Shown one piece after another: positions 1 through 64,000 of a stretch of 64,000 nt of DNA (positions within the stretch are counted from its first letter, which is position 1; every line of letters starts with the position of its first letter). The stretch is from contig NW_026515675.1 of the NCBI RefSeq assembly GCF_025526975.1, positions 744,001-808,000 of the forward strand, read 5' to 3'. Origin of the DNA: Fimicolochytrium jonesii. Lineage: Eukaryota. The notes below the pieces were generated by a model, which was not told where the DNA came from, did not search any database, and saw only the letters and a program-made list of their open reading frames with translations. The translations under genes and the position numbers were made by a program.

Positions 1-1
1 A

Positions 2-771
2 CGGATCGCCCAATCCAAAGACCCGCAACTCGAGGAGCTTGGACGATTCTACAAGGAGCAGACGGCCTTCTTGAAGACGCTGCAGGGGGTCACGGATATA
101 CGCCACCCGAGCGCGGAGGGCATCGAGGTTGTCTGGGATCGGGGCGAGGATGCGTTTGCGGTGCTGGTGACGTTCAGGAGGGATGCGGGGAGGGCGAGTG
201 GGTGGGTTGTTGATGCGCAGGTATGATTTTGTCATTTGTTTTTCTTTTTTTTTCGCACGATTGTTAACTCTTCTTGATCGTAGTTCACAAACACACCCTA
301 CCCCTATCCCCTAACCGCCCTCCTCCAAACCGCCAACACCCATCCCACCCTCGACTCCACCCTCCGCTACCTCACCGCCACGATCCCACTGCGCACACGC
401 AACCACATCGCCCGTGAGCGCGAACTAGCCCATCTCACAACCGACGGTCTCCACCCCGACATGCATATCAGCTACGACTCGCACACGCGGCAGGTGGTTG
501 TGCATGTCGACACAACTGGACGCACGTTTGTGCTGTTTTTGGGGGAGGGATATCCGGGAAGTGGGATGGAAGGGGTGGAAGTTGTAGGCGTGGAGCCGAG
601 AGTGAGTGAAAGTGAGGGTGTGGAGGGGTGGACGGTATGTATCGTGTTTGGTGTATATAATGAGTGCGTGGGTGATTCATTCATTGTGTTGACTAACTTC
701 ATGGTTTCTAGGACCGGCTGAGAGCGAGTGGGGCAAGGTGCTTCAAAGATGTCTTGGGTTTGTTGCAGTGA
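2..771 (+). CDS. 3' part of a spliced gene truncated by the window start; unknown protein, possibly tandem RWD-like (kinetochore-type) folds
   Basis: Exons 2-220, 284-634 and 712-771 join in frame across GT..AG introns 221-283 and 635-711 (branch GACTAAC): RIAQSKDPQLEELGRFYKEQTAFLKTLQGV...VVVHVDTTGRTFVLFLGEGYP...DVLGLLQ*. The fold guess is weak inference. Confidence 0.55.
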
Positions 772-1368
772 GGAGGGGATGTGGGATCAGGGTTTGATTA
801 GGATGGAAAGGAGTTGTTGCAGGTGTACCGTATATGTATGTGTAGATGGCCTCGTGTGGTGTTGACGAGTGGGGCGACGTGCTTGGCAGTCTTGCCATTG
901 TTGCGGTGAACTGGATTGGGAGTAGGACGGAAGCAGGGACGGAAGGCCGTCCTTCACGCGTACTTGGACAGACACTCCTTCGTTCAACCGCATATTTGGA
1001 TCGAGCTACGACATCCTGAATACAATGCTGGAAAAACTTTCTCATGGCTGTTGCTGAGGAAAAGATAACATGTTTGTTGGCGCGGAATGTTGAGGTGGTT
1101 GCCCCCCATCAGCGATGCCCAACACATAGTGACTCCTGCAATCCAATTTATGGATTTGATGATACACAACCCCTATCCAGCAAAGTTGCCCGGGATATAT
1201 GTGATAGAACCCATCGAAACATGAATCGATATGACCAATCCACGTACAAGCAAGAGGGAAGCGGTTCCACCCAGGATGTAATGGATGCCAGTGCTTGCAT
1301 ATTGCATCATATCTTTTTGGAGGAACATCCACGATTTGCGAACGGATGTTTTGTATGGCCCGTGTGAA

Positions 1369-3797
1369 ATGATGAAAGAGTGGAAGAGGAGTTCTTTGTC
1401 CGAAAACAACGGAGACGCTTCTTCCAACGCGTCCCTGCTCACGCCGAACTTGCTCTCACACGATCTGACATTGAACACCCACCACATTGCAAGAGAAGAT
1501 ACCCATATATACACACCCCTTCAGACAGCAAGCAAACGGCAGAGCATCGGCATGATCAGCGACGCCACCAACAGAATGACCAACACCACGCGTCCCTCAC
1601 CGACACCCGTCAACTTGCAAACCCCCTCCCGCTCCCTCCGCGCCCGTATTACCCGCGTCGATTACAGCAATTCCGGCACGGGCAAGTCCGCGCGGCGGCG
1701 CGGGACGAGTAGCAGGGCGTCGAGTGTGTTTACGGATGTTGGGGAAGGGCATGAGGGGAATGAGGAGAATGTTAATGTCGGGAGTCCATTGCCTGGTATG
1801 TGTGGGTGCGTTCTTGATAACGATAACGGGGGAAAGAAGAGGAATGCTAAAGGGGGGTTTTGGAATGGCAGTGAAGACACCAGTGACACCGGCGTTCCGA
1901 AAGGCGGGATCGACGGGGAGTAACCATACGGCGTTCAAGCTTGGCCCTGCGGACGATATTTTCAGCAACATCGAGGTGTCGGCTGAGGATACCATCATAG
2001 GTGCGTTCGGGGCATAGGGTTATCATTGGGGGGTACATAGATCTGATGTGTTTTCTCTTCACACGCATACAGAACAACCCCACCCGCTAACAACCCTCTT
2101 TGACGGCTTCGCAAGCATCCTGGGACTCCTGTGGAGAATGACGCTTCTGCCCTGGAAATGGATGTACAAACGTCGCGCGGCGCTGAAGCTCATCGTCGTC
2201 TTCCTCATCGTTTCCACACTGTTTTATTTTCTAAGGGAGTATCAGCCGTCGAGGGGAGAGAGGCATTATGTTCGGGTGCCGGTGGTTGATACGAAGCCAT
2301 CGCTGCCGCTGCCGCCAACGGAACAGGATTCGGATCAGGAGTGGGAGAAGGTTAGGCAGGAGTATCCCAGGTTGAGTGACGGGATCAAGCGCGTGCAGGG
2401 GACCGTTGAGGTGTTGGAGACAAGGGTTCAGGAGACGGAGACGCGGTATGACGGGTTGGAGAAGAATGTTCAAAGTCTGGAAACGAAGCATGATGGGCTG
2501 AAGACACAGCATGAGGAGCTGATAACTCAGCATGAGGGGCTCGCCACGGTTGTCGCGGATCAGAAACGCAGTATTGAGAATGTTGTGGATAATGTGCAAG
2601 CTGTGGAGCGAAAACAGGCGGAGCACAATCAGAAATTGGATGAGCTTCGGCAGGCGCGGGATGAGGACCAGGACCGCATGCGGAGGGAGTTGGAGGCTGC
2701 AGAGCAGAAGCGAGCAGAACTTGCGACTCAGGTTGACAACCATGGAATAAAGCTGTCATCTGTGGAGACCAACGCAAACCGCCTAGAGACCAAAATCGAC
2801 TCTGTGCGGGACGCGTGGCGAGAAGAGCTAACCGCCACCGAGAAAACCATGAACACAAAAATCGACCACAACATCCTCTACCTCCGCGACGACTACACCC
2901 GCCTTGCGCTACATGTCTCCGACCTCGCAGAAGTCGTCCTTAAAGTTGCCAGCAACCCGCGCCGCCACAGCGAAGACCTCCTTCCACCGGACTACGCGCT
3001 GGGAAGCGGCGGGGGGAGGATTATACCGAAGTTGACGTCTATGAGATACTCGGTGGGCTTTGGGACGCCGTTTTTGGATTTGGTGGGGTATAAGAGGAAG
3101 CCGGGGAAGGATCCGATGACGTTGTTGCAGCCGGAGACGCAGCCGGGGAATTGTTGGCCTATGAAAGGTGAGCAGATATACTCTCTGGAGTGGGGATAAA
3201 TGATTCCCTCTCGGCGCCGGGGGTGATTGATTGTCTGGCATCCCTCACTGATAGAGTTTGTTTCCGCTCATAGGCAGCATCGGTCAATTCGGAATCCAAC
3301 TCATCCGTCCCATCATCCCCACCGCCCTCACAATCGAACACGCGCCCAAAGAATCCTGGACCTCTCACGAATCCATCTCCGCCCTCCGGCATTTCGAACT
3401 GTACGCCGTCTACAACCCCTCCAGCACCTTCGAAACCGCCGCGGCCGCCAATGCAACAAATACCGACATGGACGCCAACGCCACCACTCCACCGCCGCGC
3501 CTACACCTCCTCACCGCTGAATTTAACCCGCATGTTTCTGCGACAACCACATTCGCGGTTCCCGGGACGGTGGTTGAGGCGTTGAGGGGGGTTTTGGAGA
3601 GGACGGGCGTGGCCGTGCCGGCGGTGATGGTGAAGGTGAAGGGGAATTGGGGACATGAGGAGTGGACTTGTGTTTATCGGGTTAGGGTGCATGGGGAGCC
3701 GGTGGGGGATAGGGGGTTGGAGAAGGCGGGGGAGGAGGAGGGAGCGGTTGGGGAGGTGGTGCGGGATGGGAGTGCTGATGTTGGAGACGGGGTTTGA
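1369..3797 (+). CDS. SUN-domain (Sad1/UNC-84) inner nuclear membrane protein; start codon uncertain
   Basis: Disordered N-terminus, TM helix (LKLIVVFLIVSTLFYFL), long coiled coil, SUN motifs DYALGSGGGRII, PGNCWPMKG, TIEH, NWGHEEWTCVYRVRVHG. Introns ~1796-1871, 2001-2072, 3168-3273 join ORFs 1285, 1724, 2048 and 3258. Confidence 0.9.
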
Positions 3798-4092
3798 GGC
3801 GGTAGCTGGGTTATCATTATTGTGTGCGGTGGCAGCTGTCCAGCGTAAGTGTCATACGCATTGCAAGCTTTGCAAGGGTGCTCATCCAATCACGGCGCTT
3901 TTTGCGAAGTAGCCCTAGTAGCCCCCCGAACCACAATAATCTCGACTCCTGACACAAACTGGTCATAGAAACCCCTGCTTCTGAAGCTATCCGCGCCACC
4001 AACCACACCTTCCCCGAGTAGGTCGGTAGAGCCACTACCATTAAGCATACCCTCAAAGCCACCTCGGCTTGCGGATCGCTACCGGTTAATCC

Positions 4093-5679
4093 ATGTCCTG
4101 GCTCGGGAAGCTGTTTCGTCAATATAACGCGCCGGTCGACTTCTTCGCCCGCTCGAAGGAACTCCTTAGGAAACACAGGGATCCCAGAGAGTTATGCGAA
4201 GCGTTGTTAGAAACCTTCGAACCGCCATTAGGCTCGGCGGCAGCGGAGGGTTTCGTTCGACAAATCCTTGTAGGGCTGGAACGGCATGGACAGCAAAGTC
4301 TGGAAGCCGATGATGTTACCTTCGTCGTAGATGGCACCCCGGCTTCGAGTCCCGCGCTCCGCAAACGCCTTAACGCTGCAGCACCTGAATTCACCCCGTC
4401 GTCCTCCCCCGTCCCCAGAAGAGCCGAAGACGTCGAACCACCCGCGGATGCCGCTGACGAGGAGTATCTCGATTATGAAGAGGAACACGGATACAGCACA
4501 CTATCACCGGAAGAGATATTACAGTCCGTATTCATGGACTTACCGGTGGAGGAAATCCGAGACAGCTTGATCGCCAACGGCTGGAACGTTGAGCGAACGC
4601 TCGAAACTCTTCTGACGCCGGAAGTGCCTCACATCCAATTGGACGCAAACTACGACCGGCCCACGCAGACGAGCACAGCTATAAGCACGCAAAATGTGCG
4701 CCCCGTGTGCCGGCACTTTCTAGGAGGTAACTGTTACAGGTCGGATTGCTGGTATTCCCATGATCCAGAGGGTCTGGTCTGCAGATATTGGTTGTCCGGT
4801 GGATGTATGAAAGGCACGGCTTGCCCGTTTACCCATGGCTCCGACTTGCTGGGGCGCACAACAGAGACTGCTCAAAGGTCCCATCCAAGCATACCACAAC
4901 CGGCACGACCCCCAGCGGAGGACTTTCCGGCATTATCAGCAAGCAAAGGGCCAGCGAGAGCGAAACTCGATTTCTGGGGTCCTACCCAAAAATTTGTCGA
5001 TGTGGCGAGGAAGAAGCCAGCGAAAGGATCTCTTCCGCCTTCTGTTTCGAATACGAATGCACCGTCTGCGCTGGTGCCTTTGAAACGCTCAACGACTCTT
5101 GTGCAGGCCAAGTGGGTAAGCACTGGCGATACTCTGGCTGCGACCTATACCCAATTTCGCCAAGAGGCCATTGACGCAGCTATTCAAAGAAACAAGCTAT
5201 TTCAGAGGTGGGCAATTCATCAAGTGAACATCACTTGGAAGCATCATCCCGCTAATACGAGCTTTTCCAGGGCTACGCAGGCTTACCTTTCGGGAAACAA
5301 GGCAGCAGCCAAAGCATTCTCACTTGGAGCTCATCGCATGAATGAGCGAGTAGAAGAACTTCATCGGCAAGCCGGAAAGCGCATATACGCAACTCGCAAC
5401 GCCTCGCACACCGTCAACGGGAATGGTGATGTCCAAGTCGACCTGCATGGCTTGCATCCAAGCGAGGCGGTGGAGATGCTCGAATCCAAGATCGCAAACC
5501 TCAAACGGCAGAATTTTTCTGGGAGGCTGATTGTAGTGACGGGCACCGGGAACCACAGTCGCGGGCAAAAGGCCAAATTGCTTCCAGCCATCCGAGAGTA
5601 CTTGCAGCAGAAAGGCCTCCGGGCGCAGGAATCGAGCATGTCAGATAGGCGGGGCGGGGCCTTCACAATAAATATATAA
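4093..5679 (+). CDS. PAM2 / CUE-like / tandem CCCH zinc finger / DUF1771 / Smr-domain protein (putative mRNA-surveillance endonuclease)
   Basis: LNAAAPEFTP (PAM2); CRHFLGGNCYRSDCWYSH and CRYWLSGGCMKGTACPFTH (CCCH); VDLHGLHPSEA and VVTGTGNHS (Smr). In-frame 63-nt intron 5208-5270 is read through by the ORF track. Confidence 0.9.
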   Translation: MSWLGKLFRQYNAPVDFFARSKELLRKHRDPRELCEALLETFEPPLGSAAAEGFVRQILVGLERHGQQSLEADDVTFVVDGTPASSPALRKRLNAAAPEFTPSSSPVPRRAEDVEPPADAADEEYLDYEEEHGYSTLSPEEILQSVFMDLPVEEIRDSLIANGWNVERTLETLLTPEVPHIQLDANYDRPTQTSTAISTQNVRPVCRHFLGGNCYRSDCWYSHDPEGLVCRYWLSGGCMKGTACPFTHGSDLLGRTTETAQRSHPSIPQPARPPAEDFPALSASKGPARAKLDFWGPTQKFVDVARKKPAKGSLPPSVSNTNAPSALVPLKRSTTLVQAKWVSTGDTLAATYTQFRQEAIDAAIQRNKLFQRWAIHQVNITWKHHPANTSFSRATQAYLSGNKAAAKAFSLGAHRMNERVEELHRQAGKRIYATRNASHTVNGNGDVQVDLHGLHPSEAVEMLESKIANLKRQNFSGRLIVVTGTGNHSRGQKAKLLPAIREYLQQKGLRAQESSMSDRRGGAFTINI

Positions 5680-6210
5680 AGAACGTAAACACAACGAAAA
5701 ATTGATGGCGTATGCACATTACTCGTACTCGTAAAACCCAGATGGCTTCAAGAGCAGATCCGAGCGCATTCCTCAGCACACATCATTCATCATTGAGAGA
5801 ACGGCACGTAGAGATGAGATGTGTTGCATTATAGAAAGTGAAAACGTGTTTGACAAAGGATGTGGTCAAAATGATCAGAATGAGATGTGTTGTGCAATGT
5901 GAAAGTCAAAGATCAGATACCATATTCATGCATTCACGGAGAGTGTAAATGTTTTCGGCAGAGCGAGGTCATCAAAATGAGGTCTGAGATGCATGCATGA
6001 TGAAGACCAAAGATAGACGTGATGTGCATGCATTATGGAAAGTGAAGATGTATGTGACAAACAGAGGAGGGTGCCCGGGAACTGTGATGCTATGTACAAT
6101 GCGGGATGGGTACAGACAAGAAAAGAAGAAAAGAAATGCATGCTAAACTATATTTTTATTGCTCTACCGATGCGAGGACAACAACGGACTGGGCGGCAAT
6201 AGGGGAGTAT

Positions 6211-7140
6211 TCAGTAGCTGGAGTACCCAGCCTTGTCGGCATCATCGCGCTTGTAGTTCTCGTGCTCGTAGTCGTTGTAGTAACCGTCGTTTTCGGCGTC
6301 ACCGCGCTTGTAGTTCTCGTGCTCGTAGTCGTTGTAGTAACCGGCCGTCTCGGCATCATCGCGCTTGTAGTTCTCGTGCTCGTAGTCGTTGTAGTAACCG
6401 TCCTTTTCGGCGTCACCGCGCTTGTAGTTCTTGTGCTCGTAGTCGTTGTAGTAACCGGCCGTCTCGGCATCATCGCGCTTGTAGCTCCCGTAGCCAGCAT
6501 CGGTGGCAGCGTCGTCGCCGCGCTTCACCTTGTACCCGTAGCCCCCGTAGCCAGCATCGGCGGCAGCGTCTTCGCTTCGCTTCACCTTGTACCCGTAGCC
6601 CCCGTAGCCAGCATCGGTGGCAGCGTCGTCGCCGCGCTTCACCTTGTACCCGTAGCCCCCGTAGCCAGCATCGGCGGCAGCGTCTTCGCTTCGCTTCACC
6701 TTGTACCCGTAGCCCCCGTAGCCAGCATCGGCGGCAGCGTCTTCGCTTCGCTTGTACATCCGGCCCCTGCGGTGGGAGTCCCTGTCCCATTCGTTGTTCT
6801 GTGTTGGTGCGAAAGTGATGGAAAGTGATGGTAAGTAGTCGGCAGAAAGCTTCTCTCTCTCTCCCCAAATCGCCGGTTTACTTACGTTGGACATGTAGTA
6901 GTTCTCGTGCTTAGGACGGCGATGCATGTTGCTATAGCCGTAGTCGTTGCGGTAACGGTTGTTCTCCATGTAGTAACCGCGGCGACCAAGGCTATCAGCA
7001 GAACCGGAGTCGGTGGTGTCGACTGCAACGTCATGGTTAGCAGCGACGGTGGTAGTGGCCACGGCGGGAGCAGTAGGCGCGGCGAGGGCACCACCGAGAG
7101 AAGCGAGAGTGAGAGCGGTAAGAGCTGCGGAGATGTGCAT
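6211..7140 (-). CDS. Secreted Kex2-processed repeat protein (KEP); Tyr-rich peptide precursor, ~280 aa after splicing
   Basis: Signal peptide MHISAALTALTLASLGGALA; in-frame 87-nt intron 6799-6885 (GTAAGT..CAG); then KR-terminated units SEDAAADAGYGGYGYKVKR / GDDAATDAGYGGYGYKVKR and DDAETAGYYNDYEHENYKR / GDAEKDGYYNDYEHENYKR. Confidence 0.88.
   Translation of the reverse strand: MHISAALTALTLASLGGALAAPTAPAVATTTVAANHDVAVDTTDSGSADSLGRRGYYMENNRYRNDYGYSNMHRRPKHENYYMSNVSKPAIWGEREKLSADYLPSLSITFAPTQNNEWDRDSHRRGRMYKRSEDAAADAGYGGYGYKVKRSEDAAADAGYGGYGYKVKRGDDAATDAGYGGYGYKVKRSEDAAADAGYGGYGYKVKRGDDAATDAGYGSYKRDDAETAGYYNDYEHKNYKRGDAEKDGYYNDYEHENYKRDDAETAGYYNDYEHENYKRGDAENDGYYNDYEHENYKRDDADKAGYSSY
6244..6756 (-). 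repeat. Coding tandem array of 57-bp units: two repeat families, each with alternating A/B variants
   Basis: Four 57-bp GYGGYGYKVKR units, one shortened bridging unit (GYGSYKR), then four 57-bp GYYNDYEHENYKR units, directly visible in the sequence. Confidence 0.95.
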
Positions 7141-7267
7141 AATTGAGCGTTGTTTTTGATTGATGAAAGATGTGTTTGGAGAGAGAATGTGTTGATACTG
7201 TTGGAGTTGTTGGTTGGAGTGATGGTTTGAAGTGTTGGTGTTGGAGCTGTGTGTGAGAAGGGTCTTC

Positions 7268-7274
7268 TTTTATA
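7268..7274 (-). promoter_or_regulatory. Candidate TATA box of the KEP gene
   Basis: TATAAAA on the minus strand ~130 nt upstream of the ATG at 7140, followed by a CA-rich 5' leader. Confidence 0.5.
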
Positions 7275-8141
7275 CTCGAAAGCCGTTGGCTCCGATTTCA
7301 AAGTCCATACCTGACCACAGCAGCGCAACAGTAGAGCGAAGCCTTTGCACTGCATGCTCGCCGTGAGGGGATGTTACTGATCCGAGTCGTCCGCAGAGCG
7401 GCCGGGTGCCATGCGGCGAGCAGAGTAATCCAAACGATCGCAACCGCCGTGTCCGCACCGGTTTGCCACTGCCATGCCGGCCACCATCACCCCCGCGCTA
7501 TGACCATCTCGGAGCGGCCGTCGGACGGCAGCGGTCAGCAATCACTCTCTGATTGGAACAGGCGGATTTCGGATGTCTGGGAAAGCAAGCGGCTTCAGAC
7601 CGTCCAGCGGCGGATCCTGCCGTTCTATCATTGAAGACCGGGGTGTGTGAGGGACGGGGGGAATGCGCTATGACAGGCTGTCAAACTGTCAGAACGCCGC
7701 ACCTGCTGTCAATTTCGGGTCTCGCCTCAGGCACATCTCAAACTCCGTTTTCCGGGAATCTCCTTCCGCCACATGCGGCCAACCGTCTGTTTCCGCTTGC
7801 AAAGGATAGCGAGGACCGTGACAAATGCCACACCAACATCACCTATCCACGCGATCCGAATTGCGGTAGCGTCCGCGATCGTCCGCCTCTTAGATCTAGA
7901 CTTCGCCTCATTACCAAGCATTTGATTTTCCCTCGTAGGAAGAACACGCGGTAGTCCAAACAGAAAGCTTTGAGAACCAAGCCTTGTTCAGGCGCAAAGA
8001 ATTTATTTGCAATTGCAAATTTGTAATGAACGAAGGATGTCGAAATTCATGCGAGGTATAGCACAAAGAGGGATTGATACTGAGTGAATGCTCTATCTAG
8101 GAACGAGGTCTAGATGCTCTATCTAGGGGTAATGAATGCAT

Positions 8142-11008
8142 CTAAGCTAGGACGACCTCCCAGTCGTCGCCAAGTCTGACGTTGACCTCGATCTTGGTCT
8201 TATTGCCCTTGACGTGAACAGCGACGTTCTTGGCCTTGCCGTTGACGACGAGCTTGGCGCTCTTGACCTCCTTGTAGCCGACAAGAGAAACGTACTTGAT
8301 GTGGGTCGGGTCCCTCTTCTGGAAGTGGTTCTTGGGAGAGAAGGGGATTTCACCGAGACCGTTGGTGTAAACCGACTTCTTGCCGGCAAGAACGTCGCAA
8401 GACTTGATGGTCTTGCCTTCCAAAGAAACCTCCTTCCAGATGTAGGCGCCCTTTTGATTTTCAAAGGAGGTTCCGTCGTCGTGGTAGATCTTCCCAGAGG
8501 CCGTGCCTTCCTTGGAAACAGCGACGATGACCTCCAAAGGCAGGACCGAGTGAGTTTTTGATGATCCGTCGGTGACGCCGAATCTCGTCGGAAGGACGGT
8601 ACCACCGCGGACGAAGGCAGCGATGGTGTCCCAGGGGGCCTCAACTTCGTACAATCCCTTCTTGTCGACCTTAGCCCAGTCGAAGAGATTGTAGTAGCTC
8701 TGGTCCTCGGCAATGTAAATGGTCGTCTTTGTGACGTTGGGCGCCGCTACGGGCTTCACGAGAATCGACGATCCAAAGAAATATTGGTCGTCGTATTCGT
8801 AGGCTTGTGGGTTCTGAGGGAACGAGGCGAACATCGGACGCAGGAGCGGATAGGGCTGAACGGCGTGCGAGAAGAACTCGGTGTAGATGTACGGGAGCAA
8901 CGTGTAGCGGAGACGTATGGCCTTTCGGATGGCCGTGGTGTAGGGTTCGCCGTACACCCAAGGTTCGCGGCGGGCACTGTCCTTGTCGGAGTGTCCACGG
9001 AAGAATCCAGTGAAAACGGCGGAATTGTACCTTGTATAGATATTCAAATGAGTTTCCATGCTAAGAACCTAAGGTGAAAACATTGACACTCAATGATAAC
9101 CTACCAACGAGTCAAAAGCTCCCCACCCGGTCCCATTCCTGGCTCGCTGATGAACCCTCCAATGTCGCCCCCAGCGAATCCATATCCACCAAGCGCGAGC
9201 CCCTGAAGTGTCGGCGATGCCACTTGCAAGTGTTCCCAGGTCGACTTCGAATCACCCATCCACATGGCACCGTAGCGTTGACTTCCAGCAAAGAAGGAGC
9301 GGGTCAGGATGAAGGGACGTTGAGTGTACTTCTCCTTCTTAAGATGGCCGAGATACGAGGAGGCGAGCATGAGGGAGCCAACCATGTTGTGCACCGCCCT
9401 ATGCTCAACACCGTTGACGTGAAGGTTGTCACGCGGGGAAGATTTGTCCGGGCCGGCGAAGACAGCCGGTTCGTTCATGTCGTTCCATGTGAACAAATAC
9501 TTTGTTTGTTCCGGGTACTTCTCGTAGGAGAAGAAGCTCGCCCACAGGCTCCTCGCGTTGGGGTTCAACCAGTCGGGCCAAACCGCAAGCGTTCGGCCCA
9601 TCGACTCATCGATGTTGCTGGGCCAGCATTTGCCCTCGTAGACGGATTTGTTGGCGGTCTTCATCAATAAGTCTGCGTTCAGGAACTGTTTGTAGGCAAA
9701 GTACTTGGAATCCTTGGCCAAATGGGGGTCTTTGATGGTGACCATTTGACGGTGCTTCTTCTCCCCAAAGTAGTTTTGCAGACCAACGGGGTCTTCGAAG
9801 CGAGTGTGGTTCCAGGTGAAGTACCTCATTCCCGATGTGTGGTCAATGTCGAGCCACATGACGTCGTAGGGGATGGAATGTTCGTCGAAGCCGCTGTCGA
9901 CGGCAAGAACGTCGGAGGTGTTCATGTAGGAGTATCGGCATTGGTGGTAACCGAGCGCGAAACGCTGGGGGAGCTGCTGGGAACCAGTGAGCTCAGCGTA
10001 GGAGCGGGAGACCTCGAGGGCGGACTTGCCGAAGAAGAAAACGAGGTCGATCACACCGTCCTCGGACATGAAGTGCGTAGTGGTAGAGTTGTTCTCGCGA
10101 GAGATGTCGACCCAAGCCTCGGCGGGGTTGACCCAGAAGATACCAGCGGCCTGGCCGGGCTTCTGGGCAATGATGAGGGGAATGGCACCGTAGTTGGCAG
10201 CGTTGCTGGGCACGGGGTACGCGTAGGTGTCCGTGTTCCAGAAGCGGTAGGGGTCCTGCCAGTAGGCATCGGCGCCACGGGTGGACTTGAGGTTCAAGGA
10301 AGGCGAGGCGTGCTCGGGGATTCCAGTGACAAAGTCGAAGCCGGGGAATGTAATGTCGGCGGCCACGGATGTAGGGCGGTTGCCGTGCTTGTCGGTGTAG
10401 GTGATGATACCGGTCTTGTCGACCCAGTCGTTGACCTCCGTAATCGTCTCCCAGTTGTCGCCCTCCTTCTTCTTCAAGCTGTTCTCGAAGTTGAACCAAC
10501 CCTTGGAGTTGACTTCAGCGATAGGCTTTCCATCGACGCGGGCAGTCAGTTTGAAAGGCTTCTTCTGGATGAGTACTTCTTTCGCACCGTACTTGACTAG
10601 GATGGTCTTCTCCGTCTCCTTCTTCTCGAGCTTGGATAAGTCGATGTTCTTCGGGTCGTGCTGGAAGGCATGTTTGTAAGCGCCATCGTAACGGACGTGA
10701 GCGGGATTCTCCTCGTTGACGATGAAGCGAGCGGCGTGAGTGTTTTTGAGGAAGGAAAGCTTGAAAGTCAGCTTCTTCTGGGCTTTGCTGTTGTAGATCT
10801 TTCCGACGACAGCGTTCTTGGCATGGTCGAACTCGGCGGACCACAGGGAGTAAGGGCTGTTGGCGGCCGTCCTCGTGTCAGCGATGTTGCGGTTACGGAC
10901 GCAGTAAGGGGTCGTGGTGCAGTTGTGGAAATCAGGCGGGTCGGCAACGACTCCGCGCGCCAATGCGGCGATCGCGAGAGTCGCAGCGACGAGGGGTTTG
11001 AAGACCAT
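8142..11008 (-). CDS. Glycoside hydrolase family 31 alpha-glucosidase (glucosidase II alpha-like) with signal peptide
   Basis: Signal peptide; LGYHQCRYSY, WLDIDH, catalytic WNDMNEP, RPFILTRSFFAGSQRYGAMWMGD, FFRGHS, RREPW. One intron 9031-9104 joins ORFs 9101-11008 and 8142-9059 (LLTRW|YNSAVF). Confidence 0.95.
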
Positions 11009-11081
11009 CTTCAGATTTGTCGTGTGAGTTACGAAACCTGAAAGGTGCTGAAGGCGAAGGGGATGAGGGATGGCGTCGGAG

Positions 11082-11088
11082 TTTTATA
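11082..11088 (-). promoter_or_regulatory. Candidate TATA box of the GH31 gene
   Basis: TATAAAA on the minus strand ~75 nt upstream of the ATG at 11008. Confidence 0.45.
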
Positions 11089-11774
11089 CACTGCTATGAA
11101 GCCGGGTTTGCCAACGCCCATTCTTCACGGAGCTCTCTCGACAACAACTAAAAATTGGCCTCGCTGTTCTTGTATCCCGCCGGCTTCACGAGAGACGCCC
11201 GGTACAGATGGCCGGCGTAGCCCAAAGTTCCGACCACCAACTTCGAAATATCTCTTTTCTCGAAGTCCGCCGCCGGGGCTTGGTCGTAGAAATTATTGTA
11301 GGACCAACCGGCCGTGGGTAGCCTTTCCTCTCGACCCCAACTCGCTGGAAGTTTGACAGATCCTCGCACTTTACGCTCGGAAGCGTCATTCCGGTGTGTC
11401 ATCGATTGAGGGATGAACGGGCGACCGACGGTGGGAAATTGAGTTTGAAGGTGAGGACCCCCTTACCAAATCCCAGCTTCTCCCGAGAGCTCCTATGAGG
11501 CCAACATCCGCCCTCGTGACAGTTTTTCGTGCACATCATGAGACCTTCAGAAGTTGTATATTTAGTTCCTCATGAAATATCCAAATTACATGATTCCTGT
11601 TCACTTGGTCCCGAGTCGGCGGCCGGAAGCGTCAAAATGCCAAATGAAGGGAAGTTGTAGATATATGTACGCCCTCGGAGGATTCTACCGAGCTCCGGTA
11701 CAGGGGTCGCTCTATAGTGCCCCGCCATCGAGGGTGCTGTGAAAGCCCCACGAAAGAGCTTCAGCGGCTTCCAG

Positions 11775-11842
11775 CGGCTGGCAAACCAAAATACAACCCC
11801 CACGTTGTCGGCTGGCAAACCAAAATACAACCTCCACGTTGT
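11775..11842. repeat. 34-bp intergenic tandem duplication with one mismatch
   Basis: cggctggcaaaccaaaatacaacc(c/t)ccacgttgt occurs twice, back to back. Confidence 0.9.
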
Positions 11843-12476
11843 CCCGTACATCAGACTGGGATACCTCGTCACCCGATAGAGGCGCAGGTTGGGATCTGGG
11901 GCTTTCAGGCACCAAGAAACCTGATGAGTGTGGCTGGTGGCTCTCAACAAACTTATGCCTACGTTATGAAAGGGCGCCGACGATCGGTTACGGTATCCGT
12001 GGGGGAAAGTGTACGCCAAGTGACGGTGCCTCCAAGCGTAAGGAAGCCAAATTGCTGTTGACAGCTGCTTTGACAGCATGCTACGCGCTGTCGGAATTGG
12101 TTTCCATTCGCAGTTCGCCCGCGCCCGTCTGGGAAATCCGTGATCAGGACATCACCATGCGTTTCGTGGACGCATATCAGGTCCCCAGAGAGCACCAGAG
12201 CCCAAGGCCCTAGACTATGTAGGTACAGTACAGGCATACACATGCATGTACGTATATGTACAGCAGCAGCTTGCAGCGCAAGAACATTGAGTGAGCGATG
12301 GTACGGACGACAAAGGGTATACGAATTGGATGGTATGATACAGTTCGGAAAAAGTGCGTACATATGATACAGAAAAGACAGCGTGAAGAACATCACGACG
12401 TTGCAGAATCGGGAAAAGGTCAATTTTCGAGGAAAGCAGAACTACTCTATCAAAAGCCATCGTTGGGCACCTTAGT

Positions 12477-13733
12477 TTAGTTGGGAGGGATCGAGGGAGT
12501 GGGGATGGGATTCGCAAGGACGTATTTGAGGAACGCCTTGACGCCGGCAACGATTTCATTGCCTGTGGGGACGATCTGGGACGCTGGAAGGACGAACCCG
12601 TAGTTTCCGGTATCCCTCAGCTCAATGGTGTATCCGACCATCTTGGCTTTGGCGTTCATCCAGTCGTCGGTTGCGCCCGAGGCCGGGTACAGGTCAGCGC
12701 CGGCTTCGGAGGTGTATCTCGTTCCGGACTGGGCGCGGATGGCATCGCGGACACCATCACCCAAAGCCTTGTACTTGGCGGCGTTGTCAGGAGCGGTGTC
12801 GGTCCATCCCCATGGACGCAGAATCAACTGTCCGTAAGAATGGAAATCGATCCCGGCAAGGCGGTTGGGGATCTTGGTGACAAAGGAAGTGAGAGCCTTG
12901 TTCTCGAGCTCGGACCCAGGGCCGCTCCCGGGGAAGGTCTCATCGCACGGGTCGGACGATGTGCCCGCAACCGCCCAATGCTCATTGAAGTTACGATTCA
13001 AATCGGTCCCTACGCAAGAGCTTCCAGGGTTCTTTCTACGGTTCTTCCTCCACATCCGGTCGGTCTGGGTGTATACGTATCCGTCGGGGTTGGAGACGGG
13101 GGTAATATAAAAGTCGACCTTGTCGAGGTACGCGGCTAACGCCGGGTCGGAGCCGGTCAAGAGAACGTTGGCGAGGTACATAACGGTGGCGGGCGATATC
13201 CATTCACGAGCGTGGATGCCGCCGTTGAACCAGATGGCTTTCTTGGTTGAAGACGAACCCTTGGAGATCTTGAAAGCGGGGATGGCACGATTCTCAACGG
13301 TGGTTCCAATTGAACCGAGATTGGTGAACAGCGCGGGGTACGCCTTGGCCCAATCGGCGATCTTGGTGTTGATTTCGGCGTACGTGCGGTACTTTGAGAA
13401 AAACGTGTCGCTGGTCTGCCGACGGTCCAGGGTTGCCGGCTCGTTCTCGGTCTTGATGAGCCGAGCAATGTCCTCAATGAAAGAACCGCATTGAGCGCCG
13501 GTTGCCTCCAGGGCTCGTTGCTGCTCGGCGTTGACTCGAATGTCGACGGGGCGGTTCAGGCCGATGTGATGTGACCATACATCGAGTTTTGCGGACTTGA
13601 TATGCTGAACTTGTGCATCGTCGTTGAGCGTGCATCGGAGCACCTGCTGGTCACGGTAGGGATTCGGCGCAGGCGATGCAAGAACTGCAGAGACCGCAAG
13701 GGCTAAAGGCGCAAGGGATGAGAACCAGCTCAT
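12477..13733 (-). CDS. Secreted M14A zinc carboxypeptidase with prodomain; carboxypeptidase B-like S1' pocket
   Basis: Signal peptide; prodomain ending in LDRR; GIHAREW, WRKNR, DLNRNF, DFHSYGQ, YPASGATDDW, YTIELRD. Intronless, 418 aa. Confidence 0.95.
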   Translation of the reverse strand: MSWFSSLAPLALAVSAVLASPAPNPYRDQQVLRCTLNDDAQVQHIKSAKLDVWSHHIGLNRPVDIRVNAEQQRALEATGAQCGSFIEDIARLIKTENEPATLDRRQTSDTFFSKYRTYAEINTKIADWAKAYPALFTNLGSIGTTVENRAIPAFKISKGSSSTKKAIWFNGGIHAREWISPATVMYLANVLLTGSDPALAAYLDKVDFYITPVSNPDGYVYTQTDRMWRKNRRKNPGSSCVGTDLNRNFNEHWAVAGTSSDPCDETFPGSGPGSELENKALTSFVTKIPNRLAGIDFHSYGQLILRPWGWTDTAPDNAAKYKALGDGVRDAIRAQSGTRYTSEAGADLYPASGATDDWMNAKAKMVGYTIELRDTGNYGFVLPASQIVPTGNEIVAGVKAFLKYVLANPIPTPSIPPN

Positions 13734-15622
13734 GATGAAATGTGACAGAAAAATTTGGAAGTGTGGGTGCTGCAGGTATGGGGAGTGGATACGACGCTGC
13801 TTCCTTTTATGCGATTCGGGGATCTATGGCGATGGTCTTTGTTCCTTCGTTCTTCTGGTGTCATCTTCTACGTCCCAGGCACGTAAACGTATCTCTCATA
13901 TTCTTCCATAGGGCTCGCGGCGGGCCGAGATCAAACACAATGATCCCACTGATTGGCAGCGGCATCATGGGTGGGCGTTTACCCCGACGACCTCTAGTAT
14001 GTTCCGTCCCATGCTGTACATGTATCAAAGTCAGAGATCCCATCTCAGGCGTCTGCGTGATAGGTATTGACATCCGAAATGCACCAGCATACAGTATACG
14101 TGGTCCCTGTCCACAGCCAGATTGGGAATGTCACGGTGCATGATCAACACGCAGGCTGGGTTATATGCATTTTAGACAGACGCTGCCTAAGCCGCATGGA
14201 TCCGGGGAGATTGATTGTGCCTGCGTACTGATATACGGGGTAAAAGCAGCCTGTTGCTGGCTGGATGCGGATGTCTGATCGCTGAGGCTGCTGCCTATCT
14301 GTGAGATGACGACGCCAGGGGCAAAATACGCGTGGGCGCAACGCGTATACGCACTGTACTGTACTTTAGAGTTTACCGTATGTATGTACATACCTATATA
14401 TAAGCCGCGGGGATCAAGAATCCAGATCCAGGGTGCTCTTCTGATCAGGATTCGGACAGCGCAAGCACCTCCCCTCGTTTGCATCCCTCGTCGTTCAAAT
14501 GGCAACCTGAGCCCTCATGGAGTCCGATCACAGGGCTCGCATGCATGATGCACACTATCAATACGAAGATATCTCGCACGCCGGTCATGTACGGTACGCT
14601 ATGTAACCCGTGGGGTCTGGAGCCATGGGCGCGGATAAGCAATACGGCTTGGCGCCGAATATCACCCGCCGTAATAGTTCTTGTCACTTGGTCGTTTCTG
14701 GGTGGTATGAGATCTCAGATCAGGGAGATGTGAAGAGCTCGCTGACGTCAGGTTCTTGAGGATACCATTCACCATACAGTCACAAACTAATTATCGTGTT
14801 CAAAACGGGAATCAGTAAACTACCGGAGTATTAAGCGTTTGAACCTAAAGTTACATATCTAGACCTAAGCTACAGACGCCCGAACGTTCTCCCCAGAGTC
14901 ACCCGATATGGTTTCCACGAACCTCCAGAATGTCTCTTTGAACTCCTTGCCACCGCAGGCGTAACAACAAAATGCACCCCAAGCATCGAGGCGTCAAGGG
15001 AATTCCAGGGGGTTGTCGGCGACCAAGGGTCACTCGAAGTTGCTTGATGAGAACCACCAATAGTTCGACGGTGAGACGGCCGGTAGCCTGACGCTCCTGT
15101 TCCGACATCTAAAATGCAGCACGCACATCGAACACGGTCATTTTCATCCCACCGCTTCCGTTGACGGTGGTGGTGGGAAACATGGGCAGATCGGGACCTA
15201 GACGGTGCACGTGGGAAAATGAAGAGAACGAGGACATACCGTCAGGAGAAATCACCGGCCAGTCGTGGGAACGTGGCCACCGTGGGCAGATGAGGATATG
15301 TGGCAGAGGTCGGTAACGCTCTCTCATGCGGAGTTATCGCACACCAGTGCTGTTGGAGACTGTATATGTACTGGGACGTTCTCTCATAGGTCGGATCCAT
15401 CTATCTACGTACATCAGAAATCTTGCGAATTATGCGATGCGTTGGCCTCCCTGACCGTAGGCGCACGACACGCACTGTGGTTTCGCTGGCTTGGGTGACA
15501 CGAAAGACTTGAGTTCGAAAAGAGCGTCCAAAAGCGTTCAAAATTGTATACAATAATCAGCAGAAGAAAGCCCCAGACATCCCTCTAATCTAATCAGCGT
15601 CCTCCAAGAAAATCAAACGGCT

Positions 15623-18272
15623 TCATGCATAATGTTTCGTCTTGCCCACAAGCCCTCTTGCAGACGGCGGCGCCTTTGCATCATCCTCCGCCTGCAACTT
15701 AGTCGGCGTCGGCGTAGCCACATTCTTCTCCCGACTCCCCTTCGTCGGCGTCCGTTTAGCTCCCACAGTCCCCGGCCTCTTCCCTGACGGCCGATCCCCG
15801 CTCCCCAACCCCTTCTTCCCCATCTCCCCCCCACCAGCCGTCTTCTTCCGCTTCCCGCCCGACCCCACCGGCGTGTCGTATGATAAATACGGATCCGGAA
15901 ACGCAACCATCGGATTCCACGGCGGCTCCTCCCCATCCATCCCCTGCTCGCCCGCAGGCCCATACTGATCACGATGCAGCGGCAACCCCGACACCAAGCT
16001 CCGTTTCCCACGGATATTGTTCCCGGCATGCGCGATATGCGCTATCCGCCACTTCTCGCTCGTCTCATCGTACTCGGCGAACGATTCAAGGAGCTCCAGC
16101 GAGTCCCGGGGTACGAACGAGTCGAGGACCAACATGCGGAGTTTGAGCTCGCGGGTGAGATCGCGGACTGTTTCGAGGAGCTGTTCGCGCTCGCGTTGGT
16201 GTTCTTCTTGGAGGTCTTTGATCTCGGATTTGTGCCGCATGAGGAGGGTCCAGAGTTTTTTGAGCTTTTTGGTCTTGGCCGCGGCTTCTTCCTGTAATGA
16301 TGAGAATTCTTCCTCGATCTGTAGACCTGCCTCCTCGTGTTCTTCGAGTTCCCGGGCCAGTTCACGTTCCCGTCTTGCACGTTCTTCGATCTCCTGTTGT
16401 TGTTTGGCCAGTTCCAGTTTCTGCCCCTCGTGTTTATCGATCGCGTTCACGCCCCCGATCAGCAGCTTTTGTTCCAGCTGGGAGAGTTTGGCGGTTAATT
16501 GGTTCCGCGCTTCCTTTTCGGACTCGAGCTCGGCGCCGCGGGAGTTGAGGGCGTCGAGGAGACGGTTGCGTTCGGATTCTTCAATGTCTTTGGATTCGAG
16601 GATGTGGCGTTTCTCGGCTTCTACTTGTTCTTGCATCTCGACTAGCATCTTTTCGTGGTCTGGATGCGATAGTTGTGCACCACCGCCGCCCGGAGCGGAT
16701 GCTCTGGTATCTGTGCTGGGTGGGGCGGCTACTTTGACTTTGACCCTTTTTGCCTTTGTCTTCTTTGGCTTCTCTCCGCGGGGTTCCGGGGCCGCTCCAG
16801 GTACTTGGTCCGGGATGTCTACGTCTTCTATCTCTTCCACCTCTTCGATCTCTTCCACCTCTTGGATGATGGGTTCGCCTGTCACTCCTGTTCCGCTGCT
16901 GTCCATTTGGTCTAGCTGGGCTTTTAGGCGCTTGATTTCTTCTTGGAACTCTCTCAGCATCGCGTCCTATAGGAATTGAGGGTGCCCATCTTTAGTTGGA
17001 GCAAATGGCACCTTACAAAGCAGCACACATCAGCAAGTACCTTCGGATCCTCATTGATCTTCGGCTTATTCTTGATATTCTTCGCCCGATTCGCGTACCG
17101 CAGCGTCGACAGCGTCTCCTCAAAGTTATAACTCGCCGGACTCATAGTCGCCACCATCAACGTCTTCGCATTCCCACCCAGCGAGTCCTGCAACAGCCGC
17201 GTGAGCTTCGAATCCCGATACGGGATATGCGAGCTCTTCCCATCCACCAGCGTACTAATGACGTTCCCCAACGCCGACAGAGACAGATTGATCTTGGTGG
17301 CCTCCTTCAACCGATCCCCGGTCGCGCCAGTCTTGCCCTGCCGTTCTGAACCAGCCAGATCGACCAAATGCAGTTTTCCGGCGCGGATGTGCTCTTCCCC
17401 ATCTTGGCCCTTTTCGCTGGCTTCGACTGTGATGCTGAAAATGGAATGGGAGCGTGAACTCGTCGCGTTCATTTCCGTCGCGCCGACGGAGCGGTTCTTG
17501 TTTCCAAACGACATCAATCGGTCCATCTCTTCCACATCCTTGATCACGAACGTCCTCAGGTCCTTTACGTAGATACCAATATCTGCGCGCTCCTTGATTT
17601 CTAGCTTGCCGGCTTTCGGGTTGAGGAGATCTCTGATGTCCTCGTTGTAGATCTCGAGGTAGGATGCTCGAACCAGGAACTGGGTGGATTTGTCCGCCAT
17701 GGAGATTTCGGCGAAGATGTGCGCAAAGGCGTTAGGGATGATTCCTCGCAGCTCTGGGACATCGCGGATGCCCTCCATGGAGAAGGTCTACCACCCGATA
17801 TCTCATTAGCCTTCGATGAATATATTCACATCTTGCCAAGGCCTAATCACGAACCTTTCCGGTGCCCGTTTGCCCATATGCAAAGATCGTGCCATTGTAA
17901 CCATTAAGTACACTCTCGATGATGGGTCTCGCCGTCTTATTATAGACCTCCTGCTGTGTACTGGAGATATCAAACACACTATCGAAGGTGAATGTCTTTG
18001 GGAGATCGGAGGCGCTCTTTGGGTTTGTGATGGCGACAGTCGCGGCCTCTTTGCTTATCGCTACGATATTCGAGTGTCCGGCGGCCTTCTCTTTCTCACT
18101 GAAGGGTCTACATCTGACTACGACCTTGACCGCCTCTCGTTCCTGTACGTGTGCGAGTATAATAGGTAGGTCAATGAGCAACGCACCAAGCAAGCTTCCA
18201 CGCGTTGAACCTGACGTGGACGTGTCTCTCCTCTAACACGGCGGCCCTAGGACAGCGGACACTCACCGACAT
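15623..18272 (-). CDS. KIF3A: Kinesin-2 motor subunit, KIF3A/FLA10-like (intraflagellar transport)
   Basis: 6-nt first exon ATGTCG (18272-18267); [64 protein letters not shown]; stalk KKLWTLL...LQEEHQRE matches the KIF3A type. Confidence 0.92.
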
Positions 18273-18993
18273 GACTGTACGTGGGAAGTGTGTGTGTCGC
18301 TGACTGACTTACCGGACGTAGCAGGGGTCTGGTTGCGCCGGGTGAGTGGGTGGTGCAGACAGCGGACAGCCCAGGCGGTGGAGCCGTGCGGTGTTTCTGG
18401 CGGTTGGGACGCGTCGCTCCCTCAGACTTTCTAAGCAGGCAGGCTTCTCGGGCTTGTGATCGGATGGATTGACGCCCCTGTCGCAAAAGTTTCCCGTCAG
18501 TACAGTCTCTGACGGCATAGGAATATGCTACTGAGTGGTATATCAGTGTTCGTAGACCCCGCTCAACGACTGTGAATGAACGCCCGGTGGATCTGGAGCA
18601 ACGGGCTGATGGGGGGCCCTCTATCTCATAAATCCGGTTCCTATGTACTGTACATAGGGACAGACAGCCGGGCGACCGCAATGCCAGACGATGTAAAGAT
18701 CCACCATTGCCGGCTGCCAGTTGCATTCATATTGCAATGTAGGCCTGCATCGCATCAGCAGCGAGTGAATCATGCGTGAGATCGCACAGGGAGTAGATCC
18801 GATAGATCAACGCGGCGCGTCGCAAAGCCGTGACGTTTTGCACAAAGAAACTCAGCTGTGCGTGCGAACCTTTTTTTTCGCTCGACCCCATCACCGCCTG
18901 TTTATCACAGCTGCCACTGCGGGCAACCGCCTCTTCGCCACCGCAACATACCAACCAAACAGCTTCAAGGCTCGAAAGTTATCCAGCAACAAC

Positions 18994-20341
18994 ATGTCCT
19001 GCAAAACCATCAGCGCGGCAAATGTCGCCGAGTCCTTCATGTAAGTAGGACCCTGGCGAAACGAGCCGGCAACCGACCAAAAGCCTCGTTTGGACCCTGG
19101 GAATTCGAGGCCGAAACCTTCCCAAGCTTCTCGTCTTCAACCGACTGCGAAAACTGACGGTATGCGTTTGTTATTTCAGCTCCGAGCTTAAGCAACAGAT
19201 CACAGCCTTGGAAACGAAACCATTACTCGTCGCGTTCCTTGCCAATGAGGACCCCGCTGCCGCCAAATATGCCGAGTGGAGTGCAAAAACGTGTGCAGAG
19301 ACCGGGCTGAGGTTCGAGTGTAGGCGATGCCCACGAACGGAACTGGAGGACCGCCTCATTGAAGCGAATGAGGATAAGAATGTTCACGGGATTATGGTCT
19401 ATTATCCCGTCTTTGGCGGAACACAGGTTTGGTTGGTCTTCTTGTAACGGAGGCGCAGGGTAAAAGACTAAACCTCTCGATGGCTGCAGGATGGATACAT
19501 ACAAAACATCGTGAGCCCGCAAAAGGATGTGGAAGTAAGTCGCTTGTGTCTGCAACTTGAACGTCCGTCTTCCCTACCGCACGAGACTTAGGCGCGTTTT
19601 CTGCCCTCATTAGGGCCTCTGTTTCAAATACAGATATAACATGTACCACAACGTGCGATACCTGGATAAGGAAAATACCATCAAGTGCATACTTCCATGC
19701 ACGCCATTGGCATTGGTCAAGGTATAATATCGCATTCATCGTCTTCGCGTTATGTCTCCAAATGCCTAGTCTCACACGTTCACACCCCAGATCCTAGAAT
19801 ACATCGGCGCATACAACAAGATACTCAACTACGGCGACCGTCTCCACGGCAAGACCATCACCATCATCAACCGAAGCGAGGTCGTAGGTCGTCCATTGGC
19901 GGCTCTTCTCGCCAACGACGGCGCCAAGGTGTACTCAGTCGATGTCGATGGAATCATGGAGCTGCATAGAGGACAAGGGTTGCATCTGAAGAAGCATGAG
20001 GTGCGATCCACCGTCCCTCTCCCCGTTCCGCCCCCAGAGTCGATCACTAACAACCTGTTTCCGCGCACACCCAGGTCTTCGAAACAGACTGCACCCTCCC
20101 CGAAGCCCTCTCCCGCTCCGACATCGTCATCACCGGCGTCCCGTCCCCCACCTACAAGCTCGAAACCGCACAACTCAAAGACGGCGTCATCGCCGTCAAC
20201 TTCTCCACCGCCAAAAACTTCCAGGACGATATCAAGGGCAAAGCGTCCATATACGTGCCCTCGGTCGGTAAAGTCACTGTTGCGATGCTGCAGAGGAATC
20301 TGTTACGGCTGTTTGAGTATCAGACCAAGGTGAAGATATGA
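18994..20341 (+). CDS. MTD1: NAD-dependent methylenetetrahydrofolate dehydrogenase
   Basis: Spliced: PLLVAFLANEDPAAAKYAEWS, VHGIMVYYPVFG, KDVE|GL, ILPCTPLALVK, INRSEVVGRPLAALLANDGA, YVPSVGKVTVAMLQRNLLRL. Divergent from the kinesin gene. Confidence 0.93.
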
Positions 20342-20542
20342 TGAGGATCGTGGGTGGGACTGGTTCATATCATAGACATAATACACATCCATGCTGCATT
20401 TGCCATTACTATCTATACTTCCGTTGCTGGATACGTCTACACTTCTCGGGGACCACGTCCCGCCCAGATTCTACCTCAAAGAAACCTACGCCTGACTACA
20501 CAACGTACCCAAATTTCCTGAGACTCTACAATCCCCCCACGG

Positions 20543-21212
20543 CTACCTCGGCCTCTCCTGCCCCGGATGCTGCTGCCCCCCACCCTGAAACGCGCCCGGC
20601 GGCGGCCCATTCGCCTGCCTCGGCGGCGACCGATTCCCCTGCCCCTGGTGATACTGCCCCTGGTGATACTGCATCTGATGCCCCTGATACGCCGGCGCGG
20701 ACGAGAACGTATGGGCGGGGTAATACGCCGGCGACTGGATACTGTCGGACGACGGCTGTGTATAGGGTGCCAGGTAGGTGGGTGCCGGTGGACTCAGGCC
20801 CATTGACGGGGATGTGGCGTAATCCCTTCCATACGATGCATCACTGGGCATGTCCGATTGACCAGGCCGCGACGCCTGTCGATACGCGCCCTGTCTGTAC
20901 AGCGGGCGAGAGGAGAAGGGGATGGGTGCGGGGGCGGTGGAGGGATGTGGTGATGAGTGGGGGATTTGAGGAGAGATGTGTGCGTTGGTGTAGGGGCCTG
21001 AGTGGGATGGCGCGGTGTAGCCTGTGGAGGGGTGTGAGGGGGCTGGCGGGTGTTGGGGCGGCTGGTATTGTGGGTAGGCTTGGTGGGGTGCGGTTGATGG
21101 CGCGAAGGTTCCGTATGGTGTAGGGGATTGGGATGCGGGTGATGAGTTTGCGGCGGGGAAATGTACATGTTGATGCTGGTGATGTTGCGGTTGCTGCTGC
21201 TGTTGATGTTGA

Positions 21213-21247
<35 letters not shown>

Positions 21248-24200
21248 ATACTGACGTTTCTCCCCCGCCACCGCATACGTCTGGCCCTGCCCCGCCCTCG
21301 CCGCCGCCAACTCCTCATACCTAAGCCTCTCCATCTCCCTCTCCTTCGCCAACTCAGCCAGACTAGCCGCAATGGCTGCTTTCATGTCCGGGTCCTCGGG
21401 ACTGTCTGATCTCGGCGCGGCTGGGTATTGTGGGATGGGTTGCCTTTCCTCGAGGCTTTGGCGGGACGTGGAGGGGTGCGGGCGCTCGTTACTTTGATTT
21501 GCAGCGGATGAGGGACGCTGTGAAGCGGCTTGTGTTGGTCTGGAGGTCTCCGGTTTGGCGCTTGTTAGAGGCGCAGGGGGCCGCTGTGCACCATCAAGTG
21601 GCCTACCCTGCGCACCCAAACTCTGGCGATTCGGGTCGGGCTTCGGAGGCGAAATGTTCGCACCAGGCCGCTGGACCAGTGATGGAGGTGGGACGATGGG
21701 TTGTCCGCGGGACTTGTTGCGGGGTGGCGGGACCCCAATCTGGGTGGTAGGCGGGACGTACATGGGTGGCGTGTATACCGATTGCGGCGAGATGATTTCC
21801 GGAACCACAGCTGCGGGTCGATTGCCCGCGGATACAGGGCGTTGTGATTGGACTGCTTGTTGTGGCTGGGATAGAGAGGGGTACGTTGAAGCCGGCGCCG
21901 AATCTGGTTGCGGGACAGGACGGGACGCAGGCACAGCCATATCGATTGGGCGGGTTTGCTGTGCAGTGTACGGGTACGCCGGAGGCACGACACCCTGCGC
22001 GTCCCTCTGCTGCTCAGCTTGCGGCATCCCCGTAGCATCAGAACCCCGCCTCCCCTGCTGTAGCGGCACCCCCGACCCAACATTCATATGTCCATTCGAC
22101 TCCCGTCGGGGCGGGGACACTGGCGCGGACAAACCGGGCGCGGGTCCAGAATGCTGCCGCTGCATCGGCGCAGATGTCTCACCCGGCGCAGGCCGCGAGG
22201 GGCGGCGATTATGAAACAAAGACCTTGTCGGTGCACCTGCATTGCCGCCCTCGCGGCCGGGTAACCTAGCCAGTGGCGTGCTTGAATCCTGTGACGCCGT
22301 GATTTCAAGGCTCGCTGCTTGCTGTTCCGGCGCGGGGGCTAGGGCTTCAGAGGTACGACGAGACCCAGCCTGCTGTTCACCTTGCGTTGTAGGCGTAGGT
22401 GCCCGCACTTCCGCGCCACGAGGAGATCCATCCGACTGCACATCGATCGACCGCCGTGACTGCTGCTGGGGTATGCTCGGCTGAACGAACTGTGCGGAGC
22501 TCCGACGAGATCCATCGGAGCCTGAATCGATCGAACGCCTCGCGTTGTGGTCAAAGCTTTCGTCCTTGGCGGTGGGTATGCTTGCTTGGAAGGATTGTGA
22601 GGAGCTGCGACGGGATCCGTCGGATGGGGAATCGATTGAGTTCCGCGGTTTGGAGTCGGAGGCTTCGCGCTTTTCCGACGATACGTTTGGCTGAACCAAC
22701 TGTGGGTTTGGCGCGATGCTTCTTTGAACCGGTACTAGTTCGGAAACTCTTGCGGGTGCCTGTACAGGAACCGCCGTCCGCTCCGAAGGCAGCGCCAGCG
22801 CCGGTAACGGCTTCTCCTCCAACCGCTGCTGCTGGAGGATAGCTTCACTTTCCGGAGGTGGAGCTGTAATGGCACCAGGAGACGCAACCGATGCTCGTTT
22901 CGCTGGCCCTGTGATGCGGCTAGACCTCCTCAGTCCGTCCACTGGCTTTTGCGCGAGCAGGTTCTTGTGCATCACTACGGGCATCTTTGTGGGTGGGGTT
23001 GGCAGGCTTCCGAGCTCGCGGAGGCTGGACACAAAGACTGATGGCGTTAGCAGGCCGGGGGAACCTGTCGGTTGACCAAAGGCTTCGTCAGTACTCCATC
23101 TCCATCAAAACGGATAAAAACTCGACCATGTCGCACCTATATAAACCTCCCTCTGCGACGTCGACATAACCTCCCTCGCAACCCGCAACTCCGGGAACGT
23201 AACCCCATCAACAAACAGCACAATGATCCGGCTCCCATTCGCACGCAAATCCACATTCACATCCGCACCGGTTGGCGGTTTCCTACTCGCCCACATCGGC
23301 TGAAACTCTCCACTGAACGAGATCAGCGTTCCTCGGCCAATCTGCTTTTCCTGGCTAGCTCCGGTGCTGCCCTCATCGTCCATCGCCGCTGGGTTGGTGT
23401 TGGCGTCGGTGGTGGGGAACATTTGCGGGTCCAGCTCGCCCGCTATCGCGTCCTGTAATATGTACTTCAAGGCCGGGACGTATCTGTGGATATCGTACGG
23501 TTGTTCCTCTTCGCTGGTGCTTGTCCGTTTACGAGATTTTTGTCGTAACGCCCTCCTTCCCACATCCGTATACCTCCATTGTGGGTTGAGGGGATCGATC
23601 TCGCCAGGGACGGCGCCGATGTAATCGAGGCCTCGTAAGGTGGGTATCTCCGCCATCAGCTGGCCGACTTCGACCAGGTGTCTCCGGTCCGCTCCCGCTG
23701 AGCCCAGGATGAACGTTAGTAACGTGCGTAGCTTGTCTTCTACGAGGTAATTTGGGTCCTCTAATATTTGTTCCAGGTGTTGGAGGAGAGTAGGTGGCCG
23801 TTTCGTTCCATCTGGATCTTCACCCGTTGCGATGGTCTGTTGTATGTTGGCGAGGTCCCCAATTTTCCTCTCATTGACGTTCTGCATGATCTCAGCGTAC
23901 AAGTGAATGTGCAAGGCAACTTTCTCGAAACGCTTCTGCGCTTGAGGAAGCCCCAGCAGCTTCTCCTTCAGTGCGTCGATCTTCTTCAATGAGTCCAAGG
24001 AGGTCTCCGAGTCCGAGGTGCTGTCATCGAGATCATTTTTCGCCTGCAGGATCTTCTTCCAGGCATCTGCTACGAAGAGATCGCGGACTTCGTTCTGAAC
24101 AATGTAAGAATTCGTGAGTTCCTGCCAATCATCCAATACTAGCAACGGGTGAACTTACAAAGACGGAATCCGCTTCGTCCACTATCGCAGTCTGGATTCC

Positions 24201-25170
24201 CACTGACTCATCTTTGGTGTACCTGTCGGGAGTGTACCGCATTAGCACAAAGCTCCCTTCACGAAGCAAAATGTGGACCGGAAACCCACGTCACAGTCGA
24301 CCCATCCATCTGCAACAGATCATGCAAAGCCGCCTGATACGTCAGCGAATGCAACAACGGGATAAGCGGATCCGCAGTCCTATCTACAATTATCAGCTCC
24401 GTCTGAGGATAAGCGCTCTCCGGCGGCCACGTGGGATCCAGCTCCTTCATCTCCGCAATGGCATCATGAACCTTAAACGCCAAATGCGCCGACAATGTAT
24501 CGCGGCTGCCCGTCGGATCAAAGTACCGTATCACCGGCGAGTCCTCCATCGTCGACAGCACGGATTTCATCCTATCCGCAACACTATCGAGGTACTTATC
24601 AACCTCCCCGAAATCCGACCTATCATGGGTTTTCAAGAACGCGGAAATGTCATCGAAATGAAACACCTGCGACTCGAACGGCAAAAAGTCAATGTTGATC
24701 TCCTTCAGCGCCTGGATGTATTTCCGGACATTCGAGGTTTTGATGTAGTCGAACAGTGCGTCAGGGAGGGCGGCTATGCAGAAGATATGCGCTGCGGCGT
24801 ACATCGGTTTTGACCCGCTGAAGTCTTTGACCAGGAACTCGACAGATTCTTTCGTCGGGGAAATGAGGTAAATGGCTTCTTTGTCCGGGTATCGTGTCCT
24901 CTTCCGTGCTGAGAGCGTCTCCGTCACGGGTACATTCACGTCGGCCAGATCGTGGACATCGCAGACGCTGTTCATAACACGCAGCACGTGCTCGTCGACG
25001 AGGAGGACTTTCCATGTTCCCGGTGTTTGAACGGACTTTAGCGAGTCTACCAGAATGCCTGCAGGTGGGGGTCAAAGAGTCAGTCAGAGACCAGCTGGAA
25101 ACGAAAGAACCAAAGGCCAGCTGTCCATCTGCGTACGCTTTTTGACGGCATCCTTTAGGGATATCGTCAT
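20543..25170 (-). CDS. SEC1: Sec1/Munc18 (SM) family protein with very long disordered C-terminal tail; exact 3' end uncertain
   Basis: MTISLKDAVKK, WKVLLVD, EAIYLISPT, LKEINIDFLPFESQVF, LIIVDRTADPLIPLLHSLTYQA, RYVPALK, RIIVLFVDGVTFPELR, EVYIG|SPGLLTPSVFVSSL continuing in frame into ORF 20543-23032. Confidence 0.88.
21170..21250 (-). repeat. CAG/CAT trinucleotide repeat encoding poly-Q/H in the Sec1 tail
   Basis: (gct)n run on the + strand; translation HQQQQQQQQQQHQHQQQQQPQHHQHQH. Confidence 0.9.
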
Positions 25171-25659
25171 GGTTTTCTAAGTTGACTTTTGTAAATTATG
25201 TGACCCCCTGTCTCAAGCCCGCTGCTTGCCAACAGCGGCAACTGAAGAGCGCTCTCTTTGATGAGCCTTTGAGCGCGAGAGTGCGAGTTTTCTCTGTGGG
25301 AAACAGCAGCAGCGATCGTTGTCCACTGGGCAGCTGGGCCGCTTCGGGAGGACGAGAGCGAGCCATCGGGCGAAGCCACTTGGGCGACCGACCCACAGCC
25401 CCGGTCCCCGGTAACTTGGCTCGGGATCCAGGTAACGCGCTGTCAGTAGTTGGCTTCATGTTCAGCACCACTCACTAACATGAGGATATACTGTATGTTT
25501 TGGATATGTGTATATACAGATTGGCCAACAAAGCTACGCTCTTCCCTCTTCCTCGGCGTTGCACTATGGGCTCAGAGGATGCCTTCCGCGGTATGCAATG
25601 GGTCCGTCAGAGCTTCAACGGCACCAACTGCCGTCGAGATGGATGATGAGGGTAGAGGC

Positions 25660-28600
25660 TCAGTGGTGTTGGTGGTGGCGAGTGATTGTTGCTGGTGAAC
25701 TGGATGCGGTTGGTATTGACTCTGCGCCGACCGTTCCGGAAGCTGCTTCCGTTCGTGACCCACTGTCGGATGGTCCCGCCGCTATCGAGCCTTCCTCAGG
25801 CAGTGGCGCCGCTGTCGGATGTCCATCCCGTACAGGTGCATCAACAACCGGTGCCGGTACTTGCGGGGCTGTCGTCTGCGGCGCCCGCCCAGCCACCGCC
25901 CCCCCATCATCCAAATTATGCAGCCTCCTCCCCACCAAAAACTGCTCCTCCCTAATCTGCTCCATCCACGCCAACAGCGCCTTCACACCCGCCCACAGCG
26001 CGCCCACAACCAACCCACATACCAAGGTCCCCGGAAACGCCCACCTCAGACTCAACGCCAGACTAACCGTCGACTCGCTATCCCCACCCCCACCGGCCTG
26101 CATCAACGCCGGTTTCCACACATACCGGATCCCCGCCGCGGCGGAAATCGGCACGATGGTGAGCGCGAGGCAGATGAGCAGTAATGGGCGGATGACAACG
26201 TTCCACACGGGCCGGACCCGCACGCGCCGCACGCCGCCGGTGACCATCTCCCGAAGAACGCGCTGCACGTCGTTCTCCGGGCCGACCATCACGAGCGCCC
26301 AGCCGATCTTCATGTAGACTGCGCCGAGGGCCCAGTCTTGCAACAACGCTTGGATCAGCATCCGTGTCGCTTGGGCGTGGGTGGGCGGTGCGGCGAGGTT
26401 GACCCCGACGTAGCGCGAGCCGCCGCCGCCACCGGAGGTGGGTTGCACTGGTGTTGGGAGACCGCCGGTTGACGCAAACCGTGGAACGACGAGGGGGCGG
26501 AAGGGTTGGATTAGGTACATGTCGAAGAGTAATCCCTCCAGTAGCGGTAGGAGGATTCCAAACATGAATCCCAGAAACGCCAGTTTCGCCACCAGAACCG
26601 AGGATCGCATCCCACGATGCACCCATCTCCGCACTACGCGTCGCCATGGGTGTCGCCGCACAATGCGAGCTGGAGTCTCCCCGCCTATCGAATGGCCGAC
26701 TCCTCCAGTATTCGCAGCGGGAGAAGCACGTTGCGCAATAGTCGTCCGCTGGGTATGCGTCCTCCGCTGCCACGATCGAATCAAATCATTCAGCCGTATA
26801 ACAGGATGCAGCGTCAAGAACAGCAAGAAGATCCCGACCGCGTATGAGTACATGTCGTGAACAGGCAAGTCGGGGCGCATGATGCGTTTCGGATGCGAGA
26901 TTGTTGTGGTCGTGTTGTTTGCTGTTTCTGCGAGCAGGGTTGCGTTCCTTAGAGGGTTGTAGGAGGGGGTTGTGAATGCTTCGACGTTGGGGATGAGTGT
27001 GGAGGCTTGGATGAAGAATGTCCGACCCAGGAATACTGCGGTGCATGGCAAACTTGTTGGTTCCACGCCAGCTGGTTAAACCGAACACACAAACGTTACT
27101 TACGAGGCACGATGATAATCGCAGCAATCAACAACGTCCCACACACCCACTGGAAAAACAGCAATAGCCCCACCTACAAAACCCCCAAAAACGGTAAGTC
27201 ACACCATCCCCCCACTACTCATCCCCCACCACCCGACATACCCTTATCTTGAAATCCTCCGGCACATAAACCTTCGTCCAATTCAACCGCACCTCCTCCT
27301 CCGTCTCGCCCTCCCTGCCACGTAAGGGTTCGTCCCTCCGCATTGGGGTTAGCATGCGTTCGCCCGGAATGAGTTCCACGTGGTCGTGGTTGGGGACGCG
27401 CATGTAGGGGAATTCGCGGTCTAGGCCGTGTTTTGTTCGGGGTTTGGTGGAGGATGTGGTTGGCTTCGTGGGTGAGCTTGATGAGGCTGCAGGTTCTCCT
27501 TCGGTATCGGAGCGATGAGGCGCTGATGAAGGTTCTCCTTCTTTCGCTTCCGTAAGACCGCTCCCTGTCTCGGTCTCCGCGACATTGCCGCCAGTAACTG
27601 GCGCGTTCGCGGGTTGAACGTCAGCGCCCGCGTCCCCTTCGGTCTCGACGGCGTTTTCAACCGCCACAATACCCGCACCATTGCCCTGTCCGTGATCCAC
27701 CCGCTCATTCCCCCCCTCCCCACCCCCAATTCTCTCCACTTCCACCCCCACCCCCCCAATCAAAAAACTCGTCAACCTCAAATGCCTCGCCATAACCCTG
27801 AACCACGCCTGCACCAGCCTCTCTAACAGCTCCTTCGGCTGGATCCACGCCACAGTCCACGGCACCACAAAATGAAAAATCAGCAAATCGATCGGAAACT
27901 CCGACATCGGCTCCGACAAATCCCACTTCAACGGCCACATCTTCCCGGGACCCTCCGTCTGCCCCGTCAGGTGATCGTACACCCACACGCACCCGACAAC
28001 GCCCCCGACCCCGCCGACGACCATCAGCGCGTACATCATGGTCCCGAACGCCAGTTTCCGAATCTGCGTAAGCACCGGCCGCTCAAGGATATCGTTCATC
28101 GGATGGAACTGCGGGTCGTTAGGGTCGCGGATGAACCACATGACCCCCGGACGCACGACGCGGCGGATGGTGGAGATGTAGAGGGCGAATTGGAACATGA
28201 AGGTGGTGCCCGCGAGCCAGTGGAGGAATTCGGAGGTCCAGGGGTGGGCTTTGTAGAAGGCCCAGCGGGAGGCGAGGTTGACGTGCGCGCCGAAGAGGGG
28301 GAGGGTGCAGATGTCGATTAGGATTCCGCAGAAGAGCGGGAAGGCGCCGAGTTCGATTGTTAGGAAGAATGAGAACTGAGGGGATGAGGGAATTAGATAT
28401 CTGGAATTCGCAAATCGAATCGTATACAATGAATCACATACCTTGATACCCATGCCCAGATACGAAAACCACTTCAACGAAATCCTCTTCAAAGTCTGCG
28501 CATAAGGATGCTGCAACAACCCCGTTCGTCTCTACATCAACAAAGAAGAAACAAGTTCAACAACCGTCCAAACCCCCGCGTCTCTCGAACAGAAACGGCA

Positions 28601-31468
28601 ACATACAGCATAATCAAAGATAAAAAAAATCTGCGTGAAATATCCAATAATCGTAAACAGGATCTTCTCCGGGATACCCAGGAACTTCTCCGGCTCTTCG
28701 GCGTCTGCAGCAGCGTTCTTCGACCCAACTGAGGGTAATGTGGTGTTACCAACCACAGTAAGGTTGGCCTTGGAAGTAAGCGTGTCGGTGTAGTTGACAC
28801 TGCTCGCGATCTGAGCCTCAAAGACCTGCACCATCACCGGCGTCACCGTCTCATTCGCCTTCTCCACATCAACCGCTCGCGGAATATCCCGATTACCCTC
28901 CTCCGTCAGATTCCCCTTCACTCTGCCGCCCACACTCTCACTTGCCCCCTTCCCCACAAACTTCCTCACAGCCCCCGCCCCAACCCCGCCAACCCCCGCC
29001 ACCTTAACCCCGCCCAACACCAAATCCACCACCGGATCCAGCAACGGATCCGTCACCACCTGCAACTTCTCCACCGCCCACCCGACGCCCGGTGCATACA
29101 CATCTTTCACCATGTACATCATCGCGCGGCCGATCCAGTAGGGTATCCACACCCCTAGGAGGAGGGCGACGATGATGACGAGGACTACCATGATGACGGA
29201 CTGCAAGAGGTGCTCGAGGGGACCGTAGACGCCGACGAGTTCGAGGAAGGCGTTCATCTCGTTGTTGACGTTTAGGTCGATGTTGTTGTTGTCGGCAGGG
29301 GGAGCGTTGGGGGCGGCGGCTTCGAGTTGACGGATTACGTCGGGGTTGGGGTTGGCGGCGGCGGCGTCGGCTATGTGGCGGACGAGGGGGTGGACGGGGG
29401 CGGGGCGGGGTGGGGGTGGTGGGGGTGGTTGTTGTTGTTGGGCGATATTATCGTGTTCGCGTTCGCCGTCCTCCCTGTTCCCACCGAAATAGCCGAGCAG
29501 CACTCCTCGGGCATTATTGGGTGCGACCGGCTCGTTAAATACGTCGTCGATGTCTTCCCACATCTGGTCGTTGTCGTCTTCAGGTATCGCCGCTGCATCC
29601 TCCGAGTTGGCTTCATCTGCAGATTCAACCACGAGACTCGCGCCACCGTGATCCTCCGATGCATCCTGCTGCGACCCCGACCGCTTCAACTTCATCAAAT
29701 CATAATCAGTAGCAGCACTCCGCAACCGTTTCGCAGTCTCCTCCGCATCCGCTTCCAACGCTTCCAACATGACCGATTTCTTCCCCTTATCCACAACCAC
29801 GCTTTCCTGCTCCGCCTCCTCCTGCTCATCGTCATCGTCTTCATCCTCATCAAACGACGTGTCGCCTAGACCCAAAGACATGGGCTGAAGGGCGTTGGGG
29901 GGGACTTCATGCGCCTCGGTTTCGGATGCTAAGGTGGGGAAGGCTGTTATCCGTGCCCCGAATTGCGAGATTTCGTGGTCGAAGCCGAGGCCGGGGATGG
30001 TGCTGCCGAAGCGTGGGGGTGGGTGGTCCTTCGAGTCTACTGAGTGTAGTGACCCGGGATTCTCTGGTTGTGGTGGTCGATGGACACCGGAACTCGATGC
30101 ATGGTCTTCAGACGCGTGACGGCTATGCTCTTCCTCCTCCGTAGTGTGCCCGGTACTCCTCCGTCGCCGCAGGCCCGAACTGGATGCGTTCACCTCGACC
30201 GCGTCCTTTCCGATGTTTGCTGGGTCGTACATCCCAACATACGCGAATGGTTGTCGATTTCCACTTTGCTGAACATCAAGTTTGTCTTCCGCCGCATCCC
30301 CACCATCCGTCCGATGTGCAATAAAATCGCCATGTACATGTGGAACCGGTTGTTCAGCAGCGGGCAGTCCCACCACACCCCCATTTTCCCGCTCCTGTTC
30401 CGCCATATGCATCCTCACAGCCTCCTCAACCGCAGCTTCCACCGGCGGCAACTCGTCCAGTTCCGCGGGCGGTGCCGGGAGATTGATAGGCCGGCCCTGT
30501 CCATCCACCGGCGTGTTCATCACGACGTATTCTCGGAGACAGAGGAAGGCGAGGCAGATGATGACTGCGATTGAGGCAATGATTTGGCCTTCGAAGACGT
30601 CGGCGAAGAATGTGCTGGATGATGCGGATTTTTTGCGGTGAGCACCTGTGATTGCGTCGTGAAAAAAAAAAGTGAGGTGGAAATTTCTCACCTCAGCAGT
30701 CGACCATAATCCGGCCCACCCACAGCAAACGCCCAGGGTTCCGCCCTTCCCTCCGTCGGCGGTGACGACCTAAACGGAATCAACGGCATCGTCGTCGCAA
30801 ACACCGCCAACCTCCCAAACGGAATCTCAATCTTCACCGCCTTCCATAACGTCGCCTGCCCATCCACAAACGCGCTGAGTAATAACGACGGCTGGAAATG
30901 CATCCGCCATATCCACACGGTGAGGTACGGCACCCATATCAGCCAGACGAGGGCAGCTACGACTACGCGAGTGTAGAAGCGGGACATGGAGAGCAGGCGG
31001 CGGCCAAGGACGGAGATGAAAAAGAGGACGGATATGCGTTCGGGGGCTTGGTCAGAGTATACTGAAGAGGGATTTACGATGAGGTTTGAATGCTGACGAA
31101 GACGCTGATGCACGCAGACACTTACTTGGGGTGAAAGAGAAGGGATAGTTGCAAATCTCGCATTGGCGCTTTTTGCTGTGCTGTAGCCATTCTTCAAGAC
31201 TGTTCCGAGTGACGTGTGAGAAAACAACGGTACGAGTGGCAGGACGGTTTTGGCACGTCATTCTTACCAATCCTGGTGCACATATTTCATCGATCCCGAA
31301 CATTTGCATGGATAATGAAGCGGCTGTTCTGGAGTGGAGGGACACCGACATACTCTGCAGATTTCGACTGGGTGGGGACAGAATTCGGTCAGCTCTTTCC
31401 TGCACCATTCGTCGGGAAGGTTTTGAAAGCAACCCGGTGGATGACATACTTTCTTCGTCGAGGGGCAT
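25660..31468 (-). CDS. DOA10: ERAD E3 ubiquitin ligase Doa10/MARCH6 (RING-CH plus multipass TM)
   Basis: [52 protein letters not shown] region [40 protein letters not shown]-terminal [11 protein letters not shown]. Confidence 0.93.
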
Positions 31469-32030
31469 GATGAACGAGCTAAGATAGGGAGTTGGAGTGA
31501 GATTGGGACAGTCGGCGGTTGCCCAACTGCAATCGTCCTGCACATGTACAGCGCGACGGGAAACTAGTGGCTGCCGAGTTCACTTCAAAGTGGTATGGCG
31601 TCGGTGGGGGCAAGGCGTATATAGTCCCTGTCCAGCCCAGCAAGCCTATGGATCGAGAGCGCTAGTGGAGGAGAGCTGAGACTATGTTGAGTCGGGGGTT
31701 CGGCCGTGTATATTGATCTCGGTCTTGTCTGAAGTCTTGGGATTGCAGGAAATGCGATGGATCTGGGTGGGCGGCTGTCATTGGCCGCCCTCACAGCCCT
31801 CCCCTCGCGCACCGCCAGTCGCGTGGTGCAAGCGCCATCTTCAACCCGCTCACAAATCAACCAGCATTTGGGCTTCCATACCACTCTACTACTGCCTAAA
31901 GTGGGCATATAGAGGCTCTACATACGATGCAAACGGCACACTGCTAACTCTTGTGATCGCTCTCTCTCTCTACGCCGTATGAGCAGTCCACCACAATCCA
32001 ATCCGACACACAACGAGAACGAAAGATCCG

Positions 32031-33768
32031 CTATTCGGTCTTCCCAATAGCGTTCAACCGCTCCACAAGCGGCGGATGACTGTAATGCCACGCACTGTAC
32101 CACGGATCTGGGTTCAACGTGCCCTTGTTCTCGACATGCAGCTTCGTGAGCGCGCTCTTCAAAAGGGTTCCGTAGCCGAGCTTCTTGGCGAAGGAGTCTG
32201 TAACCGCGATGTGAGATTCGTGAGAGGTTTGATTCAACGAAGGTGAATATGACGGAAGACATACCTGCTTGGAACTCGTTCCGGCGCGATACCATGTTCT
32301 GCAAGAACCCGAGGACGGTTTCTACTGGGCCGAGCAGGTACTACCATTATCGCGATGTAGGAATCAATCGGTAAGTCATTGGATTAAATAACTGCAGTAG
32401 AATGGGGATCCATACCTGAAATAAGGTGAACCCGATCAACACCGGCTCCGTCGCGAAACCGAACGCGCGATAGAGCGGTGTGTGGTTGATGAACAGGCTG
32501 AAGAGGTAGAAGATGCAGAAGAGGTGCAGCTGGATGATGACGAGCGTGCTGAGGACGTGGTTGTAGTGCCAGTGCCCGAGTTCGTGTGCTGAAGGAGTTC
32601 AAGGGGAACGTTTGGTAAATGAAAAATGGTAAATTGAGCAACGTAACTTTGCCCAACGTTTTTATAACATACCCAAAACCGCACAAACTTCATCCTCCGT
32701 GCTGTGGTCAAGAAGCGTGTCGTACAGCACGATCCGCTTGTTCTTGAAGAACCCATAAAAGTACGCATTGCTGTGCGCAGACCGTTTCGATCCGTCGATG
32801 ACGAAGAGCTTCTTCAAAGGGAAGTTAATGCGGGAAGCGAGCTCGTTGATCTTGGTTCGCAGAGTGCCTTCTGGCAAGGGCGTGAATTTGTTGAAGAGAG
32901 GTTGTATCAAAGTCGGAAAGATCAGGATCATTACGAATTGCACCACCAGCCTGGAAGCAGACGTCTGGTGTTAGCAAGGGCGCTTCCATTGAGGGCGAAG
33001 TGAGGGCGTTGCGTGCATATGGAGGCCACTCACACAAAGACCCAGATGTAAAAGTAGAAGTTCGACCCCGCCCATTCGATGATCTTCAAGAAGGCGACAA
33101 GCAACGGGATACCGATCACGGCGCTCAACAGCTGCCCCTTCACCATATCGGTAAAAAACAGCCGTAATGTTTGCTTATTGAAGCCGTGGCGCTCCTCAAT
33201 GACAAACGTGGAATAGAGCGAGAATGGGATGCTCGTCGACGGGATAATCGACAAGAGGACGACAAAGACAATGGATTGCACCACCTGTGGAGCAAAGGTT
33301 CCGGTCAGAGACTGATGCGAACGTGAGCTTTCGCACTCAATCAGGCCCTCACCTCATACTCCGCCCCATATCCATACTTCCCCATCAACGTTCCCGCCAC
33401 ATTCCAAACATACGGTAACACATCGTAGTAGATATACACCGTGCTCTCAATTTGTTCAACCAGGTCTTTCAAGAACGCGAATTTCGCCTTGTCGAGCCCA
33501 TAAAGCCGTGCTTTGTTGAATTCATCAGCCTTAATGACGTGCGACACAGAGGCGGGTATTTTGGGGTTGTGCAGGGCTAGGTATTGCCGGTAACTATCGG
33601 CGTTTATTTGTTGAGTGCAAGTCCTACGCCCATTCTGACCCACCGTTGGAAGTTGACAGATGCGTTTGAGACTCACTTTAGGAGGGTGTTCCAGGCGTAT
33701 ATGAACCAGGAAAAGACCAGGACATAGTGCTTGTAGGGAAGGTCCCCGCTGTTCACTTGGACGGTCAT
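32031..33768 (-). CDS. STE24: CAAX prenyl protease Ste24 (M48A zinc metalloprotease)
   Basis: [51 protein letters not shown], spliced [27 protein letters not shown]. Confidence 0.95.
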
Positions 33769-35602
33769 CGTAAATGTAGCTGTTGGCCGAGCAGCTTGTG
33801 TGTTGCAAGTGCTTCAGTCGCCGGATTGCGGAGTGTGGGGCATTGGGAACTTTCAACCAAGTCTCCGGCCAGCGCTCCCCAACGCGTCCAGGAGCGGAAC
33901 TTGGACTCTTGGTCGCGAAGGAGAGACCAGATGCATATACAGGCTGTGCTAGATGGTAAATGCACTTGCCGATGCAGCATAGTCGGCCACAGATTCCCCG
34001 GGCCAGAGATCACGTAGAGGTTTGTGTCACGGTGCTCAAGCAGAGTGAGACTTCAAAAACTTTGGCGGTCTTCATTCGGGACTATGCAGGGCGCAAAGAC
34101 GTCCCCAGCAAAGAAGTCCCTAGCGATTACGCGATCGCAACAGCATGCATCGTTCTGGGGATGAAACATTAGTCTTTGTTGGGCAGTGACACCGTAAGCA
34201 CATGCGGGAAGGGATGCCGGTGTGGATCGTTGTGGTTACGGAAGGCGAACAGCGGCAGTGTCAGCCCACGCAAGACTGCTCCATAGTTTGCCTAGCTCCT
34301 CAGGAATCAAAGACGCAAGACATTCATCGAGCCGTTGTCATAACCGAGACATGCTCCAACGGTGCCGCACAACCGGTGCGGAGAGATGCTGTCGTCTTTC
34401 CGCGGCGCCTCAAATGTGTCGGATGTCGTTGTGGTAGATGTCTCTCCCATGAAAGCTAACCAAGCTGCCATGCGCTTACCATTGGACTACGGAACTTGCG
34501 GTTTGCGGAGCTGAACACACCAAGCAACTGTCGCCTACCTCACGCGGAAGTCTCTGAGCAGTTGAAGGTAATTTCAACGCTTTTTTATCGATTTGAGGCT
34601 GTGAGGCTGCCACTTCCGACTGCACCAATGCTAGACGAGCTTATATGGAATAAAGCCAGAGAGAGAGGGCGAGATTGCCATGCCGCTTGAGACGAAAGGG
34701 GCATTCACGCCAAGCGAGTGCCACTACATACTATGTAGAAAACCCCTATTTTCGTTCCATACCAGTCAGCATGTCCGCGGCACTTCCTTGATTGGTGTCC
34801 TTGAAGCCATTTCTAGAAATTCCGAAAAGAACCGCCTCACGGTCGCAGAATAAAATGACAGTTCGTTCACGCGAGTTCTACACCAGTTGGAGACGCCGAC
34901 GGCACCTTCTTGCTTTTCCTGAAACCGGGGCTCTTTGGAGTCTTCTGCGAGTGAAGCGCCGGTGGGTTGGCGTCCGTAAAGCTTAATTACTCACCCACAA
35001 TCGCCGCACAAAGGAGGCGGCTCTTGAGACAATCGAGATGCTTGTTTGCGTCTGCGGGACGTCTGTTGTGGTCCACGGTACGAAAGACTCTTTTCTCCGG
35101 TGTTGACGCCCAAACCAGGGGAAAGCCACCGCCCCCGAGAAACTCCCAGCATTGACGCGTATTGGGTAAGCGCGATAGACGGTCACTTGCGACCAGAAAC
35201 GACAGGAGAAAGAGAAGGAGAAGAGCCACCCCAACACCCATTTGCTGCCTGCCCGTGCATGACGGGCGTAAATACCGCTTAGGAGGCACCTTTGGCAAGC
35301 CGCGGTCTATGCGCAATAGGAAAAATATGGAGAGCCACCACCTCGTAGGACCTGTGAGAGCAGCCATCGTCCTTGCGCGCCGCTGTTTTCTCCTCTGTTG
35401 ACCGCACTTCCACGGTTCCATGCTCTCTACGCTACTGACGATGCTCGCTTCTGTAGGAGGGGAGGCAGCTTCCCCCATGTACAGAAAGCCTATGCATCCC
35501 ATCAGCATAAAAGCCGGGATGTCCAACCCCATTCCCTGATTCCATTCCAAGCGCAGTCTCCTCACCTTCACTTCACTTCACCTCAACATCCCTCACAAAG
35601 CC

Positions 35603-37876
35603 ATGACCATCTCCGCCAAGTTGCTCCTCGTCGCCTCGAGCGCATTGCTCGCCACCAGCAGCGCCTTCGCTCAGCTCGTCCTTCTGGGAGATTTCCTCGA
35701 GTTCCAGCCCCCGGCACTGACCGTCGCCGACGTGCAGGTCGCCACATCTTTCCAAGTCCGTCTGAAGTCCCCTCCCAACGACACCGCCACCGTCTTCTGG
35801 GACACGCCCGGCATCAAAACCAGCAACTGCACGACCACCTGGACAAAGGAGGACTACAATGTGTTCAAGCCTATGAAGTTTTACCCCATCAACCAATACA
35901 CCAAGGAAGGCAATGCCGCTATCAACGTCACTGTCAAGATGGACGCCCCTGGCTCCGTCTACGACAAGGAGGTCGCCACATACCCATGCACGCGTGATTA
36001 CAAGAAGGCGGTTACTTGCACGTCCTTGGGTGACCCACATTTCAAGACATTCGGTGGATCCGTGTACGATTACATGGAACCCGGTGTCCACTACCTCGTC
36101 AGGAGCGACCTGCTGACCGTCCAGTCCTCCGCGTTCATCTGCAACGCCGGCAGCACCTGTAACGACGCCATTGCCGTCCGCTACGGTAACGCGGCTGTGG
36201 TCTTGTCCAGCAAAGGCAAGACCGCCGCCGACGCCGTCGCCGTCGACCTTCACCAGGCTTCCGACTCCCTGGACGGTCTGAAGATCACCGTGTCCCCAGA
36301 CAAGCGCCACTACCTCATCGAGCTTCGCGAAGACGGGTCCCAGATCGAAGTGCAGGCCAACGTCTTCAACAACCTTATGTACATGGACATCACTATCCGC
36401 TTGGGTGCGCCTTACTTTGGCCGTGTCCACGGTCTCTGCAACGTGTATGCCGATGGTGCCGACAAGGGCTTGGAGTGCTCTGACGGATCGCTCACTCAGT
36501 CCGGTGCGGTCCTCGGTGGTTCTTGGAAGGTTCAGGCTGACGACAACATCTTTGCCTGCGGTGCGGCCTGCACTGCCAAGCAGCCCAGCGCGCCGGTTGA
36601 TGACGGTGGCAGCATCTGCGCCATTCCCGCCCACCCTACCGTCGAGGAACCAGCCGTCACCACCTCTGAAGTGGTCGAGCCAACTGTCATTACCAAGTTC
36701 ATCACTGAGACGAACGTGCAATCTACCACCTTGATCAACGGCAAGGAGACCAAGGACAACCAGGCCACTACCACCGCTGCCGACCCCGAGAATGGAGGCG
36801 CCACCGCTACCGCCACCGTAACAGAAGGTTCCGAGGCCACTTCGGTGATCACCAACACCGTCCTCGAGACCAACGCCGTTTTCATCACCACCGAGGTTAC
36901 GCGGATCGTCACGGCCACGGTTAACCACGAGGTCAACGTGCCTGTCGCCACCACGGTCACCAGCACCTACTTCTCCACCGTCACCGTTCTGCCCAAGTAC
37001 ACCCCGGACCCGAACATGGCCACCGAGACGGTAACCGTCACCAACCAAGCGCAGGCGAGCCCCACCGCCGACGTCGTTCTCCCCGGCGGCAACCACGAGG
37101 TGCCCCGCCCGGCCAACTGCCCCGAGAAGTTCTACAACGACGCGCACACCAACTGCAACACCCTCCTCAACGTCGAAGCGTGCTCCGCCCAGGTCGATAT
37201 CTCCTTCTACGTCTTCTCCTGTGTCCGCGACGCCGTTCGCGTCGGATCGTTCATCTTTGCCGAGGGAACCAAGAACCAGATGCTCAGCAACTGCCGCGCC
37301 AAGACCGATGCCGCGTTCGACTCTGACGATGCACCTGCGAAGGAACAGGCTCGCCAGGTCCAGCAGCAGGTCGGGCTCGGCATCCACGACTGCGGGGGCT
37401 GTGGAAAGGGCGCCTGCACACCGGACGGATGTCGCTGCCCGACTGGTTTCACCGGCCAGCACTGTGAGACCGATTCCAGCACCCTGCCTACTTACAACGC
37501 TCCCCCGGTCATCAACGTTCAGGGCGCGACGGTCGACTCCAAGCGCGACCCTAACAACTCTGGCGATGCGGTCGACCCGACCACTCCTGCTGCTGGAAAG
37601 CAGGGCGAGACCACCACCACTGCTGAGGGCAAGACTACCACAGAAGGCAAGCCGGCTGCCTCCGACTCTGCCCCTGCCGCACCTGCCGCACCTGCCGCAC
37701 CGGCCGCCGGCGCCACCTCCGCCAACAACCCATTCCCCGTCGAGCAACTTCCCGCCGCCGGCCCCATCACCAACACACCCGCCACCCCCCCAGCCACCGA
37801 AGGCATCATCTCCGGCGCCCGCTCCGTGGCTGCCGGCTTTGGCTCGTTCGTCGCTGCTGTTGCCCTCTTGCTGTAG
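35603..37876 (+). CDS. Secreted, probably GPI-anchored von Willebrand factor type D (VWD) / Cys-rich / EGF surface protein
   Basis: Signal peptide; CTSLGDPHFKTFGG and VHGLCN (VWD); Thr/Val-rich stalk; Cys-rich segment; EGF CGKGACTPDGCRCPTGFTGQHCE; ISGA-RSVAAGFGSFVAAVALLL GPI-like end. Intronless; CATAAAA at 35506-35512. Confidence 0.85.
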   Translation: MTISAKLLLVASSALLATSSAFAQLVLLGDFLEFQPPALTVADVQVATSFQVRLKSPPNDTATVFWDTPGIKTSNCTTTWTKEDYNVFKPMKFYPINQYTKEGNAAINVTVKMDAPGSVYDKEVATYPCTRDYKKAVTCTSLGDPHFKTFGGSVYDYMEPGVHYLVRSDLLTVQSSAFICNAGSTCNDAIAVRYGNAAVVLSSKGKTAADAVAVDLHQASDSLDGLKITVSPDKRHYLIELREDGSQIEVQANVFNNLMYMDITIRLGAPYFGRVHGLCNVYADGADKGLECSDGSLTQSGAVLGGSWKVQADDNIFACGAACTAKQPSAPVDDGGSICAIPAHPTVEEPAVTTSEVVEPTVITKFITETNVQSTTLINGKETKDNQATTTAADPENGGATATATVTEGSEATSVITNTVLETNAVFITTEVTRIVTATVNHEVNVPVATTVTSTYFSTVTVLPKYTPDPNMATETVTVTNQAQASPTADVVLPGGNHEVPRPANCPEKFYNDAHTNCNTLLNVEACSAQVDISFYVFSCVRDAVRVGSFIFAEGTKNQMLSNCRAKTDAAFDSDDAPAKEQARQVQQQVGLGIHDCGGCGKGACTPDGCRCPTGFTGQHCETDSSTLPTYNAPPVINVQGATVDSKRDPNNSGDAVDPTTPAAGKQGETTTTAEGKTTTEGKPAASDSAPAAPAAPAAPAAGATSANNPFPVEQLPAAGPITNTPATPPATEGIISGARSVAAGFGSFVAAVALLL

Positions 37877-38421
37877 ATCAGCTTTTCCAAATCAGCTCCC
37901 TATTAGATAGCGCTCCATCGTCTCCCCCCTTGTATAGTTTCTTTGAGTTTATAGTTCTGTGGATATTCCCCCGCCCCCCGTCATTAGACATTTTCTGTAC
38001 ATAGAATGCAACGCAGTTGTTGTAAATCATAAAGCCAAATTGAGCGTTTTTTCCTCATACTTGAACGTTCCACGTTTCTTTCGCTTCTTCTCTTCCTCTC
38101 CGACCCGCGGCCTCTTCGATGTCGCAACGAGCACTCATCTGGCACTTCCTCACGCGTTTTCTCCCCCCGCTCGTCCTGTCAAAGCCCTGTCAATTGCGGC
38201 CTATCTCATGCCTGCGGTCACATCAACTGAGACCCCTCCACACACACGTCCTCATTAATGCGGTCCCCTTTCGCAGTTGTGGAGAGCGCCTTGTTTCTCG
38301 TTTCTCCGGCGATCTGCTCAGAGGGATAAAACCAACTCGTCTTATCGTTTAAAGGAAAGCTGTACAACACTTCCTCTTTGTTCAATCACAACGCGAGAGG
38401 TTGACAACGAACAACCTCACG

Positions 38422-41400
38422 ATGCATACATTCATAACTGTTCTGTTCCTCGTCCTCGCTTCGATAATCGGCTCTGTCTTTGCCCAACAGCGATGGAACG
38501 AGACGGGAAATTTGGTAGGCTATGGGGCAAGCGGGCAGCCACTCTATCGGTATGAAGAAAGGAACCCATGGTCGTGTTCCCTCGTTATTCTCTACTTACA
38601 TTCATTCGTACCCTCCCAGGGCCACGCAATTGCCGGATATGAGCCAGTACAGCCGGCCCGTGACGCTTGCTCGTACGGAAACCGGCCAATTGCAGTTTGC
38701 GTACTACATCGAAAACAACACCTATTTGCGCTTTATGACGATGATGACGGGGTTTAAGCTTGGACATGTATGCGAACGGATGTACTTTCAGACTTGATGG
38801 CTTGTATGTGCGCTAAGCAAAACATTTCGCTCTCATTGCAGGCATTCATGGGTCTCGGCTTCGGCGACTCCATGCTCATAGCCGATTTCGTAATCACGCA
38901 CCTCGGCCCCGACGGTTCCACCGTCGAATCCCACGAACACATCCACCGCATGCAATACGCGCCCCCCTGGGCCTCTGAAAACCCCGAGCCGTGGGTGATC
39001 GAGCCCATCAACGGCGGCTTGGTGAACGGCACCTTCTTCAGCGAGATCCGACGCCCGTTTGATCCCCCGCAGCGTAGTCGACCGCATGTTGCGCTGGCGA
39101 GGGGAGATGTTGGCGATGGACAGCATGTTATTTGGGCGTATAATGTGGATTCGCCGAAGAATGATTGGGGTGGGAATTTTGAGTATCATAATCCCAACCC
39201 AGGTATGTCGACCTTCATCGAGTGTGCGCCTCGACCAACACAACTCACGCTTTGTTTGCCTCCCTCGCACCAGGAAGCAAGACCGGCCTCCCCAGCGAAA
39301 TCGGCCAAACCCACGGCAAGATGCTCGTCAACTTCGACCGCCGCAGCATTATCTATCAAGCGGTGCCCAACCCCGCCGGCCGCCTCGCCCACGGCATCAT
39401 GATGTTCACCGCCGCGCTCGTCATCTTCCCCGCCGGCGCCTTCTACTCCCGCTACATGCGCTTCATCCCCAGATGGATCTGGGTCCACATCGCGCTGCAG
39501 AGCATCGGCTACATCACCCTTCTCGCCGGTCTGGTCACGATGGTCCTCACCATCCGCACGTTCCGAGTCCACCCGCATTCCATCCTAGGTCTCGTGCTCA
39601 TTGGGTTATTGACCGCGCAGGTGTTTTTTGGATTCAGCAACCGCTCCCTCCTCCGCACCGACCTCCCGCGCACCCCGCGCCGCACAATGGTCAAATGGTT
39701 CCACCGCCTGCTCGGCACAGCCCTGATCCTCGGCGCCGTCGTGCAGGTCTACCTCGGCCTGCGGATCCTGTATCCACTGGAGGAGCCGCGCGGGGACGCC
39801 TTCTGGATCGTGTATTTTGTCGTCATTGGGTTCTGGGTGGCCGTGTTTGTGTGCACGCAGATTGGACGCAGGGCGTTCTTTGTGATTAAGGACAGGCCGT
39901 ATGCGGCCGTGCCGACCGAGGAGGGCGGGAAGTTTAGGGAGCCGCCGGGGATTGTGGAGTTGAATAGACGACAGGGGGGAAGGTTGTATCCGAATTTGGA
40001 AGCTTATGATTGGAAGGCGTTGGATAATGAGATTCGTCATGGGTAAGGATTACAGAAGTGTTTCTTTCGTTTGCTCCTTGTTGATGTTCTAAACTGTGTG
40101 ATGTCGGTAGTCGCCTCTTGGTCGTTGCAAACTCACGCTACATCTACGACACGTCAGAGTGGATCACTAGTCACCCCGGAGGCCAGGTGAGTGAGGGGGG
40201 GTTTCGGCGTCGTTCTCGATTAGACGGATATACTAACAACCGCTTTCAGTCCATCTTGTTGGCCGTTGCGGGAACAGACATCACAAGCGACTACTTCCAT
40301 GAAGGTAAATCTGACATCCCACGCTCTTCGAAACACGGCGCTAACCGTTTGTATGCTCTTCCTCTCCATCGCTCCTTTCGCAGGCGGATACGATGCGGTG
40401 GAGTAAGTATTGTCCAAGCCTCGGTTTACATCTCATGGCTTTCAATAACCAGTGCTCTTCACTCCTCCGTCCCTCACAGGTTCACACCGGCCCCCCCAGC
40501 CCCCAAACAAAGCTCCCGCCGCAAGAAAGCGCCCGTGCCCAACATGACCGCCACGCCCGACGCGCGCCTTTCGATTTCCGACATCCAGGGCGGGGAGGTG
40601 GAGGCGTACACCATGACGGCGCCCGCGGTGTTGACGCAGGCGGATTGGACAAAGATCACCCGGGCGAGGAGGCCGCATGTTCACACCAAGGTGTGTCCGA
40701 TTCCTCAAGATCTCTCCCGACGCGCAAACTCACCGCTCCCATCCATCCATCCCAGCTGGCCATCATGCGTCTCGCCCACCTCCTAGTCGGCGAACTCACC
40801 CCCGCCGCGTCCTCTCCGGATGATCCCGGCTCCCTCTACCACTTCGACCCGTACGAATACCGCCGCTACGCCTTGACTTCAAAGGAGCTCCTAACCGACC
40901 CCACCCAAAACTGCGCGCACCAGATCTACCGGCTCCGCTTCTGCCTCCTGTACCCCTTCGAGCCGCGCACCGCCGCCCCCGACGAGATCCTGCCGGGCCA
41001 GTGCATCGAGCTCCAAGTCCGCGTCAACGGCGTGCCGATGGCGCGATACTACTCCCCCGTCACCGGCACGCTCTCCGCCCTCGAGGTGTGGGTTAAGGCG
41101 TACCCGACCCAGGGGGTGAGCAGCTTTGTGTGCCGGGAACGCCCCGGGGACAGGCAGTTCAAGATCAGGGGTCCGTTTGGGCCGCCGTTGCTGGATCTGA
41201 TCAGTCCGAGCTTGAAGCCGGAGAGTTGGATTTGGGGGAGTATATTGTATGTCGCGGGCGGGACGGGGATCACGCCGTTTTTGCAGCTGTGCCAGTATCT
41301 GTTTCTGCCGGTCGGTGTGCCGTTGAAGGTGAGGGTCTGGACCTTCTTACGGAATGTTGGACGCGTTCACTCCACGCGCGTGGACGTACTGTAAAAACAC

Positions 41401-42291
41401 TCACGAACGAAACGACCTTTTCGCAATTTGGCAGGCCTCGTCCGCATACACCCCAACAATGCCCGACGAACTCACCATACGCGCCAACGACATCCTCGTA
41501 AGTCCCCCAGAATCCCTCTAGAATCCGGTCCCCCTCCCTGCACCCACCTCCCTAAACGGCGCCTCCCCGCCCCCAGGTCGTAACCCACCACTACCTCGAC
41601 GGCTGGGCGCACGGCACGAACCTCGACACGAACGAAGACGGCGTGTTCCCGCTCCCGATCACGGTCCCGCGGCACGGGCCGCACGTCAAGCTGGTCCTGC
41701 TGAACTGCGCGTCGTTTGTCGGGGATCTGGTCGGCGGGGAGATCATCGACGCCGTGCTGTTGAGTTACCCGGCCCAGTTGGAGGTGCATCATTGTGTCGC
41801 CGGCGGCGTGCCCGACGGTCGCGGGCGGTTCAGGTACGTGGGGGCGACTCCCTCCCCGTCCCTATCTTTTTTTCTCGTTTTCTGAGCCCTGTTGGTGTCG
41901 AGTGGGGGTTCGAATCCACTGATACTTTCGACCCCTTTTGTTTGCGTTGGGTAGCGGCTTCGCGTACACCGGCCACCTGACGGACCGCATTCTCCGCGAA
42001 GCCGTTCGCGGCGCCGCCAGCACGTCCAGCCCCGGGATGCGCTCCCGGGACGACCATTCGCACGTACAGGGGAAATGGAGTATTGTGTCGGGGCCGGCGA
42101 GTTTCAATGAGTTTGTTTATGGGAAGGTAAGGCTGGAAGCAATTTTTTGGGGGGGGGGATGTGTGAGGGGGTAAGGGGGCGGTTAATGATGGGTGAATTT
42201 TTTTGGTTAGTTGGTGCAGATGTTTGGATATAGGGATAAGGATATCGCGGTGTTGAGTAACTCGGTTGCTGATTGGAGGCAGGAGGGGTGA
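38422..42291 (+). CDS. Multi-domain membrane oxidoreductase: signal peptide - DOMON - cytochrome b561 - cytochrome b5 - FAD/NAD(P)H reductase with inserted SH3
   Basis: More than 10 exons. FMGLGFGDSMLIADFVI and FEYH (DOMON); AHGIMM, WVHIALQ, HPHSILG, WFHRLLG (b561); YDTSEWITSHPGG..AGTDIT (b5); RYYSP, RGPFG, AGGTGITPFLQ, SGPASF (FNR family); YTPTMPDELTIRANDIL|VVTHHYLDGWAHG..GVFP (SH3). Confidence 0.85.
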
Positions 42292-42712
42292 ATCTTCAAG
42301 CTCGGGCCTGTTATGTTTTGTTGCGTCTTCCTATTTTCCTTTCGAGAGGGGGCTTTGTTATGATGGGGGTGGATCGGCGCGGTTATCGTTTCGCTGGTGA
42401 ATGCTTTCGGCCTATTTTTTTCTCTCCTCCCTTTGTATCCATCGGCGTAGTTGAGCTTGTAGCCCAGAGCCTCGTTTACAGTAGCTTAGCGCACGACGAG
42501 CCCGTAGTGATCCTGTTCTCATCCTGCTATACAAATCATTCTTTCTTGAAGCCAATGAAATAAAACGATGGTTCTATTCCGAAGTCTCCGAATGCATGCG
42601 AAACAAAAAGAAAAATGGGCGTCAGGTCTAGCTAGCTACGGCGTCATGTATGTACAAATCCAACTCGAGTTTGTTCATCCCCCATCCCTCTGTGAATGTA
42701 TGCCCATCCCCC

Positions 42713-44614
42713 CTAATTCCTCCCAATCATCTTATCCATCACCCTGAACAACAACCCACTCATCCGTTCCGGCTCCGTCTGATACACACTCATCAAAAGC
42801 CCCATGCTCACACCCCCCATCAAGATCTCGAACCCCGGGATGCGCGTCATCACCCCGCGTTGATGTAACAGCTTCCACGCGGACGTGAACGCCTTCGGCG
42901 CGACGTACATGGCGAGTTCCGAGCGGCGCTGTTTGTGTTCGAGGAAGATGGAGGACGAGCAGCACATGCCGACAAAGTAGTACCAGTATCGGTGGTCCCT
43001 GCGGAGCACGTTTGGGATGGGCAGGGAGGAGAGGGCGAGGTTGCGTTGCGCGCAGATCATGACCTGGAAGATGCTGATGAACGCCGCGAGGAAGACGGCG
43101 CTCCGGGCGGTGGCGACCAGGTTTCGTTTTGTAACGTTCACGGGGTCGTGGAGGAGGACTTTTGGTTTGAAGAGGAGGAGCGGGACGAAGTTGAGGGCGA
43201 GGTAGACGGGGCCGATGTCGCGGAAGATGGTTGGCCAGAGTTGGGCGTTGTAGGTTAAGCAGGAGGCGGAGGAGGGGTGGAGGACGGAGCAGGGGACGAG
43301 GGGGAGCTGGCCGTTGTTCGCGTTGAGGTATCCGAGGGCGGAGGAGACGAGCTGTGGTGTGAAGGATTTGGGGCGGTGTTCGATGAGGGATGTCATGCGT
43401 TTCGCGGTATCCGGGAGAGTGATGCCCTTTGAGTAGGCGGCGACGTGGGTGCGGTTGAAATCGAGGATGGGGTGGGAGACCTGGCAGATGTTGACCATCC
43501 ACCTGTAGTATTCGGGCGGGATGGTGGTGGGCTGGATGATAAGGGCGTAGAGGATGCTGGCGCAGCTGAGCATGAAGAGGGCCGAGTCTCCGTGCGGGAA
43601 GTGGACGAGTTCCCGGGCTTTGAGGGCGTTGTAGCCGGCCTGCATGGAGCGGACGAAAAATTGTTGGGCGATGGCTATGCGGGATTCTTTTTCTTCAAAG
43701 AGCAGGGCGACGCTGCCTGCGATTCCGCCGGCGATCATCCCGTGCAGTTTGGAGGAGCGGTCGGAGGTGTGGGCTAGGAGGTTGTTGATGAGTTTCCAGA
43801 GGAAGGAGAAGGAGCCGATCATGGCTGCGAAGCGGGTTGATGTTGGGGCGTAGAATGCGGAAAGAGCGGATTTGAGCGTCGTCTTGCCCCGGAGGAAGAA
43901 GATGGTTTTGATCAGCGATGCGATCCCGCCTCGGAGGGCGTAACCTATGTAGGAGGAGAGATAATTATCATTAACAATCAGCCATCAACAACCATCAACA
44001 ACCATCAACAAATCGACCATCAACCCATCAACCCATCAACCCATCAGCCATCGTCGGATCATCAACCATCTTCAACCATCGACGATTATTAGGGGAATCT
44101 TGCGCGAGGGGAGTATTGCGCCTTTTCAATGTAGCTCGCGCTGCTCGCGCTTCGCTGACACTCGCGTAGGCGTTTGCTCGGCGCAGACACCCCCACTTCG
44201 CTCGTTGCAGACAGCCACCCATCGCTCTCTCCTCTCGCGGTTCGCATGGCTCACGGCTACACCCCCTTTTGCTCGCGACAGAAAACCACCCCTCGCTTCG
44301 CTCACGGCTCGCCACGGTCGGTCGCTTACGGCCCACATACCTAGTAAAAACGAGCGCAAACCACCCGATGTCGCATGGACGATAATCTGACGAACCGAAT
44401 TCCATTTTGGAGGAACAACGGGTTTGGGTATCGTATGGTGGTGTTTGATGTTGGTAGATGCCGGCAGTGGAGTTGGAGCTGGAGCTGGAGAGATGGGACT
44501 TTTGGAAGGGTGAGGTGAAAAAGAACTTCCCGAGTCTCTTCGGATCTCAGCCTTTGCAGCGTCCGTGACGGTGAGTTCCGTCGTTGTTGGAGCAGACAGT
44601 TCGTCGGATGCCAT
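42713..44614 (-). CDS. TMEM135-like (peroxisomal membrane) protein
   Basis: Exon 44341-44614 ends GGLRSFLLG; intron 43945-44340; then YALRGG..RFAAMIGSF, IAGGIAGS, HGDSALFMLSCASILYA, PCSVLHP, RSAVFLAAF, LEHKQRRSELAMYVAPKA. Confidence 0.85.
43966..44080. repeat. Degenerate CCATCAA(CAA) tandem repeats inside the TMEM135 intron
   Basis: ccatcaacaa accatcaacaa accatcaacaa..caacccatcaacccatcaacccatc. Confidence 0.8.
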
Positions 44615-45626
44615 ATCTGTGTTTATTCGTTCACTGGTTCGACAGCTGGATTATGGGAATGCGGGATGAACAGACCGGCTGTCTCCTCTTTTGTGTGATT
44701 TATGAGCGGGGGTTCTTTACAAGCGACAGACAGTTGTTGAGAGAGGAAGATGCAACAAGGAAAGGAGGAGGCAGGCGAGACCTGCGAAGCTTATGTATTT
44801 TGCGGAGATAGCCTGCCCCGTCGCAATGGATGGGATGCATACTAAAAACATAGATACTGTAGTTACGGCGCACGAGGATAGCACAAGACATGCATGCTAT
44901 GCCGAGGGGCCATTTTTGCGAAAAAGATCATAGCGGGATGGAAAGATGCCGGTGATGACGCTCGCGTGTTTCTCCCACATACATAGTGCCTGACGAGGAG
45001 GCCGCGCGAGAAGTAACGCCGCCCGCTTCCCATTGGCCGCCCCGGCTAAACGGTCCTTACTCCTGATACTAGAACTCCCGACATCAAATCCCATCTCACG
45101 TGACTTTGACTGTCGATTTTGTAGGACGCGCTGTCGGAATTTCCGTGGCCCACATCACAAAGCAGGCAAAGAACCGTGGAAGGGTTCTTCTCGCAGAGAG
45201 GACATGTCGCCATCAGGCAGTTCAGCAACTCATGATCCTAGCCGAATTTATGTGTCCGGCAATCACCGTACGTAACATGTCGGGCAGCGACATCAAAGGC
45301 TCCATCACCGAGACAGTTCGATGATATCCTTTGAAGACGATATTGTAATTGATACCGCAAATATAATTTTGTTACCCCTACGCCAGCCTCTGTTATTTTG
45401 GAGATGCGAATAGGGAGGTTGGTTCCGTACACGCCGCTTCGATCCATCCAAAAAGAATTCCGTTTTCCGACCTCGTTGTTTCCCAGCTCTCTCATTTTCC
45501 ATCCCCTCCTTTTTTTTTTCGCTCAATAGGCGAGTAAAAATTGATACCGAAAACCTACATAATTCTGTTTTGGATGAGAGGCACCCCCGTGCCACCCCCC
45601 GCTCGTCGAATGGGGGGTACCGCATC

Positions 45627-46575
45627 CTACAACACATCCACCCTCGCAAAGCAAACGGGGCACCTCTCCCTGATCATCACAAACTGCGAGATACACTCCT
45701 TGTGGAAAAAGTGGCCATGGCACACCTTCAACCTCACCACCGTACGCTCCGCCTCAGTCACAGTCGCGTCATCCACATCCGAGAAGTCTTCCTGGCACAT
45801 GACGCAGCGGTCGTTCGCCTCCAGCGTCGCCGGGTCGATGGTGACAAAGACGTGCTCGTTGGAGCGGCGGCGCGCGGGCCGGCGGAAATGCGTCAGGACG
45901 TTCTTCTGGTAGTACGTCTTTGTGGGTCTGTTGAGGTAGAATTTGTACGTGCCGCGGAACTGCGAGAAGTACGTCCCGGTGTTGAGGTCGATGGTCTTGG
46001 CGTTGGTGCTGTAGGCTCTTTCGATGGCCGTGCTGGTGGGCTCGTCGTAGGGGATCCACTGGGGCGTTGGGAGCACGATGACGAGTGAGATATGGGGATT
46101 GCGGCGAATCACAGTTGGGAACTTTTACCCTTTCATTGTCGGGCGTCCATTCCCAGATGACGCTCCTGAAGCGAGCCGTCGGTTTGGTCACGTAGCAAAT
46201 AACGCACGCGAGGTCTTCGTTCTGTTGGGGTCACATAAGAGTTGTGCAAAGGGGTCAGTTGATGTATGAGACTTTTTGAGAGTACGCCCCCACAGTCGCG
46301 CATAAAAACCAGGACCGATTTTTCCCACGAACCTTGTTCAGAAGCGAGCACTCAGTGCAAGCCCACTGACCGGCCGGAGGCGGCGCCAAAAGGCACAGCT
46401 TGCAAATGATGGCGCCCGTCTAAAGAGAAGGCGGACTGTTCAGACACCCCACATACAGGAAAAACTGTCATACACCGCACAGAAAAAAATCCCACGCCCT
46501 TACCGCATTGACAGCCGTGCACTGGGGACAGCGCCAGCAGGAAGGGTTCGCATCTGCAAAGGCGGTTGAGGCCAT
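45627..46575 (-). CDS. Small RanBP2/NZF zinc finger - WWE - RING-H2 E3 ubiquitin ligase (~198 aa)
   Basis: Exons 46575-46504, 46221-46129 and 46058-45627 join in frame: WRCPQCTAVNA|NEDLACVIC (W-x-C-x2-C-x3-N-x6-C-x2-C); WEWTPDNER|WIPYD...IERAY...QKN..T.FRRPARR (WWE); CVMC..CHGHFFHKEC..CPVC (RING-H2). Confidence 0.85.
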
Positions 46576-47126
46576 GTTTGGATGATTGACAGAAGAAATT
46601 GAGAGCGGAAACGGTTTTTGGAGTGGGTTGAAGTTTGCTGTGTCTCAGGGAAGTTCCAAGCGAGAGACCGAGCCCTTTTTTGTGGGGAGTTTCTGGGGCA
46701 AGGGACCCGTCGGGGAAGCAGCGAAAATTATGACAGCTGTCGTATATATGTACACCGCGTCTGCTCGTCGAAAAACAGCGGCCGAAAAAATCCTCAAAGG
46801 GAAAAGACAAGCCCCGACACTGCACAAATGCTCATCAAGAACGTCCTACTTTATATTTTGTTGCATGTTCCCGAATTCATAAATTCTCACGATATTGCTG
46901 GAAGGAGGGAGTTGTGATCGACAAAATGTTAGAGTATGCTATATGTCGCTACGATTATGGAAGATCAAAAAGATATATGTACGGGGAAAGGATATAAAAG
47001 TAAATTTAGGGGGGGGGGGTGACCTTTGAATGGAACTAAAGTGAGTACGTGATCCCTCTACGAGCATGTCAAGAGTGTGAAACTTACCAAAAGGTAGAGA
47101 GGATATGAGATGCATCAATGTGTATA

Positions 47127-48654
47127 TTAGCAACCGTGGATGAGCTTCGGCTCCTTGTCCATGGGGATGCAAGCTGTGGCCATCAGGGTGACTGAGGCGG
47201 CCGAGGCAGGGAGCGACGCGCGTACTCCCAGAGGATTTTTGGAATAGCTCAAGCGAATGCCTCCCTTTGTGGAGTTGCTCAATGGGTTTCCATACAGTTG
47301 GAAGAGAGCTTGGGTGGCACATTGAACGTCGTCAAACTATGAGAGTGTAGAGGACGATCAATAAGCAATCCCCTTGCGACAAACGAGTATGGGGCATGAA
47401 ACAATGTGACCTACCTCCACAAAGCACATTGGTCCATTGGGTCGCCCACGGAAGCAGAGACGTTTATAGCCTGGGCACCTCGAGAATAGTTCGCGGAGTT
47501 CGTCCTCGGATGTGTCAGGAGGAAGGTTTCCAACGTACAAGGTGTTGCAGGGTGGGTTGTGGTCTGAGTTTGAACGAGGGCCAAATGGAGCCAAGCCGGT
47601 GGGGCTAGCACCAGCGGAGTTGGAGGCGCTCGATGGTGCAGAACCACTGCTGTGGCTGTTGGCCGACGAGGTGGCTACACCCAAGCTCATCGGAGGCGAG
47701 AGACGTGGGAGGAGGCTTTCGCTGCTGAACAAAGCGCTGCTGAATCCACGCTGTTCAGAGAAAGACTGACTACGAATCATTGGCGCGGGTGCGGAGCGAT
47801 CAAGGTCGAGCATGTCGTTGAAATGACCTGCGGCATGTGCCATGCCCGATCGGTTGGGTACAGAACTTGCTAGGGCAGGTCGATTTGCCTCCATATAGTC
47901 GGCAAAGGATGGGCCGCCCCTCGGAGAGAAGGGGGATTCGCTCAGTGATGCAGAGGCTTGATGGGTTGATGATGTCTCTGGGTAAAAGTCGCAGACGTCC
48001 ATGGACGGGTAAAACTCGTGGTCGCCGAACATGTCACGAGACACAGGGGGTGTCGTTCCAGGCATGAAGAAAGGATCCGTAAACATGCTTGCGCTGTCTT
48101 TTGACCCGCGTCGTTGGAGGTGGCCGAATTGGTTGATGCCAAACCCAGCGGCGGCCAGAACTTGATGTTCGTTGGACAAACCGCGCTTTGTGTGAAGGTT
48201 CTTCTTAGCCATCTCAGCCTTCAGTACGCAGCCTCGCTCGGCATCCACTTTACGCCCGCTGAGGACATCGCGAGCCTCGAGCGCGTCTAGTCGGGTGCGG
48301 AATTTGGCGAATCCGATCTGGGAGGTATAAGATGGGTGAGTTGGATGATGACATGGTCTCGAAAAAGGGGCAGGACATACAATCTGCTTGCGGGCATTCG
48401 GCATCCCTGTCCCATCGTCGCTGTCAGTCTGCGAAGGGATCTTGAGGGTAGCGGCCTCAAAGCCGGCAGAAAATGTGAACATGTTCTGAAACTCGCGTTC
48501 CAGCATGTCATCGGGGAACCCAACGACGAAAATGGTGGTGATCTCCTCCTGCTCAAGAGATAGACGTGGTATTGTAGGAGATCAGTAACGCATCGAATGA
48601 AGGTCGATTGCAACTCCGACGACGATGATTTACCTGCATCATGATGACTGGCAT
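47127..48654 (-). CDS. Scw1/Whi3-like two-RRM RNA-binding protein; start uncertain
   Basis: [97 protein letters not shown]. Confidence 0.88.
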
Positions 48655-51600
48655 GTATATTGATGAAAGTTGGGTATGATGATGCAAATGGGATTGTGGA
48701 AAGGATGACGATCGCTTCAGAGGTGTGCGAATGCCTGACGATAGGTCGCCGCTGACGTCCGCCGGTGAAACACGCAAGACGGCCACGAGACTATTCTCAC
48801 GGAAGTTTGACGGCGTCGGAGTGGTATCGCGGTGACGATGCAGTTGCAGGTGCAGTAGCTCACTCGAGTTTGTGAGGCGACGGAGTGCGGGGTTGGTGAG
48901 GAAGCAGTAGTGCCGGACGGGTGCGCAGTATGTGGGTGCTGATTGCTTCGTGAGGATGCTCCAGGTTCTCGAGAGCAGCTTGACGCTGGACGATCTCTGG
49001 CGATCACGTAGGAGCCCGGTAAGGGTTCTGTGGGAATATAGGCGACTCCATAAGCGGTAGTGATAGGAAAGGTGGTGTAAACAAGCGTCGAACAGGAGGG
49101 AACGGCGTGGGAACAAGCTTTTATGTAGGTTCCGGGCACACACAGCCGTAAACACCACACTTACCCAAAGGTGCACGCACAAAGAAGGGCAAGAAAAATG
49201 CTTTCCTTTCCCCTCGGTTCGGGCGGTCGGCTGGCTGGGGGTGGCCTCGCTGCCGGTGGTGGTCACTGGTCAGGGTCGTTTGTAACTCCTTTGTTCTGGT
49301 GTCTGCCACCCACACCGCCCTTCAAATTCAAAGTATGCCGTGGAAGCGCAGGCACCGCCTGTGATTGCTTCGGTTCCCCCTAACACCGCACAATATGGTA
49401 TTGCCCTCTGTCACAAGAACGAAAGGGGTTTGAGAGAGGGGGTGGGTTCGCAGGGGGGGTGCAAAGTACAGTAAAGGGCTCGCTGGTGCGAAATGCGTCG
49501 TTCGCTCGTTGATTGATGTCGAAGGAGATCGAGAGGCTGTCGCGTTTGACGAGAGGCGAGGTTGTGGGTGGGGCCTGGCCGGTGCAACGTGCTACGAGAA
49601 TCCGTGTTCACCGCAAACACTTGGCCCACGGACCGGGGATGCATCCGAACATTACAACTCTACATTCGACAGACACACACACACAGAAGGCTGTCGGTTA
49701 TTATTGCGTCTCTTACTAGCAGGGTGCCAGCGAGGAACAAATGCTCCCATCGCCCAGCTCCATCTCATCATATTCAGAGCAACAACCGACCGCCTCTCCC
49801 AATAGAATGGATAGATCGTCGGGCGGGGGTTGTGCCATTTGATTGCCCCCGTCATTTGAAGACGCGTCGGATTGGGGGAGGTCCCCAAATTGCCAGGGTG
49901 TCTTTCGATTCAACTTACCTGCAAGCAGTAGTGCCTGGACCACATGCCCAAAATCTGTACGCAGATGCCTGCATATCTGTCGTAAATGGGAAACGTTGCG
50001 ATAACACCTCCGGAGGCCCCCTCTACCAGACTAGGCGCCTAATGCTAGAGCAGACACATCTACGGGCTTGCAGATCAAGATTCCCAAGATCTGCGGAGTT
50101 GGCAAGTCGGCAAGTCGGCAGCACGAGAGCCATCGAAGAACGCGAAGGAGAAAAGAGCTCAGGCTAGCAAAAAAAAAACTCGAACATCTTTCCTACCTAA
50201 CTGTGAAAGAAAGAACTCATCAATTTGATGGCGATCCCGTTTGAAAGCGCTAAAGATTGGAGAAGGAGAAGGGGGCTGCTGCGAATGAACCATATGACGC
50301 GGGTGGCCGTGCCTGTCGAGTCACCTTGGAGTTCCGATGTCCATCTCGCGGTTCTCACCGGCATCGGCCAATAGATGAGAAGACCCTTGCAGGGTCTAGT
50401 TACCGCATTGCTTGTTGAGCGGTGGATCTGAGATGTCATGATTCATCATGCTGTATGCACCATATAGGGAGAGGCGAGAACGACCTCAACACCCATCAAC
50501 CTCCTTTCGGTCAATCACATCATCATCGGAGCTCCAAACGTGTCTCGATTGCCTAACGCTTTATTTCGGGCATCCGATCAATCTAATCCAGAAAGCACCT
50601 CATATCCCGCCGTCGATCCGCCATTCGATGCTCCTCGAGGAGTGCCAGTGCATCAAGTCTCGGCATCGCGCTACGAACGTGTTTTGGCCCTCCGGCATGT
50701 TGGTGTCCCTTGAGACGATCTACTGCGCTTCTGAGATTTCGGCAGCGCGTGGCACCGCCGCCGTGCCCTGTCAGATCACGAAAACAAGCTGGCGGCCGGC
50801 CGTCGAATATCACACAGATTCACAAGCGTAACTTATAAGATGTGTTGTGTTGCACGAGTGCTGCGGTGGAGCGGGAGCACAACAACTTTTCGTCATCACC
50901 GATTCACTGTCGTATCGCTCGCAGTTGATGATGAAAACTGCCAACCATGGGTCGGGTAACCCCAGGGGAAGCAATCAGGGCGGGGTCGGATGACTGTGAT
51001 CGCCTGTATCATCATACCCTTGATCGACATTCGTCTTGCCAACCACGACAGAGAGCTGCATGCAGACGCATTGCAGAGGTGCAGGCCTGTCATCATTCAC
51101 CCGAGTTGACGCTACGATGAGCCTCCGACAACCTCATGATTAGACTTCGGGCCTCACAAGAGCACCTTTGAAGGGTTTCAACATCACAAGGTGCTTCACT
51201 GAGACGGCGATATCATGAGCAAGTCTCAATGGGGGCAGTGATCAAGCAATTCCATGGGGAAGGGCCATCTCCTTGGTACACCGCAATAAATACTGTACAG
51301 TACATACTCCCCTGTACAGTGCCAGCTCTTGGTAATGGCCAGGAAAGTTGAGGAAACGACGGATGCTTTGTTGGCTATTGTGTGAAGTTTCAGCAGTCAA
51401 TCGGATATCTATCATTTGTGGAAGGGGCATCGGATCCAGCGGGACAGATAATTTCAGACTCATGCCCGATGGATCAGCTCCAACTTCACATCTATCCAAC
51501 ATGATGTTCGAGTCATGAAGCAGGGTCTATACCGGCAGCTGGTTGCATGGTGTCATCTTTCGGTTGACCGTTTTGTCTGTTGGACACGTCGCTCAAACGG

Positions 51601-51747
51601 TGAATGGACAAAGTCACAATTCCCAGCCTTACAGGTAGAAGAAGCTGCTGGCTTCGCAGGTACATAGGCACAGTACACAGGCTGCAAGGTTTGTGGCATT
51701 CTCCGGCAATCCTGACGCCATCTGGAGGGCGGTAGTTGGACGTTAAA

Positions 51748-53405
51748 ATGAAGTTGAGGGGCATCTCAGCGGCCTGCTTCATCTTCGTGTGCTTGCTGGG
51801 CAGCTATGGCGCGCTTGGCCGTGGTAAACAGGTGCCGCTTGCTAGCACATGCAGCAGTCCGAAGCGCATCGCCGTCATCGGTAAGGATCGCGTACTGAGG
51901 AATCACCAACGGTGCTTCCGAGCGGGAGATTGATCTAGCTGCTGCAGGCGCTGGAGCGGCTGGGACAAGTTTCGCATACTCCCTCGGCCGGTCCAAGGTG
52001 CAGGATGATGTTTCCATAACGATACTAGAGGCTTCTCTCCGCGTTGGCGGTCGAGCGATGGCTTGGGAGTACAATGGCATAAGTGTGGAGTTGGGAGCAT
52101 CGATCTTTTTGGTGAATATTCCCACATCAAGGTGATCGGTGGTAACGCTCATCTTTTGCTAACCGAGATATGAAATATGCATCACTGCAGAAGGAGAATC
52201 AAATCTTATACAATGCAACAAGGGAATTCAACCTGACCTTCGAGGCGGAGCGCTCCGTGCGCGGCGGCCGACCGCCGTGGGGAGTATGGGCTGGGGACGG
52301 TTTTGCCTTCCAAGCGTCGAAGAGTTCGTCTGCGACCCTCGCGCGGATGTTTTGGCGCTACGGGCTCGCACCAGTAAAGACCGCTCGGCTCGCCCGCAAA
52401 GCCGCTGATGATTTTGCCCATGGCGCGTATGGCACAACGACCGACATCAAGCGAGTTCAAGATCTCGTCCGATCTTGGGGTCTAGCGGAAGTCGTGGGAG
52501 AACCTGCTGACAAGTTCTTCAAAGAGCGAGACATCAAGGAGCTCTTCACGGATGAGATTATTCAGGCCGCTACACGGGTCAATTACGCACAGGACATCAA
52601 TGCCATTGATTCCTTGGGTGCACTTATCTGCATGGCCGCCGCAAACGGAGAGACGGTCAGAGTCGAAGGCGGAAACCAGCAGATCTTCGAGCATTTCGTC
52701 GCGAAATCAGGCGCCGCATTGCGACTGAACTCTTCTGTATTGGAGGTGCAGAGGGTTCAAGGACATGCAGATTCAGCCTATAAAGTCACGACTGCGGATG
52801 GCCAAACCTCCACCTTTGACGCGGTCGTTATTGCGGTGCCATGGGTAAGATCCGGAACTTCTGAGAAGTTCAGTTCCGTCGCTAACATCTGAAGGCAGAA
52901 ACACGAGCCGTTCATACTTTTGGAAAATTTTGCGAAGGTTCCCCGACCTATCGAATATGTCCACCTGCATGTGACACTCATCGCCAATTTAACTGCATCG
53001 CCGGCGTATTTCGGGACAACAGATCCCCCCGTGCAGATCCTGACGAAGCCCCACCCCAACACTCCATTCCTGTCCCTTTCGTGGCTGAGCGACAACACCA
53101 TCAAAATCTTCTCGCTGCAGCGGATGTCGGATAAGGTCCTGGCGGAGATTTTCAAAGACTTCTCGCCTGCGAACGTCTTCCGGCATTCGTGGGACAGCTA
53201 CCCGCTGCTCAAGCCGGATTACCTTTCGAAGGAGTCCTATGTGCAGCTGGACGAAGGGGCCTGGCACTTGAATGGCTTTGAAGGCGTCTTTTCGACAATG
53301 GAGAGTCAGGCTGCCGTCGGACGGGCCGTAGCGAGAGTGGCGGAGCTTTGGGTCGAGGAGCAGCGGGAGACCTCTGATTGCTACGGCTCACGGTCCTTGG
53401 GATGA
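51748..53405 (+). CDS. Prenylcysteine oxidase/lyase (PCYOX1-like flavoprotein)
   Basis: Signal peptide; RIAVIG|..GAGAAG Rossmann motif; VGGRA, VELGASIF, WRYG, ATRVNYAQ, VEGGNQQIF, YVHLHVT, WDSYP, FSTMES. Confidence 0.88.
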
Positions 53406-53832
53406 AGAGCGTTTTGGCATACCGCTGTTTTAGACGGCGCAAATGAACGGGATGTCCAGACTCGGTAGTAGACAAGGGATCAGGATTAGGTAGCATGCGG
53501 AAGAAACTTGGAAAGATTTGCATTTCAGACGGCTGCAGGAAACTAGCATATCAAATATCTTTGCATTTGCAATTAGGCTTTCGTATTTCCACACCTGAAT
53601 GTTGCAGCTCTGAATGTAGCGATGGGTGCCGGATACAATATGTATATGATGCGTATGGAACAACAATATTACATGAAAGAGAAAATCCAAAATTTGGCTT
53701 CCAAAATATGTTGAGGCAGCTAGTGTACAGTGCAACACACCAGTCAAAGCCATGCTTGAGGGAAGGCCAGAACCTCAAGATGGCCTCTTCCGGGGGATGA
53801 GAGAGTGTGAAACGGGAAGAAACAGTGTCCTC

Positions 53833-56800
53833 TCACTCATCCAACCGCCGTTCCCGGCGGCTCGACGATTCGAGTTCTTCTCGGGTTGTTTTCCGCCGCC
53901 GCTGCTCTCGTGTCACTGACGTGCTATTCCCATCCGTGCTATGGAGGGCCGTCGACGCACTGCTTCTCCGCCGGCGCCCGTAAGCGGACGCAAGGGACTC
54001 CGTGTTGCTAACGGACCGCGACCGTGTCTTTGTCTCCCTCCCTCCGCCGCCGTTGTTGTTTGCTTCGGAGTGGAGTTGTTGTTCCTCCTCGGCCTGCCGT
54101 TGCTTGCTTTGCCTCCGTTGCTCTCGTCTCAGCTCTTTGGCAGCTTCTTTCTCGGCTTTGCGTTGTTTGCGTTCCTCCAGCTTGTCTGCGTAGAGCTGGA
54201 TTGCACGGAGGACGTGGCTGGGGTCGGTGTCGATTGCCGCCCCGAGGGATTGGATAGCGCGGGAAAACGCTGAATCCGTTAGATGAACGATCGAGATAGC
54301 GTTCTGGAGATGAAGGAGCGAAAGGCGTAAGGACTTGCATTTGTATGCGCAGAAGATAATAATCCAAGTATTACCTCTATCCGTGTCACGATGTGTTCCA
54401 GTGCTTTGATGAGAGCCGGTCTGTCCCCTTCATCGATACCTTCCACAGCCCATTCCCCATCTAAGCTTTCAGGTGCGGCATCCAACGACGAGCTGGAGTC
54501 CTGCCAGCCATCTCCGCATTGTGATGCGAGGTACTCCAGTCGCAAGCAAAGTGCACCAAGGCTCTGCACTGTCGCTCGGTCGATCTCTAATAGCGAGCCT
54601 CCGATCGCATCGTCGGATTTGCGTTGCGCCTGTGACCAGATTAAGCATTGGACTATGCACAGCATGCATTTCAAAACAAAGTGTGTTCTCACCTGAGTCA
54701 TGAGGTTGAGACCACCACTTTGTTCCAGGGAATAGAATCTATGTCGCGTGAATAGATCCCTTCGGTATATCTACATCATTTGAAATGGTGTGAGCACCTT
54801 GTCTTCCTCGCTCACAAACTCAGGCGATGCTTACCGCATAAATGACCTCCGGCGTCTCGAGACCTTTCAGTTTGATCTCCCCGATACACCAAGTCACGAC
54901 TCCGAGTCTCTTCAAGCGAGCCGCGTCATCATTGGGCCCAGCAATCATAGGATGACCATGAGCATGTTGGCCCCCAGTGCTGGTAGCAGTGTCCCCTTTC
55001 ACAGTGATATTGTCGGTCAAGTCCTCGCCGCTTTTGATGGCATCCGTCAGTGCTCCTTCCACCGTGTCCTTGTACCACCAACCGAGAGACTTCTTCAGCT
55101 CCTTCATGGCATCGGAGGATATGAGTATTTGACCCCCCTGAGATGCTCCTTCTACACGAGCAGCGCGGTTGACCATTGGCCCATAATAGTCCATTCGCGA
55201 GGTGATCGGATCAACCTCGCATAGCGGATTGCCGAAATGGATACCCATGCGAACCGACAATCCCCGGAAAATGAGTTCCCGGCGTTTACGTGACGTATGC
55301 ACCACCCCACGATTGATTGGCTTGGTCGTGTCATCGTCCGTCATGTCCACCTCGACGTCTGATCCAGTCTCGCCTTCGTTGTGCTCAAGTCCGGCACCGG
55401 TCACGAACTCGCTCCCTCCCTTCTTCTGCCACCAGATATCCATACCGTCCGCGGTCGACAAGATCTCTGCCGGCCAATCGATGCTCAGCAGTTCGCCTTG
55501 TACTGTCAAACACCATTCGACCGCTTGGATGACGTTCTGGAAGCTGACCATGAAAGCATCACCTTCGGTCTTCACCTCGTAACCGCCCGTCTGGCGAAGG
55601 AGGCGTCGCATGACTTGATGATGAAGCTTCAAAGCGGCCCGCATAGCTACCGGATTGTTTTCCCAAATAGAAGTGGAGTTCTTGATATCCGTGAACACCA
55701 AAGCCAACCGACCGACGGGCGGCGCGATCTCTTTTGTGAGCTGAAGGACCATCAAGGTTAGCGACTGCGGAAGTCAAAGGGATGAAGGCGAAGATATGAC
55801 GAGAAAGTTAAACACACCATTTCCAGGGGATCTTCGGTTCCCTTTCTCCGCTTTTCCTTCAAGCTCACGGTAGAGCCATAGTCTTGGCTCCCAGTAATCT
55901 TGCGATGTCGGTCCTCAACGGCAAGACTTTCGATGGAACTTTCGGCACTTCCACGGCGAGCACCAGACGCGTTCCACCAGGTGCTCTTCTTTGCAAGATC
56001 TCTCAACCCGAGGACCATGACGAGGTATCCACCGCCGGCCTTCCCACCTGATAAACTGAGCGCCACGTCGCGAACTTTCATGGCCGCTATTCCCCAGCCG
56101 CCACTTGATTTGGTACTTTGTTGCTGAACCGCAGCGAGGTTGCTGCTGCTCTTCGTCATGCCGGGGCCGCCACTGATACCCAGTCCGGCACCGGCCCCTG
56201 TGTTCGGGGCGTTACCTCCCATCCCAGTTCCAGCTGCTGATGGAGCTAGGGCACTCCGCGCAATGTCCACCATCATCTGGGCGCCGTCTTCGTCTGAACC
56301 TCCGCAACGAGCGGCCTCCCAAACGGCTCCGCTCGCAAGAACAACGAACTCGTCGCCTCCAACGGAGGCGGTAGTAGCAGGGCTCTCGGGTATATCGTCT
56401 TCCCCCGGTTTTGCAGACCGAGGCAACCGCAGATCTGAGCCATGTCGTCGCGTATCGTCCGACGGATCCTGATCGACGTCCAGCTCGACAGTTTGGATGG
56501 AGGGGTTCGCGTTGACTGGGCCCAAAAGCGGGAAATACCCGAACGCACGTGTAAGTTCCACTTGATCCTGAACCAGGCCCGAAGGCGAGAACCACCCGCT
56601 TGCATTGTGCACTCGTTCGAGTTCACTCCGGGGCCAGGGATATCTACTGTCATCTTGTAACAGGGACGGGTCTTCGAGATCTCCGTCAAGCGATAGCCGG
56701 CCTGACAGGCTGTCACTACCAGCCGACTTCGGCCCCGCGTCGAAGTTGGGCGTTCGGCCGAGGGGTGCACAGGGGTCCAGTTTGCTCATTGCCACAAAGT

Positions 56801-59800
56801 CCATCGCGTGGTGCTTCGCCAGAATGTCCGCAACGCCGCCAGCTTTCGAAATGACAGCCATGCTGTCACCGACGTTCGCGATGTACATACTGCACTTGGC
56901 TCCGCGCGAGCGGCCGCCAGGCTGCCCATATAGGAAAACGACCAGCGCCGAGGCACCGTAAAGCGGCCGAATCCCATACGAGTCGGTCCGCTTATTGCTT
57001 CTCGAAGTCCCGTTTCGGGGCTGGTCTTGTCGACGACCTTCATTGGAACTGCGATGTTGCAATTGCGGTCCACCTAAGCCTTCGTCCAGATCGTCGTGCA
57101 TAGACCCCAATTCCCTGTTGACTGCAATAAACGTCCGTCTCAAAGCTGTGCGGATAGACTCTGGGTCTAAGAAATGCGACTCTGGCGACCGCTCGCTGGC
57201 GGAAGTGGGGCCTTTGACGTTTGGCGGCTTCGTACTTGCAGAAGACGTTACGTGCTGACTTGAACCTATCTCCGACAACGGTTCCACTCTTTCAACCTTT
57301 TCCAATTCATGAGTCAGGAACCATCCAAACCACTCATTGAGATATTTGGCCATCTTGGCTCCCCCTCGAGTTCCTTTCCCATCAAACACGGCGAAAAGGG
57401 CTTCGTTGTCGCGTCCTCTGAATTTCGGTACCACGAGATCCCAAACCGCGAAATTGTCGGGCTCCAGCTTCGTAGACAATGGATGTTGACCTTCGGATGC
57501 ACCTTCCGTGATGCCAGCTCTGTCCTTCTTCCCAGTTTGTCCAGGTCGCGAGAGCATATCCGCAACTCCGTACCGGATGACCCCTCCCCGTATCCCAAGC
57601 AGAGACATGTCAGAGCCCGTGGTACGGATACGCCTTTCCGCGCTTTCATCCGGCGGCATAATCAAGCAGGTCACATCCATCAACCCCAAAAGACGCAGGT
57701 TGGTCAATGCGTTGAAATCGGTCAAGTCCCTCCGCTTCTGAGACGGGTTGGCCACCAACGCACCCGACGTCGCCGGGGCCTGTATGGCTCCTCCGCCTTT
57801 AGCGCCAACCTTGTGTCCCGCAACCGCCGACGTCTGGTTGGCGGCCTGCGCAAGATCCGCGCCGGAAAAGAAACTCGACGCACTCGCAGACGGCTTGATC
57901 TCCAGTCGCTTGTTCCCAGACAGGTTCAAGTACTTGAGATCGAGGTTCCAGTTCCAGTTCCAGTCATACGGCCAATTGGAGACGTTGTATCGCAGCCCGG
58001 TGCCTTCTCCCCTGGCACCGACCTGACTTCCCAAATCTAGCGCTTCTAGGGATTTTAGCTTGCCGACTTCTCCCGGCACAGTGCTCAGCTTGTTGGCGTT
58101 CAGAAACAATGATTTGAGGTTGCGGATACGCTCTATCTCGGCCGGAAGTGTCGTAATGAGATTCCCACTCAGATGCAGCTCTTGCAGTTTGTAGAACCAG
58201 GGGACCATCGGCACAGGAACGGGAATAGCGACCACCCACGACGTGATATCGGTGACTTCGTTGAAAGACACATGGAGGGCTTGCAGGTTGGGAAGATGAT
58301 ACAGGGCCATGTACAGGTCATCGCCTAGGTAGTTGTCGCTAAGATACAATTGTTGCAACGAGTGGCTGAGTGGTGGCAGGTTGGGCATCTGGTCCGAGAT
58401 GGTGTTGAGCGATTGGGCAGATTGGGAGAAGTGGTCAGCGCGGCTTAGTGTCCCTGACGCTCCTTTGCCGTAGCTGAAGCCGCCGCTTCGACCCATGGTT
58501 TGCTGCGTGTTCATGGAAACTAGTACCGTCCCATCTTCCGGGTACGGCATCGGGAAAACCTCCAGCCGATTCGAACTCAAGTTCAAGACTTTCAGACTTC
58601 GACATCGCCATATCTCCGACGGCAGCTCCCGCAGGTAATTGCTCTTCAGGTCAAGAACCACCAACCGATCCAAATCCCCAATATCCGGCGGCACATCTTC
58701 CAAAAAGTTGTTATTCACCAGCAGCTCCTGCAACGGCAACCGGGTCGGGAAATTGTTCGGCGGAGGCGCCATGAAATCAGGCAGGTCCCGCAATCGATTC
58801 CCACCCAGATTGAGTCTCAGAACCGCCGGCAGTCTCTGGAAGAACCGCTTGGGCAGCATCTCGATCCCACATGAACTCAAATTCAGGTCCGCGAGTGTAG
58901 CAGCGTAGTTTGAGAAGTGTGCCATCATCGGGCGGGCGTGTGAGAGGTCCAGTTGGAATCCGATCGAGAGGTATTTAAGGGATGTGAACTCCAGCGGCGC
59001 GGCGCCGGGCGCAGAGGAGATATCGTCGTCGTTGTCAAACATATCGAAATCCGACGGAGGGGGGACAGTATCCCTGTGAGGAGACCGCGCCTTCCATGGC
59101 CCAATCCACTTAATCCGATTTGCATCCAGGTAGAGCGTCTCCAACTTCGGACATGTGGCCAAGACCTCCATGACGGGCATTTCCTCGTTATTGGCCCAGC
59201 CAAAAGTGTTGCCACGGAGATCCAGCATCCGAAGCTCCTTCATGTCCGCCATCCGCCCAGGAAGTCCACCTCGCATCCGGTTGCCCGCCATGCGCAACAC
59301 CATCAGATTGCGAAGTTCCCCAATGCCTTCTGGAACAAACCCCTCGATCCGGCAGAAGTTTAGGTCGAGATGCTGCAGCGTCTCCCATAACTGACATAGC
59401 GTCAGCGGGAAAGCAGTGAGCCGGTTATTCGACAAATCGATTAGCTGCAGCCGTCTGCAGCCCCGCGCAATATCGTCAGGAACGAATTCGAGCAGGTTTC
59501 CGGCCAAACGAAGCTTCGTCAGGCCGGTCAAACTCCCCAATCCCGTGTCGTCCAACGAGTCGATTCGATTATAAGACAAATCGATCTCGCTTAGTCTCGT
59601 GATATACTGAAGCGACCTCGGAACTTTTGAGATTTCGTTTCGCGCCAACGTGATGGACCGCATAGAGTCCATCGTGAGAGCTAGATCATTTGGGATCTCA
59701 TGGATGTTCGGGTTCCATGAGAGGTCCATCTGTACAATCTCATGTGCGAACCGGAATATCGTCAGTGGCACCGCAGACAGATTCATTCTAGCGAGCGATA

Positions 59801-61972
59801 ATGTCGCTGGGTTGAATGCTGATGATTTCCAGAAGTCGGCCGACTGGAAGCAGAGAGGGCTTTATAACGAGGAAGGGATGCTCGGCTGTACCAAACTCGG
59901 TCAAACTTACGATTTCATTCCCGAACGCCGTTTCTTTGAAAATAAATCTACACAGATACGAGTGATCCTCCCTTCCTAGGAACTCGATCTTGTCCACGCG
60001 GGTGTACCCCAGCTGCTCGAATAACCGGCGCTGAATGAGGTGTGGCCGCTCATGACGCGCTAGCACGCGTTCTGCTCCGTTCCAGTCAGCGGTCAAGTCT
60101 CTCCCGACTTATCAAACACCCTCCCGACGTACCCGTGCCATTCCGCGCAATATGTATATTGAATTTCGAAAAATCGCTGATCAAAGATTTCTTCGCCATA
60201 ATCATCAGCAGCTCGCCAGCAGTAGTCGATTCTCGGCAAGACACGGTCGCAAACGTCCCGTCGCGCCTGAAAAGACGAAGTGCGCCCTGAGGTTGAATAC
60301 CGTTTGAGGACTGAATTCCATTCCCTAGTATAGACATGACACCAAAAGACTTACCACTTTGTCGCCAGCAATGCTCTCTTTGATGGATTCTACTTCGTAA
60401 CGGGTGTCGATGGCTATATCGTCATGCCTGGCCTCGTGTGGCCGGTATAATATTGGATTGGGTTGTCCGTACGATGCTGCTGACCGTATGGAGTTGGCAT
60501 CCACGTTTGCCATTCTGGGTCCATCCGTAGGCCCCAATTTGCCCGGTAATCGATCCTCCACGCGTGTGCCCCAACTCTCTGGTGGTTGCCATGTTGATAA
60601 CGCTGGAGACGTAAGGTTCATATTGTTTCGTGAATTTGGCGAGATGGAGGACGCTGCTGCACCAGGTCTCATCATCCCAGGGCTCTCGAGTTCGCCACCG
60701 GGAAAGTTTCTCGTGTTGGCGCTCTCCAGAGGGCTGTTGATAGAGACCAGATCTAGAGGCACATATGCAGGGTCCATCGAGAAGCCGGCAAGGTCCACTA
60801 GAATTTCGTCAGGTGACGGTATGCAGGAGTCAGCGAAAGCATACAGCAACAAAACCGTAACGGAGAGCTTTGACTCACATTGAACTTGCTTGTCAGACGA
60901 GCTTCCCTCCCGAGTCTAAGAAAACATGTGAGCATGCTGTCGTGACGTCGCAGCAAACACAGATTCGGAACCGCACCTTGCCCTGTTTCCGTTTCGTGAA
61001 CGAGCTCATGCCTGCTGGCTTCGGTGGTAAGACACCGCCCAAAAAGGGATCAATCAACTCATTCCGGCTGGGAAACTCATCAGGCCGCTTTCCATAGTTT
61101 CCGGTGCTCGAATCCGATCCCATATCCGCCTCTTTTGGCTTCTCCTTCCGCCGGCCGAAAAGGTGCGACATGAAACCTTTTTTCTTCTCTTTCGAGTCCG
61201 GGTTCCATTTCTCCGCTATTAGTCCCAGATGCTCCTGACTCGTCCCAGGTGCGGAATGTGTCGCTGAAGGGGTCCTGTTGGAGGAAAGAGGGCTGCGGGC
61301 GTCGCGCATAGCGGATGACCCGCTCATCGCACGATTGAGCCCATCTGCGGACTTTGATATGGGAGTGTGTCCCTCTGGTATTGCCAAGGAAGATCCACCA
61401 TAAGGCCTAGGGTGTGTCGTCGGCGATAAATCCTCGAAAGACTGAACACCCATCCGCGGTGTCACGTTTGGAGCGTTCCTAGTCCAAGAGCCAGACTGTG
61501 CCTCGCGCGACTGTTGCCATGGTAGTGGCTGGTCTCCAGCGAATGGGGGTCGAGGGTCATATGATCCTACTCTAATGTCCGGGGGATTCAGCGTGGGTTT
61601 GATGGCATCGCCAGGGAGTGGAGCGGAACGCAATGAGTGCTGCACTTGAAAAGGTCCCGGCCCTGCCCCTCGAGACGATCCCACATATGAGGCGGAGGAA
61701 GGAAACGCATCGGGCGCTATGGACACCTGCTTCAGCGGTGTCGCCTCATTGCGACGCGTCGATTTGTGTGGTTTGGCCGGGAGTTGGAGGGACGGATCAT
61801 CTGCCACTGATGCTGCACTCCCTACGCGCGACGTTAGAGGGCTATTCGTCGCAGAGGGATAGTTGTATTCGTTCAGCAAATCCTCCAGGAAACGACCACT
61901 AGCTGAAGACCCGGTAGGTAGGTGGGTCGGTCGCTGTTCCTGTTGAGGCGCTGTTAAGTGACTTCGATCCAT
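53833..61972 (-). CDS. CYR1: Fungal-type adenylate cyclase (Ras-association, LRR, PP2C-like, class III cyclase, C-terminal domain)
   Basis: LRLFRRDGTFAT / ERPHLIQRRLFEQLGY (RA); many LxxLxLxxNxL repeats; YNVSNWPYDWNWNWN; ANVGD and TRAFG (PP2C); VFTDIKNST, EVKTEGDAFM, MDYYGPMVNRAARV, KLKGLETPE; last exon 54303-53833. Confidence 0.95.
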
Positions 61973-63528
61973 TTTCCGGAGGGAATCGATGAAGATTATC
62001 GTCTATGGAGTCGCAGCTATGGACAGAAGAGACCAGCGTATGGAGAGGCTGAGAAGGAGGATGGGCATGAGCAAGGCAGGACAGAAGCGGGAGCAAGACC
62101 ACCTATGTATCCTGTCTCTGTCCCAAAAACCAGGACTCACCCGACTTTCACTCTAACAAACGCTGCGCTTACGATAACGAGACGGTATAGTCAGGACAAA
62201 CCAACATGTTCTGACTGTCCACAATTCCTGGCGAGTTTCTTGAGGGTGCGGGAGAAATGACCTATAGACACTGTGTATGTACGGTATGTGGCGAGAGAAA
62301 CGCTGGCGATTTCCCCTACTAGACGGCAAGTGCAAGTTACGTGGGTATTGGATGCCGGTCCGCCCACTGTTGTATTGGCGATGGGACAGTGTTTTCGGCA
62401 AGATGGGTGGGGTAGCGGAATAGCGTTTGCAGCACTTTTGATCACCGTGACGAGATCGTGCCAGTTGTCACCCTAATCGCAATAACGCTGTGAGAAATGG
62501 GAAAGCGACACCGCGCATCACAGTGACTCCGCAGAGGCACTTCCCCCCCGTCAGGTTGCTTGGACACCCCGACGGCGGGCACGCATCGCAGTTATTCATT
62601 TCCCAGGTTCTTCAGGATATGAAGGATGTTGGACATGCTGTTCACACTTATCATGCGTATGTTATGCATGCATCAAAAAGTTTCGTTAAACCATGCGAAT
62701 TCGGCAGGTTCTCTTACTGAGGACTGTCATGGTTTGAGGAATTGAGACATTGCACCCCGTACATCGCTCAGAATCAGCCCTCTGGCGCAAACTGCGCTCA
62801 CATCCCATACCCAAACCCCTCCCTCCTCGCCTTCCCCGTCCCCGCCGACCCCGCCCTCAAATGCCCCCCAGACCCAGACCCAGCCCACTCCCACTTCCCC
62901 TCCTACTAACCCCCTCAGGTGACCGACCAGATCCTCTCATTTTCTGCCAAGTGTCCTGAGTGCAGGATGCGCACCTCAAACTAACTTTTCAGCGCCCTAC
63001 GCACCGATGCTATATCGAGTTCCAGACGCCTACGGAGCCAACTATGGCGCTTCCCGAACGACAGTAAGCATGCGGGTTTCCTCGATACTCTACCCTGGAG
63101 TATGTGTGCCATTGCCGCTGACCTTCTGGTTTGCTCAGGGCTCTCGCAAATCGTTCATGCTTTCTGTAGATGTACCCCGTAAGTAGCCTGTAGACCTACT
63201 TTCCCTGATGATTTGGGATGACATCTTTCAAATGCCGGAAGACATTTTGCGAGGGAAGCACACACTCTCGAAGGTCCCATTTGTTGTATGACGAGGGGAG
63301 TCTTTATGAAGGCGGAGTGGTCCGTCCAGCATGTATGAACCCCCAATGACAGTGATGAGAAAGAAGACCTCCAATATAATCCATGTGCTGTCACTGTCGC
63401 TTATACACGTGACTGGCATTAAACCCGCGTTCGGTGCGCTGTGCACTTACGCCTGACAAGGCCGCCATAAGCTCATATTCCCACCCCTTCAATCGACACA
63501 TATATCTGGTGAGTAGACAAAGGCAGGC

Positions 63529-63556
63529 AATCCATCCATCCATCCATCCATCCATC
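63529..63556. repeat. (CCAT)n microsatellite
   Basis: aatccatccatccatccatccatccatc. Confidence 0.85.
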
Positions 63557-64000
63557 GCAGTTGGGGAACGACAGACGTATGTTCGACGATACGGCACAGC
63601 GGCGAGGGATAATGGACGAGATATCGACGAAGGAAGGAGAGGGAGAGAGAATAGTGGCCGAATGGGGAATGGCGAATTGAAAATGGAAATGGGCGAATGG
63701 GGAGGGAGACTATGCTCGGAAACCCGACGAAGGTCTTGCAACACTATCAGCGTGCCAGCCAGTTCATCTACGACAACATTCGACTCTACGACATCAGCGT
63801 ATATTTCATTGTGCAGGCTCGGGGTTTTAGGCCCTCGAAATGAGCACACTCTGGTGGAAGCATAATGGGAAGACGAACGACAGTGTGCCAAAGAGAATAT
63901 GGAGGAGGAGTGCGGAAGCTATGCGCAAAAATTCAGGCTCGCTGACCCGATTCTTGCCCCGAATGTAGGCCAGTCACCATGTCCGCCAGGTCGAAGATCG

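Follow-up and report, generated by a model that had tools for sequence, protein, structure and literature searches.

The open reading frame at 7140..6211 on the minus strand, which encodes 309 amino acids and has exactly the coordinates that a first-pass annotation had given it, is in our estimate (probability about 0.62) a real, unannotated gene of a Spizellomycetales-like chytrid, with a predicted product of the Kex2-processed repeat protein (KEP) type. It lies in a 64-kb stretch of DNA that was analysed as a whole (the window), and we class it as a new orphan member of the known KEP class. The supposition that the host is a chytrid was borne out by the adjoining M14 carboxypeptidase, whose best named matches come from Powellomyces, Gaertneriomyces, Spizellomyces and Fimicolochytrium, with 57-60% identity.

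Repeat units and pro-region

Cutting the protein in silico at KR and RR yields 14 fragments, with 13 of the 13 dibasic sites falling at fragment boundaries; the single K or R residues away from unit boundaries are never paired. This cut recovered the ten KR-delimited units described in the first-pass annotation, with the cores GYGGYGYKV (four copies), GYGSY, GYYNDYEH(E/K)NY (four copies) and GYSSY, each of which indeed starts with Gly-Tyr (10/10). The spacers listed there, namely SEDAAADA, GDDAATDA, DDAETA and GDAEKD, all exist, but GDAEND and DDADKA had been omitted. Units of the first family are of 19 residues each and take the form [S/G][E/D]DAA[A/T]DA-GYGGYGYKV-KR in all four copies; the four units of the second family, also of 19 residues each, take the form (DDAETA or GDAE[K/N]D)-GYYNDYEH[E/K]NY-KR. 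Tandem Repeats Finder recognized two arrays with a 57-nt period, spanning 6222-6491 (4.7 copies) and 6481-6753 (4.8 copies), the former of which also shows a 114-nt superperiod with 94% matches. Of the residues in the mature protein, 15% are tyrosine, with 2-4 tyrosines in each core of 5-11 residues. The features of the locus are collected in Table 1.

The layout proposed earlier, in which a pro-region ending in GRR is followed by the ten KR units, holds for the GRR and for the ten units, but the first of these units is separated from GRR54 by 77 residues (48 if the candidate intron is spliced), with three more dibasic sites inside. In silico, this segment is cut into GYYMENNRYRNDYGYSNMH-RR directly after GRR54, then PKHENYYMSN...NNEWDRDSH-RR and finally GRMY-KR. 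Removal of the candidate intron leaves, between the GRR and the repeats, two Tyr-rich fragments, each exactly 19 residues long without its RR and both ending in His-Arg-Arg; neither these fragments nor the candidate intron had been picked up in the first-pass annotation.

The cores of the first family are identical in their nucleotides, the sole change on the core side being a synonymous CGA/CGC exchange in the Arg of the KR pair. When alternate units of the second family are compared, 5-6 of 18 spacer nucleotides and 0-1 of 39 core nucleotides are found to differ. Comparison of alternate unit types gives differences at 9 of 42 nt in the spacers as against 0 of the 72 nt that make up core and KR (Fisher p = 7e-5), for repeat copies that are not independent because they arose through tandem duplication. 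This contrast counts in favour of selection on the cores and cleavage sites, and gene conversion limited to the cores could be another source of it. Both repeat types retain the KR pair although they look unrelated, and the two short units have it as well. A common origin of the two repeat families was also considered; the alignment score is reached by 7% of codon shuffles, so such an origin is not shown.

Table 1. Features of the predicted precursor gene and its flanks, in window coordinates
Feature	Position	Strand	Basis
TATAAA, promoter-like box	7269..7274	-	motif search; 134 nt upstream of ATG; putative
ATG start and putative signal peptide of residues 1-20, MHISAALTALTLASLGGALA, followed by AP	7081..7140	-	read from sequence
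Exon 1: signal peptide, Thr/Ala-rich pro segment to GRR54, first Tyr-rich fragment to HRR75, start of second fragment	6886..7140	-	
87-nt candidate intron of phase 0 with ends GTAAGT...CACAG, in frame, stop-free	6799..6885	-	sequence
First part of exon 2: remainder of second Tyr-rich fragment (...NNEWDRDSH-RR), then GRMY-KR	6748..6798	-	in-silico cut
Family 1 array: four 57-nt units, 8-residue acidic spacer + GYGGYGYKV + KR	6520..6747	-	TRF, in-silico cut
Short unit GDDAATDA-GYGSY-KR	6475..6519	-	in-silico cut
Family 2 array: four 57-nt units, 6-residue acidic spacer + GYYNDYEH(E/K)NY + KR	6247..6474	-	TRF, in-silico cut
Terminal unit DDADKA-GYSSY and TGA stop	6211..6246	-	in-silico cut
AATAAA, polyadenylation-like signal	6155..6160	-	motif search; 50 nt past stop; putative

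Gene status, signal peptide and candidate intron

The locus offers space for a separate gene, with the Smr gene on the plus strand ending at 5679 and the GH31 gene on the minus strand having its 3' end at 8145. Over the whole ORF the CAI is 0.82 in the coding frame as against 0.65-0.77 in the other five frames, a value at the level of the best of the neighbouring genes (0.71-0.82), and tyrosine is encoded by TAC in 40 of 41 cases, asparagine by AAC in 18 of 18 and lysine by AAG in 19 of 20. The non-repeat exon 1 taken separately has a CAI of 0.77 in frame, while its two remaining frames reach 0.65 and 0.72. Between the repeats and the ATG with its signal-like start there are 131 non-repeat residues, the frame being open throughout. 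The open frame over the repeats themselves is weak evidence, since two frames on the plus strand are likewise open across them.

The N-terminus has 35 uncharged residues after Met1, with an Ala/Leu/Thr h-region and an Ala-x-Ala motif before the predicted cut (ALA/AP). The top 10-residue Kyte-Doolittle mean of this predicted signal peptide is 1.91, whereas five signal peptides of chytrid M14 proteins reach 2.34-2.62; it is also lower than the crude cut-off of 2.0 that was used first. After residue 25 the top 19-residue mean is 0.37, by which no transmembrane segment is predicted. Further along, the stop-free segment at 6885..6799 is probably an in-frame intron, as predicted from its composition and ends: its in-frame CAI (0.62), GC3 (0.45) and GC content (48%) are each below those of the flanks, and introns of the neighbouring genes are similar to it in size and ends.

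Matches to parts of the gene, which we count towards its being real, were obtained in two other public sequencing runs (no RNA run is listed as containing the sequence), with one 155-nt contig from run X1 being 100% identical over 6164-6318 and two 151-nt contigs from run X2 covering 6776-7059 at ~97% identity; as these runs were picked using the gene itself, the matches say nothing on its expression. Beyond those gene pieces, both runs gave just chance fragments of 18-51 nt over positions 1-20000 of the window. The 97%-identical X2 contig carries a 1-base insertion at 6870, inside the candidate intron.

Probable KEP class membership and predicted processing

We applied the KEP criteria as given in the available text of Le Marquer et al. 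2019 (PMC6339444). Besides its 14 fragments, the protein has four near-identical units of each family plus a short form of each, where at least three similar fragments are asked for; repeated motifs amount to 44% of the protein if the candidate intron is retained and 49% if it is removed, the published minimum being 15%; and Kyte-Doolittle analysis finds no transmembrane segment. For the N-terminal ER signal peptide that the criteria also ask for, the N-terminus described above is a candidate. The KEP layout recognized in the first-pass annotation therefore agrees with the published criteria in fragment number, similar fragments, repeat share and absence of a transmembrane segment. The same annotation had spoken of an undescribed chytrid secreted peptide system. 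This overstates the case: the peptides match nothing known, but the class itself is on record in chytrids, the accessible text of Umemura 2020 (PMC7329392) cataloguing 178 KEPs in 19 strains, with 9 in Spizellomyces punctatus. Two repeat types in one precursor are carried by 77 of 1193 KEPs according to the text available from PMC6339444.

After each KR (10/10) the P1' residue is S, G or D, the P2' residue E or D and the P4' residue A, E or D, and cleaved Kex2 sites are described as enriched for acidic and small residues at P1', P2' and P4' in the accessible part of PMC2515848. Judging from these positions, the acidic spacers most likely supply acidic or small residues favouring Kex2 cleavage, which is a better fit than the Ste13-type X-Ala trimming signals suggested earlier: the first dipeptide after KR is SE, GD or DD in all ten units, and the Ste13 reading fails because none of the ten starts with X-Ala or X-Pro. 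AlphaFold2 run on the single sequence returned a mean pLDDT of 39.9, which is consistent with disorder, though weak evidence for it; since the protein is without a predicted fold, its dibasic sites would be exposed.

By analogy with the secretory pathway as generally known, the protein would enter the ER by way of its signal peptide and be cleaved in the Golgi by a kexin, behind GRR, HRR and every KR, whereupon a carboxypeptidase would trim the basic pair; the HRR/PK site may resist cutting because Pro comes next. The predicted output is ten acidic peptides of 11-17 residues with 2-4 tyrosines each, in which the acidic spacers would remain part of the released product: four of the form [S/G][E/D]DAA[A/T]DAGYGGYGYKV, the short peptides GDDAATDAGYGSY and DDADKAGYSSY, and four of the form (DDAETA or GDAE[K/N]D)GYYNDYEH[E/K]NY. 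The neutral monoisotopic masses computed for these peptides are 1692.727, 1678.711, 1261.473, 2066.813, 2080.792, 2067.761, 2066.740 and 1190.473 Da. Cleavage would also set free two or three fragments of the pro-region. A domain search of the ORFs in the 64-kb window found no Kex2 or S8 domain; among 250 fungi KEX2 is lacking solely in Microsporidia and five Dikarya species, according to the part of PMC6339444 available.

With KEPs in general the protein shares a signal-like N-terminus, a pro-region, tandem near-identical short KR/RR units and two repeat types, and it differs from them in being unannotated, in having no sequence relative among KEPs or elsewhere, in its very high tyrosine content and in acidic spacers without a Ste13 signature. 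It has in common with the yeast alpha-factor precursors (MFalpha1/2) the order of parts and the combination of KR with acidic or small residues, whereas its peptides are acidic and Tyr-rich, fall in two families rather than one and start with X-Ala or X-Pro in 0 of 10 cases. No Pfam family, MF_alpha and MF_alpha_N included, was matched by the ORF at E up to 1, and its best language-model neighbours in the Atlas (0.83, 0.79 and 0.79) are all below the lead threshold, with an MF_alpha cluster among them at 0.79. The Rep1 repellents of Ustilago maydis, which are without a Ste13 signature in the available text of PMC6339444, resemble it in that absence and have no sequence likeness to it. The passage from a Tyr-rich precursor to Tyr-rich peptides is shared with GAM56 and GAM82 of Eimeria, which are cut by serine proteases to peptides that, it is believed, dityrosine bonds link together into the wall (PMC3770453, text available in part); cleavage is predicted from sequence in our case, and the Eimeria proteins belong to another kingdom, are not tandem KR-delimited repeats and have no homology to the chytrid ORF.

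A word-indexed protein search with E up to 0.01 returned no match, the ORF's own protein included, and an exact look-up in the protein collection found neither the 309-aa form nor the two plus-strand repeat ORFs nor the Smr ORF. Public protein sets do contain the M14 gene that adjoins it on this contig, but they lack the ORF itself. An exhaustive phmmer search of 1.84 billion representative proteins gave three matches (E 2.6e-6 to 7.7e-4), which were rejected as Gly-Tyr low complexity only; none of the three has dibasic-delimited units. Of 125 stretches of metagenome contigs that fit a search pattern none was confirmed by tblastn, and 0 matches were obtained in metagenomes with a degenerate pattern of 33 nt modelled on the family 2 core. 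The earlier remark that the peptides are without a known match is thus upheld by the protein searches and metagenome scans, and with no relative in the libraries searched, conservation between species is not available as support for the gene. The gene offers an orphan, unusually Tyr-rich example of a KEP from an early-diverging fungus. Being absent from public protein sets, it would be missed by surveys built on annotated proteins; as an example, the available text of the KEP surveys lists 0 KEPs for Powellomyces hirtus.

Alternative readings and possible roles

An ORF that is not expressed, being a chance-open tandem-repeat stretch or a dead or very young gene, would be in keeping with its absence from the public protein sets searched, its want of relatives, the further frames open across the repeat and a signal peptide of merely moderate hydrophobicity. 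We consider this quite improbable, given that codon usage is best in the ORF frame and on par with the best neighbours, the non-repeat exon 1 included, that 131 non-repeat residues lead up to the ATG and signal-like start with TATAAA and AATAAA on the flanks, that the pattern of spacer versus core differences is non-random and that the candidate intron is in frame with canonical ends. The protein could also be secreted and stay uncleaved, as a disordered Tyr/Gly/Asp-rich structural or adhesive protein whose regularly spaced Lys-Arg pairs would function in coacervation or in pairing of charges with the acidic spacers. Its 15% tyrosine, the regular alternation of K+R with D+E and the lack of a predicted fold are compatible with this, the sole sequence-search matches are Gly-Tyr repeat proteins alike by composition, and the string GYGGYGY is met in the available text of papers on structural proteins. 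Such a protein is nevertheless unlikely here, as the substrate preferred by Kex2 is a secretory protein with exposed KR and acidic or small residues next to it on the C-terminal side (PMC2515848, in the part available), the dibasic sites coincide with unit boundaries in 13 of 13 cases with the other K/R never paired, and KR is preserved despite synonymous change.

A further alternative is a precursor of Tyr-cyclised RiPPs of the ustiloxin/dikaritin type, or of DOPA or sulfotyrosine peptides, whose modifying genes would lie outside the window. The 2-4 tyrosines per core speak for it, and so do the family 2 cores with their Tyr amid Asp/Glu, which we take to be reminiscent of tyrosine-sulfation sites. 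Moreover, KEPs adjoining DUF3328 genes more often have Tyr repeats (65.6% vs 38.2%, in the available text of PMC7329392), and the visible flank on the low-coordinate side of the ORF is only 6.2 kb. With the ustiloxin, phomopsin and asperipin precursors the ORF has the KEP layout and a Tyr in every core in common; the visible 64 kb contains none of the partners that define the type, DUF3328 and sometimes a tyrosinase, as the first-pass annotation had observed. Indeed, the 197 ORFs of at least 110 aa across the window contain no DUF3328 (PF11807), tyrosinase, laccase or peroxidase domain, and the neighbours of the ORF are housekeeping genes; the mean distance from DUF3328 gene to precursor is 3.09 genes in the accessible text of PMC7329392. 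The same text cites Ding et al. for the detection of phomopsin-like DUF3328-linked precursors in Dikarya, hence the name dikaritins, and makes no claim of their absence elsewhere. A literature search joined no tyrosylprotein sulfotransferase to chytrids. We consider a modified-peptide precursor very unlikely. A scan of the window for other ORFs with a signal peptide and dibasic sites, using a hydropathy cut-off of 2.0 that also misses the KEP ORF itself, passed three, none of them repeat-built.

Returning to the cleaved KEP, the role that we tentatively favour for its peptides is in extracellular material or at the surface, as the tyrosines suggest and with the Rep1 repellents and GAM56 wall peptides as models, a preference owed to composition alone. 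Consistent with this, the units, including the degenerate ones of the pro-region, share a composition and the Gly-Tyr start and not one sequence, the tyrosine content is 15%, codon bias is high, the predicted peptides are strongly acidic with no hydrophobic face, and GYGGYGY occurs in the accessible text of papers on fluke eggshell protein and keratin-associated proteins. A receptor ligand or pheromone is a doubtful possibility, and so, to the same degree, are other roles such as metal binding or interaction with other organisms.

A bolder reading, improbable when taken as a whole, is that kexin frees about a dozen acidic Tyr-rich peptides that are cross-linked through dityrosine or DOPA into the wall or holdfast, or else become sulfated signalling peptides. 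Cross-linking might take place in the cyst or sporangium wall or in a holdfast, which would make the system a fungal counterpart of coccidian GAM56/82 on the KEP layout; sulfation of the Asp/Glu-flanked tyrosines would yield a type of signalling peptide that is not known from fungi. In the literature searched, as far as its text was available, dityrosine and chytrid came up together only in work on the genus Aspergillus, nothing joined 'tyrosine-rich' with Kex2, repeat, secreted and fungal, and 'Kex2-processed repeat' and 'chytrid' appeared together only in the two KEP surveys. KEPs number thousands, and very few of their peptides have been observed or functionally assigned, according to the available text of PMC9769878. 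As merely one more KEP without an assigned role the gene would be ordinary; if its peptides are wall or adhesive building blocks, it would provide a handle on chytrid encystment.

The adjoining M14 carboxypeptidase, which is of the B type, was also considered as the enzyme trimming the KR pairs, and this stays a remark because chytrids in general conserve this enzyme, whose proximity may be due to chance.

Structure of the predicted precursor gene

The first-pass annotation had reported a Tyr-rich, Kex2-processed repeat precursor, and we recovered the same ORF and KR-bounded units at exactly its coordinates (table). The uncharged, Ala/Leu/Thr-rich N-terminus, with an Ala-x-Ala site, is followed by a Thr/Ala/Asp-rich stretch ending in GRR54, and in silico cutting at all KR and RR pairs yields 14 fragments; each of the 13 dibasic pairs marks a fragment boundary, and the remaining 15 Lys/Arg residues are all unpaired. 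Two features had been overlooked: the stretch from GRR54 to the ten units, too, is rich in Tyr and split by dibasic sites, and the gene contains a candidate intron. Of the two arrays found by Tandem Repeats Finder, the one at lower coordinates also has a 114-nt superperiod and would therefore have expanded by two-unit steps.

Features of the predicted precursor gene and its surroundings
Feature	Position (strand)	Description
Precursor ORF	7140-6211 (-)	ATG at 7140, TGA at 6213-6211; 309 codons
N-terminus		MHISAALTALTLASLGGALA/AP
First fragment after GRR		GYYMENNRYRNDYGYSNMH-RR
Second fragment after GRR		PKHENYYMSN...NNEWDRDSH-RR
Third fragment after GRR		GRMY-KR
Family 1		four 19-residue units, [S/G][E/D]DAA[A/T]DA-GYGGYGYKV-KR
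Short unit between families		GDDAATDA-GYGSY-KR
Family 2		four 19-residue units, (DDAETA or GDAE[K/N]D)-GYYNDYEH[E/K]NY-KR
Terminal unit		DDADKA-GYSSY
57-nt arrays	6222-6491; 6481-6753
Candidate intron	6885-6799 (-)	GTAAGT at 6885, CACAG ending at 6799; 87 nt, phase 0
X2 contig	6776-7059	two 151-nt contigs; ~97% identical variant
DUF1771 + Smr ORF	4093-5676 (+)	528 aa; gene end 5679
33-nt direct repeat	5825-5857; 6029-6061 (+)	85% alike, 204 nt apart
16-nt repeat pair	5859; 5965
GH31 gene	3' end 8145 (-)
M14 carboxypeptidase	12480-13733 (-)
GC-rich region	35540-37891	61.7% GC over 36001-38000
Cyclase gene	54823-60421 (-)	RA domain, leucine-rich repeats, PP2C, adenylate/guanylate cyclase catalytic domain

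The probable intron keeps the frame and resembles, in size and ends, the introns of the neighboring GH31, kinesin, Sec1 and MTHFD genes. As coding sequence it would score a CAI of 0.62, with GC3 of 0.45 and GC of 48%, against a CAI of 0.77-0.89 in the flanking coding parts, and removing it would make two pro-region fragments exactly 19 residues long, each followed by RR. A contig from X2, one of two public sequencing runs matching parts of the gene, carries a one-base insertion at 6870, which would break the frame if the candidate intron were coding; because the depth of the contig is low, this is a weak hint in favor of an intron. The repeats lie outside the candidate intron and are unaffected. 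The X2 variant covers parts of exon 1, the intron candidate and exon 2. Besides the insertion it has two substitutions within the intron candidate, and outside it differences that would replace Asn by Tyr (6888) and, in the context of the GRR site, Gly by Ala (6986). It suggests that a related strain or species carries the precursor gene, with errors possible at such depth.

The case for a gene is intrinsic to the sequence: no RNA run was listed as containing this stretch, which counts neither for nor against expression. In the precursor frame the CAI is 0.82, equal to the best neighbors, against 0.65-0.77 in the other five frames (reference: ten Pfam-supported coding pieces from the window), and this ranking is unchanged in exon 1, which is free of repeats. 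Codon choice is strongly skewed: 40 of 41 Tyr are encoded by TAC, all 18 Asn by AAC and 19 of 20 Lys by AAG. A TATAAA precedes the ATG by 134 nt, an AATAAA follows the stop by 50 nt, and the locus forms a separate unit between the Smr-domain and GH31 genes. Between alternate unit types, nucleotide differences number 9/42 in the spacers versus 0/72 in the cores and KR (Fisher p = 7e-5), and on the core side of family 1 the Arg of KR alone varies, synonymously, between CGA and CGC. Purifying selection acting on the cores and the cleavage sites would explain this contrast; gene conversion confined to the cores could also produce it. Against a real gene, two plus-strand frames are likewise open across the repeats, the signal segment has a hydropathy of 1.91 versus 2.34-2.62 in five chytrid M14 signal peptides, below our first crude cut-off, and the protein was not found in two public protein libraries that do hold the M14 neighbor from the same 952-kb contig. 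On balance the locus looks like a real gene, so far unannotated, for an orphan chytrid Kex2-processed repeat protein (KEP) whose predicted peptides are acidic and unusually Tyr-rich.

Predicted processing and relationship to known precursors

The layout comprises a signal-like start, a pro-region and repeat units between dibasic sites. By the established kexin pathway, the precursor would enter the ER and be cleaved in the Golgi after its dibasic pairs, whereupon a carboxypeptidase would remove the basic pair and the peptides would be secreted. All ten KR sites have S, G or D at P1', E or D at P2' and A, E or D at P4'. In the data set of PMC2515848, acidic and small residues are enriched at these positions of Kex2 sites cleaved in vitro, and a KR/D to KR/A change blocked processing of ScPir4; the agreement strengthens the case for kexin cleavage, and on the same grounds the acidic spacers most probably belong to the cleavage site and would stay on the peptides. 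The predicted products are 11-17 residues long with 2-4 Tyr apiece, and their net charges range from about -2 to -6. The HRR/PK site presumably may resist cleavage, as Pro follows it directly. A single-sequence model predicts no fold (mean pLDDT 39.9), so the dibasic sites should be accessible.

The KEP survey counts 7878 such proteins in 1461 fungal assemblies, with 178 in 19 Chytridiomycota strains, and gives nine for Spizellomyces punctatus and none for Powellomyces hirtus (PMC7329392); precursors with two repeat types are put at 77 of 1193 (PMC6339444). Judged as by Le Marquer et al. (PMC6339444), the protein qualifies as a predicted KEP on four counts: the number of its fragments, the similarity among them, a repeat share of 44-49% and the absence of a membrane segment; for the signal peptide there are crude measures only, the Ala-x-Ala site and the hydropathy of 1.91. 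KEPs are a large class known already, to which the precursor would belong as a new orphan with Tyr-rich acidic peptides. The word-indexed protein search gave no match, and two metagenome scans contained no relatives. An exhaustive phmmer search of 1.84 billion representative proteins gave three matches (E 2.6e-6 to 7.7e-4), rejected as relatives since their likeness is confined to Gly-Tyr low complexity and none has units delimited by dibasic sites. Similar KEPs in the survey's tables, which give accessions only (PMC7329392), should have appeared in this search. These searches covered protein libraries and metagenomes, and unannotated orthologs may exist in other Spizellomycetales.

Membership of the alpha-factor family was rejected: Pfam gives no MF_alpha match, and the Ste13 trimming register, earlier termed imperfect, is wholly missing, the first dipeptide after KR being SE, GD or DD in all ten units and X-Ala or X-Pro in none. 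A Pfam scan of all 197 stop-to-stop ORFs of at least 110 aa in the window, which includes just 6.2 kb on the low-coordinate side of the precursor gene, found no DUF3328, tyrosinase, laccase, peroxidase or S8 kexin domain, in keeping with the earlier statement on DUF3328 and tyrosinase; a dikaritin-type precursor is rejected on this evidence.

Possible roles of the predicted peptides

What unites both families, the short units and the degenerate pro-region fragments is a Gly-Tyr start and tyrosine density rather than a single sequence, the predicted peptides are acidic and lack a hydrophobic face, and the codon bias suggests an abundant product; hence we lean, at about 40%, towards a material or surface role. 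Precedents are Ustilago Rep1, described as cut into 11 peptides that form an amyloid coat on hyphae (PMC3133707), and Eimeria GAM56, whose Tyr-rich peptides are believed to be dityrosine-cross-linked in the oocyst wall (PMC3770453). The same acidity and missing hydrophobic face argue against a classic membrane-active type. The precursor layout is equally consistent with a pheromone or signal, which we regard as somewhat less likely than a material role, and the peptides might also be RiPPs, against which stands that the partner genes were not seen within the window.

Genomic neighborhood

The best named matches of the M14 carboxypeptidase are in Powellomyces hirtus (58%), Gaertneriomyces semiglobifer (58%), Spizellomyces punctatus (60%) and Fimicolochytrium jonesii (57%). 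These four genera, which we take to be Spizellomycetales, bear out the assignment of the host to the chytrids. By Pfam the precursor's neighbors are ordinary: SUN and Smr proteins, GH31, the M14 carboxypeptidase, a kinesin, MTHFD, Sec1, a MARCHF6-like ligase, a CAAX protease, VWD and cytochrome b561 proteins, prenylcysteine lyase and an LRR-PP2C-cyclase gene.

The M14A enzyme is secreted, and 5.3 kb containing a single GH31 gene separate it from the precursor; in alignment, its motif YPASGATDDW places an Asp where carboxypeptidases A2 and A4 have the Ile of SIDW. We assume this to be position 255 (Ile in A-type, Asp in B-type), which sets specificity for C-terminal Lys/Arg, and the enzyme could thus trim the KR remaining after kexin cleavage. 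The motif is common to the Gaertneriomyces and Spizellomyces orthologs, with close Asp-keeping variants in Fimicolochytrium and Geranomyces, and the enzyme's proximity to the precursor may therefore be chance.

The DUF1771 and Smr ORF adjoins the precursor; its exact 528-aa form is absent from the protein collection, so the public gene model probably differs. Both repeat pairs lie close by, the 33-nt one in the intergenic DNA that separates the Smr gene from the precursor gene's 3' end. In the GC-rich region both strands are open for more than 770 codons, and the one on the plus strand weakly matches the von Willebrand type D domain (E 5.8e-6). The domain layout of the large cyclase gene, with RA, LRR, PP2C and cyclase domains, is presumably that of fungal Cyr1-type adenylate cyclases.

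What the first reader, a model, noticed from the sequence alone, without database searches (positions are those of the whole stretch)
38422..42291. One-gene trans-membrane electron wire: DOMON + cyt b561 + cyt b5 + FAD/NAD(P)H reductase
Seen: after splicing, one frame carries a signal peptide, a DOMON domain with candidate heme ligands (Met in GFGDSM, His in FEYH), a b561 domain with all four canonical His (AHG, WVH, HPH, WFH), a b5 domain (HPGG) and an FNR/b5-reductase module (RYYSP, GPFG, AGGTGITP, SGP). Known: DOMON-b561 (CYBDOM/SDR2-type) proteins normally take electrons from cytosolic ascorbate and lack their own reductase; b5 plus b5-reductase modules occur in soluble enzymes such as nitrate reductase and NCB5OR. 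Inference: this fusion could move electrons NAD(P)H > FAD > b5 > two b561 hemes > extracellular DOMON heme in a single chain, a NOX/FRE-independent ferric/cupric reductase, ROS source or LPMO electron donor. I know of no characterised protein with this architecture.
Basis: partly seen in the sequence, partly recalled or inferred. Interest (0 to 1): 0.85.

Follow-up and report, generated by a model that had tools for sequence, protein, structure and literature searches.

The report
One-protein NAD(P)H-to-outside electron wire
This chytrid gene encodes one 970-residue membrane protein that joins an outward-facing haem domain, a two-haem membrane cytochrome, a cytochrome b5 and a flavin reductase, so it is predicted to carry electrons from cellular NAD(P)H across the membrane without the ascorbate that its known relatives need; the family is conserved in zoosporic fungi and I found no published study of it.

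Summary
Window 38422-42291 (+) holds a 13-exon gene with 12 GT-AG introns. Its spliced product is letter for letter the 970-aa NCBI protein EV422DRAFT_566639 of Fimicolochytrium jonesii.

Module order:
- signal peptide
- DOMON-like beta domain (Met103, His208)
- 5-TM cytochrome b561 (His252/314 and His284/356)
- cytochrome b5
- cytochrome-b5-reductase-type FAD/NAD module

- An SH3 domain sits inside the NAD-binding domain.
- The b5 domain is split by a disordered insert of about 55 residues. Its second axial His is most likely the invariant His587, not the His of YFHE.
- This is a family, not a single odd gene. 94 of the 150 best cluster representatives carry b561, b5 and FAD together. All 27 organism names obtained are Chytridiomycota or Blastocladiomycota. 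One clade adds an N-terminal animal-type haem peroxidase, which resembles DUOX.

Predicted redox ligands are 45-52 of 52 conserved. One exon encodes both the b561 domain and the start of b5, which argues against two separate genes.

The electron path NAD(P)H > FAD > b5 > b561 > DOMON is inferred, and the acceptor is unknown. Nine literature searches found no description. No RNA data were available.

The parts
38422..42291 (+). Whole coding region: 13 exons, 12 GT-AG introns of 63-121 nt, 970 codons plus TGA at 42289-42291.
   Evidence: Hand splicing. The script translation is identical to P0001. P0001 is NCBI EV422DRAFT_566639 of Fimicolochytrium jonesii.
38422..38484 (+). Predicted signal peptide (aa 1-21, MHTF...SVFA).
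   Evidence: Hydrophobic N-terminus with maximum Kyte-Doolittle value 2.43. Modelled as a helix at 2-24 followed by a low-pLDDT linker. The cleavage site is inferred.
38512..39359 (+). DOMON-like all-beta domain (aa ~31-241, exons 1-4). Candidate haem ligands are Met103 (38872-38874) and His208 (39187-39189).
   Evidence: The AF2 model has strands only between 31 and 241, with pLDDT mostly above 84. M103 is conserved in 50 of 52 members and H208 in 50 of 52. Pfam DOMON passes its cut-off in 10 of 55 relatives but not in the query.
39363..39878 (+). Cytochrome b561 core with five TM helices (aa 247-273, 280-305, 313-340, 347-378, 387-414). His252 (39390-92) and His314 (39576-78) are predicted to hold the outer haem. 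His284 (39486-88) and His356 (39702-04) are predicted to hold the inner haem.
   Evidence: Pfam PF03188 scores 33.7 bits against a cut-off of 23. VIA-align gives 4o6y Z 15.8 (rmsd 3.3, 160 aligned) and Dcytb 5zlg Z 15.7. His conservation is 52, 51, 45 and 51 of 52.
39993..40797 (+). Split cytochrome b5 domain (aa ~453-603, exons 4-9). The first half, aa 453-520, carries His490 (40172-74). A disordered, variable insert covers aa ~521-569. The second half, aa 570-603, carries His585 (40676-78) and His587 (40682-84).
   Evidence: Pfam Cyt-b5 scores 34.2 bits but covers only profile positions 14-50 of 74. H490 and H587 are each conserved in 52 of 52 members, while H511 at YFHE is conserved in 21 of 52. 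The model of this part alone aligns to whole b5 structures: 7bwh Z 10.1 with rmsd 2.2 and 80 of 88 residues, bovine b5 1f03 with 80 of 82 residues. The profile segment vHtklAiekL aligns to GHSKYAIKRM of 7bwh.
40840..41223 (+). FAD-binding beta-barrel (aa 618-745) with RYYSP 686-690, GVSS 709-712 and GPFG 728-731.
   Evidence: Pfam FAD_binding_6 scores 22.4 against a cut-off of 21.1. Conservation is R686 49, Y688 46, P690 50 and G728 52 of 52. Fold matches are CYB5R3 7w3o Z 20.9 and yeast Cbr1 7rom Z 20.8.
41224..41322 (+). First strand and helix of the NAD(P)H-binding domain (aa 746-778) with GGTGITP 757-763.
   Evidence: Conservation is G758 51, G760 49 and P763 42 of 52. Pfam NAD_binding_1 gives a partial hit in orthologues.
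41323..41663 (+). SH3 domain nested inside the NAD(P)H-binding domain (aa 779-830, exons 9-11).
   Evidence: Pfam SH3_1 scores 32.5 bits against a cut-off of 22.9, at residues 781-826. D809, G810 and W811 are conserved in 46, 51 and 51 of 52 members, and P826 in 48 of 52. PDB SH3 chains match the family profile, for example vinexin 2ct3 at 1.8e-12.
41664..42291 (+). Remainder of the NAD(P)H-binding domain (aa 831-970), with SGP 932-934 in place of the family's CGP, followed by the stop codon.
   Evidence: The b5R fold alignment runs to residue 959. Position 932 is C in 44 of 52 members and S in 3 of 52, the query among them.

Best explanation
The gene encodes a single 970-residue membrane protein that is predicted to work as a self-contained transmembrane electron chain: a cytosolic b5-reductase-type module would take two electrons from NAD(P)H onto FAD, and these would pass one at a time to the fused cytochrome b5 haem, then to the inner and outer haems of the 5-TM cytochrome b561, and finally to a haem b in the DOMON domain on the far side of the membrane.

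Shown here:
- the gene structure
- the module order
- the predicted folds
- conservation of the proposed ligands
- conservation of the family

Inferred:
- haem and FAD occupancy
- the direction and continuity of electron flow
- NADH versus NADPH as donor
- the membrane (plasma membrane assumed)
- the acceptor

The most likely acceptors are Fe(III) or Cu(II) chelates, as for plant CYBDOM proteins, or a partner metalloenzyme. The fused reductase would replace the cytosolic ascorbate that characterised b561 proteins use. The nested SH3 domain likely docks a proline-rich partner or segment that regulates or positions the reductase.
For: Single gene:
- Exon 4 encodes aa 213-468. That is the whole b561 domain plus the start of the b5 domain, including invariant W459.
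- The exon 8/9 junction cuts the conserved motif HVHTK|LAIMRL.
- Of the 150 best cluster representatives from a search of 1.84 billion proteins, 104 carry b561 and b5 together and 124 carry the b5 C-half and FAD together.

Topology:
- A signal peptide plus 5 TM helices puts the N-terminal domain outside and the C-terminal modules inside.
- There are 7 K/R in the 40 residues after TM5.

Ligands, conserved out of 52 members:
- DOMON M103 50, H208 50
- b561 H252 52, H314 51, H284 45, H356 51
- b5 H490 52, H587 52
- R686 49, G728 52, G758 51

The His-pair spacing and the Met/His pair parallel HYP1, a plant CYBDOM shown to carry ascorbate-dependent trans-membrane currents to ferric and cupric acceptors (PMC10784544, passages read).

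Folds:
- Full-length AF2 model: pLDDT 86.4, pTM 0.74.
- CYB5R3 Z 20.9, Cbr1 Z 20.8, cytochrome b561 4o6y Z 15.8, Dcytb Z 15.7.
- The b5 part folded alone matches whole b5 chains at Z 8.4-10.1. The 16 best rows are all b5-fold proteins, and the next row has Z 2.3.

Recurrent extracellular redox partner:
- 8 family members carry an N-terminal animal haem peroxidase domain at E 7e-87 to 4e-118.
- The 7 of these that were placed in the tree fall in one 10-row clade, FastTree SH-like support 99.
Against: - No biochemical or expression data exist for any member that I could find, and no RNA run could be listed.
- The Pfam DOMON model does not reach its cut-off on the query, so haem binding by this DOMON is inferred from the conserved Met/His pair only.
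- The query has Ser932 where 44 of 52 members have the Cys of the CGP motif.
- The b5 domain carries an insert of about 55 residues just before its second His. The sequence match that assigns His587 is weak on its own (4 bits).
- I could not read model coordinates, so no haem-to-haem or FAD-to-haem distances were measured. Whether b5 can reach both the FAD and the inner b561 haem is unknown.
- One Rhizophydiales subclade (6 of 52) has Lys in place of H284.
- The cellular membrane is unknown.
Confidence: 0.62

Rival explanations
1. The same chain works as an oxidase. The outer haems would reduce O2 to superoxide or H2O2, making a NOX/DUOX analogue built on b561 instead of the ferric-reductase domain.
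For: - A clade of the family carries an N-terminal animal-type haem peroxidase, the same layout as DUOX.
- Two Naegleria NOX homologues also carry an SH3 domain inside the NADPH-binding domain (PMC3591440, passages read).
Against: - The query itself has no peroxidase domain.
- From recalled knowledge, b561 and DOMON haems are bis-ligated and of rather high potential, which makes them poor O2 reducers.
- A fused peroxidase could equally be an electron acceptor, as cytochrome c peroxidase is for cytochrome c.
Confidence: 0.15
2. The chain feeds electrons into the lumen of an organelle (ER, Golgi, vacuole or secretory vesicle) rather than to the cell exterior. There it would serve luminal metal reduction or a luminal monooxygenase, as animal CYB561 proteins do.
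For: A signal peptide with a 5-TM topology is equally compatible with any secretory-pathway membrane. No targeting signal was examined.
Against: Characterised DOMON-b561 proteins such as HYP1 sit in the plasma membrane (PMC10784544).
Confidence: 0.15
3. The b5-reductase half serves a cytosolic client, and the b561 half still takes a small-molecule donor such as erythroascorbate. The fusion would then only co-localise two independent activities.
For: - b5 plus b5R fusions that act on soluble or ER clients exist, for example NCB5OR: the 6mv1/6mv2 and 3lf5 structures are matched.
- The docking test gave no verdict.
Against: - The fusion order is fixed in 94 of the 150 best representatives across two fungal phyla.
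- The b5 domain follows the last TM helix after only about 40 residues.
- All four b561 His and both b5 His are co-conserved.
Confidence: 0.06
4. The long open reading frame is a gene-model artefact that merges a DOMON-b561 gene with a downstream b5-reductase gene.
For: - No transcript data could be obtained.
- Some database relatives are clearly over-merged, for example P0041 with Peptidase_S10 and P0055 at 2637 aa.
Against: - b561 and the start of b5 share exon 4 with no stop between them.
- All 12 introns are short GT-AG introns that keep the frame.
- Six other annotated species gave full-length orthologues, and many independent assemblies give the same order.
Confidence: 0.02

Closest known systems
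CYBDOM proteins (DOMON + cytochrome b561): plant HYP1 and CRR, animal SDR2/FRRS1
   Same: - N-terminal signal peptide.
- Extracytoplasmic DOMON with a Met/His pair: M90/H174 in HYP1, M103/H208 here.
- A b561 core with two His pairs on alternate helices.
- A three-haem conduit across the membrane.
- The Atlas structure search also lists a plant DOMON-b561 cluster at TM 0.34-0.36 over residues 46-588, as a lead only.
   Different: - HYP1 uses cytosolic ascorbate as its specific donor and has no reductase (PMC10784544).
- This protein continues after TM5 into b5, FAD, NAD and SH3 modules.
- Whether it still binds ascorbate was not tested.
NADH-cytochrome b5 reductase and its natural fusions to b5 (NCB5OR/CYB5R4, nitrate reductase C-terminal half)
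   Same: - b5R-type FAD barrel and NAD Rossmann domain: CYB5R3 Z 20.9 with rmsd 2.8 and 243 of 272 residues, Cbr1 Z 20.8, nitrate-reductase fragment 1cnf at E 9.7e-14.
- b5 lies N-terminal to the reductase, as in NCB5OR.
   Different: - Those enzymes are soluble or tail-anchored and deliver electrons to cytosolic or ER clients.
- No CS domain and no Mo-cofactor domain were found here.
- An SH3 domain interrupts the NAD domain.
- The b5 domain has an insert of about 55 residues.
- The query has SGP instead of CGP.
NOX / DUOX / FRE (ferric-reductase-domain superfamily)
   Same: - Works alike: NAD(P)H > FAD > two stacked transmembrane haems > outside.
- That superfamily has also added DOMON (Naegleria, oomycetes), a peroxidase domain (DUOX) and an SH3 inside the NADPH domain (Naegleria), according to PMC3591440 (passages read).
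   Different: - The membrane domain here is b561, not the ferric-reductase domain.
- The reductase matches Pfam FAD_binding_6 and NAD_binding_1, with only sub-threshold NAD_binding_6 hits in orthologues.
- An extra b5 haem sits between the flavin and the membrane haems.
- The resemblance is convergent.
Cellobiose dehydrogenase (flavin dehydrogenase + DOMON-like cytochrome domain)
   Same: A flavin domain passes electrons to a Met/His-ligated haem b in a DOMON-like beta sandwich that reduces external partners. Two relatives give weak Pfam CDH-cyt hits of 24.7 and 26.7 bits, below the cut-off of 27.
   Different: CDH is a secreted soluble enzyme that oxidises sugars. It has no membrane passage and no NAD(P)H module.

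Membership tests
Cytochrome b561 (PF03188) | Pfam model above its curated cut-off | tested here: met
   33.7 bits against 23 on P0001; 35.7 bits on exon 4 alone.
Cytochrome b561 (PF03188) | Four haem-ligating His on four consecutive TM helices | tested here: met
   H252, H284, H314 and H356 are present. They are conserved in 52, 45, 51 and 51 of 52 members and lie near the starts of helices 247-273, 280-305, 313-340 and 347-378.
Cytochrome b561 (PF03188) | b561 fold | tested here: met
   4o6y Z 15.8, rmsd 3.3, 160 of 210 residues. 5zlg Z 15.7, rmsd 2.7, 165 of 225 residues. The tool warns that helical bundles need a Z of about 13 or more.
Cytochrome b561 (PF03188) | Cytosolic ascorbate site | not tested
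   The equivalents of K77, K81 and R150 of 4O79 (named in PMC10784544) were not mapped.
DOMON (PF03351) | Pfam model above its curated cut-off (32.7) | tested here: inconclusive
   No hit on P0001 at E<=0.1. Orthologues P0002 and P0005 score 24.1 and 15.0. 10 of 55 further relatives pass, at 33.7-43.5 bits. The query aligns with these over the whole domain.
DOMON (PF03351) | Haem-binding type: Met and His ligands | tested here: met
   M103 is conserved in 50 of 52 members and H208 in 50 of 52. They are analogous to M90 and H174 of HYP1. Haem binding itself cannot be tested here.
DOMON (PF03351) | Beta-sandwich fold matched to a solved DOMON or CDH cytochrome | not tested
   The model is all-beta over 31-241.
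Cytochrome b5 (PF00173) | Pfam model above its cut-off, and the HPGG His | tested here: met
   34.2 bits against 23.7, covering profile positions 14-50 of 74 only. H490, P491, G492 and G493 are each conserved in 52 of 52 members.
Cytochrome b5 (PF00173) | Second axial His | tested here: met
   It is not at the usual distance: H511 is conserved in only 21 of 52 members. H587 is conserved in 52 of 52 and lies in a loop between helices 572-582 and 589-597. The family profile aligns it to the GHS His of 7bwh, weakly at 4 bits.
Cytochrome b5 (PF00173) | Complete b5 fold | tested here: met
   7bwh Z 10.1, rmsd 2.2, 80 of 88 residues. 1f03 Z 9.4, rmsd 2.0, 80 of 82 residues. The aligned model range is 6..159, so both halves are used.
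NADH-cytochrome b5 reductase / FNR family | FAD_binding_6 above its cut-off, and the RxY(S/T) and GPxG motifs | tested here: met
   22.4 bits against 21.1. RYYSP and GPFG are present, with R686 conserved in 49 and G728 in 52 of 52 members.
NADH-cytochrome b5 reductase / FNR family | NAD(P)H-binding GxGxxP and CGP motifs | tested here: inconclusive
   GGTGITP is present. The CGP Cys is Ser932 in the query (C in 44 of 52, S in 3 of 52). Pfam NAD_binding_1 does not reach its cut-off on P0001, because the SH3 insert splits the domain.
NADH-cytochrome b5 reductase / FNR family | Two-domain b5R fold | tested here: met
   7w3o Z 20.9, rmsd 2.8, 243 of 272 residues. 7rom Z 20.8. Foldseek gives 7rom at E 2.4e-13 with TM by target 0.75.
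SH3 (PF00018) | Pfam model above its cut-off | tested here: met
   32.5 bits against 22.9 at residues 781-826. The domain is present in the whole family, with G810 and W811 each conserved in 51 of 52 members.
NCB5OR (CYB5R4) | CS domain between b5 and b5R; soluble protein | tested here: not met
   Pfam gives no CS hit on P0001-P0006 at E<=0.1. The protein has 5 TM helices.
NOX/FRE (ferric-reductase-domain superfamily) | Ferric_reduct transmembrane domain | tested here: not met
   Pfam gives no such hit on P0001-P0006 at E<=0.1, and the membrane domain is b561. In orthologues NAD_binding_6 scores only 13.9-14.6 bits, below its cut-off of 22.2.
DUOX-like layout | Extracellular peroxidase domain N-terminal to the electron chain | tested here: not met
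   Absent from the query. Present in 8 paralogous or orthologous family members: P0006, P0044, P0051, P0064, P0068, P0072, P0083 and P0100.

The most novel reading that the evidence does not exclude
Zoosporic fungi hold a third, independently assembled kind of NAD(P)H-powered transmembrane electron exporter. It is a one-chain wire of FAD plus four haems (b5, two b561 haems, DOMON) that frees b561 from ascorbate. It has an SH3 switch built into the nucleotide domain, and a sister clade carries its own extracellular haem peroxidase, as a b561-based counterpart of DUOX.
Probability: 0.5. Interest if true: 0.8.

Novelty: new variant of a known kind. Interest (0 to 1): 0.72.

Why it matters
All characterised b561 proteins are described as ascorbate-driven (PMC10784544). 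NAD(P)H-driven electron export is the domain of NOX/FRE enzymes.

A b561 hard-wired to a b5/b5-reductase pair would be a new way to power trans-membrane electron transport. It would also be a natural four-haem wire whose hand-over from b5 to b561 has no studied precedent.

The family is confined, as far as names were obtained, to chytrids and blastoclads. It exists in several paralogues per genome, at least four in Spizellomyces punctatus. It also has a peroxidase-bearing clade, so it may underlie iron or copper uptake, wall chemistry or oxidant handling in these fungi.

It also offers a compact module for engineering NAD(P)H-coupled extracellular reduction.

Tried and rejected
- Whole genome: none is held for this window. 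Paralogues in F. jonesii itself, and the presence of NOX/FRE genes, could therefore not be checked.
- RNA evidence: no RNA holder was listed for 38300-42400.
- Word-index searches with P0001 and with alignment A2 returned only the five closest proteins and added nothing. The exhaustive search was used instead.
- Complex prediction of the b561 part (236-430, with 2 haems) against the b5 part (448-606, with 1 haem) gave no verdict: score 0.00 against a mark of 0.34, the alignments were not used, and the controls were not run. This is not evidence either way.
- His511 (YFHE) as the second b5 ligand was rejected. It is His in only 21 of 52 members.
- An intramolecular SH3-PxxP clamp using the b5 insert has weak support. 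PxxP occurs within 22 residues after D516 in 18 of 52 members and anywhere in the insert in 30 of 52. P522 is conserved in 41 of 52 and P527 in 29 of 52. I keep it only as a lead.
- The fold search of the full model listed no DOMON or CDH-cytochrome chain among its 50 rows, which were filled by reductases and b561. The domain was not folded alone.
- Earlier findings of this scan: none by place or by sequence.
- Literature: searches found no paper describing this fusion or naming these locus tags. Supplementary tables were not searched.
- The Atlas labels the nearest cluster as commonest in Ciliophora. This is unverified and is a lead only.


Full report
**What is in the sequence**

Reading 38300-42400 and the stop-to-stop frames, I spliced 13 exons by hand. 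The 12 introns are 63-121 nt and all are GT..AG.

A script that joins these coordinates gives a 2913-nt frame with a single terminal stop. Its translation is identical to database protein P0001, 970 aa. P0001 was found with exon 4 as the query. It is NCBI 'uncharacterized protein EV422DRAFT_566639 [Fimicolochytrium jonesii]', from a chytrid of the order Spizellomycetales.

The start (38422) and the end (42291) are exactly those of the finding.

**Modules**

Pfam on single exons already finds several modules:
- b561 at 35.7 bits and FAD_binding_6 at 25.1 bits
- partial Cyt-b5, NAD_binding_1 and SH3 hits

On the whole protein four models pass their curated cut-offs:
- Cyt-b5 34.2 (cut-off 23.7)
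- Cytochrom_B561 33.7 (23)
- SH3_1 32.5 (22.9)
- FAD_binding_6 22.4 (21.1)

The DOMON model does not hit the query at E<=0.1. It scores 24.1 bits in orthologue P0002, below its cut-off of 32.7. It passes the cut-off in 10 of 55 more distant members scanned. These members align with the query over the whole N-terminal domain.

AlphaFold2 with a 52-sequence family alignment gives a confident model, mean pLDDT 86.4 and pTM 0.74:
- an N-terminal helix (the signal peptide)
- an all-beta domain at 31-241
- five long helices: 247-273, 280-305, 313-340, 347-378 and 387-414
- a small alpha/beta domain
- a beta barrel
- a Rossmann-type domain interrupted by a small beta domain

Fold comparison:
- human CYB5R3: Z 20.9, rmsd 2.8 Å, 243 of 272 residues
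- yeast Cbr1: Z 20.8
- Arabidopsis cytochrome b561 4o6y: Z 15.8, model residues 243-406
- human Dcytb: Z 15.7

Foldseek agrees: 7rom at E 2.4e-13. So does the profile search of PDB sequences:
- b5R 2eix at 9.6e-19
- SH3 of vinexin at 1.8e-12
- b5 7bwh at 3.5e-10
- Dcytb 5zle at 1.7e-7

**Topology**

A signal peptide followed by five TM helices puts the beta (DOMON) domain on the extracytoplasmic side. The b5, FAD, NAD and SH3 modules are then in the cytosol.

The His residues sit near the helix starts in the alternation expected for b561. H252 and H314 are on the outer side, and H284 and H356 on the inner side. This is inferred from the model and from hydropathy, not measured.

(a) An SH3 domain (781-826) is inserted between the first strand-helix unit (GGTGITP...) and the rest of the NAD-binding domain. 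It is present throughout the family: G810 and W811 are each conserved in 51 of 52 members and P826 in 48 of 52.

(b) The b5 domain is split.
- Pfam covers only profile positions 14-50 of 74.
- At the usual place of the second axial His the family has Gly/Ala-Gly-Tyr/Phe.
- The His of YFHE (H511) is His in only 21 of 52 members.
- After a variable, low-confidence insert (about 521-569) comes a family-wide motif, R-R-x-H-V-H-T/S-K/R-L-A-I. In it R582 and H587 are invariant (52 of 52) and H585 is conserved in 45 of 52.
- H587 lies in a loop between two helices, as H490 does.
- A profile of this region aligns vHtklAiekLssllvg to GHSKYAIKRMSQYRIG of the tardigrade b5 7bwh, colinear with the first half. 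That second stretch is weak on its own, at 4 bits.
- Folded alone (pLDDT 72.6), the region superposes on complete b5 structures using both halves: 7bwh at Z 10.1, rmsd 2.2 Å, 80 of 88 residues; bovine b5 1f03 with 80 of 82 residues; NCB5OR b5 at Z 8.4.
- The 16 best rows are all b5-fold proteins, and the next row has Z 2.3.

I therefore read H490 and H587 as the haem pair.

**Conservation of the whole chain**

Among 52 aligned members:

| Module | Position | Conserved of 52 |
|---|---|---|
| DOMON | M103 | 50 |
| DOMON | H208 | 50 |
| b561 | H252 | 52 |
| b561 | H314 | 51 |
| b561 | H356 | 51 |
| b561 | H284 | 45 |
| b5 | H490 | 52 |
| b5 | H587 | 52 |
| FAD | R686 | 49 |
| FAD | Y688 | 46 |
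| FAD | P690 | 50 |
| FAD | G728 | 52 |
| NAD | G758 | 51 |
| NAD | G760 | 49 |
| NAD (CGP) | Cys at 932 | 44 |

- At H284, Lys replaces His in six sequences of one Rhizophydiales subclade.
- The query is one of three members with Ser at position 932.

**One gene or two**

- Exon 4 encodes aa 213-468. That is the complete b561 domain, the 40-residue cytosolic linker and the first strand and helix of b5, including invariant W459.
- The exon 8/9 junction cuts the conserved HVHTK|LAIMRL motif.
- The exon 9/10 and 10/11 junctions cut the SH3 domain.

A transcript ending after the b561 exon would therefore carry a truncated b5.

Independent gene models in many species give the same order. No RNA run could be listed, so the transcript remains unverified by reads.

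**Distribution**

An exhaustive phmmer search of 1.84 billion representatives found 950 proteins at E<=1e-3 and 164 at E<=1e-30.

I built my own module HMMs from six orthologues and applied them to the 150 best hits:

| Modules found together | Hits of 150 |
|---|---|
| b561 + b5 + FAD | 94 |
| the above + DOMON | 70 |
| the above + b5 C-half + SH3 | 58 |
| all eight modules | 39 |

Most of the rest are fragments from short contigs. Five are unrelated multi-SH3 proteins.

Names were obtained for 27 of 30 representatives looked up, plus the six proteins. All are zoosporic fungi:
- Chytrids: Spizellomyces, Geranomyces, Powellomyces, Thoreauomyces, Borealophlyctis, Gaertneriomyces, Gorgonomyces, Globomyces, Boothiomyces, Polychytrium, Irineochytrium, Dinochytrium, Rhizophlyctis, Blyttiomyces, Cladochytrium, Nowakowskiella and a Chytridiales species.
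- Blastoclads: Catenaria, Blastocladiella and Sorochytrium.

Phylum was checked with the taxonomy tool only for F. jonesii and Catenaria.

Spizellomyces punctatus alone has SPPG_00880, SPPG_04966, SPPG_07915 and SPPG_06812.

All source names are 'hypothetical', domain-derived or wrong. P0002, for example, is called S-methyl-5-thioribose-1-phosphate isomerase.

**A peroxidase-bearing clade**

Eight members carry an N-terminal animal haem peroxidase domain (PF03098) at E 7e-87 to 4e-118, in front of the DOMON. They are P0006, P0044, P0051, P0064, P0068, P0072, P0083 and P0100.

Seven of the eight (all but P0068) were among the 52 rows of a FastTree tree over 917 columns. They fall in one 10-row clade, with three blastoclad rows that lack the domain (local support 99, no bootstrap).

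The query lies in a different clade with SPPG_00880.

The Atlas also holds a 179-member 'heme peroxidase' cluster with Cyt-b5 in 97% and DOMON in 88% of members (lead only).

This layout mirrors DUOX. It shows that in this family the outer end of the chain is repeatedly coupled to an extracellular haem enzyme. Whether the chain feeds that peroxidase with electrons or with H2O2 cannot be told from sequence.

**Mechanism**

The last three steps have a characterised precedent in plant HYP1. HYP1 carries ascorbate-dependent trans-plasma-membrane currents to ferricyanide, ferric chelates and Cu(II), and has two His pairs and a Met/His DOMON site (PMC10784544, abstract and passages). That paper states that b561 proteins use ascorbate instead of the NADPH of FRO-type reductases.

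The first two steps are the ordinary b5R > b5 reaction.

The hand-over from b5 to b561 is new and untested. My docking job gave no verdict, and I could not measure distances in the model.

Donor specificity, membrane and acceptor remain open.

The SH3 domain inside the nucleotide-binding domain recalls two Naegleria NOX homologues with an SH3 at the same kind of place (PMC3591440, passages). This suggests regulation through a proline-rich partner. A conserved F-T/V-P-x4-P stretch at the start of the b5 insert is a weak candidate for an internal ligand.

**Comparison and novelty**

By its parts the protein is:
- a member of the b561, b5, b5R/FNR and SH3 families
- by homology to relatives that pass the model, a member of the DOMON family

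It is not:
- an NCB5OR, because it has no CS domain and is membrane-bound
- a NOX/FRE, because it has no ferric-reductase domain

It works like NOX/FRE and like CYBDOM proteins at once.

Nine full-text searches returned nothing that describes the fusion or its locus tags. They covered:
- DOMON/b561/b5 reductase
- CYBDOM
- b561 + Chytridiomycota
- DOMON + chytrid
- DOMON + peroxidase + Spizellomyces
- the locus tags
- peroxidase-cyclooxygenase superfamily + DOMON

Subscription journals and supplements were not covered.

I rate it a new variant of a known kind: known domains in an undescribed, conserved, functionally coherent order.

Noticed in passing
window 35603-37873 (+): The upstream neighbour is a 757-aa open frame with a hydrophobic N-terminus, a von Willebrand type D domain (PF00094, 27.3 bits), long Thr/Ser/Pro-rich stretches, Cys-rich EGF-like motifs and a hydrophobic C-terminus. 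It looks like a secreted or GPI-anchored mucin-like wall protein.
   Followed up: partly
window 42716-43984 (-): The downstream neighbour on the other strand is a 423-aa multi-pass membrane frame. It gives only a sub-threshold Tim17/Pmp24 hit, 21.7 bits against a cut-off of 32.7.
   Followed up: partly
P0011, P0022, P0027, P0036, P0047, P0050 (family alignment A2, column of H284): One subclade, whose named members are Gorgonomyces, Boothiomyces and Globomyces, has Lys instead of the inner-haem ligand His284. This means either His/Lys ligation or loss of that haem.
   Followed up: no
P0006, P0044, P0051, P0064, P0068, P0072, P0083, P0100: Paralogues and orthologues carry an N-terminal animal-type haem peroxidase in front of the same DOMON-b561-b5-reductase chain. 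This is a b561-based, DUOX-like layout found in both chytrids and blastoclads.
   Followed up: partly
P0002, P0036, P0083, P0041, P0055 (database records): Some database names are misleading: 'S-methyl-5-thioribose-1-phosphate isomerase', 'NADH-cytochrome b5 reductase' and 'frrs1L'. Two very long models, with Peptidase_S10 or DFP at the N-terminus, are probably merged neighbouring genes.
   Followed up: no
P0001 residues 521-569 (window about 40486-40632): The insert in the b5 domain is variable in length, 43-104 residues across the family. It is disordered in both models and in the query is rich in Pro, Lys and Arg (PAPPAPKQSSRRKKAPVP). It is a possible SH3 ligand or phosphorylation region.
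   Followed up: partly
Atlas cluster nearest to P0001: The nearest 54-member Atlas cluster (score 0.92) is labelled as commonest in Ciliophora. If that is true, the architecture would reach beyond fungi. It may instead be a taxonomic mislabel of metagenomic sequences.
   Followed up: no

What the first reader, a model, noticed from the sequence alone, without database searches (positions are those of the whole stretch)
41310..41670. SH3 domain inserted inside the NAD(P)H-binding lobe of the reductase
Seen: right after AGGTGITPFLQLCQYLFLPVGVPLK, exons 41435-41497 and 41577 onward encode ASSAYTPTMPDELTIRANDIL-VVTHHYLDGWAHGTNLDTNEDGVFPLPITVP, matching the SH3 pattern (Y..DEL....D....DGW..G....G.FP); the Rossmann strand VKLVLLNC then resumes. 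The ORF track does not show this. Known: NADPH oxidases are regulated by separate SH3-bearing subunits (p47/p67phox, fungal Bem1). Inference: a built-in docking module may localise or switch electron flux, e.g. at actin or polarity sites.
Basis: partly seen in the sequence, partly recalled or inferred. Interest (0 to 1): 0.75.

Follow-up and report, generated by a model that had tools for sequence, protein, structure and literature searches.

The report
SH3 domain inside chytrid membrane reductase
A chytrid fungus gene encodes a membrane electron-carrying enzyme whose NAD(P)H-binding domain has a genuine SH3 protein-docking domain inserted into one of its loops, a layout kept across zoosporic fungi that likely lets partner proteins position or control the enzyme.

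Summary
Exons 41435-41497 and 41577-41833 join in frame to exon 40756-41328 across GT..AG introns. The product is identical to the deposited 970-aa protein of Fimicolochytrium jonesii (P0001).

Residues 781-832 are a true SH3 domain. Pfam SH3_1 scores 32.5 bits against a cut-off of 22.9. AlphaFold2 pLDDT is 95-96 over these residues. Every listed Foldseek hit of the excised segment is an SH3 domain or an SH3-containing protein.

The SH3 sits between Pfam NAD_binding_1 positions about 19 and 24, after strand 1, the GxGxxP motif and helix 1 of the nucleotide-binding domain.

The host enzyme is not a NADPH oxidase. It is signal peptide, DOMON, 5-TM cytochrome b561, cytochrome b5 and a b5-reductase in one chain.

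The insert is at the same site in 130 of 132 reductase modules examined; the other 2 carry a partial SH3. Every named member is from Chytridiomycota or Blastocladiomycota. The SH3 is as conserved as the FAD domain.

The docking or regulatory role is inferred. No partner, no expression data and no paper on the family were found. This scan had already noted the same architecture in two other genomes.

The parts
38422..42291 (+). Whole gene: 13 exons, 970 codons plus stop. It encodes signal peptide, DOMON, 5-TM cytochrome b561, cytochrome b5, an FAD domain and an NAD(P)H domain with an SH3 insert.
   Evidence: Exon map obtained by threading P0001 onto the window; all introns are GT..AG. 100% identity to F. 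jonesii EV422DRAFT_566639. Pfam domains.
39375..39878 (+). Cytochrome b561 membrane core (aa 247-414, five helices).
   Evidence: Pfam Cytochrom_B561 33.7 bits at 252-375. Five hydrophobic segments and helices 247-273, 280-305, 313-340, 347-378 and 387-414. His 252, 284, 314 and 356 are conserved in 53/55, 41/55, 53/54 and 53/53 sequences.
39999..40690 (+). Cytochrome b5-like domain (aa about 455-596, exons 4-8) with a variable insert of about 60 residues.
   Evidence: Pfam Cyt-b5 34.2 bits at 472-508, covering only profile positions 14-50 of 74. H490 of HPGG is present in 56/56 sequences and H587 in 59/59.
40780..41223 (+). FAD-binding barrel of the b5-reductase module (aa 598-745).
   Evidence: Pfam FAD_binding_6 22.4 bits against GA 21.1. 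R686-x-Y688-[ST]-P is conserved in 80, 74 and 78 of 81 rows. Foldseek matches b5 reductases.
41224..41328 (+). First part of the NAD(P)H-binding domain: strand 1, G758-x-G760-x-x-P763 and helix 1 (aa 746-780). It ends at the exon 9 donor.
   Evidence: GxGxxP is conserved in 80, 79 and 76 of 81 rows. E750-757 and H758-771 in the model. NAD_binding_1 profile positions 1-19 match here in relatives.
41329..41434 (+). Intron 9 (106 nt, phase 0), lying exactly at the N-terminal boundary of the SH3.
   Evidence: GTGAGG...GGCAG. Twelve unspliced ORF-fragment relatives lose homology at this same point.
41435..41497 (+). Exon 10, 63 nt, phase 0/0. It encodes SH3 residues 781-801 (first strand and RT loop, including Y785, D791 and E792).
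41498..41576 (+). Intron 10 (79 nt, phase 0), inside the SH3 coding region.
   Evidence: GTAAGT...CCCCAG.
41577..41669 (+). First part of exon 11. It encodes SH3 residues 802-832 (D809-G810-W811, G823, F825-P826).
41670..42291 (+). Rest of the NAD(P)H-binding domain: remainder of exon 11 to 41833, then exons 12 (41955-42126) and 13 (42211-42291). It includes strand 2 (VKLVLLNC) and the S932-G-P motif.
   Evidence: NAD_binding_1 profile positions 24-106 match this part in relatives P0007, P0057 and P0066.

Best explanation
Exons 41435-41497 and 41577-41669 encode a genuine SH3 domain that sits in the loop between the first helix and the second strand of the NAD(P)H-binding domain of a 970-residue DOMON / cytochrome b561 / cytochrome b5 / b5-reductase membrane protein. 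It likely serves as a cytosolic docking site for a proline-rich partner that positions or regulates the enzyme.

Shown here:
- the splicing-consistent reading frame;
- the SH3 identity, by profile and by predicted fold;
- the insertion site;
- conservation of the insert at one site throughout Chytridiomycota and Blastocladiomycota;
- conservation of the redox motifs in every domain.

Inferred:
- Topology. A signal peptide plus five membrane helices would put the DOMON outside and the b5, reductase and SH3 parts in the cytosol.
- Electron path. NAD(P)H to FAD, to the b5 haem, to the two b561 haems, to the DOMON haem, to an extracellular acceptor. This would be a CYBDOM-type exporter that carries its own NAD(P)H-driven donor module instead of using ascorbate.
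- Position of the insert. The helix1-strand2 loop of a Rossmann-type domain lies on the edge opposite the nucleotide/FAD cleft, so the insert can protrude without blocking catalysis.
- The SH3 binds a ligand in trans.
For: SH3 identity:
- Pfam SH3_1 32.5 bits against GA 22.9.
- SH3 hits among PDB sequences.
- pLDDT 95-96 over 781-830.
- Foldseek hits of the excised segment are all SH3.

Insertion site: NAD_binding_1 is split at profile positions about 19 and 24. The SH3 begins about 23-25 residues after GxGxxP wherever both are seen.

Conservation across the family:
- At least one Pfam SH3 model reaches its gathering score in 46 of 60 family proteins scanned. 56 of 60 have an SH3 hit at E<=0.01.
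- 130 of 132 reductase modules with both flanks carry a family-SH3 HMM hit between them. This HMM was built from the family itself. The other 2 hold a partial SH3.
- One relative encodes flank-SH3-flank in a single uninterrupted frame (L001).

Constraint on the SH3:
- Mean pairwise identity is 0.43 for the SH3, 0.48 for the FAD domain and 0.29-0.32 for the rest of the NAD domain, over 59 rows.
- Of 59 rows: G810, W811 and G823 in 59, E792 in 58, P826 in 55, D791 in 54 and Y785 in 52.
- By the alignment to the SH3RF2 SH3, Y785, W811 and P826 fall on canonical peptide-contact positions (the names of these positions are recalled).

Enzyme intact:
- RxY[ST]P, GxGxxP and CGP motifs are conserved.
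- The four b561 His, the DOMON Met103/His208 pair and b5 His490/His587 are conserved.
- The fold matches b5 reductases with TM on target 0.76-0.80.

Against a built-in ligand: no cytosolic PxxP is universally conserved. The best non-structural site, the 520s, has it in 22 of 59 sequences. This favours a ligand in trans.

CYBDOM precedent for trans-membrane electron export: PMC10784544, abstract and passages read.
Against: - No partner, localisation or expression evidence of any kind.
- Two of the canonical SH3 peptide-contact tyrosines are not kept. The first Tyr of the 'ALYDY' motif is Ser in this protein. The 3-10-helix Tyr is Ile829 here and V, C, K or I in the family. Classical PxxP binding is therefore not assured.
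- In Blastocladiomycota the insert is kept but scores poorly as SH3. There is no Pfam hit in P0057, P0066 or P0069, and family-HMM scores for the named Blastocladiomycota members P0141, P0144, P0158, P0164, P0172, P0175 and P0180 are 14-42 bits against 50-87 for most reductase members. A purely structural role could explain its retention there.
Whether the SH3 groove is solvent-exposed in the full-length model is unknown.
- The Cys of the CGP motif is Ser932 in this protein; 57 of 62 relatives have Cys.
Confidence: 0.5

Rival explanations
1. The SH3 works inside the molecule. It would dock on the protein's own b5 domain or on the proline-containing insert that follows it (F520-x-P522-x-x-x-x-P527). 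That would hold the b5 haem domain in position on the reductase or gate FAD-to-haem electron transfer. The role would resemble that of the CS domain between b5 and b5R in Ncb5or, or the SH3-linker clamp of Src kinases.
For: - A semi-conserved motif follows the b5 core: F520 in 49 of 57 sequences, P522 in 49 of 57, P527 in 42 of 57.
- Residues 521-540 are coil yet have pLDDT 86-87 in the full-length model, so they are probably packed on something.
- The SH3 is retained in Blastocladiomycota even where its SH3 signature is weak.
- The CS-b5R structure of Ncb5or is among the fold matches (6mv1).
Against: - A canonical PxxP at that site is present in only 22 of 59 sequences.
- Class I or class II motifs between b5 and the FAD domain are sporadic.
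- No contact information could be obtained.
Confidence: 0.27
2. The SH3 is a tolerated, mainly structural decoration of a surface loop, with no ligand. It would be inherited from one ancient exon insertion and kept because removing it destabilises the domain.
For: - The site is a surface loop that varies in length in ordinary b5 reductases (inference from the alignments).
- Two canonical contact tyrosines are lost.
- The Blastocladiomycota copies are degenerate.
Against: - The SH3 is more conserved than the NAD domain around it: 0.43 against 0.29-0.32.
- The invariant or near-invariant residues include the exposed ligand-face Trp811, Tyr785, Pro826 and the acidic RT-loop pair D791/E792, not only core residues.
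Confidence: 0.12
3. The insert is an artefact of the gene model. The real mRNA would skip these exons and encode an ordinary reductase.
For: - Exon 10 is a 63-nt phase 0/0 exon, so skipping it keeps the frame.
- Two relatives' gene models (P0118, P0150) lack part of the SH3.
- No RNA data were available for this organism.
Against: - Most of the SH3 (aa 802-832) is on the same exon as strand 2 of the NAD domain, so it cannot be removed by exon skipping.
- The insert is present in 130 of 132 modules from many genera.
- It lies in an uninterrupted frame on L001.
- Without the insert the flanks would be joined by only a few residues.
Confidence: 0.03

Closest known systems
CYBDOM proteins (DOMON + cytochrome b561), e.g. 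Arabidopsis HYP1/CRR and animal FRRS1/SDR2
   Same: N-terminal signal peptide, extracellular DOMON with a conserved Met/His pair, then a b561 core with four conserved His. HYP1 was shown to carry electrons across the plasma membrane to ferric and cupric acceptors through three b-haems (PMC10784544, abstract and passages read; PMC10784552, abstract seen in a search listing).
   Different: Known CYBDOMs take electrons from cytosolic ascorbate. This protein has a cytochrome b5 and an FAD/NAD(P)H reductase fused to the cytosolic end, plus the SH3. The donor would therefore be NAD(P)H (inferred).
NADH-cytochrome b5 reductase (CYB5R/Cbr1) and the b5-CS-b5R fusion Ncb5or (CYB5R4)
   Same: The FAD barrel and NAD domain fold match Cbr1, Physarum b5R and human CYB5R3 with TM on target 0.72-0.80; Ncb5or CS-b5R (6mv1) is also among the matches, with TM on target 0.54. 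RxY[ST], GxGxxP and CGP motifs are present. Like Ncb5or, b5 and b5R are in one chain.
   Different: None of the solved reductases listed has a domain in the helix1-strand2 loop. The alignments need about 90-100 extra columns: 346-372 columns against 243-272 target residues. The protein is membrane-embedded through b561. Its b5 domain is interrupted by an insert of about 60 residues.
NADPH oxidase complexes regulated through SH3 adaptor subunits (p47phox, p67phox, NOXO1/NOXA1; fungal Bem1 with NoxR)
   Same: Works like: a cytosolic NAD(P)H/FAD module would feed a haem chain across a membrane, with SH3-mediated protein contacts. The NOXA1 SH3 is among the structural matches of the insert (7cfz_B, rank 8).
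   Different: Not homologous. No Ferric_reduct membrane domain was found, and there are no significant FAD_binding_8 or NAD_binding_6 hits in this protein. The SH3 is in cis, inside the dehydrogenase, not on a separate subunit. The roles of the phox and Bem1 subunits are recalled, not checked here.
Dual oxidases (DUOX): extracellular peroxidase domain fused to a NOX
   Same: Five relatives scanned carry an N-terminal animal-haem-peroxidase domain ahead of DOMON-b561-b5-reductase(SH3): P0056, P0066, P0067, P0068 and P0069. A sixth relative, P0144, is named 'heme peroxidase' by its source. The layout resembles DUOX.
   Different: The window's protein has no peroxidase domain. The electron-transfer parts are of different families from DUOX.

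Membership tests
SH3 domain (Pfam clan SH3; PF00018) | Profile match at or above the curated cut-off | tested here: met
   SH3_1 32.5 bits against 22.9 at residues 781-826. SH3_9 27.9 (below 30) and SH3_2 19.6 (below 21.8).
SH3 domain (Pfam clan SH3; PF00018) | Five-stranded SH3 beta-barrel fold | tested here: met
   Predicted only. pLDDT is 95-96 in the full-length model. The excised segment matches solved SH3 domains at rmsd about 1 A and TM on target up to 0.91.
SH3 domain (Pfam clan SH3; PF00018) | Conserved peptide-binding face (two Tyr of ALYDY, Trp of the n-Src/distal region, Pro and Tyr of the 3-10 helix, acidic RT loop); motif names recalled | tested here: inconclusive
   Kept: Y785 (52/59), D791/E792 (54 and 58 of 59), W811 (59/59), P826 (55/59). 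Not kept: the first ALYDY Tyr and the 3-10-helix Tyr (I829; V, C, K or I in the family).
SH3 domain (Pfam clan SH3; PF00018) | Binds proline-rich peptides | not testable with these tools
FNR-like / cytochrome b5 reductase module (PF00970 + PF00175) | FAD_binding_6 profile and RxY[ST] FAD motif | tested here: met
   22.4 bits against 21.1. R686 in 80/81 rows and Y688 in 74/81.
FNR-like / cytochrome b5 reductase module (PF00970 + PF00175) | NAD_binding_1 profile, GxGxxP and CGP motifs | tested here: inconclusive
   No NAD_binding_1 hit at E<=0.01 in P0001 itself. The profile is split by the insert and is seen in relatives as positions 1-19 and 24-106. GxGxxP is present. CGP is SGP here.
FNR-like / cytochrome b5 reductase module (PF00970 + PF00175) | Two-domain b5R fold | tested here: met
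   Foldseek: 7rom E 1.8e-12, TM on target 0.76; 2eix 0.80; human CYB5R3 0.72-0.74. Predicted model.
CYBDOM (DOMON + cytochrome b561) | Cytochrom_B561 profile with four haem-ligand His | tested here: met
   33.7 bits against 23. H252, H284, H314 and H356 are conserved.
CYBDOM (DOMON + cytochrome b561) | DOMON domain N-terminal to b561 | tested here: inconclusive
   No DOMON hit at E<=0.01 in P0001. Relatives do hit it, some above the cut-off of 32.7: P0042 61.2, P0015 37.8, P0078 37.8. Residues 31-241 are an all-beta domain with pLDDT mostly above 85. M103 (50/52) and H208 (56/56) are conserved.
NADPH oxidase / ferric reductase (PF01794 + PF08022 + PF08030) | Ferric_reduct six-helix haem domain with FAD_binding_8 and NAD_binding_6 | tested here: not met
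   None of the three families is reported for P0001 at E<=0.01. Only sub-threshold NAD_binding_6 fragments appear in a few relatives.

The most novel reading that the evidence does not exclude
Zoosporic fungi have built, from parts unrelated to NOX, a one-chain NAD(P)H-powered trans-membrane electron exporter (b5 reductase, b5, b561, DOMON). In some relatives it carries a DUOX-like peroxidase head. Its activity or placement is controlled through an SH3 embedded in the dehydrogenase itself. That would be convergent with the SH3-adaptor control of NADPH oxidases, with the receiver domain in cis.
Probability: 0.25. Interest if true: 0.8.

Novelty: new variant of a known kind. Interest (0 to 1): 0.6.

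Why it matters
All the parts are known families, but the combination is not described in any paper my searches reached.

If the inferred chain works, it is a second, independent solution to the task done by NOX/FRE enzymes, exporting cytosolic NAD(P)H electrons. It would show that b561 proteins need not depend on ascorbate.

An SH3 inserted in a Rossmann-type nucleotide-binding domain has been kept since before the split of Chytridiomycota and Blastocladiomycota, and it is as conserved as the flavin domain. That points to a protein contact that matters for this enzyme. It also gives a concrete handle (W811, Y785, the isolated SH3) for finding the enzyme's partner, location and regulation in genetically tractable chytrids.

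Tried and rejected
- RNA support for the two introns: the look-up of sequencing runs listed no RNA holder for window 40700-42300. None was listed, so splice junctions could not be checked with reads.
- Intramolecular docking of the SH3 (772-840) on the b5 insert (508-560): complex prediction returned 'no answer' (score 0.02, mark 0.34; the alignments were not used). This is no evidence either way.
- The search for related loci with the 59-sequence alignment failed because no stretch was conserved enough. A single-protein query gave one metagenome locus.
- The window's own genome is not held, so paralogues could not be counted from DNA. A second F. jonesii paralogue (P0028) is known only from the protein search.
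- A search for a conserved class I or class II SH3 ligand between b5 and the FAD domain found only sporadic motifs. A family-wide PxxP scan found no universal site; the 730s site is the GPxGP hinge of the reductase.
- Literature: five full-text searches found no paper on this architecture or on the Spizellomyces orthologues. Subscription-only papers are not covered.
- I first suspected that the b5 domain lacks its second haem ligand, since H511 is kept in only 29 of 56 sequences. I dropped that reading: an invariant RRxHxH[TS] motif (H587 in 59/59) follows a variable insert and fits the b5 'HS' position. This rests on sequence only and was not verified in 3D.
- NADH versus NADPH preference was not resolved.
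Full report
**1. Observation**

Reading the window and joining 40756-41328, 41435-41497 and 41577-41833 gives one open frame with AG/GT at every boundary.

A protein search with the translation of exon 40756-41328 returned a 100%-identical 970-aa entry, P0001, named 'uncharacterized protein EV422DRAFT_566639 [Fimicolochytrium jonesii]'. F. jonesii is a chytrid of the order Spizellomycetales.

Threading P0001 on the window gives 13 exons, 38422-42291, all GT..AG:
Both are phase 0.
- Exon 10 is 63 nt.
- The rest of the SH3 shares exon 11 with strand 2 of the nucleotide-binding domain.

The window holds only this one copy of the gene.

**2. Is it an SH3?**

Yes, on four lines of evidence:
- Pfam gives SH3_1 at residues 781-826, 32.5 bits against a cut-off of 22.9 (E 6.6e-8). 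SH3_9 and SH3_2 score just under their cut-offs.
- phmmer against PDB sequences finds the SH3 domains of SH3RF2 (2cuc, E 2.4e-4), vinexin and SORBS1 over residues 776-836. On either side it finds b5 reductases over 620-780.
- A full-length AlphaFold2 model built on a 59-sequence alignment has mean pLDDT 86.3 and pTM 0.65. pLDDT is 95-96 over 781-830, with strands typical of an SH3.
- The segment 772-842 modelled alone has pLDDT 85.6. Every listed Foldseek PDB hit is an SH3 domain or an SH3-containing protein (betaPIX, JIP1/2, RasGAP, Lyn, Src, NOXA1, FUT8 and others). rmsd is about 1 A over 55-60 columns, and 229 matches have E<=0.001.

**3. Where it sits**

In relatives the Pfam NAD_binding_1 profile is split. 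Positions 1-19 (strand 1, GxGxxP, start of helix 1) lie directly before the SH3, and positions 24-106 lie after it (P0003, P0007 and P0057; many; P0066).

In the model the order is strand 750-757, helix 758-771, SH3 778-830, strand 838-846. The insert therefore replaces the short helix1-strand2 loop of an FNR-type domain.

By the general topology of such domains, that loop lies on the sheet edge away from the nucleotide and flavin. This is an inference; I had no coordinates.

Foldseek of the full model matches b5 reductases: yeast Cbr1 7rom (E 1.8e-12, TM on target 0.76), Physarum 2eix (0.80), and human, pig and rat CYB5R3 (0.71-0.74). The alignments run to 346-372 columns against targets of 243-272 residues, consistent with a large insertion. 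No listed solved reductase has a domain at that site.

**4. What the host protein is**

It is not a NADPH oxidase. Pfam finds Cytochrom_B561 (252-375), Cyt-b5 (472-508), FAD_binding_6 (665-731) and the SH3. It finds no Ferric_reduct, FAD_binding_8 or NAD_binding_6.

- N-terminus: a hydrophobic signal-like segment at 1-23, then an all-beta domain at 31-241. Relatives score this domain as DOMON or CDH-cytochrome. It has a conserved Met103/His208 pair, in 50/52 and 56/56 sequences.
- Membrane core: five membrane helices follow. They carry four conserved His: H252, H284, H314 and H356. A signal peptide plus five helices would place the DOMON outside and everything from residue about 415 onward in the cytosol (inference).
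- b5 domain: it keeps HPGG (H490 in 56/56). The usual second His position is not conserved (H511 in 29/56). Instead a variable insert of about 60 residues is followed by an invariant RRxHxH[TS] motif (R582 in 59/59, H587 in 59/59), which I read as the displaced second ligand (sequence-based inference).
- Reductase motifs: R686-x-Y688-[ST]-P, G758-x-G760-x-x-P763 and C/S932-G-P are conserved across 81 and 62 rows. This protein has Ser where 57 of 62 have Cys.

The most economical reading is a one-chain electron path: NAD(P)H, FAD, b5 haem, two b561 haems, DOMON haem, extracellular acceptor. Plant CYBDOM proteins such as HYP1 were shown experimentally to do the trans-membrane part with ascorbate as the cytosolic donor (PMC10784544, abstract and passages read). 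Here the fused b5 and b5R would replace ascorbate (inferred).

**5. Conservation of the insert**

*Relatives found.* The first search gave 80 relatives. Every hit with an organism name is a zoosporic fungus. Phylum was checked by look-up only for Fimicolochytrium and Sorochytrium and is otherwise recalled.

*Alignment of the reductase part.* In 81 rows the SH3 lies at one and the same site in every sequence that runs through it.
- 59 rows span the SH3 completely.
- Twelve shorter rows lose homology exactly at the 'PL-x-V/K |' boundary where intron 9 lies here. That is what read-through into a shared intron would look like (inference).

*Pfam on 60 family proteins.* At least one SH3 model reaches its gathering score in 46. 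An SH3 hit at E<=0.01 is found in 56. There is no hit in P0029 (Gorgonomyces), P0057 (Catenaria), or P0066 and P0069 (Sorochytrium).

*Exhaustive HMMER search.* I used a 403-aa reductase+SH3 relative (P0014) against 1.84 billion representatives. It found 1239 proteins at E<=0.001, 260 at E<=1e-10 and 140 at E<=1e-30.

*Flank test.* Over all 199 proteins then held, I used HMMs built from the family's own flanks and SH3, so the test is partly circular. 132 reductase modules have both flanks, and 130 have the SH3 between them. The two exceptions, P0118 and P0150, contain the first part of the SH3 and look like models missing an exon.

*Names.* Of 30 further representatives looked up, 29 carry names. 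All are Chytridiomycota or Blastocladiomycota (Blastocladiella, Allomyces, Catenaria). Presence at one site in both phyla implies a single insertion before they split (parsimony).

*Uninterrupted reading frame.* On a metagenome contig (L001) a relative 40-49% identical to P0001 encodes the GxGxxP helix, the SH3 and strand 2 in one uninterrupted frame. The contig has one TAA further upstream where the database protein has Glu. So the SH3-bearing reading does not depend on this organism's splice sites.

**6. Constraint on the SH3**

Mean pairwise identity over 59 full rows:

| Region | Mean pairwise identity |
|---|---|
| FAD domain | 0.48 |
| SH3 | 0.43 |
| Strand1-helix1 part | 0.40 |
| Rest of NAD domain | 0.29-0.32 |

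Conserved SH3 residues, out of 59 rows:

| Residue(s) | Rows |
|---|---|
| G810, W811, G823 | 59 |
| E792 | 58 |
| P832 | 56 |
| D809, P826 | 55 |
| D791 | 54 |
| Y785, N816 | 52 |

In the alignment to the SH3RF2 SH3, Y785 matches the second Tyr of the ALYDY motif, W811 the conserved Trp and P826 the conserved Pro of the 3-10 helix. The first ALYDY Tyr and the 3-10-helix Tyr (I829) are not kept. Motif names are recalled. The ligand face is thus largely under selection but not fully canonical.

**7. Mechanism**

I commit to the SH3 as a cytosolic docking site for a ligand in trans, used to position or regulate the enzyme (confidence about 0.5).

The main rival is an intramolecular contact with the b5 domain or its proline-containing insert.
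- For it: F520-x-P522-x-x-x-x-P527 is semi-conserved, and residues 521-540 are coil yet confidently placed (pLDDT 86-87).
- Against it: a canonical PxxP occurs there in only 22 of 59 sequences, and class I or II motifs are sporadic.

A purely structural decoration and a gene-model artefact are less likely, for the reasons given above.

**8. Comparison with known systems**

The closest families are:
- CYBDOM proteins, for the membrane part;
- cytochrome b5 reductase and Ncb5or, for the cytosolic part;
- canonical SH3 domains, for the insert.

The protein works like a NOX/FRE enzyme but fails the NOX membership test.

Five relatives scanned carry an N-terminal animal haem peroxidase: P0056 Borealophlyctis, P0068 Rhizophlyctis, and P0066, P0067 and P0069 Sorochytrium. 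P0144 of Blastocladiella is named 'heme peroxidase' by its source. This DUOX-like layout supports the idea that the family delivers electrons or reduced oxygen species outside the cell (inference).

**9. Novelty**

Five full-text searches found no paper describing this architecture, an SH3 inside an FNR-type domain, or the Spizellomyces orthologues. The deposited proteins are 'hypothetical' or carry automatic names.

This scan had already noted the same family and the same SH3 insertion in two other genomes (e1-9923526 and e1-9846246). My results on this window agree with them.

I rate it a new variant of known kinds, of moderate to high interest. The structural facts are solid. The function of the SH3 and of the whole chain is inferred.

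Noticed in passing
relatives P0056, P0066, P0067, P0068, P0069 and P0144: Some family members carry an N-terminal animal haem peroxidase domain (An_peroxidase, 284-366 bits) ahead of DOMON-b561-b5-reductase. The layout resembles DUOX but is built from unrelated electron-transfer parts.
   Followed up: partly
P0081, P0086, P0095, P0100, P0101, P0163, P0168, P0181: Chytridiales encode proteins with 3-10 tandem SH3 domains and no reductase, auto-named 'Sorbin and SH3 domain-containing protein 2'. Their repeats score 39-68 bits on the HMM of the reductase-inserted SH3. That is higher than the SH3 inserts of Blastocladiomycota reductases. The two may share a recent origin; the direction is unknown.
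   Followed up: partly
window 40250-40690 (aa about 495-596): The cytochrome b5 domain appears to be split by a variable insert of about 60 residues. The usual second His is not conserved (H511 in 29/56). An invariant RRxHxH[TS] motif (H587 in 59/59) follows the insert. Pfam Cyt-b5 matches only profile positions 14-50 of 74.
   Followed up: partly
window 41329 (exon 9 / intron 9 boundary): Twelve relatives, most from metagenome or Logan contigs without an organism name, lose homology exactly at the SH3's N-terminal boundary. This suggests a widely shared phase-0 intron at the insertion point, as expected for insertion by exon shuffling. Introns inside the SH3 seem to differ between lineages.
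   Followed up: no
window 42088-42096 region (aa 932-934): The CGP motif of b5 reductases is SGP in this protein. 57 of 62 relatives have Cys.
   Followed up: no
window 42713-43984, minus strand: The convergent neighbour is a 423-aa open frame with only a weak Tim17/Tim22/Tim23/Pmp24-family match (21.7 bits, below the 32.7 cut-off).
   Followed up: no
P0002, P0018, P0026, P0109, P0112: Several deposited relatives are fused to unrelated domains (a second tandem reductase copy, ThuA, NIF phosphatase, DFP, serine carboxypeptidase). These are probably merged neighbouring genes in automatic annotations.
   Followed up: no
L001:2258-2260: The metagenome contig has an in-frame TAA where the database protein P0010 has Glu686, so it is a near-identical variant or a sequencing error. 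The contig is otherwise one 974-codon frame without introns.
   Followed up: yes
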